Shown here: positions 1 to 37,394 of the stretch, one piece after another
Numbering within the stretch: the stretch's first letter is position 1
Layout of the letters: the number at the start of each line of letters is the position of its first letter
Assembly: GCA_947623705.1 (NCBI GenBank)
Contig: CANQHT010000001.1
Span: forward strand, 1-37,394
From: an uncultured Bacilli bacterium
GTDB taxonomy: Bacteria > Bacillota_I > Bacilli_A > RF39 > UBA660
Reading direction: 5' to 3'
DNA length: 37,394 nucleotides
Made by a program: the position numbers and the translations under genes
Notes under the pieces: model-generated
Told to the model about the DNA's origin: nothing
Database searches by the model: none
The model's input: only the letters and a program-made list of their open reading frames with translations

Positions 1-294
1 TATGGTTTAAAAGATCTTGAAACAGTTAAAAGTGATATTAAAGATTATTTAAAAGAAATTGTGTTAATTAATCAAGCCTTAAGTAAAAATCCAAGTTTAG
101 AAGATAAAGAAGAATTATTAATGGATTATAAAGATGTTTTAGAAGACCTTAACTATTATTTAGGTAGTTTAACCAGTATTTGTTTTACGAAAACTTTAGG
201 ATATACCCCCAATTTAAAAGAAGCAGTTCTACATATTAGTCAAAATAAATATAATATTTATGATATTCCTTACGGAAATAAGCCTAAAAGGTAG
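1..294 (+). CDS. 3' end of a hypothetical protein (partial, runs off the window start)
   Basis: Frame 1 is open from nt 1 to the stop at 292-294. No recognisable motif. Confidence 0.5.
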   Translation, partial: YGLKDLETVKSDIKDYLKEIVLINQALSKNPSLEDKEELLMDYKDVLEDLNYYLGSLTSICFTKTLGYTPNLKEAVLHISQNKYNIYDIPYGNKPKR

Positions 295-313
295 GAAAAA
301 TACGGGTTTTAAA

Positions 314-342
314 TTGACAAACCATATTATTTTTGATAAAAT
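314..342 (+). promoter_or_regulatory. sigma-A type promoter of the rplU operon
   Basis: TTGACA (314-319), 17-nt spacer, TAAAAT (337-342). Confidence 0.55.
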
Positions 343-348
343 CATAAT

Positions 349-440
349 GTTTTAAGTCATTTCGGAAAAAACCGCACTGAAAAGGTTAAAAACAAGTTAT
401 TGTACCTTAAGGGCGCGACTTAAAGAAAAATTAAATAAGG
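349..440 (+). promoter_or_regulatory. L21-leader-like structured 5' UTR
   Basis: Long-range pairing of TTTAAGTC (351-358) with GACTTAAA (417-424) encloses an AAGGT...ACCTT hairpin. Its position directly upstream of rplU matches the Bacillota L21 leader. Confidence 0.5.
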
Positions 441-449
441 AGGTATGAA

Positions 450-749
450 ATGAACGCAGTATTTAAAACTGGTGGTAAACAATATTATGTTGCAGAAGGC
501 GATGTAATATATGTGGAAAAACTTGCTGCTGAAGTAGGTTCTACAGTAACATTTGATGAAGTTTTATTTGTTGATGGTGTTGCGGGAAATCCTACAGTTA
601 AAGGAGCAAAAGTTGAATGTAAGGTTGAAGCCCAAGGAAAAAATAAGAAAATTGTTGTTTTCAAGTATAGACCTAAAAAGAAATTCCGTAAAAAACAAGG
701 TCATAGACAACCTTATACTAAACTAGTTGTTACTAAAATTAGTAAATAG
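450..749 (+). CDS. rplU: 50S ribosomal protein L21
   Basis: [24 protein letters not shown]... is a typical L21 sequence. Confidence 0.97.
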
Positions 750-751
750 TT

Positions 752-1042
752 ATGATTAAAGTATTGTATAATGATAAAAGAATTAAAATAAGTGGTCATG
801 CTAATTTTGATTCTTATGGTAATGATATTGTTTGCGCTAGTGTATCTAGTATTGTGGAAACCACTATTAATGGCATATTAAATATTGATAATAAAGCTAT
901 TAAGGTTATTGATAATAAAGATTTAGTTATTGATATTTTAAGTAATGATATAGTTATTAAGAAATTAATTACTAATATGTTAGAATTATTAAAAGAACTG
1001 GAGAAACAATATCCAAAAAATATTAATGTAAAGGAGAATTAG
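752..1042 (+). CDS. prp: ribosomal-processing cysteine protease Prp
   Basis: [19 protein letters not shown] (His/Cys dyad region). Sits in the conserved position between rplU and rpmA. Confidence 0.9.
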
Positions 1043-1043
1043 A

Positions 1044-1331
1044 ATGTTATTTATAAAGTTAGATATTCAAAGATTTGCCCATAAAAAAGGACAATCTTCT
1101 ACTGATAATGGTCGTGATTCAAGAGGTCGTAGATTAGGTGCTAAATTATCTGATGGACAAGTTTGTAGTGCTGGTGCTATAATCTATCGCCAAAGAGGAA
1201 CTAAAATTTATCCGGGTACTAATGTAGGAATGGGTAAAGATCATACATTATTTAGCAAAATTGATGGTATTGTTAAATATGAAAGATTAGGTAGAGATAA
1301 AAAGAAAGTAAGCGTTTACGAAGCAAAGTAG
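1044..1331 (+). CDS. rpmA: 50S ribosomal protein L27 with N-terminal propeptide
   Basis: [11 protein letters not shown]|AHKKGQSST... The extension before AHKKG is the Prp cleavage substrate. Confidence 0.97.
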
Positions 1332-1360
1332 TAAATGCTTTTTTTTATGCAAAATTTTTC

Positions 1361-1441
1361 TTGACATTAGTTGACAAAAAAATATAGAAAATACAAGGTT
1401 CTTGAAAAAAAATCTTGATTTTCGGGGGGGTAACTTATACT
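1361..1441 (+). promoter_or_regulatory. conserved promoter cassette copy A, with a G7 tract in the -35/-10 spacer
   Basis: Tandem TTGACA (1361-1366, 1371-1376). Then TTGATT (1415-1420), spacer ttcGGGGGGGtaact (15 nt), TATACT (1436-1441). Homologous to the cassettes at 35401 and 37028. Confidence 0.6.
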
Positions 1442-1472
1442 AAATGTATAAAGTAGGAAGGAAGAATTTTAA

Positions 1473-3176
1473 ATGGAAGAAAACAAAAGAAAGACCATAA
1501 TATTAACATTTATTGGGGCTTTAACATTATTATTTGTGGTAGTAGGTGGAACATTTGCTTACTTTCAAATAGTAAATACGGGAGAAGGAGAAACAACATC
1601 ATCGTTAACTGGGGAAACCGAAGACTTAACAAAATATGGAACACCAACATTAACTCAAGGAACAAGTAATCTCCATATAAATTTAAAAGCCAGTGATATG
1701 GGGTATAGTAAAAAAGGAACAGAATACTGGGCAACAAATGTTGAAGAAAAAGATTATGAGAATGGAAAACAACAACATATCATATCAACGGCAGGAATAA
1801 GTGGGGCCGAAAGTGAAGATACAGAACTAACTTGTACCAGTGAATTAACAATAAAAGCTAGCGGAAGTATATTAGAAGATACAAATCCATTAGTAGAAGA
1901 AGATGGATATGTATATTTAGGATCAAAAAATGGTGGAAGTAATAAAGTAAGTATAAATCCTACTCAAATAGATTTAAAACAAATAATAGATAAAAGTATG
2001 GGAAAAGGAGTAGGATATCAAACTGAAATAAATTATACAATTAAAGGAAATACTAGTATTGATATAACTATAGATATAGACATCATAAATAGAGATGCAA
2101 ATCAAAATTCATTAGCAGGAAAATCAATTAATTTTACCATAACCAATAAAAATATAAGTTGTAGTGTTAAAGAAAACGAAGAAAAGGCTTATGCTAACTT
2201 TGGAGGTCAAAAAGACTATTATAAATCTGAAGATTATAGATATAGTATTTCAAGTATAACATTTGTGGATAATATTCCTAGTGATGATGAATTGACTACT
2301 AAAGTAGCAAATTGGGATTTAAGTGATACAGCAAGCGGAACACCAGAAAAAAGTGTTATGGGATGGTTAGAAAATAGTTCAAATGATGATGGAAATTATG
2401 ATTTATATATAGGCTCAAAATCAACAATATATGCTAAAGATTTAAGCAATACCTTTTATGATATGCCAATGGTTAAAAGTATAAATAATTTAAAAAAATT
2501 AAATACAAGTGAAGCAACCAGTATGGCTTCTATGTTTTATGAATATTTTTCTTTAACTACATTAGATGTTAGTAGTTTTGATACTTCAAATGTAACCAAT
2601 ATGTCTAATATGTTTAGGGGAAAAGCGGGAGGTGGAGGTCAATTAACTAAAATAATAGGTTTAGATACTTTTGTAACAACAAATGTCGAAAATATGAGTT
2701 ATATGTTTGCTAATAATGTCAATTTAACTTCGTTAGATTTGAGTAGTTTTAATACTTCAAATGTAATCAATATGAGTTATATGTTTGGTTCGGAAAACGA
2801 ATCGAGAACTCTTAATAGTGTTTTAACATTTAAAGACTGGCCAAATTTTATAACAACGAAAGTAGAAAATATGAGTTATATGTTTTTTAACTATGGAGGA
2901 ACAACATTAGATTTAAGTAGTTTTGATACCTCACAAGTAACAGATATGAGTTCTATGTTTTCTGGATGTAGACAATTAGAAACTTTAGATTTGAGTAGTT
3001 TTACGTTTGATAAAATTACCGGAAATGGAAAAAATGATGCTGGTAGTCAAAATACATTCTCTAATGTTCGATCAACTTGTCAAGTCAAAGTAAAATCAAG
3101 TCAAAAAGAAATATTTGAAAGTAAATTTCCGTATGATGAACGGTCTAGGGCATTCACTCCATCATATGTCGATTAA
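1473..3176 (+). CDS. secreted BspA-type leucine-rich-repeat surface protein with SipW/TasA-class signal peptide
   Basis: N-terminus ...LLFVVVGGTFAYFQ resembles the TasA/camelysin SipW-cognate signal. The C-terminal half has repeated LDLSSFDTSNVTNMSxMF units (DUF285 / 26-residue surface repeat). Confidence 0.8.
   Translation: MEENKRKTIILTFIGALTLLFVVVGGTFAYFQIVNTGEGETTSSLTGETEDLTKYGTPTLTQGTSNLHINLKASDMGYSKKGTEYWATNVEEKDYENGKQQHIISTAGISGAESEDTELTCTSELTIKASGSILEDTNPLVEEDGYVYLGSKNGGSNKVSINPTQIDLKQIIDKSMGKGVGYQTEINYTIKGNTSIDITIDIDIINRDANQNSLAGKSINFTITNKNISCSVKENEEKAYANFGGQKDYYKSEDYRYSISSITFVDNIPSDDELTTKVANWDLSDTASGTPEKSVMGWLENSSNDDGNYDLYIGSKSTIYAKDLSNTFYDMPMVKSINNLKKLNTSEATSMASMFYEYFSLTTLDVSSFDTSNVTNMSNMFRGKAGGGGQLTKIIGLDTFVTTNVENMSYMFANNVNLTSLDLSSFNTSNVINMSYMFGSENESRTLNSVLTFKDWPNFITTKVENMSYMFFNYGGTTLDLSSFDTSQVTDMSSMFSGCRQLETLDLSSFTFDKITGNGKNDAGSQNTFSNVRSTCQVKVKSSQKEIFESKFPYDERSRAFTPSYVD
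2490..3005 (+). repeat. in-frame ~26-residue LRR (DUF285-type) repeats inside the CDS
   Basis: At least five degenerate copies of L(D/T)xSxFxTSxVxNMSxMF. Confidence 0.6.
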
Positions 3177-3380
3177 TTGAAACTAGCTTACATACAATTA
3201 AAAACATTAAAACAAGCATAAAAAAACATTTAATATCTTATTTATTTTGAATATAAAATGTTAAGGAAGTCTTTTTTCAAAAACTGTCCGAAGGTAAGAC
3301 AATAAAAGGTGTAAGTTCTTAAAAATAATAACAACATAAAAATAAAAATCATTTAGTATATTTTACTAGGTGATTTTTTT

Positions 3381-3962
3381 ATGGATAAGTTAATAAAACA
3401 TCGCGGAATTTCAAATGATAAAATAAAAGAAAATACTTATGATGCGATAAGTAAAGCCTTAAATGATAATAAATATGTGGGAGTAGAATTTGATGTAAGG
3501 GAAACAATAGATCATGAGTTTATTATTTATCACGATCCTTTATATAATGGGAAATTAATTAGTCAAATGACTTTTAATGAATTACCAAGATTTATGCCCA
3601 AGTTAAAAACTATTTTAAAAATAAATAGTAATAAAATATTTTTAATTGAATTAAAGAATATAAGTAGTTATAAAAAATTTTATAATTTATTAGAGAAATA
3701 TCCTACTAAAAAGTTATATGTTATGAGTTTTTCTAACAGATTAATAAATAATGTTAATTTAGAAAATAGACATTATAAAATAGGGATATTAAATTATGTT
3801 TTAAATACTAGTTTAGATATTAAAAGACTAGATTTTGTCGCCATATTAAATAGTTTATTAAATAAAAGTATTATTAATAATTTAAAAGATTTAGAAATAT
3901 TTTCTTATGGTTTATTCGAAAAAAAAGATTATGATGAAGTATATTATATTGTAGATAATTAA
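3381..3962 (+). CDS. glycerophosphodiester phosphodiesterase (GDPD) family protein, short form
   Basis: HRG...ENT...VEFDV...IIYHD motif order is typical of the GDPD fold. Confidence 0.75.
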   Translation: MDKLIKHRGISNDKIKENTYDAISKALNDNKYVGVEFDVRETIDHEFIIYHDPLYNGKLISQMTFNELPRFMPKLKTILKINSNKIFLIELKNISSYKKFYNLLEKYPTKKLYVMSFSNRLINNVNLENRHYKIGILNYVLNTSLDIKRLDFVAILNSLLNKSIINNLKDLEIFSYGLFEKKDYDEVYYIVDN

Positions 3963-5087
3963 TTATCTATATCTTGTTAATCTTTTTATTTTACTTCTAT
4001 CATAATCCATAACATGCGGATTAAAAATTATTTCTTGATTGCTTTGACCATTAAATATTTCCCGGTTAGTATTTCTTGTAGGAATAATTATACCTTTACT
4101 AATTAATGGTTCAATCATGGTATCATATATTTCTTTGTAGTGTTTCTTATCATTATAACGATTATAAAATGAGGCAAAGTCCGCCGTAGTTATTAAACCA
4201 TTCATCGAAAGTAAATATAATAATGATTGATAATCTAAACTACTTAATTTACTATTGGTACTACTAGTTATAACTTCCATTATATATTCTTTTTCTAATT
4301 CGGCTTGCACTGTTTGTAATATAAATTCAATAAAATAAGAAATATCTTTGTATTTTTTCACATCCATTATAGTTCGGTCATATTTAGAACCTTGAAAAGC
4401 AATACCTCGATTAAAGATAATATATGAATAAGCTTTTTTATTTAGTAGATACCACATGGAAAGAGTTCTTGAAGTCCGGCCATTAACATCAAAATAAGGA
4501 TGAATATAAACAAAGTAGAAGTGGAGTATTTGACTTTTAATATATTCATCAGTTAAAGTCTCACTATAATCCGCATTATTTAAAAATTCAAAATATTTTT
4601 CCATAAATTCATCTATTCTTTGTTCATTTATTCCTTCATCAGGATTACTTAAATTACCATTAAAAAGAATATATACTTTAGCATTCCGATAATATTCACC
4701 CATTCTTTTTAAATCTTCTTCTTTTAATAATCCTTTCGATAAAATACTATATAATTTTTTTAATGAATCTTTATTAATGTTTCTATTATTTAAAATATAA
4801 TGATAACCATGATATAAATTTAAAATTCTTTTAACTTGTTCACTATCACTTTGACCATATTTTTTCGCAATTATACTTTCCACAATTCTAACATCATCAA
4901 AATAACCTTCTACTTGATTATTAGCTTTTAATTCATGCGAAAACATTACATTTTTAGCCACAGTTTTAGTGTTTAAATGTTTATTTTGATGAATAAATTC
5001 TTCTAATTCATCTTTGGTTTTACTAAATCTATCTTCTCTGATTTTTAAATGCATCCCATTTTCAAATGTCAATGGTAATGTTGCCAT
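3963..5087 (-). CDS. Fic family protein (AMPylase/filamentation-induced-by-cAMP fold)
   Basis: Fic motif HPYFDVNGRTSR, matching HxFx(D/E)GNGRxxR with G->V. The start was moved to MATLPL (ATG at 5087), which sits behind an AAGGGGGG RBS. Confidence 0.85.
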   Translation of the reverse strand: MATLPLTFENGMHLKIREDRFSKTKDELEEFIHQNKHLNTKTVAKNVMFSHELKANNQVEGYFDDVRIVESIIAKKYGQSDSEQVKRILNLYHGYHYILNNRNINKDSLKKLYSILSKGLLKEEDLKRMGEYYRNAKVYILFNGNLSNPDEGINEQRIDEFMEKYFEFLNNADYSETLTDEYIKSQILHFYFVYIHPYFDVNGRTSRTLSMWYLLNKKAYSYIIFNRGIAFQGSKYDRTIMDVKKYKDISYFIEFILQTVQAELEKEYIMEVITSSTNSKLSSLDYQSLLYLLSMNGLITTADFASFYNRYNDKKHYKEIYDTMIEPLISKGIIIPTRNTNREIFNGQSNQEIIFNPHVMDYDRSKIKRLTRYR

Positions 5088-5156
5088 AATTGTAAACCCC
5101 CCTTTTGATTTGCTTGTTATTATACCAAAATATCGGTAAAATAGCAAATTTTCATC

Positions 5157-5183
5157 TCGAATTATGTTACTATTTGTATTTCT
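5157..5183. repeat. direct repeat copy 1 (covers the stop and last codons of the 126-aa gene)
   Basis: tcgaattatgttactatttgtatttct matches 5792-5818 at 26/27 positions. Looser similarity extends about 20 nt further. Confidence 0.75.
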
Positions 5184-5542
5184 TTCGCTTTTTTTCTTCT
5201 ATTAACTACTTTATTTTTATTTGCTGGAAACCAACTTCGGATTTTTAAAATTTTACCTGGACTTATTCTAACCGCTACACAAATATTAGTATTTATGTTT
5301 TTATAATATTCTATTGAATTATTTTTAATATTCAAAAAAACATAATCAGGATGTTTTATTATATTACTTAAATTATTATAAGCATTCATAACTTTACTTT
5401 TAGTACCAAAGTCTTTTAAATGATGTTCTATAACATGATCTATTCTATCATTATAAACTACTATGGGCTTATTCTTATGTTCATTAATCTTTAAATTCCT
5501 AGCAATTTTTGAATCTAAAATTCCTATATATTTGTATTTCAT
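5162..5542 (-). CDS. small hypothetical protein, possibly a PBECR-type (Barnase/EndoU/ColicinE5-D/RelE-like) nuclease
   Basis: GGAGGG RBS. The N-terminal pattern ...PIVVYNDRIDHVIEHH... resembles small PBECR-family proteins. The functional call is weak. Confidence 0.5.
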   Translation of the reverse strand: MKYKYIGILDSKIARNLKINEHKNKPIVVYNDRIDHVIEHHLKDFGTKSKVMNAYNNLSNIIKHPDYVFLNIKNNSIEYYKNINTNICVAVRISPGKILKIRSWFPANKNKVVNRRKKAKEIQIVT

Positions 5543-5554
5543 CTAAAACCCTCC

Positions 5555-5584
5555 AAAAAAAAGACCTACTATTGCTAGTAGGTC
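5555..5584 (-). terminator. intrinsic terminator/attenuator immediately upstream of the RBS of the 126-aa gene
   Basis: On the minus strand: GACCTACTA-gcaa-TAGTAGGTC (9-bp perfect stem), then T8, then GGAGGG and ATG. Confidence 0.6.
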
Positions 5585-5791
5585 AATAGGCATTGGTTGG
5601 ACATCACTTCCAACATCTCATCGGAAACTAATTGAAAGTAACCTACACTTAAGATTTTAACAATCCGCGATAGACGATGATTTTCTATCCTCAAATACCT
5701 ATTTTATAATAATTAGGATTTCTCCCACAACACACTTATATCACATTTTTTATAAAAAAGCAAATTTTTTAATCAATTTTTTCGAATTATG

Positions 5792-5818
5792 TTACTATTT
5801 GCATTTCTCTACATATGT
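5792..5818. repeat. direct repeat copy 2 (orphan 3'-end remnant ...EMQIVT*)
   Basis: tcgaattatgttactatttgcatttct lies 635 bp from copy 1. An upstream in-frame stop leaves only about 10 codons. Confidence 0.75.
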
Positions 5819-5822
5819 TAAA

Positions 5823-5849
5823 AAAACTAGTCAAAAATTAACTAGTTTT
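5823..5849. terminator. symmetric hairpin (possible bidirectional terminator)
   Basis: AAAACTAGT-caaaaatta-ACTAGTTTT. Confidence 0.4.
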
Positions 5850-6003
5850 GTCTAAGCTTTGTTAGTAACAAAATTAACAACATAATCTGTATTTTTTTTT
5901 CTTTTTTTTAACATTTATAAGCTTGATATTTTGACGGAAAATTCTGCAAAATGAAACTTTTGCTTTTTTGATAAATTTAAACTCCGTCGATATTTTAGGT
6001 AAA

Positions 6004-6032
6004 TTGAAAAAATAAGAATAGTATAGTATAAT
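6004..6032 (+). promoter_or_regulatory. sigma-A type promoter
   Basis: TTGAAA (6004-6009), 17 nt, TATAAT (6027-6032). Confidence 0.5.
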
Positions 6033-6057
6033 TTCGAATATGAAAGGGATTAAAATT

Positions 6058-6522
6058 ATGGATAATAATCTAAATAAGAGTATTTATTCATATGCTTTAG
6101 AATTTACTGATGAAGATGTAATAACTTTTTATGATGCTGCGAAAGTATTATTAAAAGGACTTGATTGTATAGTTTGTCGGGAGAGTGCTGCCGATATTCA
6201 AGGATATTCCAATGGTGGTTTTCGCCATCAAATATATGTTTATTCTGAAAAAGATTTTAATCTTCCATATGTTAAGTGTTTTATAGTAAAAAAATTAGAT
6301 AAAATTCCATTTATTGATTTTGATGGGGTAAAAGTATCACCAATTAATGATGCAATTATTGATATGTTAAGCAGTGATGATACAGATACCCAAGTTTTGT
6401 ATGAAACTTTTGCTGATTATTATTGGGAAAATAACGAATCATATAAGGGTTTAGTAATTCCCAAAAAATTAAAAAAGAAAGCTAAACATTATATGGAAGA
6501 GGGAATTTTATTCTATGAATAA
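6058..6522 (+). CDS. hypothetical protein (weak AbiEi-antitoxin-like features)
   Basis: The second ATG (6058) follows an AAAGGGA RBS, while the first ATG (6040) would be leaderless. ...CRESAADIQGYSNG... and ...GVKVSPINDAIIDML... loosely recall AbiEi. Confidence 0.55.
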   Translation: MDNNLNKSIYSYALEFTDEDVITFYDAAKVLLKGLDCIVCRESAADIQGYSNGGFRHQIYVYSEKDFNLPYVKCFIVKKLDKIPFIDFDGVKVSPINDAIIDMLSSDDTDTQVLYETFADYYWENNESYKGLVIPKKLKKKAKHYMEEGILFYE

Positions 6523-6581
6523 TGTTTTAAACAAATTATGTCAAGTATAGTGGTAGAGTCTACTATTTTATAATATTTTAG

Positions 6582-6589
6582 TGTATAAT
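6582..6589 (+). promoter_or_regulatory. extended -10 element upstream of murG
   Basis: TGtTATAAT, followed by an AGGTGA RBS. Confidence 0.4.
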
Positions 6590-6605
6590 TTAATTAGGTG
6601 ATACG

Positions 6606-7694
6606 ATGAATTTAATTATTTCGGCCGGTGGCTCAGGTGGACATATTTATCCTGCTTTAGCTATTGTTAAAAAATTTCAAGAAAAAGAAAAAGACTTAAA
6701 TGTTTTATATATTGGGACCCATAATCGAATGGAGAATGATATTATTCCTAAAAATAATATTCCTTTTAAATCAATAAAAATTTATGGCTTTAGTAAAAAT
6801 ATTTTGAAAGATATTAAAAATGTGGGATATTTATATAAGGCTTATAATACTTGTCTTAAAGTGATGGAAGAATTTAAACCGGATGTTGTTATTGGGGTTG
6901 GGGGTTATGTAACGATGCCGGTTATAATGGCCGCCCGTAAATTAAAAATTAAAACCGTTATTCACGAACAAAATATGATTCCGGGGAAAACGAATAAATT
7001 TTTAAGTCGGGGAGTAAATGCCGTTTTAACAACTTTTAAAGATAGTCAAAAATATTTTAGTGAGTATGTTAAATGTATTTATACGGGTCATCCTTGTGCC
7101 GATAATGTTCATTTGTTAAAGGCCGCTTCTAAAGAAAGTTTAGGTTTAAGTAAGAATAAAAAATTAGTTTTAGTTACCAGTGGTTCTCAAGGTAGCAGTG
7201 GCCTTAATGCGAAATTAATTGAGTATTTAAAATTAGCAAAAGATGCAAGTTATGAAATATTATTTGTAACGGGTAAAAATAATTATGAAACATTTATTAA
7301 AGAAAATCATTTTGCTAAAAATATTCATATTGTTCCTTATTTAGATAATATGGCCGGATTTTTAAAAAATTGTGATTTAGTTATCGGAAGAGCAGGGGCC
7401 GGTACTATTGTGGAACTCTTAGCTAGTAAAACCCCATCTATTTTAGTGCCTAGTCCAAATGTTGCTAATAACCATCAATATTATAATGCTTTAGAATTAG
7501 ATAATAAAAAGTTAGCTATTATGATTGAAGAAAAAGATTTAGATAGTCAAAAATTATTTGTAAGAATAAATGACTTATTAAGTGATAATGCTGAATATAA
7601 AACCTTAAAGAAAAATTTAATGGCTTATAAAACAGAAAATGCTAGTGAAAATATTTATAAAGTAGTAAAGGAGATTATTCATGAAGTTAAGTGA
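6606..7694 (+). CDS. murG: undecaprenyldiphospho-muramoylpentapeptide beta-N-acetylglucosaminyltransferase
   Basis: GGSGGHIYPALAI, and AGAGT...E in the C-terminal half. Confidence 0.95.
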   Translation: MNLIISAGGSGGHIYPALAIVKKFQEKEKDLNVLYIGTHNRMENDIIPKNNIPFKSIKIYGFSKNILKDIKNVGYLYKAYNTCLKVMEEFKPDVVIGVGGYVTMPVIMAARKLKIKTVIHEQNMIPGKTNKFLSRGVNAVLTTFKDSQKYFSEYVKCIYTGHPCADNVHLLKAASKESLGLSKNKKLVLVTSGSQGSSGLNAKLIEYLKLAKDASYEILFVTGKNNYETFIKENHFAKNIHIVPYLDNMAGFLKNCDLVIGRAGAGTIVELLASKTPSILVPSPNVANNHQYYNALELDNKKLAIMIEEKDLDSQKLFVRINDLLSDNAEYKTLKKNLMAYKTENASENIYKVVKEIIHEVK

Positions 7695-8562
7695 TTTTGG
7701 CGAGGTTTCAGAAAATGTTTCTTTAGAAAATTATAATACTTATGGTATTAAGACTAGAACTAAATATTTAATTAAAGTAAAAGATATTCCTAGTTTAATA
7801 GATTTACTTAAATATTTAGATAGTAATAATTTAAAATATTATCTGTTAGGTAAAGGATCGAATGTTATTTTACCAGATGAGACTTTTGATGGAGTTATTA
7901 TTACTTTAGATAATTTAAATAAAGTAGCGATTAAAGATAATTTGGTGGAAGCAGAAAGTGGGGTAGTACTTGCAAAACTAGTAAGTGAAGTTGTAAATAA
8001 CAATTTAGGTGGTTTAGAAAGTTTAGCCACTATTCCGGGTACTTTAGGGGGTGCTTTAAAAGGTAATGCCGGATTTTTAAAAGATATTACAATTTATAAT
8101 TATGTCACCAGTGTAACCGTTATTAGAAATTATGAACTCGTAACTATTCCGAAAAGTGAAATTGGTCTTGCTCATAGATATACCACATTTAAAGAAAATA
8201 ATGATATAATAGTTAAAGCGAGTTTTGAACTGGAAGAAAAAGATAAAGAAGAAATGATAAAAGTTATTCAAGAAAATCGCGAAAAAAGAATCAATACCCA
8301 ACCAATGGAATATAAAAATGCGGGGAGTGTCTTTAAAAATCCAGAAGGCTTGTCTAGTGGTAAGTTAATTGATGAAGCTGGCCTTAAAGGACTTTGTGTT
8401 GGAGATGCCGAAGTATCCGAAAAACACGCTAATTTTATTGTTAATAAAGGAAATGCTACTAGTAAAGATATTAAGGAATTAATCAAAGAAATTCAAAAAA
8501 TAATTAAAGAAAAAGATAATATTGATTTAGAATTAGAACAAGTTATTGTTAATTGGGGTTAA
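7681..8562 (+). CDS. murB: UDP-N-acetylenolpyruvoylglucosamine reductase
   Basis: GKGSNVIL, NAGSVFKNP, HANFIVN. Overlaps the end of murG. Confidence 0.95.
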   Translation: MKLSDFGEVSENVSLENYNTYGIKTRTKYLIKVKDIPSLIDLLKYLDSNNLKYYLLGKGSNVILPDETFDGVIITLDNLNKVAIKDNLVEAESGVVLAKLVSEVVNNNLGGLESLATIPGTLGGALKGNAGFLKDITIYNYVTSVTVIRNYELVTIPKSEIGLAHRYTTFKENNDIIVKASFELEEKDKEEMIKVIQENREKRINTQPMEYKNAGSVFKNPEGLSSGKLIDEAGLKGLCVGDAEVSEKHANFIVNKGNATSKDIKELIKEIQKIIKEKDNIDLELEQVIVNWG

Positions 8563-8565
8563 ATT

Positions 8566-9321
8566 ATGGAAGAAAAAAAGACAAAAAAGAAAAGGAAAAT
8601 TAGATTTAAAGGTTTAATTTTATTACTATTAGTAGGTTATTTAATTATTTCTGCAGGTATTTATCTTTATAAGATGCCCATTAAAAGTATTAAAATTGAA
8701 GGTAATACTTATTTAAAAGATAATTATTTAACTAATTATTTAGATATTGATGGTAAGTCGATTTTTAAAGTTAGTAGTAAGAGTATAAAAAATAAATTAA
8801 AAAGTTTGGATTTAATTAGTGATGTTAAAGTTCATAAAAATATTTTAGGTAAATTAACGATTACAGTGGAAGAAGAAAAAGCTTTGTTTTATAACTATAA
8901 TAATAAGAAAATTGTTTTATCGAATGGTAAGGAAGTAGATTATCAAGAATCTTATTTAGGTATTCCGGTTTTAATTAATATAGTTCCTGATAAAGTATAC
9001 ACGGAATTTGTGAAAAAACTAAATGATGTCGATAAAGATGTCTTAAGTTTAGTTAGTGTTATTGAATATTCCCCTTATGTGGTAAGTGGAAAGACGGTGG
9101 ATGATAAAAGATTTTTACTACGGATGAATGATGGGAATAATGTTTATATTAATACGATTAATATAAAAAAATTTAATGATTATTTAAGTATGTTAGAGGG
9201 TTATCTAAATAATAAAGGTAATGTTAAAGGTTGTCTTTATTTAGATAGTAATTTGGAAACTAGTGTTTTTGAAGAATGTGAAATGCCTGATGTAACTGAA
9301 GGTGATAACGATGCCGAATGA
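8566..9321 (+). CDS. divIB: cell division protein DivIB/FtsQ
   Basis: Basic N-terminus, one TM helix and a POTRA-like IKSIKIEGNTYL segment. Sits in the conserved position after murB. Confidence 0.8.
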   Translation: MEEKKTKKKRKIRFKGLILLLLVGYLIISAGIYLYKMPIKSIKIEGNTYLKDNYLTNYLDIDGKSIFKVSSKSIKNKLKSLDLISDVKVHKNILGKLTITVEEEKALFYNYNNKKIVLSNGKEVDYQESYLGIPVLINIVPDKVYTEFVKKLNDVDKDVLSLVSVIEYSPYVVSGKTVDDKRFLLRMNDGNNVYINTINIKKFNDYLSMLEGYLNNKGNVKGCLYLDSNLETSVFEECEMPDVTEGDNDAE

Positions 9322-9934
9322 GAAAATAAATTATGATAAAGTTTTAGAGGAATTAATTAAAAATTTAGATGGTAAACCAACCTTACTTTTACATAGTTGT
9401 TGTGGACCTTGTTCGAGTTATGTTATTACTTATTTAAAAGATTATTTTAAGATAACGGTATTATATTATAATCCGAATATTGAACCAGAAGATGAGTATT
9501 TAAAAAGAAAAGGAGAACAAATTAAATTAATTCAAGAATTAAATGATAATGATGTTACTCTTTTAGATATTGATTATGATAATAAAAGTTACCGGGATAA
9601 AGTTAAGGGTAGAGAAGAAGACAAGGAAGGTGGACTAAGGTGTCACTTATGTTATGAATTAAGACTTAATAAGACTGCCCAAGTAGCGAAAGAAAAAGGC
9701 TTTGATTATTTTGGAACAACTTTAACCGTAAGTCCTTATAAAAATGCTCAAGTTTTAAATCAAATTGGTGAGAAGCTTGCAAATACTTATAATATAAAAT
9801 GGTTATATAGTGATTTTAAGAAAAAAGATGGTTATAAGAAAAGTATTGAATTATCTAAAAAATATGCTTTATATCGCCAAGATTATTGTGGGTGTGAATT
9901 TAGTAAAATACAAAGAAACGATTTGGAAAAATAA
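9311..9934 (+). CDS. queH: epoxyqueuosine reductase QueH
   Basis: LLLHSCCGPCSSYV, CHLCYELRL, RQDYCGCEFS (DUF208 cysteine pattern). The ATG at 9311 follows a GAAGGTGA RBS. Confidence 0.9.
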   Translation: MPNEKINYDKVLEELIKNLDGKPTLLLHSCCGPCSSYVITYLKDYFKITVLYYNPNIEPEDEYLKRKGEQIKLIQELNDNDVTLLDIDYDNKSYRDKVKGREEDKEGGLRCHLCYELRLNKTAQVAKEKGFDYFGTTLTVSPYKNAQVLNQIGEKLANTYNIKWLYSDFKKKDGYKKSIELSKKYALYRQDYCGCEFSKIQRNDLEK

Positions 9935-9976
9935 TCGTTTTTGTATGGTATAATATTTTTTAGGAAGGAAATAACT

Positions 9977-11464
9977 ATGCGGCAGTTAAAAATGGATGAT
10001 AATTTTCAAAATTTAGAATTTGAAGAATTAGAACATTGGCAAAGTGTCAATGATATACCCAAAGATGTTTTAAAATTTATTGATAATATTAGTAAAAGAA
10101 GAGCTCTTTATCTTTATAATGATCATAATTTTTATTGTCCTTTTTGTTTAAGTAAATTAAGAAATAATTTTCGGTGTCCCAAGTGTCATAAATCTTTCAA
10201 AAGATATAAAGATGAAAATGATATAATGACTGCAAGCACTATCGAATCTTTAAGAAATTGTTATTTTGAATATTATTATTATGTTTTTGAGGTGCAAAAT
10301 GAAGAAGTATTACTCTATATTTTAGAAGAAGATATATCTTATAATAATCCTTTAACACTAGATTTATATCGTACTACTAATATTTTAATTAAAGAAATAT
10401 TGCATCTAACTCAAAATGGTTATTATGAATTATTAAATAAAAATTATTATAGTTATAAAAGTATAGATTTAGAATTATTTAAAAAAGATGGTTCTTATAA
10501 TTTAGATACTTTATTTCTATTTGATAATAAATATGTTGATTATTGCAGTGCTTATTTATATGTCGATAATTTGAATGATTTAAAAGATACTATTTATCGT
10601 TATACCAAAATATGGCAAGCCAAAGATTATTTAAAGAAGAAAATGGTTAAATTATCCAGTTTAGTTTATGCACCTTTACATTTTAAAAGTTTTGAATATT
10701 TAATGCAAAATAAATTATATAATTTAGCCTTTAATGAAGGATACATTTTAAAAATGGATAGTAAAGATAAAATGTTACTTTCTAAAAATAATAAATATTT
10801 AAAAATGCTTATTAAATATAATTTGGGTTTTGATGAATATTTAGCTTTAAGAATGTGTCCCACTTTAGATTTAGATTTAATTATTTTTTTAAGTTTTAAT
10901 ATTGAAATTACCCAAAAAATTCAAGATATAGCTAACATTAATTTTGTTAAATTAAAAAAATATTTTGCTGAACATAAATATAGTGAGGGAATGCTAGTAG
11001 AATATTATGATTATTTAAAGTTAGCTCAAGATTTAGGATTTGATTTAAAAGATAAAAAAGTATTATATCCTGAAAATTTAATCCAAGAACATGATAAATT
11101 ATATTTAGATAATTTAGTTATTGAAGATAAAAATATTAATAAAAAAATAAAAAAAGTGGCCGCTAGTTTAATGGATAATTATTATGAAGATGAAAATTAT
11201 GTTATTAAACCCATACTGGATTTAGAAGGTTTAATAGATGAAGGAGTAAAGCAACATAATTGTGTAAGAACTTATGCTAAAGATTATGCTAATGGTTTAA
11301 CCCATTTATATGTGATGCGGAAGAAAAGTAATTTAAATGATTCCTTTGTAACTATTGAAGAATATCATAATAAAATAATACAAGCAAGGTGTAAATATAA
11401 TGAAGCACCTGATACAAATACTATAAAAATTATTCAAAATTGGGTTAAAACGATTAAGAGATAA
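9977..11464 (+). CDS. PcfJ-like protein with N-terminal zinc ribbon
   Basis: CPFCLSKL...CPKCHK, and C-terminal ...EGVKQHNCVRTYAKDYANGLTHLYVMR, which resembles the PcfJ domain. The ATG at 9977 follows an AGGAAGGA RBS. Confidence 0.6.
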   Translation: MRQLKMDDNFQNLEFEELEHWQSVNDIPKDVLKFIDNISKRRALYLYNDHNFYCPFCLSKLRNNFRCPKCHKSFKRYKDENDIMTASTIESLRNCYFEYYYYVFEVQNEEVLLYILEEDISYNNPLTLDLYRTTNILIKEILHLTQNGYYELLNKNYYSYKSIDLELFKKDGSYNLDTLFLFDNKYVDYCSAYLYVDNLNDLKDTIYRYTKIWQAKDYLKKKMVKLSSLVYAPLHFKSFEYLMQNKLYNLAFNEGYILKMDSKDKMLLSKNNKYLKMLIKYNLGFDEYLALRMCPTLDLDLIIFLSFNIEITQKIQDIANINFVKLKKYFAEHKYSEGMLVEYYDYLKLAQDLGFDLKDKKVLYPENLIQEHDKLYLDNLVIEDKNINKKIKKVAASLMDNYYEDENYVIKPILDLEGLIDEGVKQHNCVRTYAKDYANGLTHLYVMRKKSNLNDSFVTIEEYHNKIIQARCKYNEAPDTNTIKIIQNWVKTIKR

Positions 11465-11503
11465 ATTAGTAAATTTAAACATATTATTTAAGTGGTGAAT
11501 AAT

Positions 11504-12760
11504 ATGTTTTTTAATGATATTCATATAAGAATAAGATTTGTTTTATTAGTTATTATTATTGTTTTAATTTTAGTTATTGGGAAAGTATTTTATATTCAAG
11601 TAATTTCTTATAATAAACTATCACAAATTACCGAAGATTTATGGAGTAGAAAGATGACTATTAATGCCCCAAGGGGAGATATAGTTGATCGTAATGGGAA
11701 TATTTTAGCCACCAGTATTGTAACAACCACTATTTATGTTGTTCCTAATCAAATTCAAGATAAAGAAAAAGTTTCCAAAGATATTGCCGAGATTTTAAAT
11801 TGTGATTATGATGATGTGTATAAATATGTATCCAAACATAGTAGTATGGAAATTATTCGAAAAGGAATGGATTTAGATAGTGAAACGGCCGATAAAATAG
11901 ATGCTTTAGGTTATGATGGGGTCTATCTTGTTTTAGATTCTAAAAGATATTATCCTTATGGGGAAACTTTAGCCCATATTATTGGTTTTGTTGGGAGTGA
12001 TAATCAAGGTTTATCCGGACTAGAACTTACTTATGATAAATATTTAACGGGTACAAATGGCGAATTAAAATATTATAGTGATGGAAAGGGTAATAAATTA
12101 GAAATACCAGATAGTTATGTCGCCCCGACTAAGGGCATGACTTTAGAATTAACTTTAGATATTGAACTTATTAAAGCCGTTGATAATGAAATTGATAATG
12201 CCATGAGTAAGTATGATTCTGAGTCTGCTTTAGCTATTGTCATGCGACCTAAAACCGGCGAAATTTTAGCAATGGGTAGTAAACCATCATTTGATCCCGC
12301 CAATTATCAAAAGTATAGTGAAGAAATAATTAACAGGAACTTACCAATTTGGAAAACTTATGAACCCGGTTCAACATTTAAAATTATTACTCTTGCTAGT
12401 ACCGTCGAAGAAGGAACAGTTGATTTAATGAAAGATACTTTTACGGATGGTGGAGCCATAACTGTTGATGGCGCAACTTTGCATTGTTGGAAACATGGGG
12501 GTCATGGTACGCAAACATATTTGGAAGTAGTAGAGAATTCTTGCAACCCAGGCTTTGTTTCTTTAGGGCAAAAATTAGGGGTCGAAAAGTTAATGAGTTA
12601 TATTAGAGGTTTTGGCTTTGGGAGTAAAACGGGAATTGACTTAAATGGGGAAGGTAATGGAATTTTATTTCAAAATAGTAAAATGGGGCCAGTTGAACTT
12701 GCCACCACTGCTTTTGGGCAAGGAATAAGTGTAACGCCAATTCAACTTACTGTCTTATAA
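11504..12760 (+). CDS. class B penicillin-binding protein (SpoVD/FtsI-like), N-terminal fragment truncated by an insertion
   Basis: TM anchor, PBP dimerisation region, STFK (12371-12382) and SCN (12539-12547). Homology stops at ...TPIQLT and is followed by VL*. Confidence 0.9.
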   Translation: MFFNDIHIRIRFVLLVIIIVLILVIGKVFYIQVISYNKLSQITEDLWSRKMTINAPRGDIVDRNGNILATSIVTTTIYVVPNQIQDKEKVSKDIAEILNCDYDDVYKYVSKHSSMEIIRKGMDLDSETADKIDALGYDGVYLVLDSKRYYPYGETLAHIIGFVGSDNQGLSGLELTYDKYLTGTNGELKYYSDGKGNKLEIPDSYVAPTKGMTLELTLDIELIKAVDNEIDNAMSKYDSESALAIVMRPKTGEILAMGSKPSFDPANYQKYSEEIINRNLPIWKTYEPGSTFKIITLASTVEEGTVDLMKDTFTDGGAITVDGATLHCWKHGGHGTQTYLEVVENSCNPGFVSLGQKLGVEKLMSYIRGFGFGSKTGIDLNGEGNGILFQNSKMGPVELATTAFGQGISVTPIQLTVL

Positions 12761-12787
12761 ATGATACTTTAATTCTTCTTTTTCTTT

Positions 12788-12796
12788 TGGTATACT
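12788..12796 (+). promoter_or_regulatory. extended -10 promoter element just inside the left end of the element
   Basis: TGgTATACT, 35 nt upstream of the LysR gene start. Confidence 0.4.
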
Positions 12797-12830
12797 ATAT
12801 TTAGTTATTTACTTTGAAGGGAGTGGCTCT

Positions 12831-13712
12831 ATGAATAATTTTAACTTAAATTTATTTAAATATTTTTATTATGTCGTTTATTATAATGGCTTTACTAATG
12901 CTTCAAAAAATTTAAATATTGCTCAATCATCATTAAGTTATAATATAAAGCAATTAGAATTACAATTGGATAAAACATTAATTATTAGAGATAATAAAAA
13001 TTTTGAATTAACGGAAGATGGAAATAATTTATATGAAAATTTAAAATCAGCTTTTAGTATTTTGAATCAAAATTTGGAACAATTCGATAATCAAAATACT
13101 ATGGAATTAACTATTGGTACTAGACATTATCTATCAGATTTCATTTTTAAAGATTCAATCGTGGAATTTATTAATACCTATCCTAATATTCATATCAATA
13201 TAAAATTATATTCTAAATTAGATGTTAAAAAATATGAAGATGAGTATGACATTTTAATTGATTATGAAGACTATACTAATTTAATTAATACTAATAATAA
13301 AGATTTATTATGTACTTTAAATAATACTTTTGTTTCCGGTAAAGAACTATCAAAAAATTATGAATCAGTTAAGTCTATTAAAGAACTTGGAAATACAAGA
13401 TTAATATCAATGTGTCCAAATAAAAGAAATGGTAAATTTCAAAAAATGTGCTTTGAAAATGGTATCTTATTTGAAAATATTATTTCAGTTAATGATAGTA
13501 TAATATCTAAAAAGTTAGTAAAGAATAATTTGGGATTATGTTTTGTTAATAGAGAGTATTTTAAAGAAGAAATAGCTAATGGCGAAGTAAAAGAAATTAA
13601 AGTAAAAGAGCAACTTTTTAATGATAAAGTATATATTGTCTATAAAAATAGTAATAATAATATAAATAAATTTATTAAGATATTAAAAAAGCAATATGAG
13701 GAGGAATTATGA
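12831..13712 (+). CDS. LysR family transcriptional regulator
   Basis: The N-terminal HTH FTNASKNLNIAQSSLSYNIKQLE and a ~290-aa length are typical of LTTRs. Confidence 0.9.
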   Translation: MNNFNLNLFKYFYYVVYYNGFTNASKNLNIAQSSLSYNIKQLELQLDKTLIIRDNKNFELTEDGNNLYENLKSAFSILNQNLEQFDNQNTMELTIGTRHYLSDFIFKDSIVEFINTYPNIHINIKLYSKLDVKKYEDEYDILIDYEDYTNLINTNNKDLLCTLNNTFVSGKELSKNYESVKSIKELGNTRLISMCPNKRNGKFQKMCFENGILFENIISVNDSIISKKLVKNNLGLCFVNREYFKEEIANGEVKEIKVKEQLFNDKVYIVYKNSNNNINKFIKILKKQYEEEL

Positions 13713-14227
13713 TGAGTAAGTGGGATTTATATGATGCTAAATTTAATAACACTGGAATTGTTATAAATGATACTGATGAAATACCTGATGGTAAGTATCA
13801 TTATTCTATAAATGCTTGGATATTAAATTCTAAAAAGCAATTATTATTAATAAGAAATACTTTAAATTATAATATTCATTATCCTGGTTTTTGGAGTAGT
13901 ATAAATGGCAATGTTTTAAGTGGAGAAAATTCAAATGCGACATGTATTAAAGCTATTAATAATAAGATAGGAATAAAAATCTTAGATTCGGAAATGCAAA
14001 CTATAGATAAAAAATTACGAGATCCTTATCATTATATTTATGAAACCTTTATTGTAAATAAAGATATTGATTTAAATACAATATGTTTTAGAGATAATAC
14101 TGCTGTTCAAGCTAAATGGGTAGATTTAAAAGAATTATATAATATGATTGAAAATGGGGAAATTGCTTGGGTTTTAATTCCAAGAATAGAAGAATATGTA
14201 ATACCATTAATGAAAGAGACTAATTGA
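13709..14227 (+). CDS. NUDIX-fold protein with a degenerate Nudix box
   Basis: GNVLSGENSNATCIKAINNKIGI keeps the Gx5E...GI scaffold. RE is replaced by KA and EE by NK. Its start overlaps the LysR stop (ATGATGA). Confidence 0.6.
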   Translation: MMSKWDLYDAKFNNTGIVINDTDEIPDGKYHYSINAWILNSKKQLLLIRNTLNYNIHYPGFWSSINGNVLSGENSNATCIKAINNKIGIKILDSEMQTIDKKLRDPYHYIYETFIVNKDIDLNTICFRDNTAVQAKWVDLKELYNMIENGEIAWVLIPRIEEYVIPLMKETN

Positions 14228-14245
14228 TTAGATTAGTCTTTTATT
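14217..14245 (+). terminator. intrinsic terminator after the LysR/NUDIX-like pair
   Basis: AGACTAAT-tgattag-ATTAGTCT, then TTTATT. Confidence 0.55.
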
Positions 14246-14252
14246 ATTAGAT

Positions 14253-14306
14253 TTTTCTATGTTTTCTATCGAAAATTTGAATGATTAAATTACACTTTAC
14301 TATTAT
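14253..14306 (+). promoter_or_regulatory. candidate operator plus promoter of the 13-gene operon
   Basis: Tandem TTTTCTAT (14253-14260, 14262-14269) followed by CGAAAA gives a TTTTC-N13-GAAAA dyad. Then TTGAAT (14277-14282), 18 nt, TATTAT (14301-14306). Confidence 0.35.
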
Positions 14307-14334
14307 ATAATATTCATTAGTTAGGGGGGATAGA

Positions 14335-15855
14335 ATGCAAAATATGCCGGATTCATTAAAAAGAATAATTGAAAAAAATCCAAACTTGGAACATCATGTT
14401 AGAGGATTACCAAGTTTAGGAGAAAATTTAATTAGTGGAGCATTTTCGAAAGAAGTAAGTAAGATATATGATGCCTTTGGATTATATGGCAATGAATTAT
14501 ATGCTCTTGAAAATGCCAGAATTAAAAATATTTCCTCACGATCACTTGGTGGGGGTAGTCCTATGCGGACTATAGCATTTCCTTTATGTAAGGAAGCATT
14601 AATTAATATCATCAGTAGTGATGACCTTTCAGATTATCCTTTGGCTGCTGGTGAGGAAGAAGCTAGAAAAATAATTGTAGAATATCTAAAGCAAGAAGGA
14701 TTTAAAAATAATACGGATATATCGGAAGACAATATTATCTTTACTGTATCAACAACCCATGCTTTTAATATTATTTCAAGTATTATTGCTAGACCTCATG
14801 ATGTAATATTAATGACAGGTCCCAATTATGGTTTATTCACTTTTGTTCCTGAACGGATTTCGGGAGCAACTGTTGAAATATTACCTTTGTCTAAAGAAGA
14901 TAATTGGTATGTTAATCCTCAAAAATTATCGCAAAGAATTGATGAAATTAATGCTAGTTTAAAAACTAAATATGGTGAATCTTTGGAATACACGCCTAAA
15001 GTTGTGGCCTTTTTAAATGAAAATCCCCATAATCCTTTAGGAAAAGTAATGAATGAGAATAATAAAGAAATACTTGAAGGTATTGGTAATGTATGCTTAT
15101 CAAAAGGAGTCTTTGTTATCGATGATTTAATATATCGAGATTTAACTTATGATAGAGATAATTTAGCCAAACCGATGGCCTCTTATGAAAAATTTTTTGA
15201 TAATACAATAACATTAACTGGTTTATCAAAATCCTATGGTTTAGCATCAATTAGATCTGGTATGGTAGTAGCAAATGAAATAATAATTAGAGCCATTCGA
15301 AATAAGATTTTTCAAACAATGGATTCTTCACCAGTACTCCAAGGTAGAGCTTTAGCCGGGGCCTTTAATGCCTCAGAAAGAAGAAAAAGAGAATATGATA
15401 ACTACTTTAATCCTATTATTGAAGAATATAAATATCGTTTAGAATTATTAAAAGCTTTAATTAATGGATTAGATTTTATTGAGGATATTAATCTAAGAAA
15501 AACAATTGAAATTGATATAAGAAATTATGCTTTGGGTTATGACATAAAACAAATATTAGATGGAATACCAAATGTTGATTTTGTAGATGGTACATTACCA
15601 GATTCGGGATTTTTTGAAATGTTAGATTTTACCCAATTGAAAAATAAAGTAGCGGAAAATGGTCGTATAATCAGTAATGAAAAAGAATTACTTAAATATA
15701 TGTATGAACAAGAGAAAATTAAACTTATTTTAGGCCAATCAATATCATGGCCAAACGAAGAACAACTTATTGGAAGAGTTACAACAGCTTTGGAAAGAGA
15801 AGATTTAGTTGAACATTTTAGTGCCATGAATAGATGTTTAAGAAAGTTAAGGTAA
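14335..15855 (+). CDS. PLP-dependent aminotransferase, class I/II
   Basis: NPHNPLGKV, and LSKSYGLASIRSG (PLP lysine motif SKxxxxxGxRxG). Confidence 0.9.
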   Translation: MQNMPDSLKRIIEKNPNLEHHVRGLPSLGENLISGAFSKEVSKIYDAFGLYGNELYALENARIKNISSRSLGGGSPMRTIAFPLCKEALINIISSDDLSDYPLAAGEEEARKIIVEYLKQEGFKNNTDISEDNIIFTVSTTHAFNIISSIIARPHDVILMTGPNYGLFTFVPERISGATVEILPLSKEDNWYVNPQKLSQRIDEINASLKTKYGESLEYTPKVVAFLNENPHNPLGKVMNENNKEILEGIGNVCLSKGVFVIDDLIYRDLTYDRDNLAKPMASYEKFFDNTITLTGLSKSYGLASIRSGMVVANEIIIRAIRNKIFQTMDSSPVLQGRALAGAFNASERRKREYDNYFNPIIEEYKYRLELLKALINGLDFIEDINLRKTIEIDIRNYALGYDIKQILDGIPNVDFVDGTLPDSGFFEMLDFTQLKNKVAENGRIISNEKELLKYMYEQEKIKLILGQSISWPNEEQLIGRVTTALEREDLVEHFSAMNRCLRKLR

Positions 15856-16754
15856 TGATGAAAAAAGTAGGAATTGTCTCTTGTGATAAGTGGCTAAATA
15901 AATTAGAAGAAGATATTAATTTAAAAAAAGCCTTAAATAGTCTTGGAATAGATGCGAAGATTATATCTTGGCAACAACCATTAGATGAAAAATATGATTT
16001 ATTAGTTTTAAAATCAGTATGGGGATATCAGAATTATTATAAAGAATTCAAAGAATGGCTTTTATGTGTTAAGAATAATAATATTCCCTTAGTTAATGAT
16101 GTGGATATGGTTTTAAATAATATTATGAAGGATAAACAATTTAATATTTTAAAAAAAAATAATATTGATTTTATAGATACTTTGTTTATGCAACAATCTG
16201 AATTATTAAGGGAAAACATAGAGGATATATTAGATGATAAATTATATGTTTTTAAACCAACAATATCTGGTAGTGGGGAAAATACTTATCTAGTAACAAA
16301 TTCTAATACTAAATCTATCCCAAATACAATTCAAAAAGAAGATATAATTAAAGTATATAATAAAGTATTAGAAGAAAATAGGGATTGTAAGATAATGATT
16401 CAACCATTTATTGAAGAAATAAATAATGGCGAATATTCGTGTATCTTTATCGAGGGAGAACTAACCCATACCATGTTAAGATTTCCCAATATATTTCATG
16501 AAAAAAGAAGGCCTTATTTAGTTAATAATGTTCCCGATAGGATTATAGAACTTGCGAAAAGTGTTGAAAGAATTCAAGATTTTAATAATTATTTATATAT
16601 GCGTGTTGATATGGTTTTAGTTAATGGTAAGGCTAAAATAATGGAAGTTGAATTAGCTGATCCAGATTTACTATTTAAGTATATTGAAAATGAGAGAGTT
16701 AGAGATCAAGGACTAAAATTACTATCAAAAAGTATAGTTAGGAGAATAAAATAA
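15855..16754 (+). CDS. ATP-grasp domain protein
   Basis: YVFKPTISGSGENTYLV, IMIQPFIEE...EYSCIFIEGE, MRVDMVL...IMEVELADP. The start overlaps the upstream stop (TAATG). Confidence 0.7.
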   Translation: MMKKVGIVSCDKWLNKLEEDINLKKALNSLGIDAKIISWQQPLDEKYDLLVLKSVWGYQNYYKEFKEWLLCVKNNNIPLVNDVDMVLNNIMKDKQFNILKKNNIDFIDTLFMQQSELLRENIEDILDDKLYVFKPTISGSGENTYLVTNSNTKSIPNTIQKEDIIKVYNKVLEENRDCKIMIQPFIEEINNGEYSCIFIEGELTHTMLRFPNIFHEKRRPYLVNNVPDRIIELAKSVERIQDFNNYLYMRVDMVLVNGKAKIMEVELADPDLLFKYIENERVRDQGLKLLSKSIVRRIK

Positions 16755-18004
16755 TGAAAACTTTATTATATTTTGAGGAATATGAATCAGATCTTTCAAA
16801 AGCCCTAAGAAAAAGAAAAGACATTAACGTTTTATTTATTAGAACTGATAAAAATATAAGATTTTTTAGTAAGGAGTATTTAGAAAAATATAAAGATTAT
16901 TATCAATTCTTCTATGATAATGATTTTGATATGGAAATTTATAAATTTAAAAATTGGCTAAGTCATAAAAAGATTAAAATAGATTATTTTTTAAATGATT
17001 CTGAATTTTATATGGAGTATTCAAATAAAATTGCTGAGAGACTTGGATTAGAATGTTTGAGTTCTGAACAAGTAAAATGGGTCCGAGATAAAGTTGCAAT
17101 GAAAGATAAATTTAATCAAATAGGATTAAGAACAGTTGATTATCAAATTGTTACTTCTAAAAATGATATTCTAAAATTTATGAAAAAACACATTGGAGAA
17201 CCGATTATATTTAAACCAAGAGATTTAATGAATAGTAAAAATGTATTTAAGATTGATTCTCCAAGCGATTTGGATTATATAGATTTAAACTTAGAGTGTG
17301 GAAATTTTATGGTTGAATCATATTGCTATAATCAGGAATGGTCAATAGAAAGCCTAATTCAAGATGGTATAGTACTTGACTCTTACGTAACTTATATACC
17401 AAATAGAACTCTATGGGCAGCAATAGATAATAGATTAAATTGTCATATGACAGTTCCTAAAATACCTAAATACTTTAAGTTTATTCCAAAAAATTTTATT
17501 CAAAAAATAGTGAATGGTATGAATTTAAAAAATGGGGCAATGACAATAGAGGTATTTATAGATGAAGAAGGAAATGTGATGCCTAGTGAATTAGGATGGC
17601 GTTTACCTGGATGTCAAGCAACCAAAAATCACAGTAGATCCTATGGCTTTGATATGTGCGATTCATTGATTGATATAGCAATTCATAAACCAGTAAGTTT
17701 AAAATATAGGAATCCCATTGTTTGTGTAGGTGACTTATATTTACCAAATAAAGAAGGCCTAATTACGGAAATCACTTCGCTGGATGAATTATTAAATATG
17801 GATGGAGTTATTGATGGTGAGATGCTTATAAAAAAAGGGGATATCCAAAAAAAACGAAGAGTAGGTAATGATGCCTCTGGTTGGGTTCAAGTTGTAGGGG
17901 AAAATGAGTTTGATACTTTACAAAAAATGCAAAGAATATATGATAATTTTACAATAGAGGTTGCAAATGATATAGGAGGCAAAAAATATGTTAAAAAATT
18001 ATAA
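16754..18004 (+). CDS. ATP-grasp carboxylate-amine ligase-like protein
   Basis: VRDKVAMKDKF...IIFKPRDLMNSKNV...MVESY...TIEVFIDEEGNVMPSELGWRLPG. Confidence 0.75.
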   Translation: MKTLLYFEEYESDLSKALRKRKDINVLFIRTDKNIRFFSKEYLEKYKDYYQFFYDNDFDMEIYKFKNWLSHKKIKIDYFLNDSEFYMEYSNKIAERLGLECLSSEQVKWVRDKVAMKDKFNQIGLRTVDYQIVTSKNDILKFMKKHIGEPIIFKPRDLMNSKNVFKIDSPSDLDYIDLNLECGNFMVESYCYNQEWSIESLIQDGIVLDSYVTYIPNRTLWAAIDNRLNCHMTVPKIPKYFKFIPKNFIQKIVNGMNLKNGAMTIEVFIDEEGNVMPSELGWRLPGCQATKNHSRSYGFDMCDSLIDIAIHKPVSLKYRNPIVCVGDLYLPNKEGLITEITSLDELLNMDGVIDGEMLIKKGDIQKKRRVGNDASGWVQVVGENEFDTLQKMQRIYDNFTIEVANDIGGKKYVKKL

Positions 18005-18779
18005 ACAATACTTTTTAATTTTATTATTTACGATATTACTTACAATGGGTTGTTCCAATAAGTTAAATGTTATTAATAATAAAGATGATTTAAATAATAA
18101 AAATATTGGTATTTATACTGGTTCAGAGTATGATACTATTGCGGAAAATAATATCTTAGATGTGAGTATTTCATATTATAATAGTTATAGTGATCAAATA
18201 TCAGCTTTGAAGTCGGGTAAAATAGATGGTTTTTTAACAGATGAACCATTAGCTAAAGAAATAATCAAGGAAAATAGTAATCTAAAAATATTAGATGAAA
18301 AACTTACTGAAGATAGTTATGCATTTGCCATTAATCCTAATAAACAAGATTTACAAAAGGCAATTAATGAAGTGTTAAATACTATGAAACAAAATGGTAA
18401 ATTACAAGAATTAGAAGAAAAATGGATGGGAAATGAGGAAAGTAAAAAAGAATTAGATAATTATAATTATGATGCTTCCAAAGGCACTATTAAATTTGCT
18501 ACTGTATCAGGTTCTGCCCCATTTGCCTATATGAAAAATAATAAGATTGTTGGATATGATATTGATGTAATAAATTATATTTGTAAAGAATTAGGTTATA
18601 AGCTTGAAGTTATAGAAATGGCATTTGAGGGTATAATTCCAGCCTTAAAATCTGGGAAAGTTGATGTTTCAGGTTGTTCGATTATTGTAACGGAAGAAAG
18701 AAAAAAATCAGTTTTATTTTCAGAACCGGATTATACTGGGGGAATTGTAGTAGTTGTTAGAGGAAAAAATGAAAAATAA
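17988..18779 (+). CDS. lipoprotein, family-3 (polar amino acid) ABC substrate-binding protein with apparently permuted domain order
   Basis: Lipobox LLTMGC. The GlnH-like N-half motifs (VGYDIDV...IIPALKSGKVDVS...TEERKK..FSEPDY) lie at the C-terminus. The C-half motifs (IGIYTGSEYD...SGKIDGFLTDEP...KW) lie at the N-terminus. Confidence 0.8.
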   Translation: MLKNYKQYFLILLFTILLTMGCSNKLNVINNKDDLNNKNIGIYTGSEYDTIAENNILDVSISYYNSYSDQISALKSGKIDGFLTDEPLAKEIIKENSNLKILDEKLTEDSYAFAINPNKQDLQKAINEVLNTMKQNGKLQELEEKWMGNEESKKELDNYNYDASKGTIKFATVSGSAPFAYMKNNKIVGYDIDVINYICKELGYKLEVIEMAFEGIIPALKSGKVDVSGCSIIVTEERKKSVLFSEPDYTGGIVVVVRGKNEK

Positions 18780-19545
18780 AACTAAGTTTATAAAGTTCTT
18801 CTTTATATTGTTTCTCATAATAATAGTTATAGTTATTAGTAAAGATGTAATTATAGATTTTTTAATTAATGTTAGAAATAGTTTTAATCGAACAATAATT
18901 TTAGAAAAAAGATATATTTTATTTTTAAATGGATTAAAATCAACAATATTAATTTCATTCTTAGCAATTATATTTGGTACATTATTAGGATTTATTTTAT
19001 TCTTGTTACAAAAATCAAAGATCAAAATTTTAAGTAAATTTTCGTATATGATAGTACGATTTTTACAAGGAGTTCCCGTAACAGTTTTATTATTAACATT
19101 TTATTTTGGAATTTTTGGAAATATAAATATAGCACCTATTGTAGTAGCAATAATAGTATTTTCAATATACTTTTCTGCATATGTTTCCGAGATTATTAAA
19201 GGGGCCTTTTTATCAATTAATAGAACCCAAATTGATTCGGCTTATGCTTTAGGTTTTACTAAACTTCAAACAGTTAGATATATAATTATCCCTCAAGTAC
19301 TTTCGTATATAATCCCCGTTTATAAAAATGAAAGTGTTTCCATAATAAAATCCACTTCTATAGCTGGTTATATATCTGTAATGGAACTAACTAAAGCAAG
19401 TGATATCATAAGAAATAGAACTTATGAAGCATTCTTTCCATTAATATTTACAGCGTTTATATATTTTATAATTTGTTATATATTTTGTAAAATATTGGAT
19501 TTAGTATATAAGAAAATTAATCCAAAGGTGGTGAAGAATTTATGA
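18769..19545 (+). CDS. amino acid ABC transporter permease (His/Glu/Gln/Arg/opine family)
   Basis: Multi-TM protein with SAYALGFTKLQTVRYIIIPQ (EAA-loop region). The ATG at 18769 follows an AGAGGA RBS. Confidence 0.85.
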   Translation: MKNKTKFIKFFFILFLIIIVIVISKDVIIDFLINVRNSFNRTIILEKRYILFLNGLKSTILISFLAIIFGTLLGFILFLLQKSKIKILSKFSYMIVRFLQGVPVTVLLLTFYFGIFGNINIAPIVVAIIVFSIYFSAYVSEIIKGAFLSINRTQIDSAYALGFTKLQTVRYIIIPQVLSYIIPVYKNESVSIIKSTSIAGYISVMELTKASDIIRNRTYEAFFPLIFTAFIYFIICYIFCKILDLVYKKINPKVVKNL

Positions 19546-20213
19546 AAAAAGATTGCATATTAGAGTTGGAAAATGTTGCCAAATACTATGGCAATGAATT
19601 GGTATTTAATAATATTAATTTAAAGATAAAAAAAGGAGAAGTAATTTCTTTAGTAGGAAAAAGTGGGAGTGGTAAGAGTACTTTATTAAAGTGTATAAAT
19701 CGCTTAGAAGATATCAATGCGGGTAAAATAAAGTTTAAAGGAAGGGATATTAAAGAAATATCTCTTGTAGAATTAAGACAAAAAATTGGGATAGTATTTC
19801 AAGATTATAATTTATTTGAACATTTAACTGTCTTAGATAATCTTACAATAGGTTTAATTAAAATAAAAGGTTATTCTAAAAAAGAGAGTATTCATAAAGC
19901 TTTAAATGTTTTAAAAAAAGTGGATTTGGTTGATAAAAAGGATAAATATCCCGATGAATTATCGGGAGGACAAAAACAAAGAGTTGCCATTGCTAGAACT
20001 CTATTAATGGAACCAGATATTATTTTATTAGATGAACCTACAAGTGCCTTAGATAAAGAGATGAAGAATAGTGTATTAGAATTAATTAGTGAACTTGTTG
20101 ATGAAGATATGACTTTAATTGTAGTATCACATGAAGATGAATTTATTAATAAAGTGTCAGATAGAATATTTAGTTTTAATAAACATACTTTATTGGAGAA
20201 GAAAAATGGATAG
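19542..20213 (+). CDS. amino acid ABC transporter ATP-binding protein
   Basis: Walker A GKSGSGKST, signature LSGGQKQRVAIAR, Walker B ILLDEPTSALD. Confidence 0.95.
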   Translation: MKKDCILELENVAKYYGNELVFNNINLKIKKGEVISLVGKSGSGKSTLLKCINRLEDINAGKIKFKGRDIKEISLVELRQKIGIVFQDYNLFEHLTVLDNLTIGLIKIKGYSKKESIHKALNVLKKVDLVDKKDKYPDELSGGQKQRVAIARTLLMEPDIILLDEPTSALDKEMKNSVLELISELVDEDMTLIVVSHEDEFINKVSDRIFSFNKHTLLEKKNG

Positions 20214-21090
20214 TATTAATAGATACAAGATTATAAAAAAATTCCCATTAGGTGGTTCATCCGTTCAAAAATACATTGTTGAAAAAGATAATAAAATATT
20301 CTTGTTAAGATTATATGATATTAGATTTATGGATAGTAGATATAAAGCTTTTAATAATATTAGAATTTTGCATAATAATGGCATAGCTGTTCCTGAAATA
20401 TATGATTTTGGTGTGATGTCGGATAATAAACATGGTTATGCTATTATGGATTGGCTTGCTGGAGTTTCTTTAGATAATTTATTATTTGATGATAGTTTAA
20501 TTGACAAATATGGAAAAATAGTGGCAAATGAGTTATTTAAAATGCATAATATAGATCCAAATGAAAATATAAATATATATGATAAGTTTATAAAGTCGTT
20601 TAATAAGAAAATAAATAAATTGAAAGACATAGGTATAGATTATACATCTTCTATTCTAGAATCATTTGTTTTAGATAATAGTATGGTTTTAAAATGTTTA
20701 GATACAAGTATTATTCATGGGGATTTTCATCCGGGAAATATAGTAGTAAATGATGGTAAAATTTGCTTTATAGATTTAGATGTATGCCAGAATAACTTTG
20801 CTTGGATAGATTTATCTACAAATTCTTGTAATTTAGATTATCCTAAGTTTTATACAACTTTAATAAATGAATACTTTAATAATAATGTTCCAGATAATTT
20901 TTGGTTAATATATAATCTATATGGTTCGTTATATTGCTTAGATTATATATTATATTGTAATAGAACGGCTAATAAAACACTTGAAGATGGTATTACAGTT
21001 GTTAAGAAATTTTTAGATTATTCAGATGAATTTAGCTCATTAAAACCTAAGTGGTATGATAATAAAAAAGTTTTAAGAAAGGAAAAATAG
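20206..21090 (+). CDS. aminoglycoside/choline-kinase-fold phosphotransferase (APH family)
   Basis: IIHGDFHPGNIVV...CFIDLD. The ATG at 20206 follows a GGAGAAG RBS. Confidence 0.8.
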   Translation: MDSINRYKIIKKFPLGGSSVQKYIVEKDNKIFLLRLYDIRFMDSRYKAFNNIRILHNNGIAVPEIYDFGVMSDNKHGYAIMDWLAGVSLDNLLFDDSLIDKYGKIVANELFKMHNIDPNENINIYDKFIKSFNKKINKLKDIGIDYTSSILESFVLDNSMVLKCLDTSIIHGDFHPGNIVVNDGKICFIDLDVCQNNFAWIDLSTNSCNLDYPKFYTTLINEYFNNNVPDNFWLIYNLYGSLYCLDYILYCNRTANKTLEDGITVVKKFLDYSDEFSSLKPKWYDNKKVLRKEK

Positions 21091-21092
21091 GT

Positions 21093-22019
21093 ATGAGAGA
21101 ATTAAAAAAATATGAAGGGGATAGAGTTATATTAATGGCTTGTTCAAATTGTAATGTTGCATGTAAGCATTGCTATATAGGATATACGGGAAATAGGACT
21201 CCAGAAGAATTAAAAAAATTAGCGGAGTATTATAAAAATAAATATAAATTAGTAAGAATAGATGGTGCTGAACCACTTGTTGACTTGGGATATTTACCTT
21301 CTTACAAAATAGTTGGCCAAGATTGGATTATGACAAATGGGCTTAGAATATTTCGGGAACCAAAGATAATAGACTTATTGCTAGAAAATGGCATTAGTAA
21401 TGTATTTATGTCTTATCATTTTGAAATACAAGATAGTTTAAATGGTATTACTAACGAGATGTTAAATGCCGTTATTAGAATGTTAAGAGAAAAAGGACTT
21501 AGAGTTGTTTTAATGACAACAATTACAAATAAGAATGCCAAAGATACTTTGCAAATATGTGAGAATGCTTATGAACTAGGGGCATCGGGAATTGAATTTA
21601 ACAAAATATTTATTCAAGGAAGAGCTAAAAACTTAACTGATGTAAGATTAGTAAAAGAAGACTATGATAGTTTCTTTACACAATTAAAACAAGCTAGAGA
21701 CAAATATGATATAAATGATTTTGAAGTAAGAAGAAGTGGAACTTTTGGCTGTGATACGGTTAATGAACCAAATAATTTCAAATGTAGTGCTGGTGTAAAA
21801 AAAGTTTGTATTACACCTGATGATAAAGTTTATGGATGTACATGTATATGTAAACCTGGTTATGAAGTTGGTGAAATAATTGATGGTGAAATATATATGT
21901 ATTCCGATTTTGAAAATGATCGCACTTGGTGTTTAGGTGATAAAATGGGTGAATTAGGTATAGAAAATATCCAAGATCTTAATAATCCAAAAATAAAGAG
22001 TTTAGTTAGAAAGATTTAA
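21093..22019 (+). CDS. radical SAM protein with C-terminal auxiliary Cys cluster (SPASM/twitch-like)
   Basis: CNVACKHC (CX3CX2C) near the N-terminus. C-terminal FGCD...FKCSAG...VCITPDDKVYGCTCICKPG. Confidence 0.88.
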   Translation: MRELKKYEGDRVILMACSNCNVACKHCYIGYTGNRTPEELKKLAEYYKNKYKLVRIDGAEPLVDLGYLPSYKIVGQDWIMTNGLRIFREPKIIDLLLENGISNVFMSYHFEIQDSLNGITNEMLNAVIRMLREKGLRVVLMTTITNKNAKDTLQICENAYELGASGIEFNKIFIQGRAKNLTDVRLVKEDYDSFFTQLKQARDKYDINDFEVRRSGTFGCDTVNEPNNFKCSAGVKKVCITPDDKVYGCTCICKPGYEVGEIIDGEIYMYSDFENDRTWCLGDKMGELGIENIQDLNNPKIKSLVRKI

Positions 22020-22020
22020 A

Positions 22021-22788
22021 ATGAATAGGGATGAATTAAATATTCTACTAAAAAAGTACTATTCTTTTAATAACGTAGTTAAAAGTAAATTAAATATAGA
22101 TGATAAACAAAATTTTGATTTAGTAATTATTTCACCAACATGGAAACCACATTTTGTGTTTAATGAAGATTATAATGTTGAAAATTTAAAAACCGGAAGT
22201 ACGGCAACATATATTTTATATTATAATAATAAAAAAATATTGTTTATTAAGACTGGAAAAGGAGCCCCAAATGTGTTTGATAATTTATTACTTTTACGAA
22301 ATATTGATTCACCATATATATTTTTAGGTTCTGCTGGCTCTTTGAGTGAAAATGTTCATGAAGGAGATATTTTTATACCAGATTATTCTATTTCAGGAGA
22401 TGGAGCATCGCTATATTTTGAAAAGAAAATAGATACTACAAATTTTTTTAATAAAATATATTTTAGCGCTGAAATTAAGCAATATATTACGAGTATTTTG
22501 AAAAATATTAATTTTTCATATAAAAATGGTGGAGTTTATTCAACTGATTCATTAATAGGTGAATATTATCACCTTCAAGAAATAATGAAATTTGATGTTT
22601 CTTGTATTGAACAAGAAACTGCTGCATTTGGTAAATGTATGAAAATTATGGAAAAAGAAGGTTTGCCAATTTTAGTAATATCTGATTCATTAATTTGTGG
22701 TACAAACTATTATGAGCCAATGGAAAACAAGCAAGAATATCTTTTAACTAGAACAAAAAAATTACAAAAAATAATTAGTAGATTTTAG
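22021..22788 (+). CDS. nucleoside phosphorylase/nucleosidase superfamily (PNP_UDP_1) protein
   Basis: GSAGSL, ISGDGAS and IEQETAA, in the order seen in DeoD/Udp/MtnN-type enzymes. Confidence 0.7.
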   Translation: MNRDELNILLKKYYSFNNVVKSKLNIDDKQNFDLVIISPTWKPHFVFNEDYNVENLKTGSTATYILYYNNKKILFIKTGKGAPNVFDNLLLLRNIDSPYIFLGSAGSLSENVHEGDIFIPDYSISGDGASLYFEKKIDTTNFFNKIYFSAEIKQYITSILKNINFSYKNGGVYSTDSLIGEYYHLQEIMKFDVSCIEQETAAFGKCMKIMEKEGLPILVISDSLICGTNYYEPMENKQEYLLTRTKKLQKIISRF

Positions 22789-22797
22789 GGGGAAGTT

Positions 22798-23364
22798 ATG
22801 AAATATATTATAATGTCAGATGGTAAAGGAACAAGGTGGAATAATTACCTTGGAATTACAAAACAAGAAGTTATTATTAACAATGAAAGACTGATTGATA
22901 GAACTGTTAGAATGATTTTAGAAAGAACAACAAATGATGTATATATACTGTCAAGTAATCAAAATCATGATAGTAAATATGCCAAAAGAATAGTTTCAAA
23001 ATATGATGATTATTTTCACAAAAGGTATGCTTACGACTTTCTTGATGATTCAACAACTTATTTATATGGAGACACTTTTTATGATGAAAAAACAATTGAT
23101 ATAATTATAAAAGACATGGTTGAAAATATAAGTTTTTATGGTAACGAATATGCTATTATTGCTGTAAAAGCAAATAATTATCAATTATTAAAAAGGGTAA
23201 TAGATAATGCCAATAATCATTGCCATTCACTTTACCATTTATTTGATGAATTTGAAAATTATAGAACTTTTGTTAATGTAGGAGATGGGTTTGTCAATAT
23301 AAATACTCCAAATGATTATATTAATTTAATAAAAGATACTAAAAAATTAGTATTAAAAAGGTGA
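22798..23364 (+). CDS. nucleotidyltransferase (MobA/LicC-like NTP-transferase fold)
   Basis: N-terminal IIMSDGKGTRW (GxGxR nucleotide-binding loop) and a ~190-aa length. Confidence 0.6.
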   Translation: MKYIIMSDGKGTRWNNYLGITKQEVIINNERLIDRTVRMILERTTNDVYILSSNQNHDSKYAKRIVSKYDDYFHKRYAYDFLDDSTTYLYGDTFYDEKTIDIIIKDMVENISFYGNEYAIIAVKANNYQLLKRVIDNANNHCHSLYHLFDEFENYRTFVNVGDGFVNINTPNDYINLIKDTKKLVLKR

Positions 23365-23368
23365 TTTT

Positions 23369-24274
23369 ATGATAAATGCAATGATAATACAAATAATTGA
23401 AAAAAATATAAATGAAAAAGTAATAAGTATAAAGCAAATAAAATTTGGTTATAGTAGAATGGTTTTTATGATTAATGATAGATATATTTTGAAAATTGTT
23501 ATTAATTCTACTAAAGATAATGATACAATAAAAGAAGTTAAATTTTTATTAAATAATGCTAATTTAGAATTTATTCCGAAGGTAATATTTAGTGATTTTA
23601 CAAAAAAGTCTTTTCCCTATGTATTTTATTTAGAAAGAAAAATTAATGGAGAGTCATTATTATTAAAGTGGCCATTATTAAAGGAAAGTGAAAAACAACA
23701 AATATTAGTTCAATTATTGGAAAAGTTAGAAAAATTACATTCTCTAAGTTATAATTTACGCTTTGATAATGATTGTTTAGATGGGTTATTAAAAGAATAT
23801 GATAATTACTTAAATAAAATTATAGAATCTAATATTTTAAATAAAGAAAAAATATATTATTTATATGAATTAAAAGATATAATTTCAAAATTATTTGAAG
23901 GAGCAACCACTGGATTAATTCATGGAGATTTGCATTTTAATAATATTTTAGTTAATGATAATAATGAGATATCGATAATTGATTTTGAAAAAGTAAAACA
24001 ATCATTTGTTGTAAGAGAATTAGATCCTATAAATCGTATGGCTAGAAATCCTAACTCCTTCAATACTAATTCAAAAATTATACTAAATGATTATGATTTT
24101 CGAAACATTATGAATTTTATAAAAAATAATTTTGAAACAATAAATAATGATAAATTTGATGATAGATTATTATTTTTCGATTGTTTAAACTCATTAATGT
24201 GGCTAGCAAAATATCCTAAATATGAGTTATATAATGATATTCTTTTTAACAAAAGTAGAAAATTATTAAGATAG
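23369..24274 (+). CDS. second APH-fold phosphotransferase
   Basis: LIHGDLHFNNILV...SIIDFE. Divergent from the first kinase. Confidence 0.8.
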   Translation: MINAMIIQIIEKNINEKVISIKQIKFGYSRMVFMINDRYILKIVINSTKDNDTIKEVKFLLNNANLEFIPKVIFSDFTKKSFPYVFYLERKINGESLLLKWPLLKESEKQQILVQLLEKLEKLHSLSYNLRFDNDCLDGLLKEYDNYLNKIIESNILNKEKIYYLYELKDIISKLFEGATTGLIHGDLHFNNILVNDNNEISIIDFEKVKQSFVVRELDPINRMARNPNSFNTNSKIILNDYDFRNIMNFIKNNFETINNDKFDDRLLFFDCLNSLMWLAKYPKYELYNDILFNKSRKLLR

Positions 24275-24315
24275 TGTGATACAATATAGTTGATTAAAGA
24301 ATGGAGTGTAGTTGT

Positions 24316-24843
24316 ATGAAAGAAATATTATATAATTATGATAATTTAAAATTAGAAGATATTGATGAGGTGGTTACTAGAACAAAAGGTTTGATTATTA
24401 ATAGCAATAATGAAATAACTCTAGGATATTCTCATAAAACTTATCAATTTCCCGGAGGCCATTTAGAGGATGGTGAAAGTTTAGAAGAATGTTTATTAAG
24501 AGAAATAGAAGAAGAAACTGGAATAGAAATAAAAGATGCTAAATTAAAACCATTTGAAAAAATTACATACTATAGTAAAAATTATCATGGATCTGGTAAA
24601 AATAGAAAAAATGATATCTATTATTATATTATTAATACTGATGCTAAATTTGATATGAATAATTCCAAGTTAGATGAATGGGAAAAAGATGGCGATTTTA
24701 CTGTTAAAACTTTTAAAATTGAAAATGTTGAACAAGTTTTAATAGATAGCATACCCGATAATCCAATAAACAAGGTGATTGTTGAAGAAATGTTGGACAT
24801 TTTTAAAGAATATAACAAAATAATGAATATGGATAAAAATTAA
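24316..24843 (+). CDS. NUDIX hydrolase (canonical Nudix box)
   Basis: GGHLEDGESLEECLLREIEEETGIE. Confidence 0.9.
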   Translation: MKEILYNYDNLKLEDIDEVVTRTKGLIINSNNEITLGYSHKTYQFPGGHLEDGESLEECLLREIEEETGIEIKDAKLKPFEKITYYSKNYHGSGKNRKNDIYYYIINTDAKFDMNNSKLDEWEKDGDFTVKTFKIENVEQVLIDSIPDNPINKVIVEEMLDIFKEYNKIMNMDKN

Positions 24844-24844
24844 T

Positions 24845-25627
24845 ATGAAGTATTTAATTGCAATTGATAGCGATGGGACATTAAGACATTCTAATGGATA
24901 TATTTCTGATAAAACAAAAGAAATTATAAAAAAAGTTGTAGATAGGGGAAATACTGTTGTTATTTGCACGGCACGACCTAGATATTATACATTAAAGATT
25001 TCCAATGAAGTAGGTTTAAATGAATATTTAATATCATCTAATGGTACGGAAGTTTATGACAACATTAATAAAAAAAATATTTATTGTAAATATTTACCAA
25101 AAGAAGAATGTAAAATAATATATGAAGATGCAAAAAATCTTGGGCTTAGAGTTATGTTCGTAACAGAAAACACGGAATATGTAACCATGTTTACTAGAAA
25201 TAATTCTCAAATTTTATTAGATGATAATAATTTTGAAAAATTATTAAAAAAAGATATTAAGCAAATTATGATTATTAGCAAATCCAAAGAATTAGTTAAA
25301 AAATATAAGTCATTAATTGAACAAAAATCTAATTTATACGTTGTTGATTCATCAAGAGAAGACAAAGAAGAATTGTGGTTTAGTGTAATATGTTCTAATT
25401 CATCAAAAGGCGATTCTTTAAAATTTTTAGCAGAGTACCTAGATATTCCTATAAAAAATACTATAGCAATTGGTAATGATAACAATGATATATCGATGAT
25501 TGATATTGCTGGTTTGGGAGTGGCCGTAGCCAATGCAACTGCTGAGTTAAAAAAGCATGCTGATTATATTACTAAAAGTAATGATGAAGATGGGGTTGCA
25601 GTTTTTCTTGAAACATTGATAAAATAG
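24845..25627 (+). CDS. HAD-IIB (Cof-type) phosphatase
   Basis: IAIDSDGTL (DxDxT) and GNDNNDISM. Confidence 0.9.
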   Translation: MKYLIAIDSDGTLRHSNGYISDKTKEIIKKVVDRGNTVVICTARPRYYTLKISNEVGLNEYLISSNGTEVYDNINKKNIYCKYLPKEECKIIYEDAKNLGLRVMFVTENTEYVTMFTRNNSQILLDDNNFEKLLKKDIKQIMIISKSKELVKKYKSLIEQKSNLYVVDSSREDKEELWFSVICSNSSKGDSLKFLAEYLDIPIKNTIAIGNDNNDISMIDIAGLGVAVANATAELKKHADYITKSNDEDGVAVFLETLIK

Positions 25628-25640
25628 GAAATTATTTTTT

Positions 25641-25669
25641 AGAACTTATTGTCTTAAGTTCTTTTTTTG
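25641..25669 (+). terminator. intrinsic terminator at the end of the 13-gene operon
   Basis: AGAACTTA-ttgtct-TAAGTTCT, then T7. Confidence 0.75.
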
Positions 25670-25709
25670 TTTTTGGAATAATAAACTTAAAAAGAAAGGA
25701 CAAAGTAAT

Positions 25710-25916
25710 ATGGAAAATATAGATAAAGTACCAGCTAAAATAATCGAAAGAGAAATAAGTATTAAATTACTAGCCTATTTAAAAGAGAAAAATACTATTG
25801 ATGAGGGAATGTATAATTTTTGTATTAGTAAATTAATAAAAAAGCAAGAATTAGAAAAAAATAAAATTAATGCCGATTATATAAAAAATTCAGATAATTA
25901 TAAAATCTTAAATTAG
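25710..25916 (+). CDS. small hypothetical protein upstream of the recombinase
   Basis: 68-aa ORF with an AAAGGA RBS, 9 nt before the recombinase start. No recognised motif. Confidence 0.5.
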   Translation: MENIDKVPAKIIEREISIKLLAYLKEKNTIDEGMYNFCISKLIKKQELEKNKINADYIKNSDNYKILN

Positions 25917-25925
25917 GGAATCTTT

Positions 25926-27587
25926 ATGGACTTATATACTGTTAGAAATAATATTATGCAAGGTGTACCATTACAAGAATTAAATTTAAGAGTTTGTTTT
26001 TATGCTCGAGTATCAACTGATAAAGATGAACAATTACATTCTTTATCTAATCAAATATCTTTCTTTAATGATTATATTAATAAAGTACCAAATTGGAAAT
26101 TTATTGGATCTTATATTGATGAAGGAATATCCGGGACACAAGTTAAGAAACGGGAAGAATTTTTAAGAATGATTGAAGATGCTAAAAAACATAAATTTGA
26201 TTTGATACTAACAAAAGAAATATCTAGATTTTCTAGAAGTACTTTAGATAGTATTATGTATACCCAAGAGCTTTTAGCTAATGGAGTAGGAGTATATTTT
26301 TTAAATGATAATATTAATACGATATTACCGGATTCGGAATTAAGACTGACAATGATGTCTTCAATTGCCCAAGATGAAGTAAGAAGACTTTCGGAAAGAG
26401 TTGCTTTTGGGATGAAGAGAAGCATTGATAATGGCGTAGTATTAGGTTGTTCAAATATTTATGGTTATGTAAAAGATAATGGAAAATTAGTAATTGATGA
26501 AGAACAAGCAAAAATGATTAAAATAATATTTGATCGGTATGCAAATACCAATGATGGGTTATCTAAAGTATCAAAACACTTATATAGTTTAGGTTATAAA
26601 AGTCGAACTGGTAAAAGAATTGATCCTACAATACTTACAAGAATTATCGAAAATCCAAAATATAAAGGTTATTATTGTGGACATAAATCAAAAGTCTTAG
26701 ATTATCGTACTAAACAAAAGAAAAAGTTAAATGAATCGGAGTGGGTAATGTATAAAGATGAAGAGTCAGTTCCTCCTATAGTATCTGAAGAATTATGGAA
26801 CATAGCTAATATTAAATTAAAACAAAGACAAGATAGTTTTACTAATAGAGTTGTTAATAAGCTGGTTTTTCAAAATAGATATCCTTACTCTGGAAAAATA
26901 TATTGTGGTTGTCACAAGGTAACTTATCATCGTTCAAGTGCAGGAAAAAGAAAAAATAATCCTGTTTGGGAATGTCAAATATATCGCAAAGAAAGTTTAA
27001 AAGGTTGTTCTAATCCAAGGATTTTTGAAAGAGAATTAGATATTATATTTAAAGATATGTTTAATAAATTATTTAAAAGAAGAAATAATATTTTTAATGA
27101 AATATTGAGTGAATGTAAAAACTATTTAGAAACTAATAATAATGCTATGGAAATAAAAAATTTAGAATCAAAGATATTAGTTTTAAATAATAAAAAAGAT
27201 AAATTATTAGAACTAGTTATGGAAGAATACTTATCTAAAGATGATTATCAAAGACAAGTTTATTTAATAAATAACAATTTAAAAATATATCAAAATAAAT
27301 TAGATAAATTAAAAAGTAATAAAAAAGATAAAAATTATATTGTGAATAAAATTAAAGAAATCAATAATGTTTTAGAAAATTGTTTAGATGATCCGGAATG
27401 TTATAGTAATATATTTAATGCACTAATTGATAGAATAATTGTTTATAAAAAAGAAGACAAGGAAATTAAATTAGATATTTATATTAAGACAGGAGAATGT
27501 ATATCTACGACTTCTTTTAATTTAGGTAAAAAGTTTCATTTATTAGACACCGATACAACAAATTACCGCGGTATCAGCCGTTATTAA
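25926..27587 (+). CDS. large serine recombinase
   Basis: CFYARVSTDKDEQ..SLSNQ (catalytic Ser region), TKEISRFSRS, the recombinase domain, a Cys-rich zinc ribbon (CGCH...WECQ) and a long coiled-coil C-terminus. Confidence 0.95.
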   Translation: MDLYTVRNNIMQGVPLQELNLRVCFYARVSTDKDEQLHSLSNQISFFNDYINKVPNWKFIGSYIDEGISGTQVKKREEFLRMIEDAKKHKFDLILTKEISRFSRSTLDSIMYTQELLANGVGVYFLNDNINTILPDSELRLTMMSSIAQDEVRRLSERVAFGMKRSIDNGVVLGCSNIYGYVKDNGKLVIDEEQAKMIKIIFDRYANTNDGLSKVSKHLYSLGYKSRTGKRIDPTILTRIIENPKYKGYYCGHKSKVLDYRTKQKKKLNESEWVMYKDEESVPPIVSEELWNIANIKLKQRQDSFTNRVVNKLVFQNRYPYSGKIYCGCHKVTYHRSSAGKRKNNPVWECQIYRKESLKGCSNPRIFERELDIIFKDMFNKLFKRRNNIFNEILSECKNYLETNNNAMEIKNLESKILVLNNKKDKLLELVMEEYLSKDDYQRQVYLINNNLKIYQNKLDKLKSNKKDKNYIVNKIKEINNVLENCLDDPECYSNIFNALIDRIIVYKKEDKEIKLDIYIKTGECISTTSFNLGKKFHLLDTDTTNYRGISRY

Positions 27588-28218
27588 TGGAGGTAATTTA
27601 TATACCCCTTATGTGGTATCTTCCATTATTGATGATAGTAGTAAATCAATTATTTATGAAAATAAACCGCAGGTTAAAAGAAGTGTCATTAGTAAAGAGA
27701 CAAGTGCAACGGTTAGATTTGCTTTAGAAAGTGTAGTTGCGAATGGTACCGGAAAGAATGCCTATATTGAAAATTACCGGGTTGGGGGTAAAACGGGAAC
27801 GGCGCAAAAGGTTAGTAATGGTAAATATATGGTTGGTAATTATATTTTATCTTTTATTGGTTTTTTACCGGCGAATGACCCGGAAGTAATTGTTTATGTC
27901 GCCGTGGATAACCCCAAAGGCGTAACGCAATATGGGGGAACGGTATCCGCTCCAATTGCAAGAAGTATTATGATGAGTGCCATTGAAACTTTGAAGATCA
28001 AAGAACAAAGTGGTGGTATGCTTAAAGAATATAGTTATTTAGATGTTAAATATTTACAAGTACCTGATGTGGTGGGGATGACTAAAGAAGAAGCAACAAA
28101 GGCTTTAAAAGAATTTAAAGTTAAATATAGTGGTACAGGAAGTAAAGTCGCTTTTATGTCACCAAAGGCTAATACTTTTCAAAGTGTTGAAACTACTATA
28201 ACTTTACTTTTAAATTAA
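27567..28218 (+). CDS. class B PBP, C-terminal fragment (KTG motif plus one PASTA domain)
   Basis: AVSAVINGGNLYTPYVV..., GGKTGTAQ (KTG at 27790-27798), and PASTA (VPDVVGMTKEEATKAL...). It has no start codon of its own at the homology boundary. Confidence 0.9.
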
Positions 28219-28336
28219 AGATAAGCATATTATTTAGTAATAATTAGTTAAATTATTGTAAATTTTTGTCAAACAAGAAATAAACTACTAATTTTAAAGG
28301 CATATTTGTTGTATAATAAAAAGAGAGGTGGAATAT

Positions 28337-29329
28337 ATGTTAATACTAGCAAAAGCAGCGATGGCTATGATGTTAGGTTTTACTTTAGCCATAGCAAGTG
28401 GTCTCATTTTTATTCCCTTACTAAGAAGATTAAATATTGGTCAAACAGTAAGTAGAGAAATTAATAAAAGACATTTACTTAAAGAGGGAACACCCACAAT
28501 GGGGGGAATTATCTTTATTTTTCCCGTTATTCTTTCTTTAATTTTATTATATATCAATGGTAGTATTTCAATAAGTTATAATATTGCAATTGTTGTCTTT
28601 GTCTTTTTAGCCTATGCTCTTTTAGGAGGCATTGATGATTATTTAAAAATTAAATTTAAAAATAATGCCGGTTTAAGTATTGTCACCAAATTTTTAATTC
28701 AAATGTTTATTGCCTTAGTCTTCTTTTATTTATTTATGCGGGGTGGTGGTAATTCAACTTTAGTTTTCTTTGCGTTAAAAATAACCATTCCTTTAGGTTG
28801 GATGTTTGGTTTATTTATTTTGTTTCTTTTAGTTGGTACTACTAATGCGGTAAATATCACAGATGGCTTAGATGGTCTTGCGGGAGGACTTTCAGCGATT
28901 GCTTTCCTTGCTTACGGAATTATTTCTTGGAATTGTGGTTGGCTTGAAGGTTATCAAGAAATTGCAATATTCTGTTTTATTTTAGTCGGGGCTTTACTGG
29001 GCTTCCTAGTTTACAATTCCCATCCAGCCAAAGTCTTTATGGGTGATTTAGGTTCACTTTCTCTAGGTGGAGCATTAGCTACTATTGCAATATTAACTCG
29101 TCACGAGTTATCTTTAGCCATTATTGGGGGCGTATTTGTTATTGAAACATTAAGTAGTTTTATTCAAATAATAAGTATTCGGAAGTTTAATAAAAAGATA
29201 TTCTTAAAAGCACCTTTGCATCATCATTTTGAAGAATTAAAATGGAATGAAAATGATATTGTAAAATTATTTTATGTGGTTGGTTTGCTTCTTGCAATGG
29301 CCGCGATTACTTATGGTGTTTGGTTGTAA
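28337..29329 (+). CDS. mraY: phospho-N-acetylmuramoyl-pentapeptide-transferase
   Basis: KEGTPTMGG, NAVNITDGLDGLA, MGDLGSLSLGG, HHHFE. Confidence 0.95.
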   Translation: MLILAKAAMAMMLGFTLAIASGLIFIPLLRRLNIGQTVSREINKRHLLKEGTPTMGGIIFIFPVILSLILLYINGSISISYNIAIVVFVFLAYALLGGIDDYLKIKFKNNAGLSIVTKFLIQMFIALVFFYLFMRGGGNSTLVFFALKITIPLGWMFGLFILFLLVGTTNAVNITDGLDGLAGGLSAIAFLAYGIISWNCGWLEGYQEIAIFCFILVGALLGFLVYNSHPAKVFMGDLGSLSLGGALATIAILTRHELSLAIIGGVFVIETLSSFIQIISIRKFNKKIFLKAPLHHHFEELKWNENDIVKLFYVVGLLLAMAAITYGVWL

Positions 29330-29379
29330 ATAAAAAATAAAAGGGGGTTTTATTTACGAAAAAAGGCATTGATAAACCT

Positions 29380-30441
29380 TTGTTAATTATGGTAATTTTA
29401 ATTGCTATCTTTGGACTTATAATGATTTATTCAGCAAGTTATGTCTGGGCCAGTTATAAATTCCAAGATCCTTTTAAATTTGTCAAAATGCAAGGTTTAT
29501 TTTTTATTGTTGGTTTAGTTTTAATGTATTTTTTAGCCAAACTAGATTATCATATCTATTATAAATATGCCAATATTATTTTACTTATCTGCGCTATTTT
29601 ACTTATTTTAGTTTTAATACCCGGTATAGGAAGTGTCCGTAATGGTAGTAGAAGTTGGTTTGGAATAGGGTCTTTAGGTATTCAACCGAGTGAGTTTGCG
29701 AAAATTGGCTTAATTATCTATGTTTCTAAATATTTAACCAATAATGAACGGATTATGAAAAGTATTGTTAAAGGGGTTTTACCTATTTTAGGAGTTATTG
29801 GTTTTTTCTTTATTTTAATTATGTTAGAACCTGATTTTGGAACCGCTATGGTTATTGTCTTAACTTTAGTAGTCTTAATATTTGTAAGTGGCGTTAAAAT
29901 ATCCTTTTTTGTTAAAATTGGTTTAACTGGTTTACTTGGAATAGTAGGCATTATTATCGCCGCTCCTTACCGGATGAAGCGAATAGTTAGTTTCATTAAC
30001 CCTTGGAGTGATCCTTTAGGTAGTGGATATCAAATTTTACAAAGTTTATATGCCATTGGCCCTGGTGGTTTACTTGGGCAAGGTTTCTTAAAATCCCGTC
30101 AGAAATTTTTCTATTTACCGGAACCCCAAACGGATTTTATCTTTTCCATTATTAGTGAAGAATTAGGTTTTTTAGGAGTCCTCATTGTAACAATGGCTTT
30201 CTTTATTATTTTTTATCGGGGTATTAGTATTTCTTTAAAAAGTAATGATTTGTTTGGAAAATATTTAGCCTTTGGTCTTTGTTTTGGTTTAATTGTCCAA
30301 GCAAGTCTTAATCTCATGGTAGTTGTTGGTCTTATTCCAGTTACCGGTGTAACACTTCCTTTCTTAAGTTATGGCGGTTCTTCTTTACTTGTTAGTATGG
30401 CCAGTATTGGGATTATTTTAAATATTTCTAGAAATAGTTGA
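29380..30441 (+). CDS. SEDS family peptidoglycan glycosyltransferase (FtsW/SpoVE/RodA-like)
   Basis: EPDFGTA, PEPQTDFIFS, LPFLSYGGSS. The N-terminus is uncertain, because homology seems to extend upstream of the TTG at 29380. Confidence 0.9.
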   Translation: MLIMVILIAIFGLIMIYSASYVWASYKFQDPFKFVKMQGLFFIVGLVLMYFLAKLDYHIYYKYANIILLICAILLILVLIPGIGSVRNGSRSWFGIGSLGIQPSEFAKIGLIIYVSKYLTNNERIMKSIVKGVLPILGVIGFFFILIMLEPDFGTAMVIVLTLVVLIFVSGVKISFFVKIGLTGLLGIVGIIIAAPYRMKRIVSFINPWSDPLGSGYQILQSLYAIGPGGLLGQGFLKSRQKFFYLPEPQTDFIFSIISEELGFLGVLIVTMAFFIIFYRGISISLKSNDLFGKYLAFGLCFGLIVQASLNLMVVVGLIPVTGVTLPFLSYGGSSLLVSMASIGIILNISRNS

Positions 30442-30453
30442 AAAATATTAAAC

Positions 30454-30512
30454 ATATTTTCCTATAGAAAAACATATAGTCAAAATTTCAGTTATATTTT
30501 CCTATAGAAAAA
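30454..30512. promoter_or_regulatory. two copies of a 19-nt near-palindromic box (candidate operator)
   Basis: ATATTTTCCTATAGAAAAA occurs at 30454-30472 and 30494-30512, 40 bp apart. The core TTTTCCTATAGAAAAA is a 7/8 palindrome. Confidence 0.35.
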
Positions 30513-30597
30513 TATAGCCAATATAAAAAAACAAATCAAAAAAATATTGTAAAAAATAATAAAAAAATATATACTTATTATAGTAAGAGGAGTAAAG

Positions 30598-31704
30598 ATG
30601 AAAAAGAAGTTGTTAATTATTTTGGGATTAGTTTTAGGAGTTTTTAGTATAACATTTTTTACTTGTAAAAACTTTTTAACACATGCTTATAAAACTTACG
30701 ATAATAATCCTAATATGAAAGAAAAAGTTAAAACTAAAGAAAGTGAGAAAACAGAAGATAGTAACATTAAAGAAGATGTTATTGAAAATGAAGAAGAATT
30801 AAATAATAGTACTTCACAAGAAGATAATAATCAAGAAAATGTAGATACAACAGAAGATAAAACTACTACTAAAGAAGAAAATACAAAGACTGAGACACCT
30901 GTAAAAGAAAATAATACTACGCAAAGCAAGACAAATACTAATACAACTACGGTAAAAGAAGATACTACTAAAAAAGAAACTACAACTGAAAGTAAGAAGA
31001 CCGAAACAAATACAAATTCAAATACTAGTACAACTCCAAGTACAAGTACTAACACAAATACGAGTACAACTACCGAGTCTAAAAAAGAAACTAAAACTTT
31101 AGTAAATACGGAAGAAGTTACCGAAAAAGAATTAAAAAGTGAAAAATATGGGACAAAGTTTTATACTGAAAAACATTATACATTAAGTTCTTATAGTGAT
31201 GGTACAACTGAAAAAGAATTAAGTTTTACAATATCAACTGTAATGGACGTTAGTGGTTTTAATGGAACGGCCGCAAGTATGATGGATGAAGCTAAAGCTT
31301 TAGTGGAAGAAAATATGCCAAAATATAATGAATTATTAGCAATAGTTAATGGTTATCGGGCAGAAAAAGGAGCAAGTCCTTTAGAGTTAGATGAAAATTT
31401 AACTATCGCTGCTACCATAAGAGCTATGGAAATGGCCTATACCAATGATATGAATCATACTAGACCTAATGGTAATAGTTGTTTTGATATTTTTGAAGAA
31501 TTAGGAGTTCCACCAATGTATACTGCTGGCGAAAATATTGCAGCTGGGTATTTTACTCCGCAATTAGTAGCAGAAGGTTGGAAAAAATCTCCTGGCCATT
31601 ATAGTAATATGATAAATGCTAATTTTAAAAAGATTGGTTTAGGAATGATGCGTTTACAAGGAACCACATATGGTATTTATTGGGCGCAAATGTTTACTAG
31701 TTAA
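30598..31704 (+). CDS. secreted CAP/SCP (YkwD-like) domain protein with a T/N/E/K-rich linker
   Basis: Signal/TM segment, low-complexity linker, and C-terminal NGYRAEKG...GENIAAG...GWKKSPGHYSNM. Confidence 0.8.
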   Translation: MKKKLLIILGLVLGVFSITFFTCKNFLTHAYKTYDNNPNMKEKVKTKESEKTEDSNIKEDVIENEEELNNSTSQEDNNQENVDTTEDKTTTKEENTKTETPVKENNTTQSKTNTNTTTVKEDTTKKETTTESKKTETNTNSNTSTTPSTSTNTNTSTTTESKKETKTLVNTEEVTEKELKSEKYGTKFYTEKHYTLSSYSDGTTEKELSFTISTVMDVSGFNGTAASMMDEAKALVEENMPKYNELLAIVNGYRAEKGASPLELDENLTIAATIRAMEMAYTNDMNHTRPNGNSCFDIFEELGVPPMYTAGENIAAGYFTPQLVAEGWKKSPGHYSNMINANFKKIGLGMMRLQGTTYGIYWAQMFTS

Positions 31705-31718
31705 AAAGAAGGATAAGT

Positions 31719-33029
31719 ATGAAATTAGATAAAAAATTTATAATTATTGGTATATTATTAATTATTGCTTTAGCTCTAGGTTTATCTTTCTTTTTTCTAC
31801 ATGATAAAAATGAAGAAAAAGAAGAATTACCTACGACTACAACCGAAAATAAAGTAGTTTATCTTATGTTAGATGACCTATTTAAAATAGAATATACTAA
31901 AGAATATGGTATTTGTAATGGTCCAGTTTGTACTAGTACTAAAATTTTAACCAATGTTACAAACTATGAAATATTAATAGAGAATAATGCCATTTATAAT
32001 GATTTAGATAAAAAGAATAAAAGCATTGAAGATTTTATTTTAGATATTTATAATGTTAGTAAAGAAAATGAAGTTAGTTTAGAAGAAATTAATATTTATA
32101 CTAATGATGATTTTACGAAAGATGATTTAGATGAAGCATTAAAAGATAAAGTAAATATTAATTATGAAGATAAATTAAATGAAGAAGAAATTATTAATGC
32201 GAATAAAGTAAAAGAATATCAAGTCATATTTAATAGTAATGGTGGGTCCATAGTGGAAAGTCAAAAAGTAAAAGAAAATGACTTAGTAGTTAAACCAGAT
32301 GATCCTGAAAGAGATGGTTATACTTTTGTTGAGTGGCAATTAAATGATAAAAAATATGATTTTAAAACGAAAGTTACCAGTGATACTACTTTAAAAGCTA
32401 CTTGGGAAAAAAAGAAAACGAGTAGTACCACAACTACAAAACCTAGTACAACAACGCCAACTAAAAACTATGAATCAACGATAGATAAAATAAATTTAAA
32501 TGAAGCTATTTTGATTAAAGATAATTTTTATCGTTATGGGGAAGTAGATTGCTATTATTTTGTTACCAATTTTGCTGAAGTATTTCCTAATTTAGCGGGT
32601 GAATATTATATAAGAGTAATTGATGATGGAAGTATAAATTATGAAAGTAATTATGATTTATTAATGTCACAATGGGAAGAAGGCTTTAAAAAATTTACTT
32701 TTGATACAGAAAAAGAAGCAAATGCTTTAAATGTTTTAAAAACCCTAACTGATACAACGTATAAAGGAATGATTTTTACGGGTGGATTAAGTGAAGATAA
32801 TCATGGTTTATATTACCGTTATCGTAATTTAACTATTGAAGATAAAGATTTTACTAGTTTAAAAAGTAGCATTGATCAAACATATAATGATGTTGTAAAT
32901 AAATTAAATGTCTTAAGAGGAGGTATTTTAGTCGAATTTCCTAATGGCTCTGGTGGTTATGATGATGTTAAAAAATTATTAACAGAAGATGTATGTGAAG
33001 ATTATAATTTAGTTTGTAGTAGATGGTAA
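31719..33029 (+). CDS. membrane-anchored protein with a Listeria-Bacteroides (Flg_new) repeat
   Basis: N-terminal TM helix, plus VIFNSNGGSIVESQ...DGYTFVEWQ...TLKATWEKK. Confidence 0.7.
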   Translation: MKLDKKFIIIGILLIIALALGLSFFFLHDKNEEKEELPTTTTENKVVYLMLDDLFKIEYTKEYGICNGPVCTSTKILTNVTNYEILIENNAIYNDLDKKNKSIEDFILDIYNVSKENEVSLEEINIYTNDDFTKDDLDEALKDKVNINYEDKLNEEEIINANKVKEYQVIFNSNGGSIVESQKVKENDLVVKPDDPERDGYTFVEWQLNDKKYDFKTKVTSDTTLKATWEKKKTSSTTTTKPSTTTPTKNYESTIDKINLNEAILIKDNFYRYGEVDCYYFVTNFAEVFPNLAGEYYIRVIDDGSINYESNYDLLMSQWEEGFKKFTFDTEKEANALNVLKTLTDTTYKGMIFTGGLSEDNHGLYYRYRNLTIEDKDFTSLKSSIDQTYNDVVNKLNVLRGGILVEFPNGSGGYDDVKKLLTEDVCEDYNLVCSRW

Positions 33030-33033
33030 TTAT

Positions 33034-33062
33034 TTGACATAATCATACATATTATTTATAAA
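33034..33062 (+). promoter_or_regulatory. sigma-A type promoter upstream of lemA
   Basis: TTGACA, 17 nt, TATAAA. Confidence 0.5.
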
Positions 33063-33120
33063 TATAAATTGCAAATAAAAAATAAATATGCTATTATCTA
33101 ATTATAGAGGAGGAATAAAT

Positions 33121-33675
33121 ATGCCAGTTTGGTTAATTGTTGTTATTGTTGTATTAGTCTTACTTGTTTTATATGTTGTTAGTGTTTACAATAGTTTGGT
33201 TTCTTTAAGAAATAAAGTTAATGACCAATATAGTCAAATTGATGTGGAATTAAAAAGAAGATTTGATTTAGTACCTAACTTAGTTGAAACAGTTAAAGGC
33301 TATACTAAACATGAAAAGACAACTTTAGAAGATATTGTTAAAGCGAGAAATACTTATGCCAATGCCGGAAACATGCAAGATCAATTAAAAGCTGATGGAG
33401 AACTTACGAATGCTATTAGTAAATTATTTGCGCTTGCGGAATCTTATCCAGATTTAAAGGCAAATGAGAACTTTATTAACTTACAAAATGAACTATCAGA
33501 AATTGAACAAAAAATTGTTTATGCTAGACAATTTTACAATGATTCAGTTCTTAAGTTAAATAATAAAATTGAAATGTTCCCATCAAATATTATTGCGGGT
33601 ATGTTTAATTTTAGCAAAAAAGAATTCTTTGAAGCTTCTAATGAAGAACGTGCAAACGTTAAAGTTAAATTTTAA
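33121..33675 (+). CDS. lemA: LemA family protein
   Basis: TM helix, then YNSLVSLRNKV...IDVELKRRFDLVPNLVETVKGY. GAGGAGG RBS. Confidence 0.9.
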   Translation: MPVWLIVVIVVLVLLVLYVVSVYNSLVSLRNKVNDQYSQIDVELKRRFDLVPNLVETVKGYTKHEKTTLEDIVKARNTYANAGNMQDQLKADGELTNAISKLFALAESYPDLKANENFINLQNELSEIEQKIVYARQFYNDSVLKLNNKIEMFPSNIIAGMFNFSKKEFFEASNEERANVKVKF

Positions 33676-33697
33676 GGCATTATTAAATGCCTTTTTT
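33674..33697 (+). terminator. hairpin with T-run between lemA and the DUF2207 gene (partial terminator?)
   Basis: AAGGCATT-atta-AATGCCTT, then TTTT. Confidence 0.5.
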
Positions 33698-33711
33698 AAG
33701 GTTGTGATTTA

Positions 33712-35376
33712 ATGAAATTTAAATATATATTATTTTTAATTATGGGTTTACTTTTTACTAATGTAGTTTATGCTGAAGATATTAGGAATATTAATATGGA
33801 TATTTATGTTGATAATAATGGTGATGCTCATATTAAAGAAAAATGGACTGTTAATATGAGTGAAGGCACGGAATTATTTAAGTCTTATTATAATATTCAA
33901 AATTCAGAAATAAAAGATTTTAGTGTTAAGATGAATGATATTCCATTTAATACTTTAAATACTTGGAATATTGATGCTTCTTTTGATGATAAAATGTATA
34001 AAGCTGGAATAAATTATGTTAGTGATGGTTATGAATTATGTTATGGTATTACTAAATATGGTACAAATAATTATGAAATGGATTATACAATTACGAATTT
34101 TGTTGTTAGTACTAGTGATAGTGATATGATTTATTTTAATTTAATTCCGGATGATATTTTTGAAAGTCCTGATAATATTTATATTAAGATTTATAGTGAT
34201 TTTAAGTATTCCAATAATTTAGATGTTTGGGGTTATGGTAATTATGGAGGAGAAGCTTATGTCTATGATGGTTATATCGAAATGCAACATGAAGATGAGT
34301 TAGATAGTGACGAATATATGACTATTTTAGTTAAATTTCCTAAAGGTACTTTTAATACAAAGGTTTCCTTAGATGAAGATTTTAATTATTACTATGATAT
34401 GGCGGAAGAAGGCGCTACTAGTTATATTGATGAAACTGATAACTTTAGTGTTAGTGATTTTTTCGTAACTATAATTGCTTTTATTGTTTATAGTTTACCA
34501 TTTATTATAGTCGTTATAGCTATATCCAGAGTTAATACTAGTGGTTATGGTACTAAAAAATTAAAATTTAATAAAGGTATTAAAAATGTTAAAGATGCCC
34601 CATATTTTAGAGATATTCCTTGTAATAAAAATATTTTTGAAGCTTATTGGGTAGCTTGTCAATTTGGCTTAGTTAAAAATAAAAATGACTTTTTAGGAGC
34701 TATTCTACTTAAATGGTTAAAAAATAAAAATATTGAAAATGTGGTAGTTAATACTAAAAAAAGTAAAAATGCTTTAAAATTTAATAATTCCAATGGTTTA
34801 AATGAAAAAGAGTTGGAATTATATGAAATGATGAGTGAAGCAAGTGAAGATGGTATTTTAGAAGATTATGAATTTACAAGATGGTGTAAAAATCATTATT
34901 CTAAGATATTAAAATGGTTTAATGAAGTAATTGATAATACCACAATGGAATATGTAAGCAAAGGATTAATAACTGAAGATAAAAAAGTATTTGGTACTAA
35001 TTATTTAGTAAATGATAGTATGCACGAATATGGGATGCAAATGGCTGGTTTAAAGAATTTCTTAAAAGATTTTTCGAATATTAAAGATCGTTATCCAATC
35101 GAAGTTAATTTATGGGAAGAATATTTAATGTATGCCCAAATATTTGGTATTGCTAAAGAAGTAGCCAAAGAATTTAAAAATTTATATCCTGATATTATTA
35201 CTGATGATTATTATAATGATATTATCTTTATTCATACGATATCATACAATGGAGTTTATGCCGCAACAACGGCAGAGCAAAGAGCTAGAAGTTATTCTGC
35301 TGGTGGTGGTGGATTCTCCTCTGGTGGTGGAGGCGGAGGTTCCTTCGGTAGTGGCGGAAGTATCGGTTATCGTTAA
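33712..35376 (+). CDS. DUF2207-type membrane protein with a Gly-rich C-terminal tail
   Basis: Signal peptide, central TM segments and C-terminal GGGGFSSGGGGGGSFGSGGS. This is the usual partner of LemA. Confidence 0.78.
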   Translation: MKFKYILFLIMGLLFTNVVYAEDIRNINMDIYVDNNGDAHIKEKWTVNMSEGTELFKSYYNIQNSEIKDFSVKMNDIPFNTLNTWNIDASFDDKMYKAGINYVSDGYELCYGITKYGTNNYEMDYTITNFVVSTSDSDMIYFNLIPDDIFESPDNIYIKIYSDFKYSNNLDVWGYGNYGGEAYVYDGYIEMQHEDELDSDEYMTILVKFPKGTFNTKVSLDEDFNYYYDMAEEGATSYIDETDNFSVSDFFVTIIAFIVYSLPFIIVVIAISRVNTSGYGTKKLKFNKGIKNVKDAPYFRDIPCNKNIFEAYWVACQFGLVKNKNDFLGAILLKWLKNKNIENVVVNTKKSKNALKFNNSNGLNEKELELYEMMSEASEDGILEDYEFTRWCKNHYSKILKWFNEVIDNTTMEYVSKGLITEDKKVFGTNYLVNDSMHEYGMQMAGLKNFLKDFSNIKDRYPIEVNLWEEYLMYAQIFGIAKEVAKEFKNLYPDIITDDYYNDIIFIHTISYNGVYAATTAEQRARSYSAGGGGFSSGGGGGGSFGSGGSIGYR

Positions 35377-35400
35377 GAGAGTAGAAATACTCTTTTTTTA
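35376..35400 (+). terminator. intrinsic terminator
   Basis: AGAGTA-gaaa-TACTCT, then T7. Confidence 0.6.
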
Positions 35401-35476
35401 TTGACACTTATTGACAAAAATAGGAAATACTAAAATCGACTGTTTTTCTTGACAATCGGGGGGGGTAGTTTATACT
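35401..35476 (+). promoter_or_regulatory. conserved promoter cassette copy B, with a G8 tract in the spacer
   Basis: Tandem TTGACA (35401, 35411). Then TTGACA (35449-35454), atcGGGGGGGGtagtt (16 nt), TATACT (35471-35476). Confidence 0.6.
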
Positions 35477-35502
35477 AAAAACATAGGATAGAGAGATGTT
35501 TT

Positions 35503-36990
35503 ATGGTAAAGAAAAATTATAAATTATTGATAGGATTTATATTAGGAATATTATTATCAGTTAGTGGCGTATATGCAGCGGAGACAATAATTGAAAGTAT
35601 AAATGTATCTTATGATAATAGTACTAGTGGTGGTAAATATACAACTGTGCAAGAATCAATTGATGAACTTTATGAAAAATCAGGATTATTAAAAGAAAAA
35701 TGGGTTGATAAAACACTTAATGGAGCAGATCCAGTTTTTGATAACACAAGCAAATTAATTCCAATAACTTTAGATGATGATGGAACAGTCCATTATGCCA
35801 ATCTATATACCAAATGGTATGATTATAGTAATAAAAAATGGGCCAATGCTATAATACTAATTGATAGTCCCAGTACAAATTATAAAACTGGAGATATAAT
35901 TTTAGAAAAAGACATTGAAAGTTATTTTGTTTGGATACCAAGATATCAATATAAAATATGGGATATGGGCAATTATGAAAAAGCAATTAATTTAGATGAT
36001 TTAAGTAGTATAACAGATTTAACCGCAAATATTAAAAGTATGTTTAATAGACCTAGGACAATTGACATTGTTTTTGGCAATGTTCAAAATGCTCCTAAAA
36101 TGGATGAAAGTGCTGCAAAGTTAGGTAGTTATTATACTCATCCAGCATTTACTTTAGGAAGTATTGATTTAAATGGCTTTTGGGTTGGAAAATTCAAAAC
36201 AGGAATAAATGGTACTAGTAGTGATAATGGCGTAGAAGATGGTAAAAAAATAATAATTAAACCTGGAGTATCATCATGGCGCGATAGTATTTTAAAGACT
36301 TTTTTTGATGCCGGGTATAATTATGAAAGAAATCTAGATAGTCATATATTAAAAAATACGGAATGGGGAGCAGTCGCCTATCTTTCCCATTCAGCATATG
36401 GTATTGGAACAAAGATAAATATTAATAATACTTCTAATTATATGACAGGTTATTCTGCTGTGCCAGATTTAGATAAAACTAATAATAGCAATTTTTTTGT
36501 AGATAATACTAACACAGCAAAAACTAAACCATATAATACTGAAATTGGATATTTAGCAAGTACAACTGGAAATATAACTGGTGTATATGATATGAGTGGT
36601 GGAGCTTGGGAATATGTGGCAGCTTGTATAAAAGGAATGCCTAAAAATAGTGGATTTACAACTAGTGAATTAGAAAATTATATTAATCAAGGATATATTG
36701 ATGGATATAAGGAAAATAGTAATATAGCTACATATAATAATCGCATTTTAGGAGATGCAACAGGTGAGATGGGACCTTTTTATGTTTTAAAAGAACGGAA
36801 TAATAATTCTTATCTTCATACCACATGGTACAATACTTCACTTAGTTTTATCGATTCAGTAACTCCTTGGTTTTGTCGAGGAGGTCTTGATATTCCTGAG
36901 TTGATGGATCAATTTGGAGCTTTTAGAGCAAGTGGAAATAAGGTATCATGGTCATCTTTTCGTATTGCTTTGAGTATTAAAAATAGTTAA
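35503..36990 (+). CDS. secreted protein, possibly with an FGE-sulfatase/SUMF1-like C-terminal domain
   Basis: Sec signal ...SGVYA|AE. The motifs GFWVGKFKTG, NTEWGAVAYLSHSAYG, VYDMSGGAWEYV and ...CRGG recall the FGE/SUMF1 fold. The assignment is tentative. Confidence 0.75.
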   Translation: MVKKNYKLLIGFILGILLSVSGVYAAETIIESINVSYDNSTSGGKYTTVQESIDELYEKSGLLKEKWVDKTLNGADPVFDNTSKLIPITLDDDGTVHYANLYTKWYDYSNKKWANAIILIDSPSTNYKTGDIILEKDIESYFVWIPRYQYKIWDMGNYEKAINLDDLSSITDLTANIKSMFNRPRTIDIVFGNVQNAPKMDESAAKLGSYYTHPAFTLGSIDLNGFWVGKFKTGINGTSSDNGVEDGKKIIIKPGVSSWRDSILKTFFDAGYNYERNLDSHILKNTEWGAVAYLSHSAYGIGTKININNTSNYMTGYSAVPDLDKTNNSNFFVDNTNTAKTKPYNTEIGYLASTTGNITGVYDMSGGAWEYVAACIKGMPKNSGFTTSELENYINQGYIDGYKENSNIATYNNRILGDATGEMGPFYVLKERNNNSYLHTTWYNTSLSFIDSVTPWFCRGGLDIPELMDQFGAFRASGNKVSWSSFRIALSIKNS

Positions 36991-37002
36991 ATATTAAAAT
37001 AG

Positions 37003-37029
37003 AGATGATTTAATTCATCTTTATTTTTT
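37003..37029 (+). terminator. intrinsic terminator
   Basis: AGATGA-tttaat-TCATCT, then TTATTTTTT. Confidence 0.65.
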
Positions 37030-37109
37030 GACATTTTATTTACAAAAATTTGAGAAAATATAAGGTTCTTGCAAAAATCTCTTGATTTTCGGGGGGGGTA
37101 ATATATACT
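37028..37109 (+). promoter_or_regulatory. conserved promoter cassette copy C, with a G8 tract in the spacer
   Basis: TTGACA (37028). Then TTGATT (37082-37087), ttcGGGGGGGGtaata (16 nt), TATACT (37104-37109). Confidence 0.6.
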
Positions 37110-37239
37110 AATCTTATAGTATAAAGTGTGTCAACTATCATACAAAATGATTTCATAATTTAAAATGATGTGATATACTTAATGCGTATAGTATAACAAT
37201 ATTAATTATTGCTTATACTAAAGGAAAGAGGAGTATATA

Positions 37240-37394
37240 ATGAACGAAGAGAACAAAAGAAAGGCCATAATATTAACATTTATTGGAGCCTTAACATTAT
37301 TATTTGTCGTAGTAGGAGGAACATTTGCCTACTTTCAAATAGTAAATACTGATGAAGGGAGTACAAGTACAGATTTTAATGCCCAAACAGATAA
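37240..37394 (+). CDS. 5' end of a paralogue of the 1473 gene (SipW-class signal peptide; partial, runs off the window)
   Basis: MNEENKRKAIILTFIGALTLLFVVVGGTFAYFQIVNT is nearly identical, in protein and DNA, to the N-terminus of the 1473 gene. AAGAGGAG RBS. Not in the ORF track because no stop codon lies in the window. Confidence 0.85.
   Translation, partial: MNEENKRKAIILTFIGALTLLFVVVGGTFAYFQIVNTDEGSTSTDFNAQTD

Follow-up and report, generated by a model that had tools for sequence, protein, structure and literature searches.

Why should DNA with a GC content of about 26% keep runs of seven or eight G residues, and why should these runs lie at one and the same position in three separate promoters? 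The window, i.e., the whole stretch of 37,394 nucleotides analyzed here, comes from an uncultured Bacilli bacterium. A sequence-only reading of it had placed runs of G7, G8 and G8 inside the spacers between the -35 and -10 boxes of three promoter cassettes, and these lengths and positions are exact. All three cassettes are on the plus strand. Cassette 1 consists of a -35 hexamer TTGATT (1415-1420), a G7 homopolymer (1424-1430) flanked by ttc and taact, and a -10 hexamer TATACT (1436-1441), which is placed by direct reading and by the alignment of the cassettes; its spacer (1421-1435) is 15 nt long, and an A-rich stretch (1402-1412) lies just 5' of the -35 box. The core of cassette 2, TTGACA-atc-G8-tagtt-TATACT (35449-35476), has its hexamers at 35449-35454 and 35471-35476, its G8 run at 35458-35465 and a spacer of 16 nt. 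Cassette 3, TTGATT-ttc-G8-taata-TATACT (37082-37109), also has a spacer of 16 nt, with the hexamers at 37082-37087 and 37104-37109 and the G8 run at 37091-37098. An A-rich stretch precedes the -35 box in all three. The cassettes are homologous; about 100 nt can be aligned with a mean column identity of 72%, and the blocks TCTTGA, TC-G7-TA and TATACTAA are invariant across them (alignment; repeat families D5, D8 and D10).

The G runs of these cassettes are the only runs of seven or more in the window. They had been called highly unexpected in such AT-rich DNA, and this holds for their rarity and for their recurrent position, but less so for composition. GGGGGGG is matched five times, counting overlaps, versus 0.9 expected from shuffles, and at least five matches occurred in 4 of 100 shuffles. 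Composition alone gives only modest significance; the decisive evidence is the recurrence of the run at the same position, here and in many independent assemblies. The three G6 runs elsewhere in the window are ordinary. Two of them (14324-14329, and 5097-5102 on the minus strand) lie 5-9 nt 5' of a start codon, which is the position of a ribosome-binding site, and the third (28501) is within an ORF. A simple promoter scan is uninformative in this AT-rich DNA, with 29 sites versus 23 expected and 44 versus 34. Because its spacer range was 16-18 nt, cassette 1 was missed, while cassette 2 was the top promoter-like site of its region, with 11 of 12 matches. The rplU promoter of the window reads TTGACA-17-TAAAAT.

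Further upstream, cassettes 1 and 2 carry a direct repeat TTGACA-N4-TTGACA on the plus strand, at 1361-1376 (copies at 1361-1366 and 1371-1376, followed by an A run) and at 35401-35416, respectively. In cassette 3 the repeat is degenerate, TTGACA-N6-TTTACA (37027-37044, plus strand); the repeats of cassettes 2 and 3 were identified by reading the sequence and from the cassette alignment. The element TTGACA-N4-TTGACA(AAAA) lies about 40 nt 5' of the -35 box, and is found in the window cassettes and in the related locus L006 (about 7390-7410) and is absent from other relatives. It could be a site for a regulator, with the two copies one helical turn apart. We rejected it as a second promoter because a -10 box is missing at 16-18 nt.

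By family profiles and signal peptides, the genes behind the cassettes encode exported or surface proteins. The 5' end of the window holds rplU-prp-rpmA, and cassette 1 comes after rpmA. The gene behind it (1473-3176, plus strand) starts 31 nt after the -10 box and encodes a 567-aa exported repeat surface protein of the PARCEL/DUF285 (BspA-like) type. Its translation has a hydrophobic N-terminal signal and tandem 26-residue PARCEL repeats that score above the curated cut-offs of the family profiles (Pfam DUF285 PF03382, E 8e-31, 106.7 bits versus a cut-off of 25; TIGR02167 PARCEL repeat, E 4.9e-31, 106 bits versus 30). The product had been described as a surface LRR protein. Surface repeat protein is correct, but the term LRR applies only loosely, as the match to Pfam LRR_4 is below threshold. 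Cassette 2 is placed after a DUF2207 gene that ends in a terminator-like hairpin with a T run (35375-35399, plus strand; -8.5 kcal/mol, z -2.7). It precedes a gene (35503-36990, plus strand) whose 495-aa product is secreted and has an FGE-sulfatase-like domain. The Pfam FGE-sulfatase match is weak (E 3e-4, below cut-off), and the family is very large and rich in paralogs, with 7256 homologs at E<=1e-20 and a best non-self match of 56% identity. A second terminator-like hairpin with a T run follows this gene (36996-37030, plus strand; -12.5 kcal/mol, z -5.0). The hairpins 5' of cassettes 2 and 3 thus mark separate transcription units. Behind cassette 3 lies the 5' end of a second PARCEL-type gene (37240-37394, plus strand), which the window end truncates; it is paralogous to the first gene, with 82% identity to 1476-1621 in repeat D3. 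The N-termini encoded in the window, ...LSVSGVYAAE and ...VVGGTFAYFQ, are signal peptides without a lipobox cysteine. Since cassettes 1 and 2 are homologous and the genes behind them are not, one promoter type appears to drive non-homologous exported-protein genes.

The leaders of these genes have features of their own. The gene at 37240 is preceded by a 130-nt leader (37110-37239) that contains a second promoter-like site (37152-37179) with a TG-extended TATACT, and leaders of 90-135 nt with a second TG-extended -10 site are also present in L012 (about 7150-7290) and L142 (about 8420-8513). Such a site might bypass the poly-G promoter. Inverted repeats are found in the leaders of L011 and L012, of L007, L009, L013 and L014, and in the window at 1434-1458 and 37104-37122. 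One form, AACCATAAG...CTTATGGTT, lies across the start codon; in another, CTATAATAA...TTATTATAG, the -10 region pairs with the ribosome-binding region; and cassette 3 has TATACTA...TAGTATA. These repeats could bind a repressor or prevent read-through transcripts from being translated.

Two other features of the window are recorded here. A gene for a class-B penicillin-binding protein (SpoVD/FtsI-like) is apparently split into two parts, 11492-12760 and 27613-28218, with mraY and ftsW/spoVE following. The first part matches the PBP_dimer profile and positions 2-167 of the Transpeptidase profile, and the second matches Transpeptidase positions 186-298 and PASTA. Between the two lie about 15 kb of cargo genes (12831-27587), which end with a gene for a large serine recombinase (25926-27587). 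From its sequence, this resembles a skin-like element, either intervening or integrated, in a cell-wall/sporulation gene. In addition, two adjacent 37-nt repeats (TGAAAAATATTAAACATATTTTCCTATAGAAAAACAT-like) at 30439-30515 occupy the gap before the gene for a CAP-domain protein (30598-31704), and a third TGAAAAATATTAAACATATTTTCCTATAGAAAAACAT-like copy lies inside that gene.

Does the same design occur in relatives of this bacterium? A narrow pattern (CTTGAYWWTC...) was used to scan genome contigs of GTDB representatives, a set that excludes the window's own species. It returned three related MAG loci and three unrelated GC-rich matches. The related MAG loci come from rabbit gut and are titled 'uncultured Bacilli bacterium'. 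The promoter of L007 reads CTTGATTTTC-G8-TATACTATAAT, L009 has a G9 run and a G8 run in front of two homologs of the FGE-like window gene that lie in tandem, and L006 has an interrupted run, G5AGG. Contigs that were fetched through the FGE-like homologs, and thus with no selection on the run, show 16 family genes, 14 of which have a G-run promoter, and every G run of seven or more in the protein-fetched loci sits in a spacer between -35 and -10 boxes. The sampling covered two rabbit MAGs. In GCA_947629115, TTGAC[TC]-G8-taatattt-TATAAT is found 5' of paralogs in tandem arrays wherever flanking DNA is present; in GCA_947626115 the form is TTGAYTCTC-G7/8-tatat-TATAAT. Overall, the tandem-array promoters of rabbit-gut MAGs read TTGAYT-ctc/ttc-G7-9-tata[ct]-TATAAT or TTGAC[TC]-G8-taatattt-TATAAT. 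One of the two also has the local gene order of the window (DUF285 gene, GDPD, Fic, MurG, MurB, FtsQ-type, QueH). A contig with another FGE-like homolog bears sporulation genes, so the lineage looks like a spore-former and not a mollicute.

A metagenome scan with the pattern TTGA-N(2-8)-G6+-TA-N(3-6)-TATAMTAA gave at least 120 loci. Among the matches listed, about half are contigs of 21-31% GC with the same promoter family, several have record names of human gut assemblies and two of ground squirrel. In AT-rich gut metagenome contigs the promoter takes the form TTGAC[AT]-n-G8-tatatta-TATAAT or TTGACAatc-G8-taata-TATACT. A scan of viral contigs gave two matches, both unrelated, and the promoter is thus not phage-borne. 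A signal or anchor peptide is encoded at the start of nearly all ORFs behind G-run promoters. Among their products, the DUF285 protein of L025, which has an N-terminus of the prepilin type, is 37% identical to the product of the first window gene over the repeats, and L117 and its relatives encode an FGE-like domain as in the second window gene (29% identity, E 5e-41). Across hosts, promoter and gene family stay linked. Some contigs have a coverage of only 2-3x.

Some members of the FGE-like family have no run (L018-L021, L144-L145). In L018 (6001-9584; also L019-L021), a gene for a 540-aa FGE-sulfatase-like homolog, which has no poly-G promoter, is followed by MutS_I, bAvd and reverse transcriptase genes. 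This order suggests a diversity-generating retroelement, the target of which is probably the 540-aa FGE-like protein. Another candidate for a length-variable promoter run comes from an unrelated organism of higher GC content (L034, L038, L090 and L131; GC 0.41-0.50), where one locus reads TTGAGAGAGA-G8-TAACCCTATATAAT and has G10 in one assembly.

To describe the anatomy of the promoter across the family, we surveyed 73 AT-rich sources with a total of 576 kb. At least 63 of the 71 G runs of seven or more lie between a -35 (TTGAnn) and a -10 (TATAAT/TATACT) box; since many of the surveyed loci were retrieved by pattern, this enrichment is partly by construction, and the protein-retrieved loci agree with it. 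Of the eight remaining runs, four or five are in a promoter-like setting that was missed by the search pattern. Several species contribute to a set of more than 60 cassettes in which hexamers, run and total spacing are kept while the other spacer bases drift, and the assignment of the run to the spacer of a sigma-70/sigma-A type promoter is borne out. All family members keep a TTGAYW -35 box, and in relatives the -10 box, TATAAT or TATACT, follows 5-8 nt past the run. A -10-like hexamer that abuts the run in relatives was rejected as the real -10 box, as there is no -35 box at the right distance upstream. The G residues are on the coding strand in every cassette, and no poly-C was found in promoter orientation. 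The dinucleotide TA always follows directly 3' of the run, including in loci that were not selected by pattern. Upstream blocks are also shared, namely the A-rich stretch, TGTTGAAAA and the TTGACA-N4-TTGACA repeats.

The run lengths range from G6 to G9, with G8 as the mode (46 of 69 cassettes). Between the -35 box and the run there are 0, 1 or 3 nt, and between the run and the -10 box 8, 7 or 5 nt, respectively. Because these flanks always total 8 nt, a G8 run gives a 16-nt spacer, as it does in 45 of 46 cases. Flank length thus compensates for the position of the run, which argues for selection on total spacing and supports the assignment of the -35 and -10 boxes. Among the 69 cassettes the spacer is 16 nt in 49, 15 nt in 10, and 17 nt and 14 nt in five each. 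The sequence-only reading had calculated that the addition of one or two G would bring the present spacers of 15 and 16 nt to an optimum of 17 nt. The arithmetic is right, and tract-free TTGAC[AT]...TATAAT sites in the same DNA have their spacer peak at 17 nt, though in small numbers (6 of 14). A second run was observed in L065, where G7 at 12280-12286 (minus strand) lies about 100 nt 5' of a G8 promoter and in the opposite orientation. Its setting is TTGGAT-atattc-G7-taaa-TATAAA with a 17-nt spacer, and it appears as C7 in L065 and as C5 in L101. This may be a divergent poly-G promoter.

The locus of cassette 1 was compared in related assemblies. An exact look-up of the L27 protein of the window led to three ENA contigs, L001, L002 and L003. 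L003 has the same locus as cassette 1, with a run of G7. L001 is without a module of 1977 bp (window about 1345-3321, plus strand) that comprises the promoter cassette, the PARCEL gene and a 3' tail, and its sequence on the two sides matches the window at 98.2% and 99.9% identity. In L002, the slot (1260-1680) holds a fragment of an AAA_14 ATPase gene and a different promoter region. The slot downstream of rpmA is therefore a variable site between strains, occupied by the PARCEL module, by nothing or by another gene. Genes for a Fic-domain protein and a PBECR3/PBECR2 nuclease-like protein adjoin this slot (3963-5542, minus strand); the probable start of the Fic ORF is an ATG located 9 nt past the G6 run of 5097-5102, in place of the listed TTG. 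Look-ups of the two cassette genes by exact protein gave no record. Orthologs of cassettes 2 and 3 were not found, and the contig from a LemA look-up stops before cassette 2.

Slippage had been proposed from the difference in run length among the three window copies. This argument is weak, because the three copies have diverged elsewhere too, but orthologous loci provide a better one. Orthologs were grouped by alignment into 11 locus groups, and the run length varies in five of them, with a true indel in four. The indels are G9 versus G8 at L027, G9 versus G8 at L117, G7 in L033 and L111 versus G9 in L109, and G7 in L028 versus G8 in L070. At the locus where L027 has G9, L084 has TG6, and this pair is 99.3% identical over 4.4 kb. 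L039 and L045 differ by a substitution, G-to-A or G-to-T, at the margin of the run. An ungapped grouping of orthologs gave 2 of 15, which undercounts polymorphic loci relative to the grouping by alignment. The argument for slippage is supported only in part. Six groups show no length difference, including that of cassette 1, which is G7 in both assemblies compared, and a further one with G8 in three assemblies. When pairs are compared, G/C runs of seven or more differ in 14 of 44, versus 19 of 317 for A/T runs of 7-8, where the pairs are not independent. Taken together, the orthologous and pairwise differences indicate that the run is mutable on short evolutionary scales. At G7, G8 and G8, the window runs reach the length of about seven from which G/C runs are hypermutable. 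Degraded copies, such as G5AGG in L006 and the AG6 and TG6 variants, are a minority.

We suggest, with a probability of roughly 0.6, that the cassettes are slippage-tunable sigma-A promoters of the porA/tp0126 type; switching at high frequency is what we infer for them. Each cassette would act as an independent promoter of the housekeeping (sigma-A) type, at which RNA polymerase is expected to start, and the spacer of which is mostly poly-G. A poly-G of 7-9 bases is prone to slipped-strand mispairing at replication. The gain or loss of one G would change the spacer by 1 bp, which moves one box against the other by a distance of about 3.4 A and a rotation of about 36 degrees, so that the binding of RNA polymerase would go up or down. 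Each gene for a surface or secreted protein could then be tuned or switched in a heritable yet reversible manner, independently of its neighbors, and frequent switching within a population would be expected. An effect of run length on the transcription of the gene behind it is predicted here from spacer geometry. On this basis cassette 1, with G7 and 15 nt, would be the weakest of the three, and cassettes 2 and 3, with G8 and 16 nt, would be one G below the canonical optimum of 17 nt. Either 16 nt would be the working state, or most genes would be at a reduced level and a few, with G9, at the top. As a module, the promoter would have spread before non-homologous exported-protein genes (PARCEL/DUF285, FGE-sulfatase-like) in an uncultured lineage of low-GC gut Bacilli.

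A number of observations speak against a switch. The dominance of G8 and the six invariant groups also fit an element of fixed length. Strict placement of G on the coding strand would be superfluous for a pure spacing device, but common descent explains the strand. Overlapping -10-like hexamers occur after the run (TATATTATATAAT) and could buffer changes in run length. Some family members are also without any run. We therefore weighed the view that the run is a fixed cis-regulatory element, contacted by a lineage-specific transcription factor or polymerase subunit to co-regulate surface genes, with the length differences being incidental homopolymer noise. The strong predominance of G8 with a constant 16-nt spacer, the coding-strand G, the invariable TA after the run, the shared upstream blocks and the invariance of most orthologous groups would all be expected of such an element. 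However, the distance from the run to the -35 box is 0, 1 or 3 nt while the total is kept, which points to selection on length and not to a positioned contact. G7, G9 and interrupted runs also occur together in one genome, the length changes at loci that are 99% identical, and no candidate regulator was identified. We consider a fixed element unlikely.

The run might instead be a passive and functionless relic of one ancestral promoter that was propagated by duplication and recombination. The cassettes are indeed clearly homologous and stand before non-homologous genes, and the cassette with its gene behaves as a unit of insertion and deletion. But an unselected G8 in DNA of about 26% GC should decay fast, and decayed copies are few; moreover, the run is kept across lineages whose proteins are 29-37% identical, while nearby spacer bases have changed. 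A relic is thus quite improbable. As for an artefact of sequencing or assembly, such as the poly-G of two-color Illumina chemistry, artefacts of this kind are known and several contigs have low coverage. They fall at read ends, however, and not between conserved promoter boxes, and here many independent assemblies, drawn from different studies and hosts, agree on the internal position of the run and on its flanks. We rejected this explanation, which has a very small probability. The slippage-tunable promoter is the reading that we favor.

A broader hypothesis, which we put forward tentatively and hold to be somewhat less than an even bet, is that the poly-G promoter is a modular contingency promoter of the whole lineage, copied before many non-homologous exported-protein genes and giving combinatorial surface variation in a spore-forming clade of low-GC gut Bacilli. 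The hosts of this clade would then be represented by rabbit gut, by metagenomes labelled human gut and by ground-squirrel samples. If this is true, surface variation would add to the presence/absence polymorphism of genes and to the retroelements that act on the same protein family in some relatives. It would also mean that Gram-positive gut commensals have a large and previously unrecognized set of phase-variable genes, which could be measured from existing metagenomic reads.

Simple-repeat phase variation is documented mainly in Neisseria, Haemophilus, Campylobacter, Treponema and the mycoplasmas, and for gut commensals DNA inversion is the well-studied route. Our full-text literature searches gave no account of this promoter family, or of phase variation by simple repeats in this lineage. 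The type of mechanism is already known in bacteria, and the promoter family in this lineage is probably previously undescribed. If switching occurs at these promoters, large surface-protein families would be varied by a porA-like device throughout an uncultured lineage of gut Bacilli, with relevance to immune recognition, phage receptors and colonization. For metagenomics, this would mean that the expressed repertoire is hidden in consensus assemblies and can be revealed by the run lengths in reads. A search key, TTGAC-N(0-3)-G8-TA-N(3-6)-TATAAT, is ready for use.

The closest counterparts among known systems have their poly-G in the same place. The porA gene, which belongs to a Gram-negative pathogen, is one locus, and its runs measure about G9-G11. 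A poly-G between the -35 and -10 boxes controls porA of N. meningitidis and tp0126 of T. pallidum, with an optimum of 17 nt (PMC7864442). As in our cassettes, the G run of porA is within the sigma-70-type spacer of a surface-protein gene, and each G alters the spacing (PMC7864442). Unlike in porA, the runs here are G7-9 in a modular promoter of dozens of genes in low-GC gut commensals of the Gram-positive type. In T. pallidum, poly-G runs of about 7-11 are found in the promoters of several outer-surface protein genes and vary in length within isolates (PMC7864442). The tp0126 run lies between the -35 and -10 boxes as it does here, and transcription is best at 17 nt (PMC7864442). T. pallidum differs in being a spirochete whose genome, at about 53% GC, makes G runs less surprising. 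In its tprL promoter, the run overlaps the -10 region instead of setting the spacing. Its length variation was demonstrated by fragment analysis, whereas here it is seen by the comparison of assemblies.

In Campylobacter jejuni and Helicobacter, which have AT-rich genomes, the rare poly-G runs of at least eight mark phase-variable genes for surface structures (PMC2823697). Most of these runs are coding and act by frameshift, in contrast to those described here, which are all borne by promoters. Another uncultured and host-associated organism, Ca. Mycoplasma girerdii, likewise has BspA-like surface genes together with simple repeats, and the length of these repeats varies in metagenomic reads (PMC5476646). 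The repeats differ in that they are mostly CA dinucleotides acting via frameshift, and not promoter poly-G (PMC5476646). That study makes clear that phase variation can be demonstrated by analysis at the level of reads (PMC5476646).

A repeat-bearing module shared by many divergent surface genes is found both in the window and in its relatives. In the vlp system of M. hyorhinis, a conserved promoter module with a repeat stands before divergent surface-protein genes and gives combinatorial expression. PARCEL genes of Mycoplasma have homopolymer or dinucleotide contingency loci at their 5' ends (PMC2996958). In M. capricolum vmc/PARCEL, a 5' module with a simple repeat (poly-A/TA) precedes many divergent surface genes, some of which encode PARCEL/DUF285 repeats, as does the window gene 1473-3176 (PMC2996958). 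Vlp and Vmc products are lipoproteins, made by mollicutes that have no wall, and their genes carry A or TA repeats; here the signal peptides are not of the lipoprotein kind, poly-G takes the place of those repeats, and sporulation genes are present in relatives. Since the products encoded in the window have no lipobox, the promoter family would work like Vlp/Vmc without being a member of that system.

Follow-up and report, generated by a model that had tools for sequence, protein, structure and literature searches.

Gene content, conservation and mobility of a 13-gene cargo operon carried within spoVD in an uncultured Bacilli bacterium

The spoVD-intervening element and its operon

The window, i.e. 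the whole stretch of 37,394 nucleotides that was analysed (contig CANQHT010000001.1), contains a spoVD gene that is split by a carrier element with the following features.

11492..12745, +, spoVD 5' part, host gene split by the carrier (TIGR02214 spoVD_pbp positions 3-413)
12746..27558, +, 14,813-bp spoVD-intervening element (cargo unit, small ORF and large serine recombinase)
12831..13712, +, LysR-family regulator (HTH_1, LysR_substrate)
13709..14227, +, NUDIX-fold protein with degenerate Nudix box (Pfam NUDIX 4.5e-7; ATGA overlap with LysR)
14214..14252, +, terminator-like hairpin closing the LysR-NUDIX unit (12-bp stem, -11.9 kcal/mol, z = -4.1, then U-rich run)
14259..14311, +, conserved promoter/operator of the 13-gene operon
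14335..15855, +, class-I PLP aminotransferase-fold enzyme, 506 aa (Aminotran_1_2 2e-27)
15855..16754, +, DcsG-like ATP-grasp ligase, 299 aa (NCBIfam DcsG 6.6e-18, far below cut-off)
16754..18004, +, L-amino-acid-ligase-type ATP-grasp, 416 aa (ATP-grasp_4, LAL_C2)
17988..18779, +, lipoprotein substrate-binding protein, polar-amino-acid ABC importer (SBP_bac_3 5e-36)
18769..19545, +, ABC importer permease (BPD_transp_1 3e-17)
19542..20213, +, ABC importer ATPase (ABC_tran 9.5e-42)
20206..21090, +, APH-fold small-molecule kinase 1 (APH 1.7e-19)
21093..22019, +, radical SAM enzyme with C-terminal auxiliary-cluster (twitch/SPASM-like) domain (Radical_SAM 1.4e-8)
22021..22788, +, PNP/UDP-family phosphorylase or nucleosidase, accessory (PNP_UDP_1 1.4e-15)
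22798..23364, +, small sugar- or alcohol-phosphate nucleotidylyltransferase, accessory (GxGTRW motif; AlphaFold model)
23369..24274, +, APH-fold small-molecule kinase 2 (APH 1.4e-13)
24316..24843, +, NUDIX hydrolase, predicted catalytically intact (NUDIX 5e-14; canonical box GGHLEDGESLEECLLREIEEETGI)
24845..25627, +, Cof-type HAD-IIB phosphatase (Hydrolase_3 1e-57)
25641..25674, +, terminator-like hairpin and U-run closing the operon (8-bp stem, -7.7 kcal/mol, z = -2.9, U7)
25710..25916, +, 68-aa ORF directly 5' of the recombinase (translation)
25926..27587, +, large serine recombinase of the carrier (Resolvase, Recombinase, Zn_ribbon_recom)
27559..28218, +, spoVD 3' part (TIGR02214 positions 432-632)

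The 5' part of spoVD ends with ...GISVTPIQ and then reads through into the element as LTVL followed by a stop, while the 3' frame runs from 27547 (TPIQQITAVSAVINGG...). Both element junctions encode TPIQ (12734-12745 and 27547-27558), and in silico deletion of 12746-27558 yields a 637-aa product aligned in one stretch to the SpoVD equivalog model (3-632 of 636 positions; 704 bits versus a 688-bit cut-off). Excision of the element would restore spoVD in this genome. The recombinase resembles CcrC, CcrB and XisF, and the region of the 68-aa ORF, which from its position is a candidate recombination directionality factor, is shared with locus L011 (78.5% at the nucleotide level).

The 13 ORFs spanning 14335-25627 overlap or nearly abut, with junctions (starts adjusted to homologues) of -1, -1, -17, -11, -4, -8, +2, +1, +9, +4, +41 (or +26) and +1 nt, and for every start a GGAGG-like Shine-Dalgarno sequence lies within the preceding gene. 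The tight packing and the increased spacing ahead of the NUDIX gene, whose longest ORF would begin at 24301, are thus as stated in the preliminary description, and within this window the block is indeed one operon, carried as cargo by a recombinase element. The folds assigned to the 13 proteins all hold, based on Pfam and NCBIfam or, for the nucleotidyltransferase, on structure prediction. ORF and domain searches also agree that NRPS/PKS, glycosyltransferase, phage and conjugation genes, as well as ORFs of precursor-peptide size, are absent inside the 13-gene block. However, the conserved unit is not this block alone, as the LysR regulator and the degenerate NUDIX gene upstream also belong to it. 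The latter gene, in whose translation the box reads G-x5-E-x7-KAINNKIG without the REUxEE glutamates, is conserved together with LysR, which precedes the cluster in most loci and may control the operon.

A promoter/operator had been proposed before the first gene, and the motifs ATCGAA (14268-14273), TGAAT (14278-14282) and TATAAT (14306-14311) are invariant there across 10 divergent loci, although in a consensus promoter scan the region is indistinguishable from chance in AT-rich DNA. The leader (14253-14334) gave no structure signal (z = 0.1) and no match in an Rfam search. The terminator, earlier described as strong, consists of a plausible hairpin (25641-25662) followed by the U-run, but its stability is modest and it was missed by a consensus terminator scanner.

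Enzymes and importer

The closest PDB matches of the aminotransferase are aspartate, aromatic and kynurenine aminotransferases, and its NPHNPLG motif, D263, Y267, S298-K299, R307 and R481 do not vary among 12 orthologues; with all class-I catalytic residues retained, it looks functional. The precomputed Pfam family of the first ATP-grasp ligase is DcsG_N, and its GSH-S_ATP match lies under the Pfam cut-off. The second matches 4wd3 (an L-amino acid ligase, 3e-14) and BacD (6e-8) in the PDB. As judged from these matches, one of the two ligases is related to RizA/BacD-type dipeptide synthetases, and due to this the ligases point to biosynthesis.

In the radical SAM enzyme, the cysteines C17, C20, C24, C27, C231, C249 and C280, which include the CxxxCxxC motif, are invariant across 21 homologues. 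The auxiliary cluster noted previously (C231, C249, C280 and possibly C17) is therefore conserved, and with the SAM-cluster cysteines and three or four auxiliary cysteines kept the enzyme looks functional. Its AlphaFold model (pLDDT 90) matches SkfB, DesII, SuiB, PqqE, viperin, MoaA, BlsE and anSME with TM 0.55-0.66. DesII, BlsE, viperin and MoaA act on nucleotides or nucleotide-sugars; peptide maturases are also found beside them among these neighbours.

Both kinases, the second NUDIX protein and the HAD phosphatase have intact motifs and look functional. Kinase 1 contains HGDxxxxN and DLD motifs and has no match among PDB sequences; kinase 2 matches APH(2'') in the PDB (2e-6), and its orthologues give a weak Choline_kinase match. 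The phosphatase exceeds the cut-off of the TIGR00099 Cof subfamily (170 versus 137 bits). In the binding protein, residues 26-150 align to the C-terminal half and residues 161-260 to the N-terminal half of models for Lys/Arg/Orn, Gln and cystine binding proteins, and the two halves thus appear to be circularly permuted.

Distribution and the variable slot

The unit recurs, with its core order kept, in complete form in about 20 GTDB species representatives and as fragments in 4 more, all of them MAGs of uncultured gut Bacilli or "Tenericutes", and the suggested survey of its recurrence thus found co-occurrence in about 24 species-level genomes. The core comprises the class-I aminotransferase, DcsG-like ligase, L-amino-acid ligase, polar-amino-acid importer, kinase, twitch-type radical SAM enzyme, second kinase, NUDIX hydrolase and Cof-type HAD phosphatase, of which the radical SAM and PLP enzymes are the two most conserved proteins. 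It would be incorrect to regard the unit as always residing on recombinase elements, as loci L002-L006 and others sit elsewhere without a recombinase. Between hosts, the cargo is 85-88% identical in DNA sequence, whereas the flanking genes reach only 67-69%; ligase genes are mosaic across loci (the DcsG-like allele here shares 79% identity with the L029 type and 53% with the L001/L011 type), some copies contain a split gene, and in the L024 variant an MFS transporter adjoins the cluster. These comparisons indicate an accessory, diversifying trait that uncultured gut Bacilli exchange horizontally.

Most of the 13 genes thus belong to a conserved core, but the PNP-family enzyme and the nucleotidyltransferase are not conserved, and arguments built on them hold for this variant only. 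The slot that they occupy holds a dNK/dTMP-kinase-like gene in most other species. The PNP gene (DeoD-type PNP 2e-6 and MTAN 1.4e-4 in the PDB) is found only in the closest relatives and L022. The nucleotidyltransferase has no significant Pfam match and its best PDB sequence match is CobY (0.008); its AlphaFold model (pLDDT 92.6) resembles RmlA, LicC, IspD, MurU, PntC and CobY at TM 0.7-0.78, which confirms the predicted fold. Genes swapped in elsewhere are Thymidylate_kin/dNK-like, NadR-RNK-like (AAA_28), MobA-like nucleotidyltransferase, PNP, extra NUDIX and NanM-like sugar O-methyltransferase genes, all predicted to handle nucleosides, nucleotides or sugars. The proposed combination of amide ligation with nucleoside/phosphate chemistry is reinforced by these interchangeable genes.

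Proposed pathway and alternative roles

The gene content and organisation of the operon are established, as are its mobility and the conservation of its core among species. Since none of the operon enzymes has a close characterised homologue, every substrate assignment is one that we infer. By the logic of gene content, we give a probability of roughly 0.4 that the operon makes a small conjugate in which amino acids are joined through amide bonds to a phosphorylated sugar or nucleoside-type scaffold, the product probably being a small peptidyl-aminosugar or peptidyl-nucleoside-type antimetabolite. The importer would take up a polar alpha-amino acid as building block, and the radical SAM and PLP enzymes would together build the unusual centre of the molecule, most likely by oxidising or rearranging a phosphorylated sugar, polyol or nucleoside-type substrate without oxygen and then transaminating it; as an alternative, this pair may synthesise a non-proteinogenic amino acid. 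The two ligases would make two amide linkages and thereby yield a (di)peptidyl conjugate, and the variable slot would feed or activate the scaffold. Both kinases, the intact NUDIX and the HAD phosphatase may attach phosphate or diphosphate groups and take them off again at a later step, for cryptic phosphorylation or self-protection as in several nucleoside antibiotic pathways.

Sugar or nucleotide chemistry is suggested by the slot genes, the nucleotidyltransferase model (RmlA, LicC, IspD, MurU) and the radical SAM neighbours DesII, BlsE, viperin and MoaA. However, the radical SAM enzyme finds its top sequence and structure matches among peptide maturases (SkfB, YydG/EpeE), and its TM to any structure is only 0.55-0.66, which weakens the proposed reading. 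A nucleoside-type scaffold is also disfavoured by the core, which has no glycosyltransferase or nucleoside-specific enzyme, and by the class-I aminotransferase, whereas SapH/PumG, the single nucleoside aminotransferase compared, is of class-III type (PMC10127198). For the radical SAM enzyme and the nucleotidyltransferase, distant relatives occur in housekeeping or cell-envelope contexts, which counts against the proposed pathway.

The carrier element encodes no exporter and its only transporter is the binding-protein-dependent importer, which is unusual for a secreted antibiotic, and an intracellular metabolite or salvage role fits at least as well. In searches of Pfam, NCBIfam, PADLOC, PDB, Rfam, plasmid and phage collections and the literature, the operon has no counterpart among described catabolic, salvage, defence or biosynthetic clusters, which agrees with the earlier view that the cluster is undescribed.

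For the conjugate pathway, precedents for the proposed logic are available. Puromycin-type pathways employ the Pur10 dehydrogenase, Pur4 aminotransferase, Pur7 NUDIX, Pur3 phosphatase and Pur6 ligase, and the A201A producer inactivates A201A by means of a phosphotransferase (PMC11641026). In pseudouridimycin formation an oxidase and an aminotransferase take part along with a kinase, and amides are formed in two steps, first by the ATP-grasp ligase PumK and then by PumM (PMC10127198). Sinefungin biosynthesis involves cryptic phosphorylation and dephosphorylation (bioRxiv 10.64898/2026.05.21.726688), and capsule amidation in C. jejuni combines a PLP enzyme with an ATP-dependent amidoligase and with a HAD phosphatase (PMC11800397).

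Operon layout and the carrier element in spoVD

The window has a GC content of about 25%, and nearly all of its genes are located on the plus strand. Between 14335 and 25627 there are 13 consecutive ORFs, all on the plus strand, and when their starts are set by homologues, the successive junctions are -1, -1, -17, -11, -4, -8, +2, +1, +9, +4, +41 (or +26) and +1 nt, with a Shine-Dalgarno-like sequence for every operon start located within the preceding gene. The ORF calls and the junction spacing thus bear out the arrangement of 13 tightly packed same-strand genes reported in the preliminary description, which was made from the sequence alone. The features that are referred to below are as follows:

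11492-12745, plus strand, first part of spoVD
12746-27558, element carrying the operon, which splits spoVD
12831-13712, plus strand, LysR regulator, on the element
13709-14227, plus strand, NUDIX-fold protein with a degenerate box, on the element
14335-25627, plus strand, operon of 13 genes
15855-16754, plus strand, first ATP-grasp ligase (DcsG-like)
17988-18779, plus strand, substrate-binding lipoprotein of the importer
20206-21090, plus strand, first APH-fold kinase (APH1)
22798-23364, plus strand, nucleotidyltransferase
23369-24274, plus strand, second APH-fold kinase (APH2)
24316-24843, plus strand, catalytically intact NUDIX protein
25710-25916, plus strand, 68-aa ORF directly upstream of the recombinase, on the element
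25926-27587, plus strand, large serine recombinase, with recombinase domains
27547-28218, plus strand, second part of spoVD

The strong terminator described earlier after the HAD gene corresponds to a real hairpin (25641-25662) followed by a U-run, but its strength is modest (-7.7 kcal/mol, z = -2.9), and the hairpin which ends the LysR-NUDIX pair (14214-14242) is stronger (-11.9 kcal/mol). A promoter consensus scan, which is uninformative in DNA of 25% GC, gave 136 sites vs 126 expected by chance. When the regions upstream of the aminotransferase gene from 10 loci are aligned, the sequences ATCGAA (14268-73), TGAAT (14278-82) and TATAAT (14306-11) are invariant and the DNA around them varies. 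The operon promoter has a poor -35 position relative to this TATAAT, and the poor -35 and the conserved motifs would fit an activator-dependent promoter served by the adjacent LysR. The leader of the 13-gene operon folds no better than shuffled sequences, and an Rfam scan of the entire window gave no match, riboswitch and T-box included. The NUDIX-fold gene preceding the operon overlaps the LysR gene by ATGA and is co-transcribed with it; its product has KAINNKIG in place of the catalytic REUxEE glutamates, and it may be a ligand-binding partner of LysR rather than a hydrolase.

The two parts of spoVD correspond to positions 3-413 (11492-12760) and 432-632 (27613-28218) of the SpoVD equivalog model. 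TPIQ is encoded at both junctions, and if the element (14,813 bp) is deleted in silico, then a protein of 637 aa results, which matches the SpoVD equivalog in one stretch from end to end (704 bits vs a 688-bit cut-off). The predicted attB junction after excision reads …GTAACGCCAATTCAA/CAAATTACCGCGG…, where the slash marks the point of joining. Because the split spoVD is restored by precise in-silico excision and a serine recombinase is present, the carrier resembles the skin (sigK), SPbeta (spsM) and gin (gerE) class of sporulation-gene intervening elements, in which a sporulation gene of the mother cell is split by an element with a large serine recombinase (PMC5595907, PMC4191935, PMC5025042). 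Features of this class that are found here are a recombinase element, the interruption of a sporulation gene (here spoVD) and an ORF-restoring precise excision in silico. However, the target here is spoVD, a metabolic operon takes the place of prophage remnants as the cargo, and the excision is in silico. The open-access literature retrieved on sporulation-gene intervening elements does not mention spoVD as a target, and the present carrier shows that spoVD can serve as the target of skin-like elements and that such elements can bear metabolic cargo. The 68-aa ORF, whose DNA is 78.5% identical to that of L011 (one of the homologous loci in other genomes, which are numbered with the prefix L), is a candidate recombination directionality factor.

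Enzymes of the operon and the favoured reading of its function

The folds assigned previously were confirmed by Pfam and NCBIfam and, for the nucleotidyltransferase, which lacks Pfam support, by an AlphaFold model. The aminotransferase is of the class I/II fold (Aminotran_1_2), with NPHNPLG, D263, Y267, K299, R307 and R481 invariant, and is a complete class-I enzyme; its PDB matches are Asp, aromatic and kynurenine aminotransferases, with no BioA-like name among the 60 matches listed. The best NCBIfam match of the first ATP-grasp ligase is DcsG (6.6e-18, 64.9 bits vs a 360-bit cut-off), and its precomputed Pfam family is DcsG_N. The second ligase contains ATP-grasp_4 and LAL_C2, and its PDB matches include the L-amino-acid ligase RizA (4wd3, 3e-14) and also BacD; against the BacD equivalog NF053745 it scores 39.9 bits vs a cut-off of 850, with only residues 77-167 aligned. 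The three-part ABC importer is of the polar-amino-acid type. Its substrate-binding lipoprotein looks circularly permuted, with residues 26-150 resembling the C-terminal half and residues 161-260 the N-terminal half of classical polar-amino-acid binding proteins, and its orthologues are of equal length.

In the radical SAM enzyme, C20/C24/C27 and also C17, C231, C249 and C280 are kept in 21/21 aligned homologues, and due to the conservation of the latter four residues the auxiliary-cluster domain is confirmed, as had been proposed from the sequence. The structural matches of its AlphaFold model (pLDDT 90) reach TM values of 0.55-0.66 only and are mixed, comprising the peptide maturases SkfB, SuiB, PqqE, EpeE and anSME together with DesII, viperin, MoaA, BlsE and AbmM. 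The substrates of DesII, viperin, MoaA and BlsE are nucleotides or nucleotide-sugars. The PNP-family enzyme has the PNP_UDP_1 fold and a weak match to MTAN in the PDB search. The nucleotidyltransferase, whose gene lies 4 nt upstream of APH2, is a protein of 188 aa with a GxGTRW motif and no significant Pfam match; its model (pLDDT 92.6) superposes on RmlA, LicC, IspD, MurU, PntC and CobY with TM values of 0.7-0.78. The APH2 orthologues show a weak match to Choline_kinase, the second NUDIX protein is intact, and the phosphatase, a Cof-type HAD-IIB protein, scores above the TIGR00099 cut-off; the latter two are both present and conserved among the variants of the cluster. The PDB sequence search gave no match for the DcsG-like ligase or APH1 and only generic matches for the radical SAM, PNP, APH2 and aminotransferase proteins. 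Exact look-up and cluster membership gave no source that names any protein of the block, and none of these proteins has a close characterised relative.

The presence of two conserved ATP-grasp ligases and a radical SAM enzyme argues for biosynthesis over catabolism, and the set of kinase, NUDIX and phosphatase argues that the intermediates are phosphorylated and then dephosphorylated. The product that we favour, with a probability of about 40%, is a small (di)peptidyl conjugate in which the scaffold is a phosphorylated sugar or nucleoside-type unit, and it is favoured because several pathways follow a matching logic. These include the puromycin-type pathways with a dehydrogenase, aminotransferase, NUDIX, phosphatase and ligase (PMC11641026), the A201A producer, in which the producer's own antibiotic is inactivated by a phosphotransferase (PMC11641026), pseudouridimycin with an oxidase, aminotransferase, two amide-forming steps and a kinase (PMC10127198), the cryptic phosphorylation in the sinefungin pathway (bioRxiv 10.64898/2026.05.21.726688), and the amidation of the C. 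jejuni capsule by a PLP enzyme, an amidoligase and a HAD phosphatase (PMC11800397). In such a pathway, the radical SAM enzyme of the block would be an anaerobic stand-in for the oxidase. In the aminoribosyl branch of the uridine-derived lipopeptidyl-nucleoside antibiotics, an oxidase, an aminotransferase, a phosphorylase and a nucleotidyltransferase act in this order, and by analogy the run of radical SAM, PNP and nucleotidyltransferase genes in the window parallels this branch. However, the conjugate reading has to accommodate that the importer is the sole transporter and an exporter is missing from the element, that PNP and nucleotidyltransferase are only accessory, and that the aminotransferase is of class I whereas SapH/PumG, the one nucleoside aminotransferase compared, is of the class-III type.

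If the product lacks a sugar or nucleoside, then the operon could specify a Trojan-horse di- or tripeptide in the style of bacilysin or rhizocticin, which we consider unlikely. The radical SAM and PLP enzymes would make a non-proteinogenic alpha-amino-acid warhead, possibly phosphorylated, the ligases would cap it with ordinary amino acids, and the nucleotide-handling genes would be housekeeping helpers, e.g. for 5'-deoxyadenosine disposal or NTP supply. The relationship of the second ligase to RizA and BacD speaks for this, as do the class-I alpha-amino-acid type of the aminotransferase, with its carboxylate-binding Arg conserved, and an importer predicted to recognise alpha-amino acids; in bacilysin, a class-I-type aminotransferase is likewise paired with BacD. 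MTAN-like PNP-family nucleosidases, moreover, clear the radical SAM by-product (although the MTAN match here is weak), and PNP and nucleotidyltransferase are dispensable. However, the scores against the BacD and DdaF equivalogs are far under their cut-offs and BacA, B, C and G are all absent. Further, a nucleoside/nucleotide-kinase-like, nucleotidyltransferase or sugar-methyltransferase gene is found in nearly every variant of the cluster and two NUDIX genes are conserved, which is much for helpers.

Recurrence, variation and exchange of the cluster among species

The radical SAM family is narrow, with 87 homologues in 5.8 billion proteins; nearly all of these homologues lack a name and originate from gut metagenomes or MAGs. 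When GTDB was scanned with one genome for each species, 54 loci were obtained, and the loci were compared by tblastn with all window proteins and ORF by ORF. An ordered core is common to about 20 species representatives, with fragments on short contigs in 4 more, and it comprises the aminotransferase, DcsG-like ligase, L-amino-acid ligase, binding protein, permease, ATPase, kinase, radical SAM, kinase, NUDIX and HAD genes, usually preceded by LysR and the degenerate NUDIX gene. Since the same ordered core is found in the genomes of other species, the outcome that the preliminary description had named as counting against it, viz. genes that occur together in their source genome only, does not apply. 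The carriers are all uncultured Bacilli or "Tenericutes" MAGs from the gut of human, rabbit, goat, sheep or chicken, and one of them is a closed genome of about 1.5 Mb (OZ006970.1).

The PNP gene is confined to the closest relatives and L022. The nucleotidyltransferase is present in a minority of loci, in some of which it is fused to an additional domain of 150 aa, and the same slot is occupied in most variants by a Thymidylate_kin/dNK-like P-loop kinase. Both of these genes, PNP and nucleotidyltransferase, are accessory and dispensable. Neither APH kinase is present in L029 and L030, a variant that contains two NUDIX genes, a NanM-like sugar O-methyltransferase and, besides a kinase of the AAA_28 type (NadR ribosylnicotinamide-kinase-like), a further P-loop kinase. 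There are two radical SAM paralogues in L006, and other genes added among the variants encode transglutaminase-like, TPMT/TehB-like methyltransferase and YggS-like PLP proteins and an MFS transporter. The constant theme of the variants is two kinases with a NUDIX protein and a phosphatase, and every gene that was swapped in handles sugars, nucleosides or nucleotides.

This distribution also bears on whether the operon could serve a small-genome auxotroph in taking up an amino-acid derivative and salvaging or detoxifying it, with LysR sensing the compound, the importer taking it up, and the kinases, PNP, NUDIX and HAD proteins processing it. Such a role is very unlikely in our estimation, although the sole transporter is a binding-protein-dependent importer under LysR, the genome of the relative OZ006970.1 is of about 1.5 Mb, and kinases, PNP, NUDIX and HAD proteins are typical salvage enzymes. 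LysR-controlled amino-acid ABC operons with assorted enzymes also exist, e.g. the ytmI operon of B. subtilis. However, every variant has a radical SAM enzyme and two amide ligases that consume ATP, the core lacks a hydrolase, lyase, deaminase or dehydrogenase typical of catabolism, and there is no Pfam or NCBIfam match to a known salvage or catabolic family at cut-off.

The insertion in spoVD with a serine recombinase is also seen in L001, L010, L011 and L020, and a spoVD remnant precedes the L029 version. However, the cluster of L002-L005 is flanked by ftsQ and ftsA and lacks a recombinase, and in L006 and several further loci it is located at other genomic sites. Due to this, the cluster is not always carried on a recombinase element, a point for which the preliminary description had proposed a survey. 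The cargo DNA is 85-88% identical to that of L001, L009, L010, L011, L012 and L020, whereas in the same comparison the identity is 67-69% for the flanking spoVD, mraY and ftsW and 71-78% for the recombinase. The DcsG-like gene is 79% identical to the allele of the L029 type vs 53% for that of the L001/L011 type, although the remaining genes of the L001/L011-type clusters are 83-96% identical to those of the window; L010 and L020 have a third allele class (62-64%). The left part, from LysR to the DcsG-like gene, shows 89% nucleotide identity to L029. The DcsG-like gene is thus a recombination patch, and the swapped ligase alleles suggest different products in different hosts. Some copies have split genes, viz. 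the L001 ligase, the L006 aminotransferase and a kinase of L005, and the identity contrast, the mosaicism and the split genes together describe a horizontally exchanged, recombining and dispensable accessory trait. The spoVD-associated island of L029 also contains a KAP-family NTPase and type I restriction-modification genes (L029:448-1752 and 17389-20919), and therefore the spoVD-associated site also collects defence genes.

The genomic contexts also have to be considered in relation to the cell envelope. The product of the operon could be a nucleotide-activated, amino-acid-decorated precursor of an envelope polymer (teichoic-acid-like or a peptidoglycan side chain), to be used by transferases encoded elsewhere in the genome, but we give this explanation little credence. 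The cluster is found in the division/cell-wall region in two arrangements (inside spoVD here vs ftsQ/ftsA in L002-L005), and the kinase and nucleotidyltransferase genes resemble LicA/LicC or AmgK/MurU, which are pairs of this kind. Further, remote nucleotidyltransferase homologues (31-40% identity) from Clostridia are clustered with a TagF-like enzyme, ATPgrasp_ST and an ABC-2-type ABC transporter, and a radical SAM homologue of 42% identity is located in a glycan cluster with GT4, PIG-L, UDP-Glc dehydrogenase and APH. However, a glycosyl- or phosphotransferase, polymerase, flippase or exporter is found in no variant, most variants lack the nucleotidyltransferase, other copies are in unrelated genomic contexts, and the NUDIX and phosphatase enzymes would destroy an activated precursor.

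Comparison with known pathways

In the puromycin, A201A and cystocin pathways (Pur10, Pur4, Pur7, Pur3 and Pur6), the logic that the block would have in common is hydroxyl oxidation, transamination, trimming by NUDIX and monophosphatase enzymes, and ATP-dependent amino-acid ligation (PMC11641026). However, there is no dehydrogenase fold among the 13 genes, so a Pur10-like NAD-dependent nucleotide 3'-dehydrogenase is absent, which leaves the radical SAM enzyme as the sole candidate for the oxidant. The block also lacks a methyltransferase, acetyltransferase and efflux pump, whereas it has two ATP-grasp ligases and an importer, and its phosphatase is a Cof-type HAD. The comparison with the Pur proteins is by their described roles. 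Pseudouridimycin (PumI/SapB, PumG/SapH, PumK, PumM, PumH) would be alike in its oxidation/transamination pair and two successive amide-forming steps (PMC10127198). Its dipeptide is built on an amine, PumK is an ATP-grasp ligase and the P-loop kinase PumH is of unclear role (PMC10127198); this kinase parallels the dNK/dTMP-kinase-like gene of most cluster variants, and the two ATP-grasp enzymes of the block are candidate counterparts of the dipeptide-forming ligases. However, SapH/PumG is a class-III-type (BioA-like) aminotransferase (PMC10127198), which differs from the class-I Aminotran_1_2 enzyme of the block, SapB needs O2, and the element has no pseudouridine synthase (PumJ), N-hydroxylase (PumE) or guanidinoacetate-forming amidinotransferase (PumN).

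With bacilysin (BacD) and rhizocticin (RizA), the block shares an LAL_C2 ATP-grasp ligase matching both proteins and paired with a class-I aminotransferase. However, the ligase stays far below the BacD equivalog cut-off, the anticapsin and phosphonate genes are absent, as are the warhead genes (prephenate decarboxylase, isomerase, oxidoreductases), and radical SAM, kinase, NUDIX and HAD genes are additionally present. The likeness to D-cycloserine is limited to the first ligase, which is in the DcsG_N family with DcsG as its best NCBIfam match but does not reach the equivalog cut-off, and the other dcs-type folds, viz. haem protein, arginase, racemase, cysteine-synthase-like and acetyltransferase, are absent from the block. 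In C. jejuni, the PLP enzymes Cj1436/Cj1437 make a phosphorylated amine, the ATP-dependent amidoligase Cj1438 couples it to a carboxylate and the HAD protein Cj1435 removes the phosphate (PMC11800397), but this module acts on a growing polysaccharide in a glycosyltransferase-rich capsule locus whereas the block has no glycosyltransferase or polymer machinery. An APH-fold kinase adjoining a GT-A-fold nucleotidylyltransferase, as in the LicA/LicC and AmgK/MurU pairs, is found here (LicC/MurU-like fold, beside APH2), but the element lacks a downstream transferase of the LicD or Mur-pathway type. The sinefungin pathway was rejected, as the radical SAM enzyme in it depends on B12 and PEARLs add the amino acids, and the pathways for F420, molybdenum cofactor, cobamide, NAD, thiamine and low-molecular-weight thiols were dropped, since their signature enzymes are absent and there is no near-cut-off NCBIfam match.

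One further system involving a radical SAM enzyme is a viperin-like anti-phage system on a defence island, making a chain-terminating modified nucleotide. The radical SAM gene beside a nucleotide-kinase-like gene and a NUDIX gene recalls the kinase-associated prokaryotic viperins, viperins are mid-ranking among the structural matches (TM about 0.55-0.6), and the L029 version of the element also has the KAP NTPase and type I restriction-modification genes. However, the enzyme does not qualify as a member of the pVip family: the PADLOC pVip models gave E values of about 3e-4, no stretch being significant, the other genes drew no match, and PADLOC gave no defence-system match of substance for the block. 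Searches of plasmid, phage and IMG/VR records with the radical SAM enzyme gave only generic radical SAM/SPASM matches of <30% identity, close relatives being absent from viral contigs and phage records. Viperins are not known to have an auxiliary cluster, whereas such a cluster is conserved in the enzyme of the block. The viperin-like explanation is contradicted by the PADLOC result, the conserved auxiliary cluster and the lack of close viral or phage relatives; known viperin systems also do not include an importer for amino acids, a PLP enzyme or a pair of ATP-grasp ligases, and we regard this explanation as extremely improbable.

Membership of the cluster in the puromycin, pseudouridimycin, bacilysin, D-cycloserine and viperin groups fails in each case for at least one tested defining feature, and the literature searched does not describe the cluster. 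By analogy, the cluster would work like the amide-ligase/nucleoside-type natural-product pathways and be a member of none of them. A more specific form of the (di)peptidyl-conjugate reading, which is quite unlikely as a whole, is that this is the first O2-independent route to a peptidyl-amino-sugar or -aminonucleoside antimetabolite, in which a twitch-type radical SAM enzyme replaces the NAD/flavin oxidase, made by uncultured small-genome gut Bacilli and spreading between genera on spoVD-splitting elements that excise at sporulation. If a bioactive conjugate is made, then it would represent a new natural-product family from a never-cultured gut lineage, and the operon would in addition provide a clear example of the transfer of a metabolic operon from one genus to another. 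The enzymes without characterised close relatives are the pair of twitch-type radical SAM and class-I PLP enzymes, the DcsG-like ligase and the small APH-fold kinases. The block is widespread in human and animal gut metagenomes and is therefore a practical target for heterologous expression; the cluster is a solid, testable lead rather than a surprise.

The distant radical SAM homologues (32-42% identity) have heterogeneous neighbours, viz. Peptidase_U32, methyltransferase, IscS, aminoacyl-tRNA synthetase, RelA or a glycan cluster, and as a pointer to the substrate these are suggestive but not decisive. In L038, L042 and similar loci, such homologues adjoin Peptidase_U32, methyltransferases, a second radical SAM gene and a cysteine desulfurase, which suggests a housekeeping ancestor, possibly in RNA modification, for this family. 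In L063-L067 from Clostridia, the remote nucleotidyltransferase homologues occur in conserved clusters with a TagF-like glycerophosphotransferase, 1-3 ATPgrasp_ST ligases and an ABC-2-type ABC transporter, and these clusters look like an uncharacterised amino-acid-decorated teichoic-acid-like pathway. In the window, the division/cell-wall gene order is rearranged (6606-11464 and 28328-30441), with murG-murB-ftsQ, queH, a PcfJ-like gene (9941-11464) and spoVD-mraY-ftsW, and the PcfJ-like gene beside spoVD may be what is left of a further mobile element. A Fic-domain protein and a PBECR3-type nuclease-fold protein (3963-5542) are encoded by the window's only minus-strand pair, located in a GC-skew-reversed patch, and they may constitute a toxin-like or defence islet.
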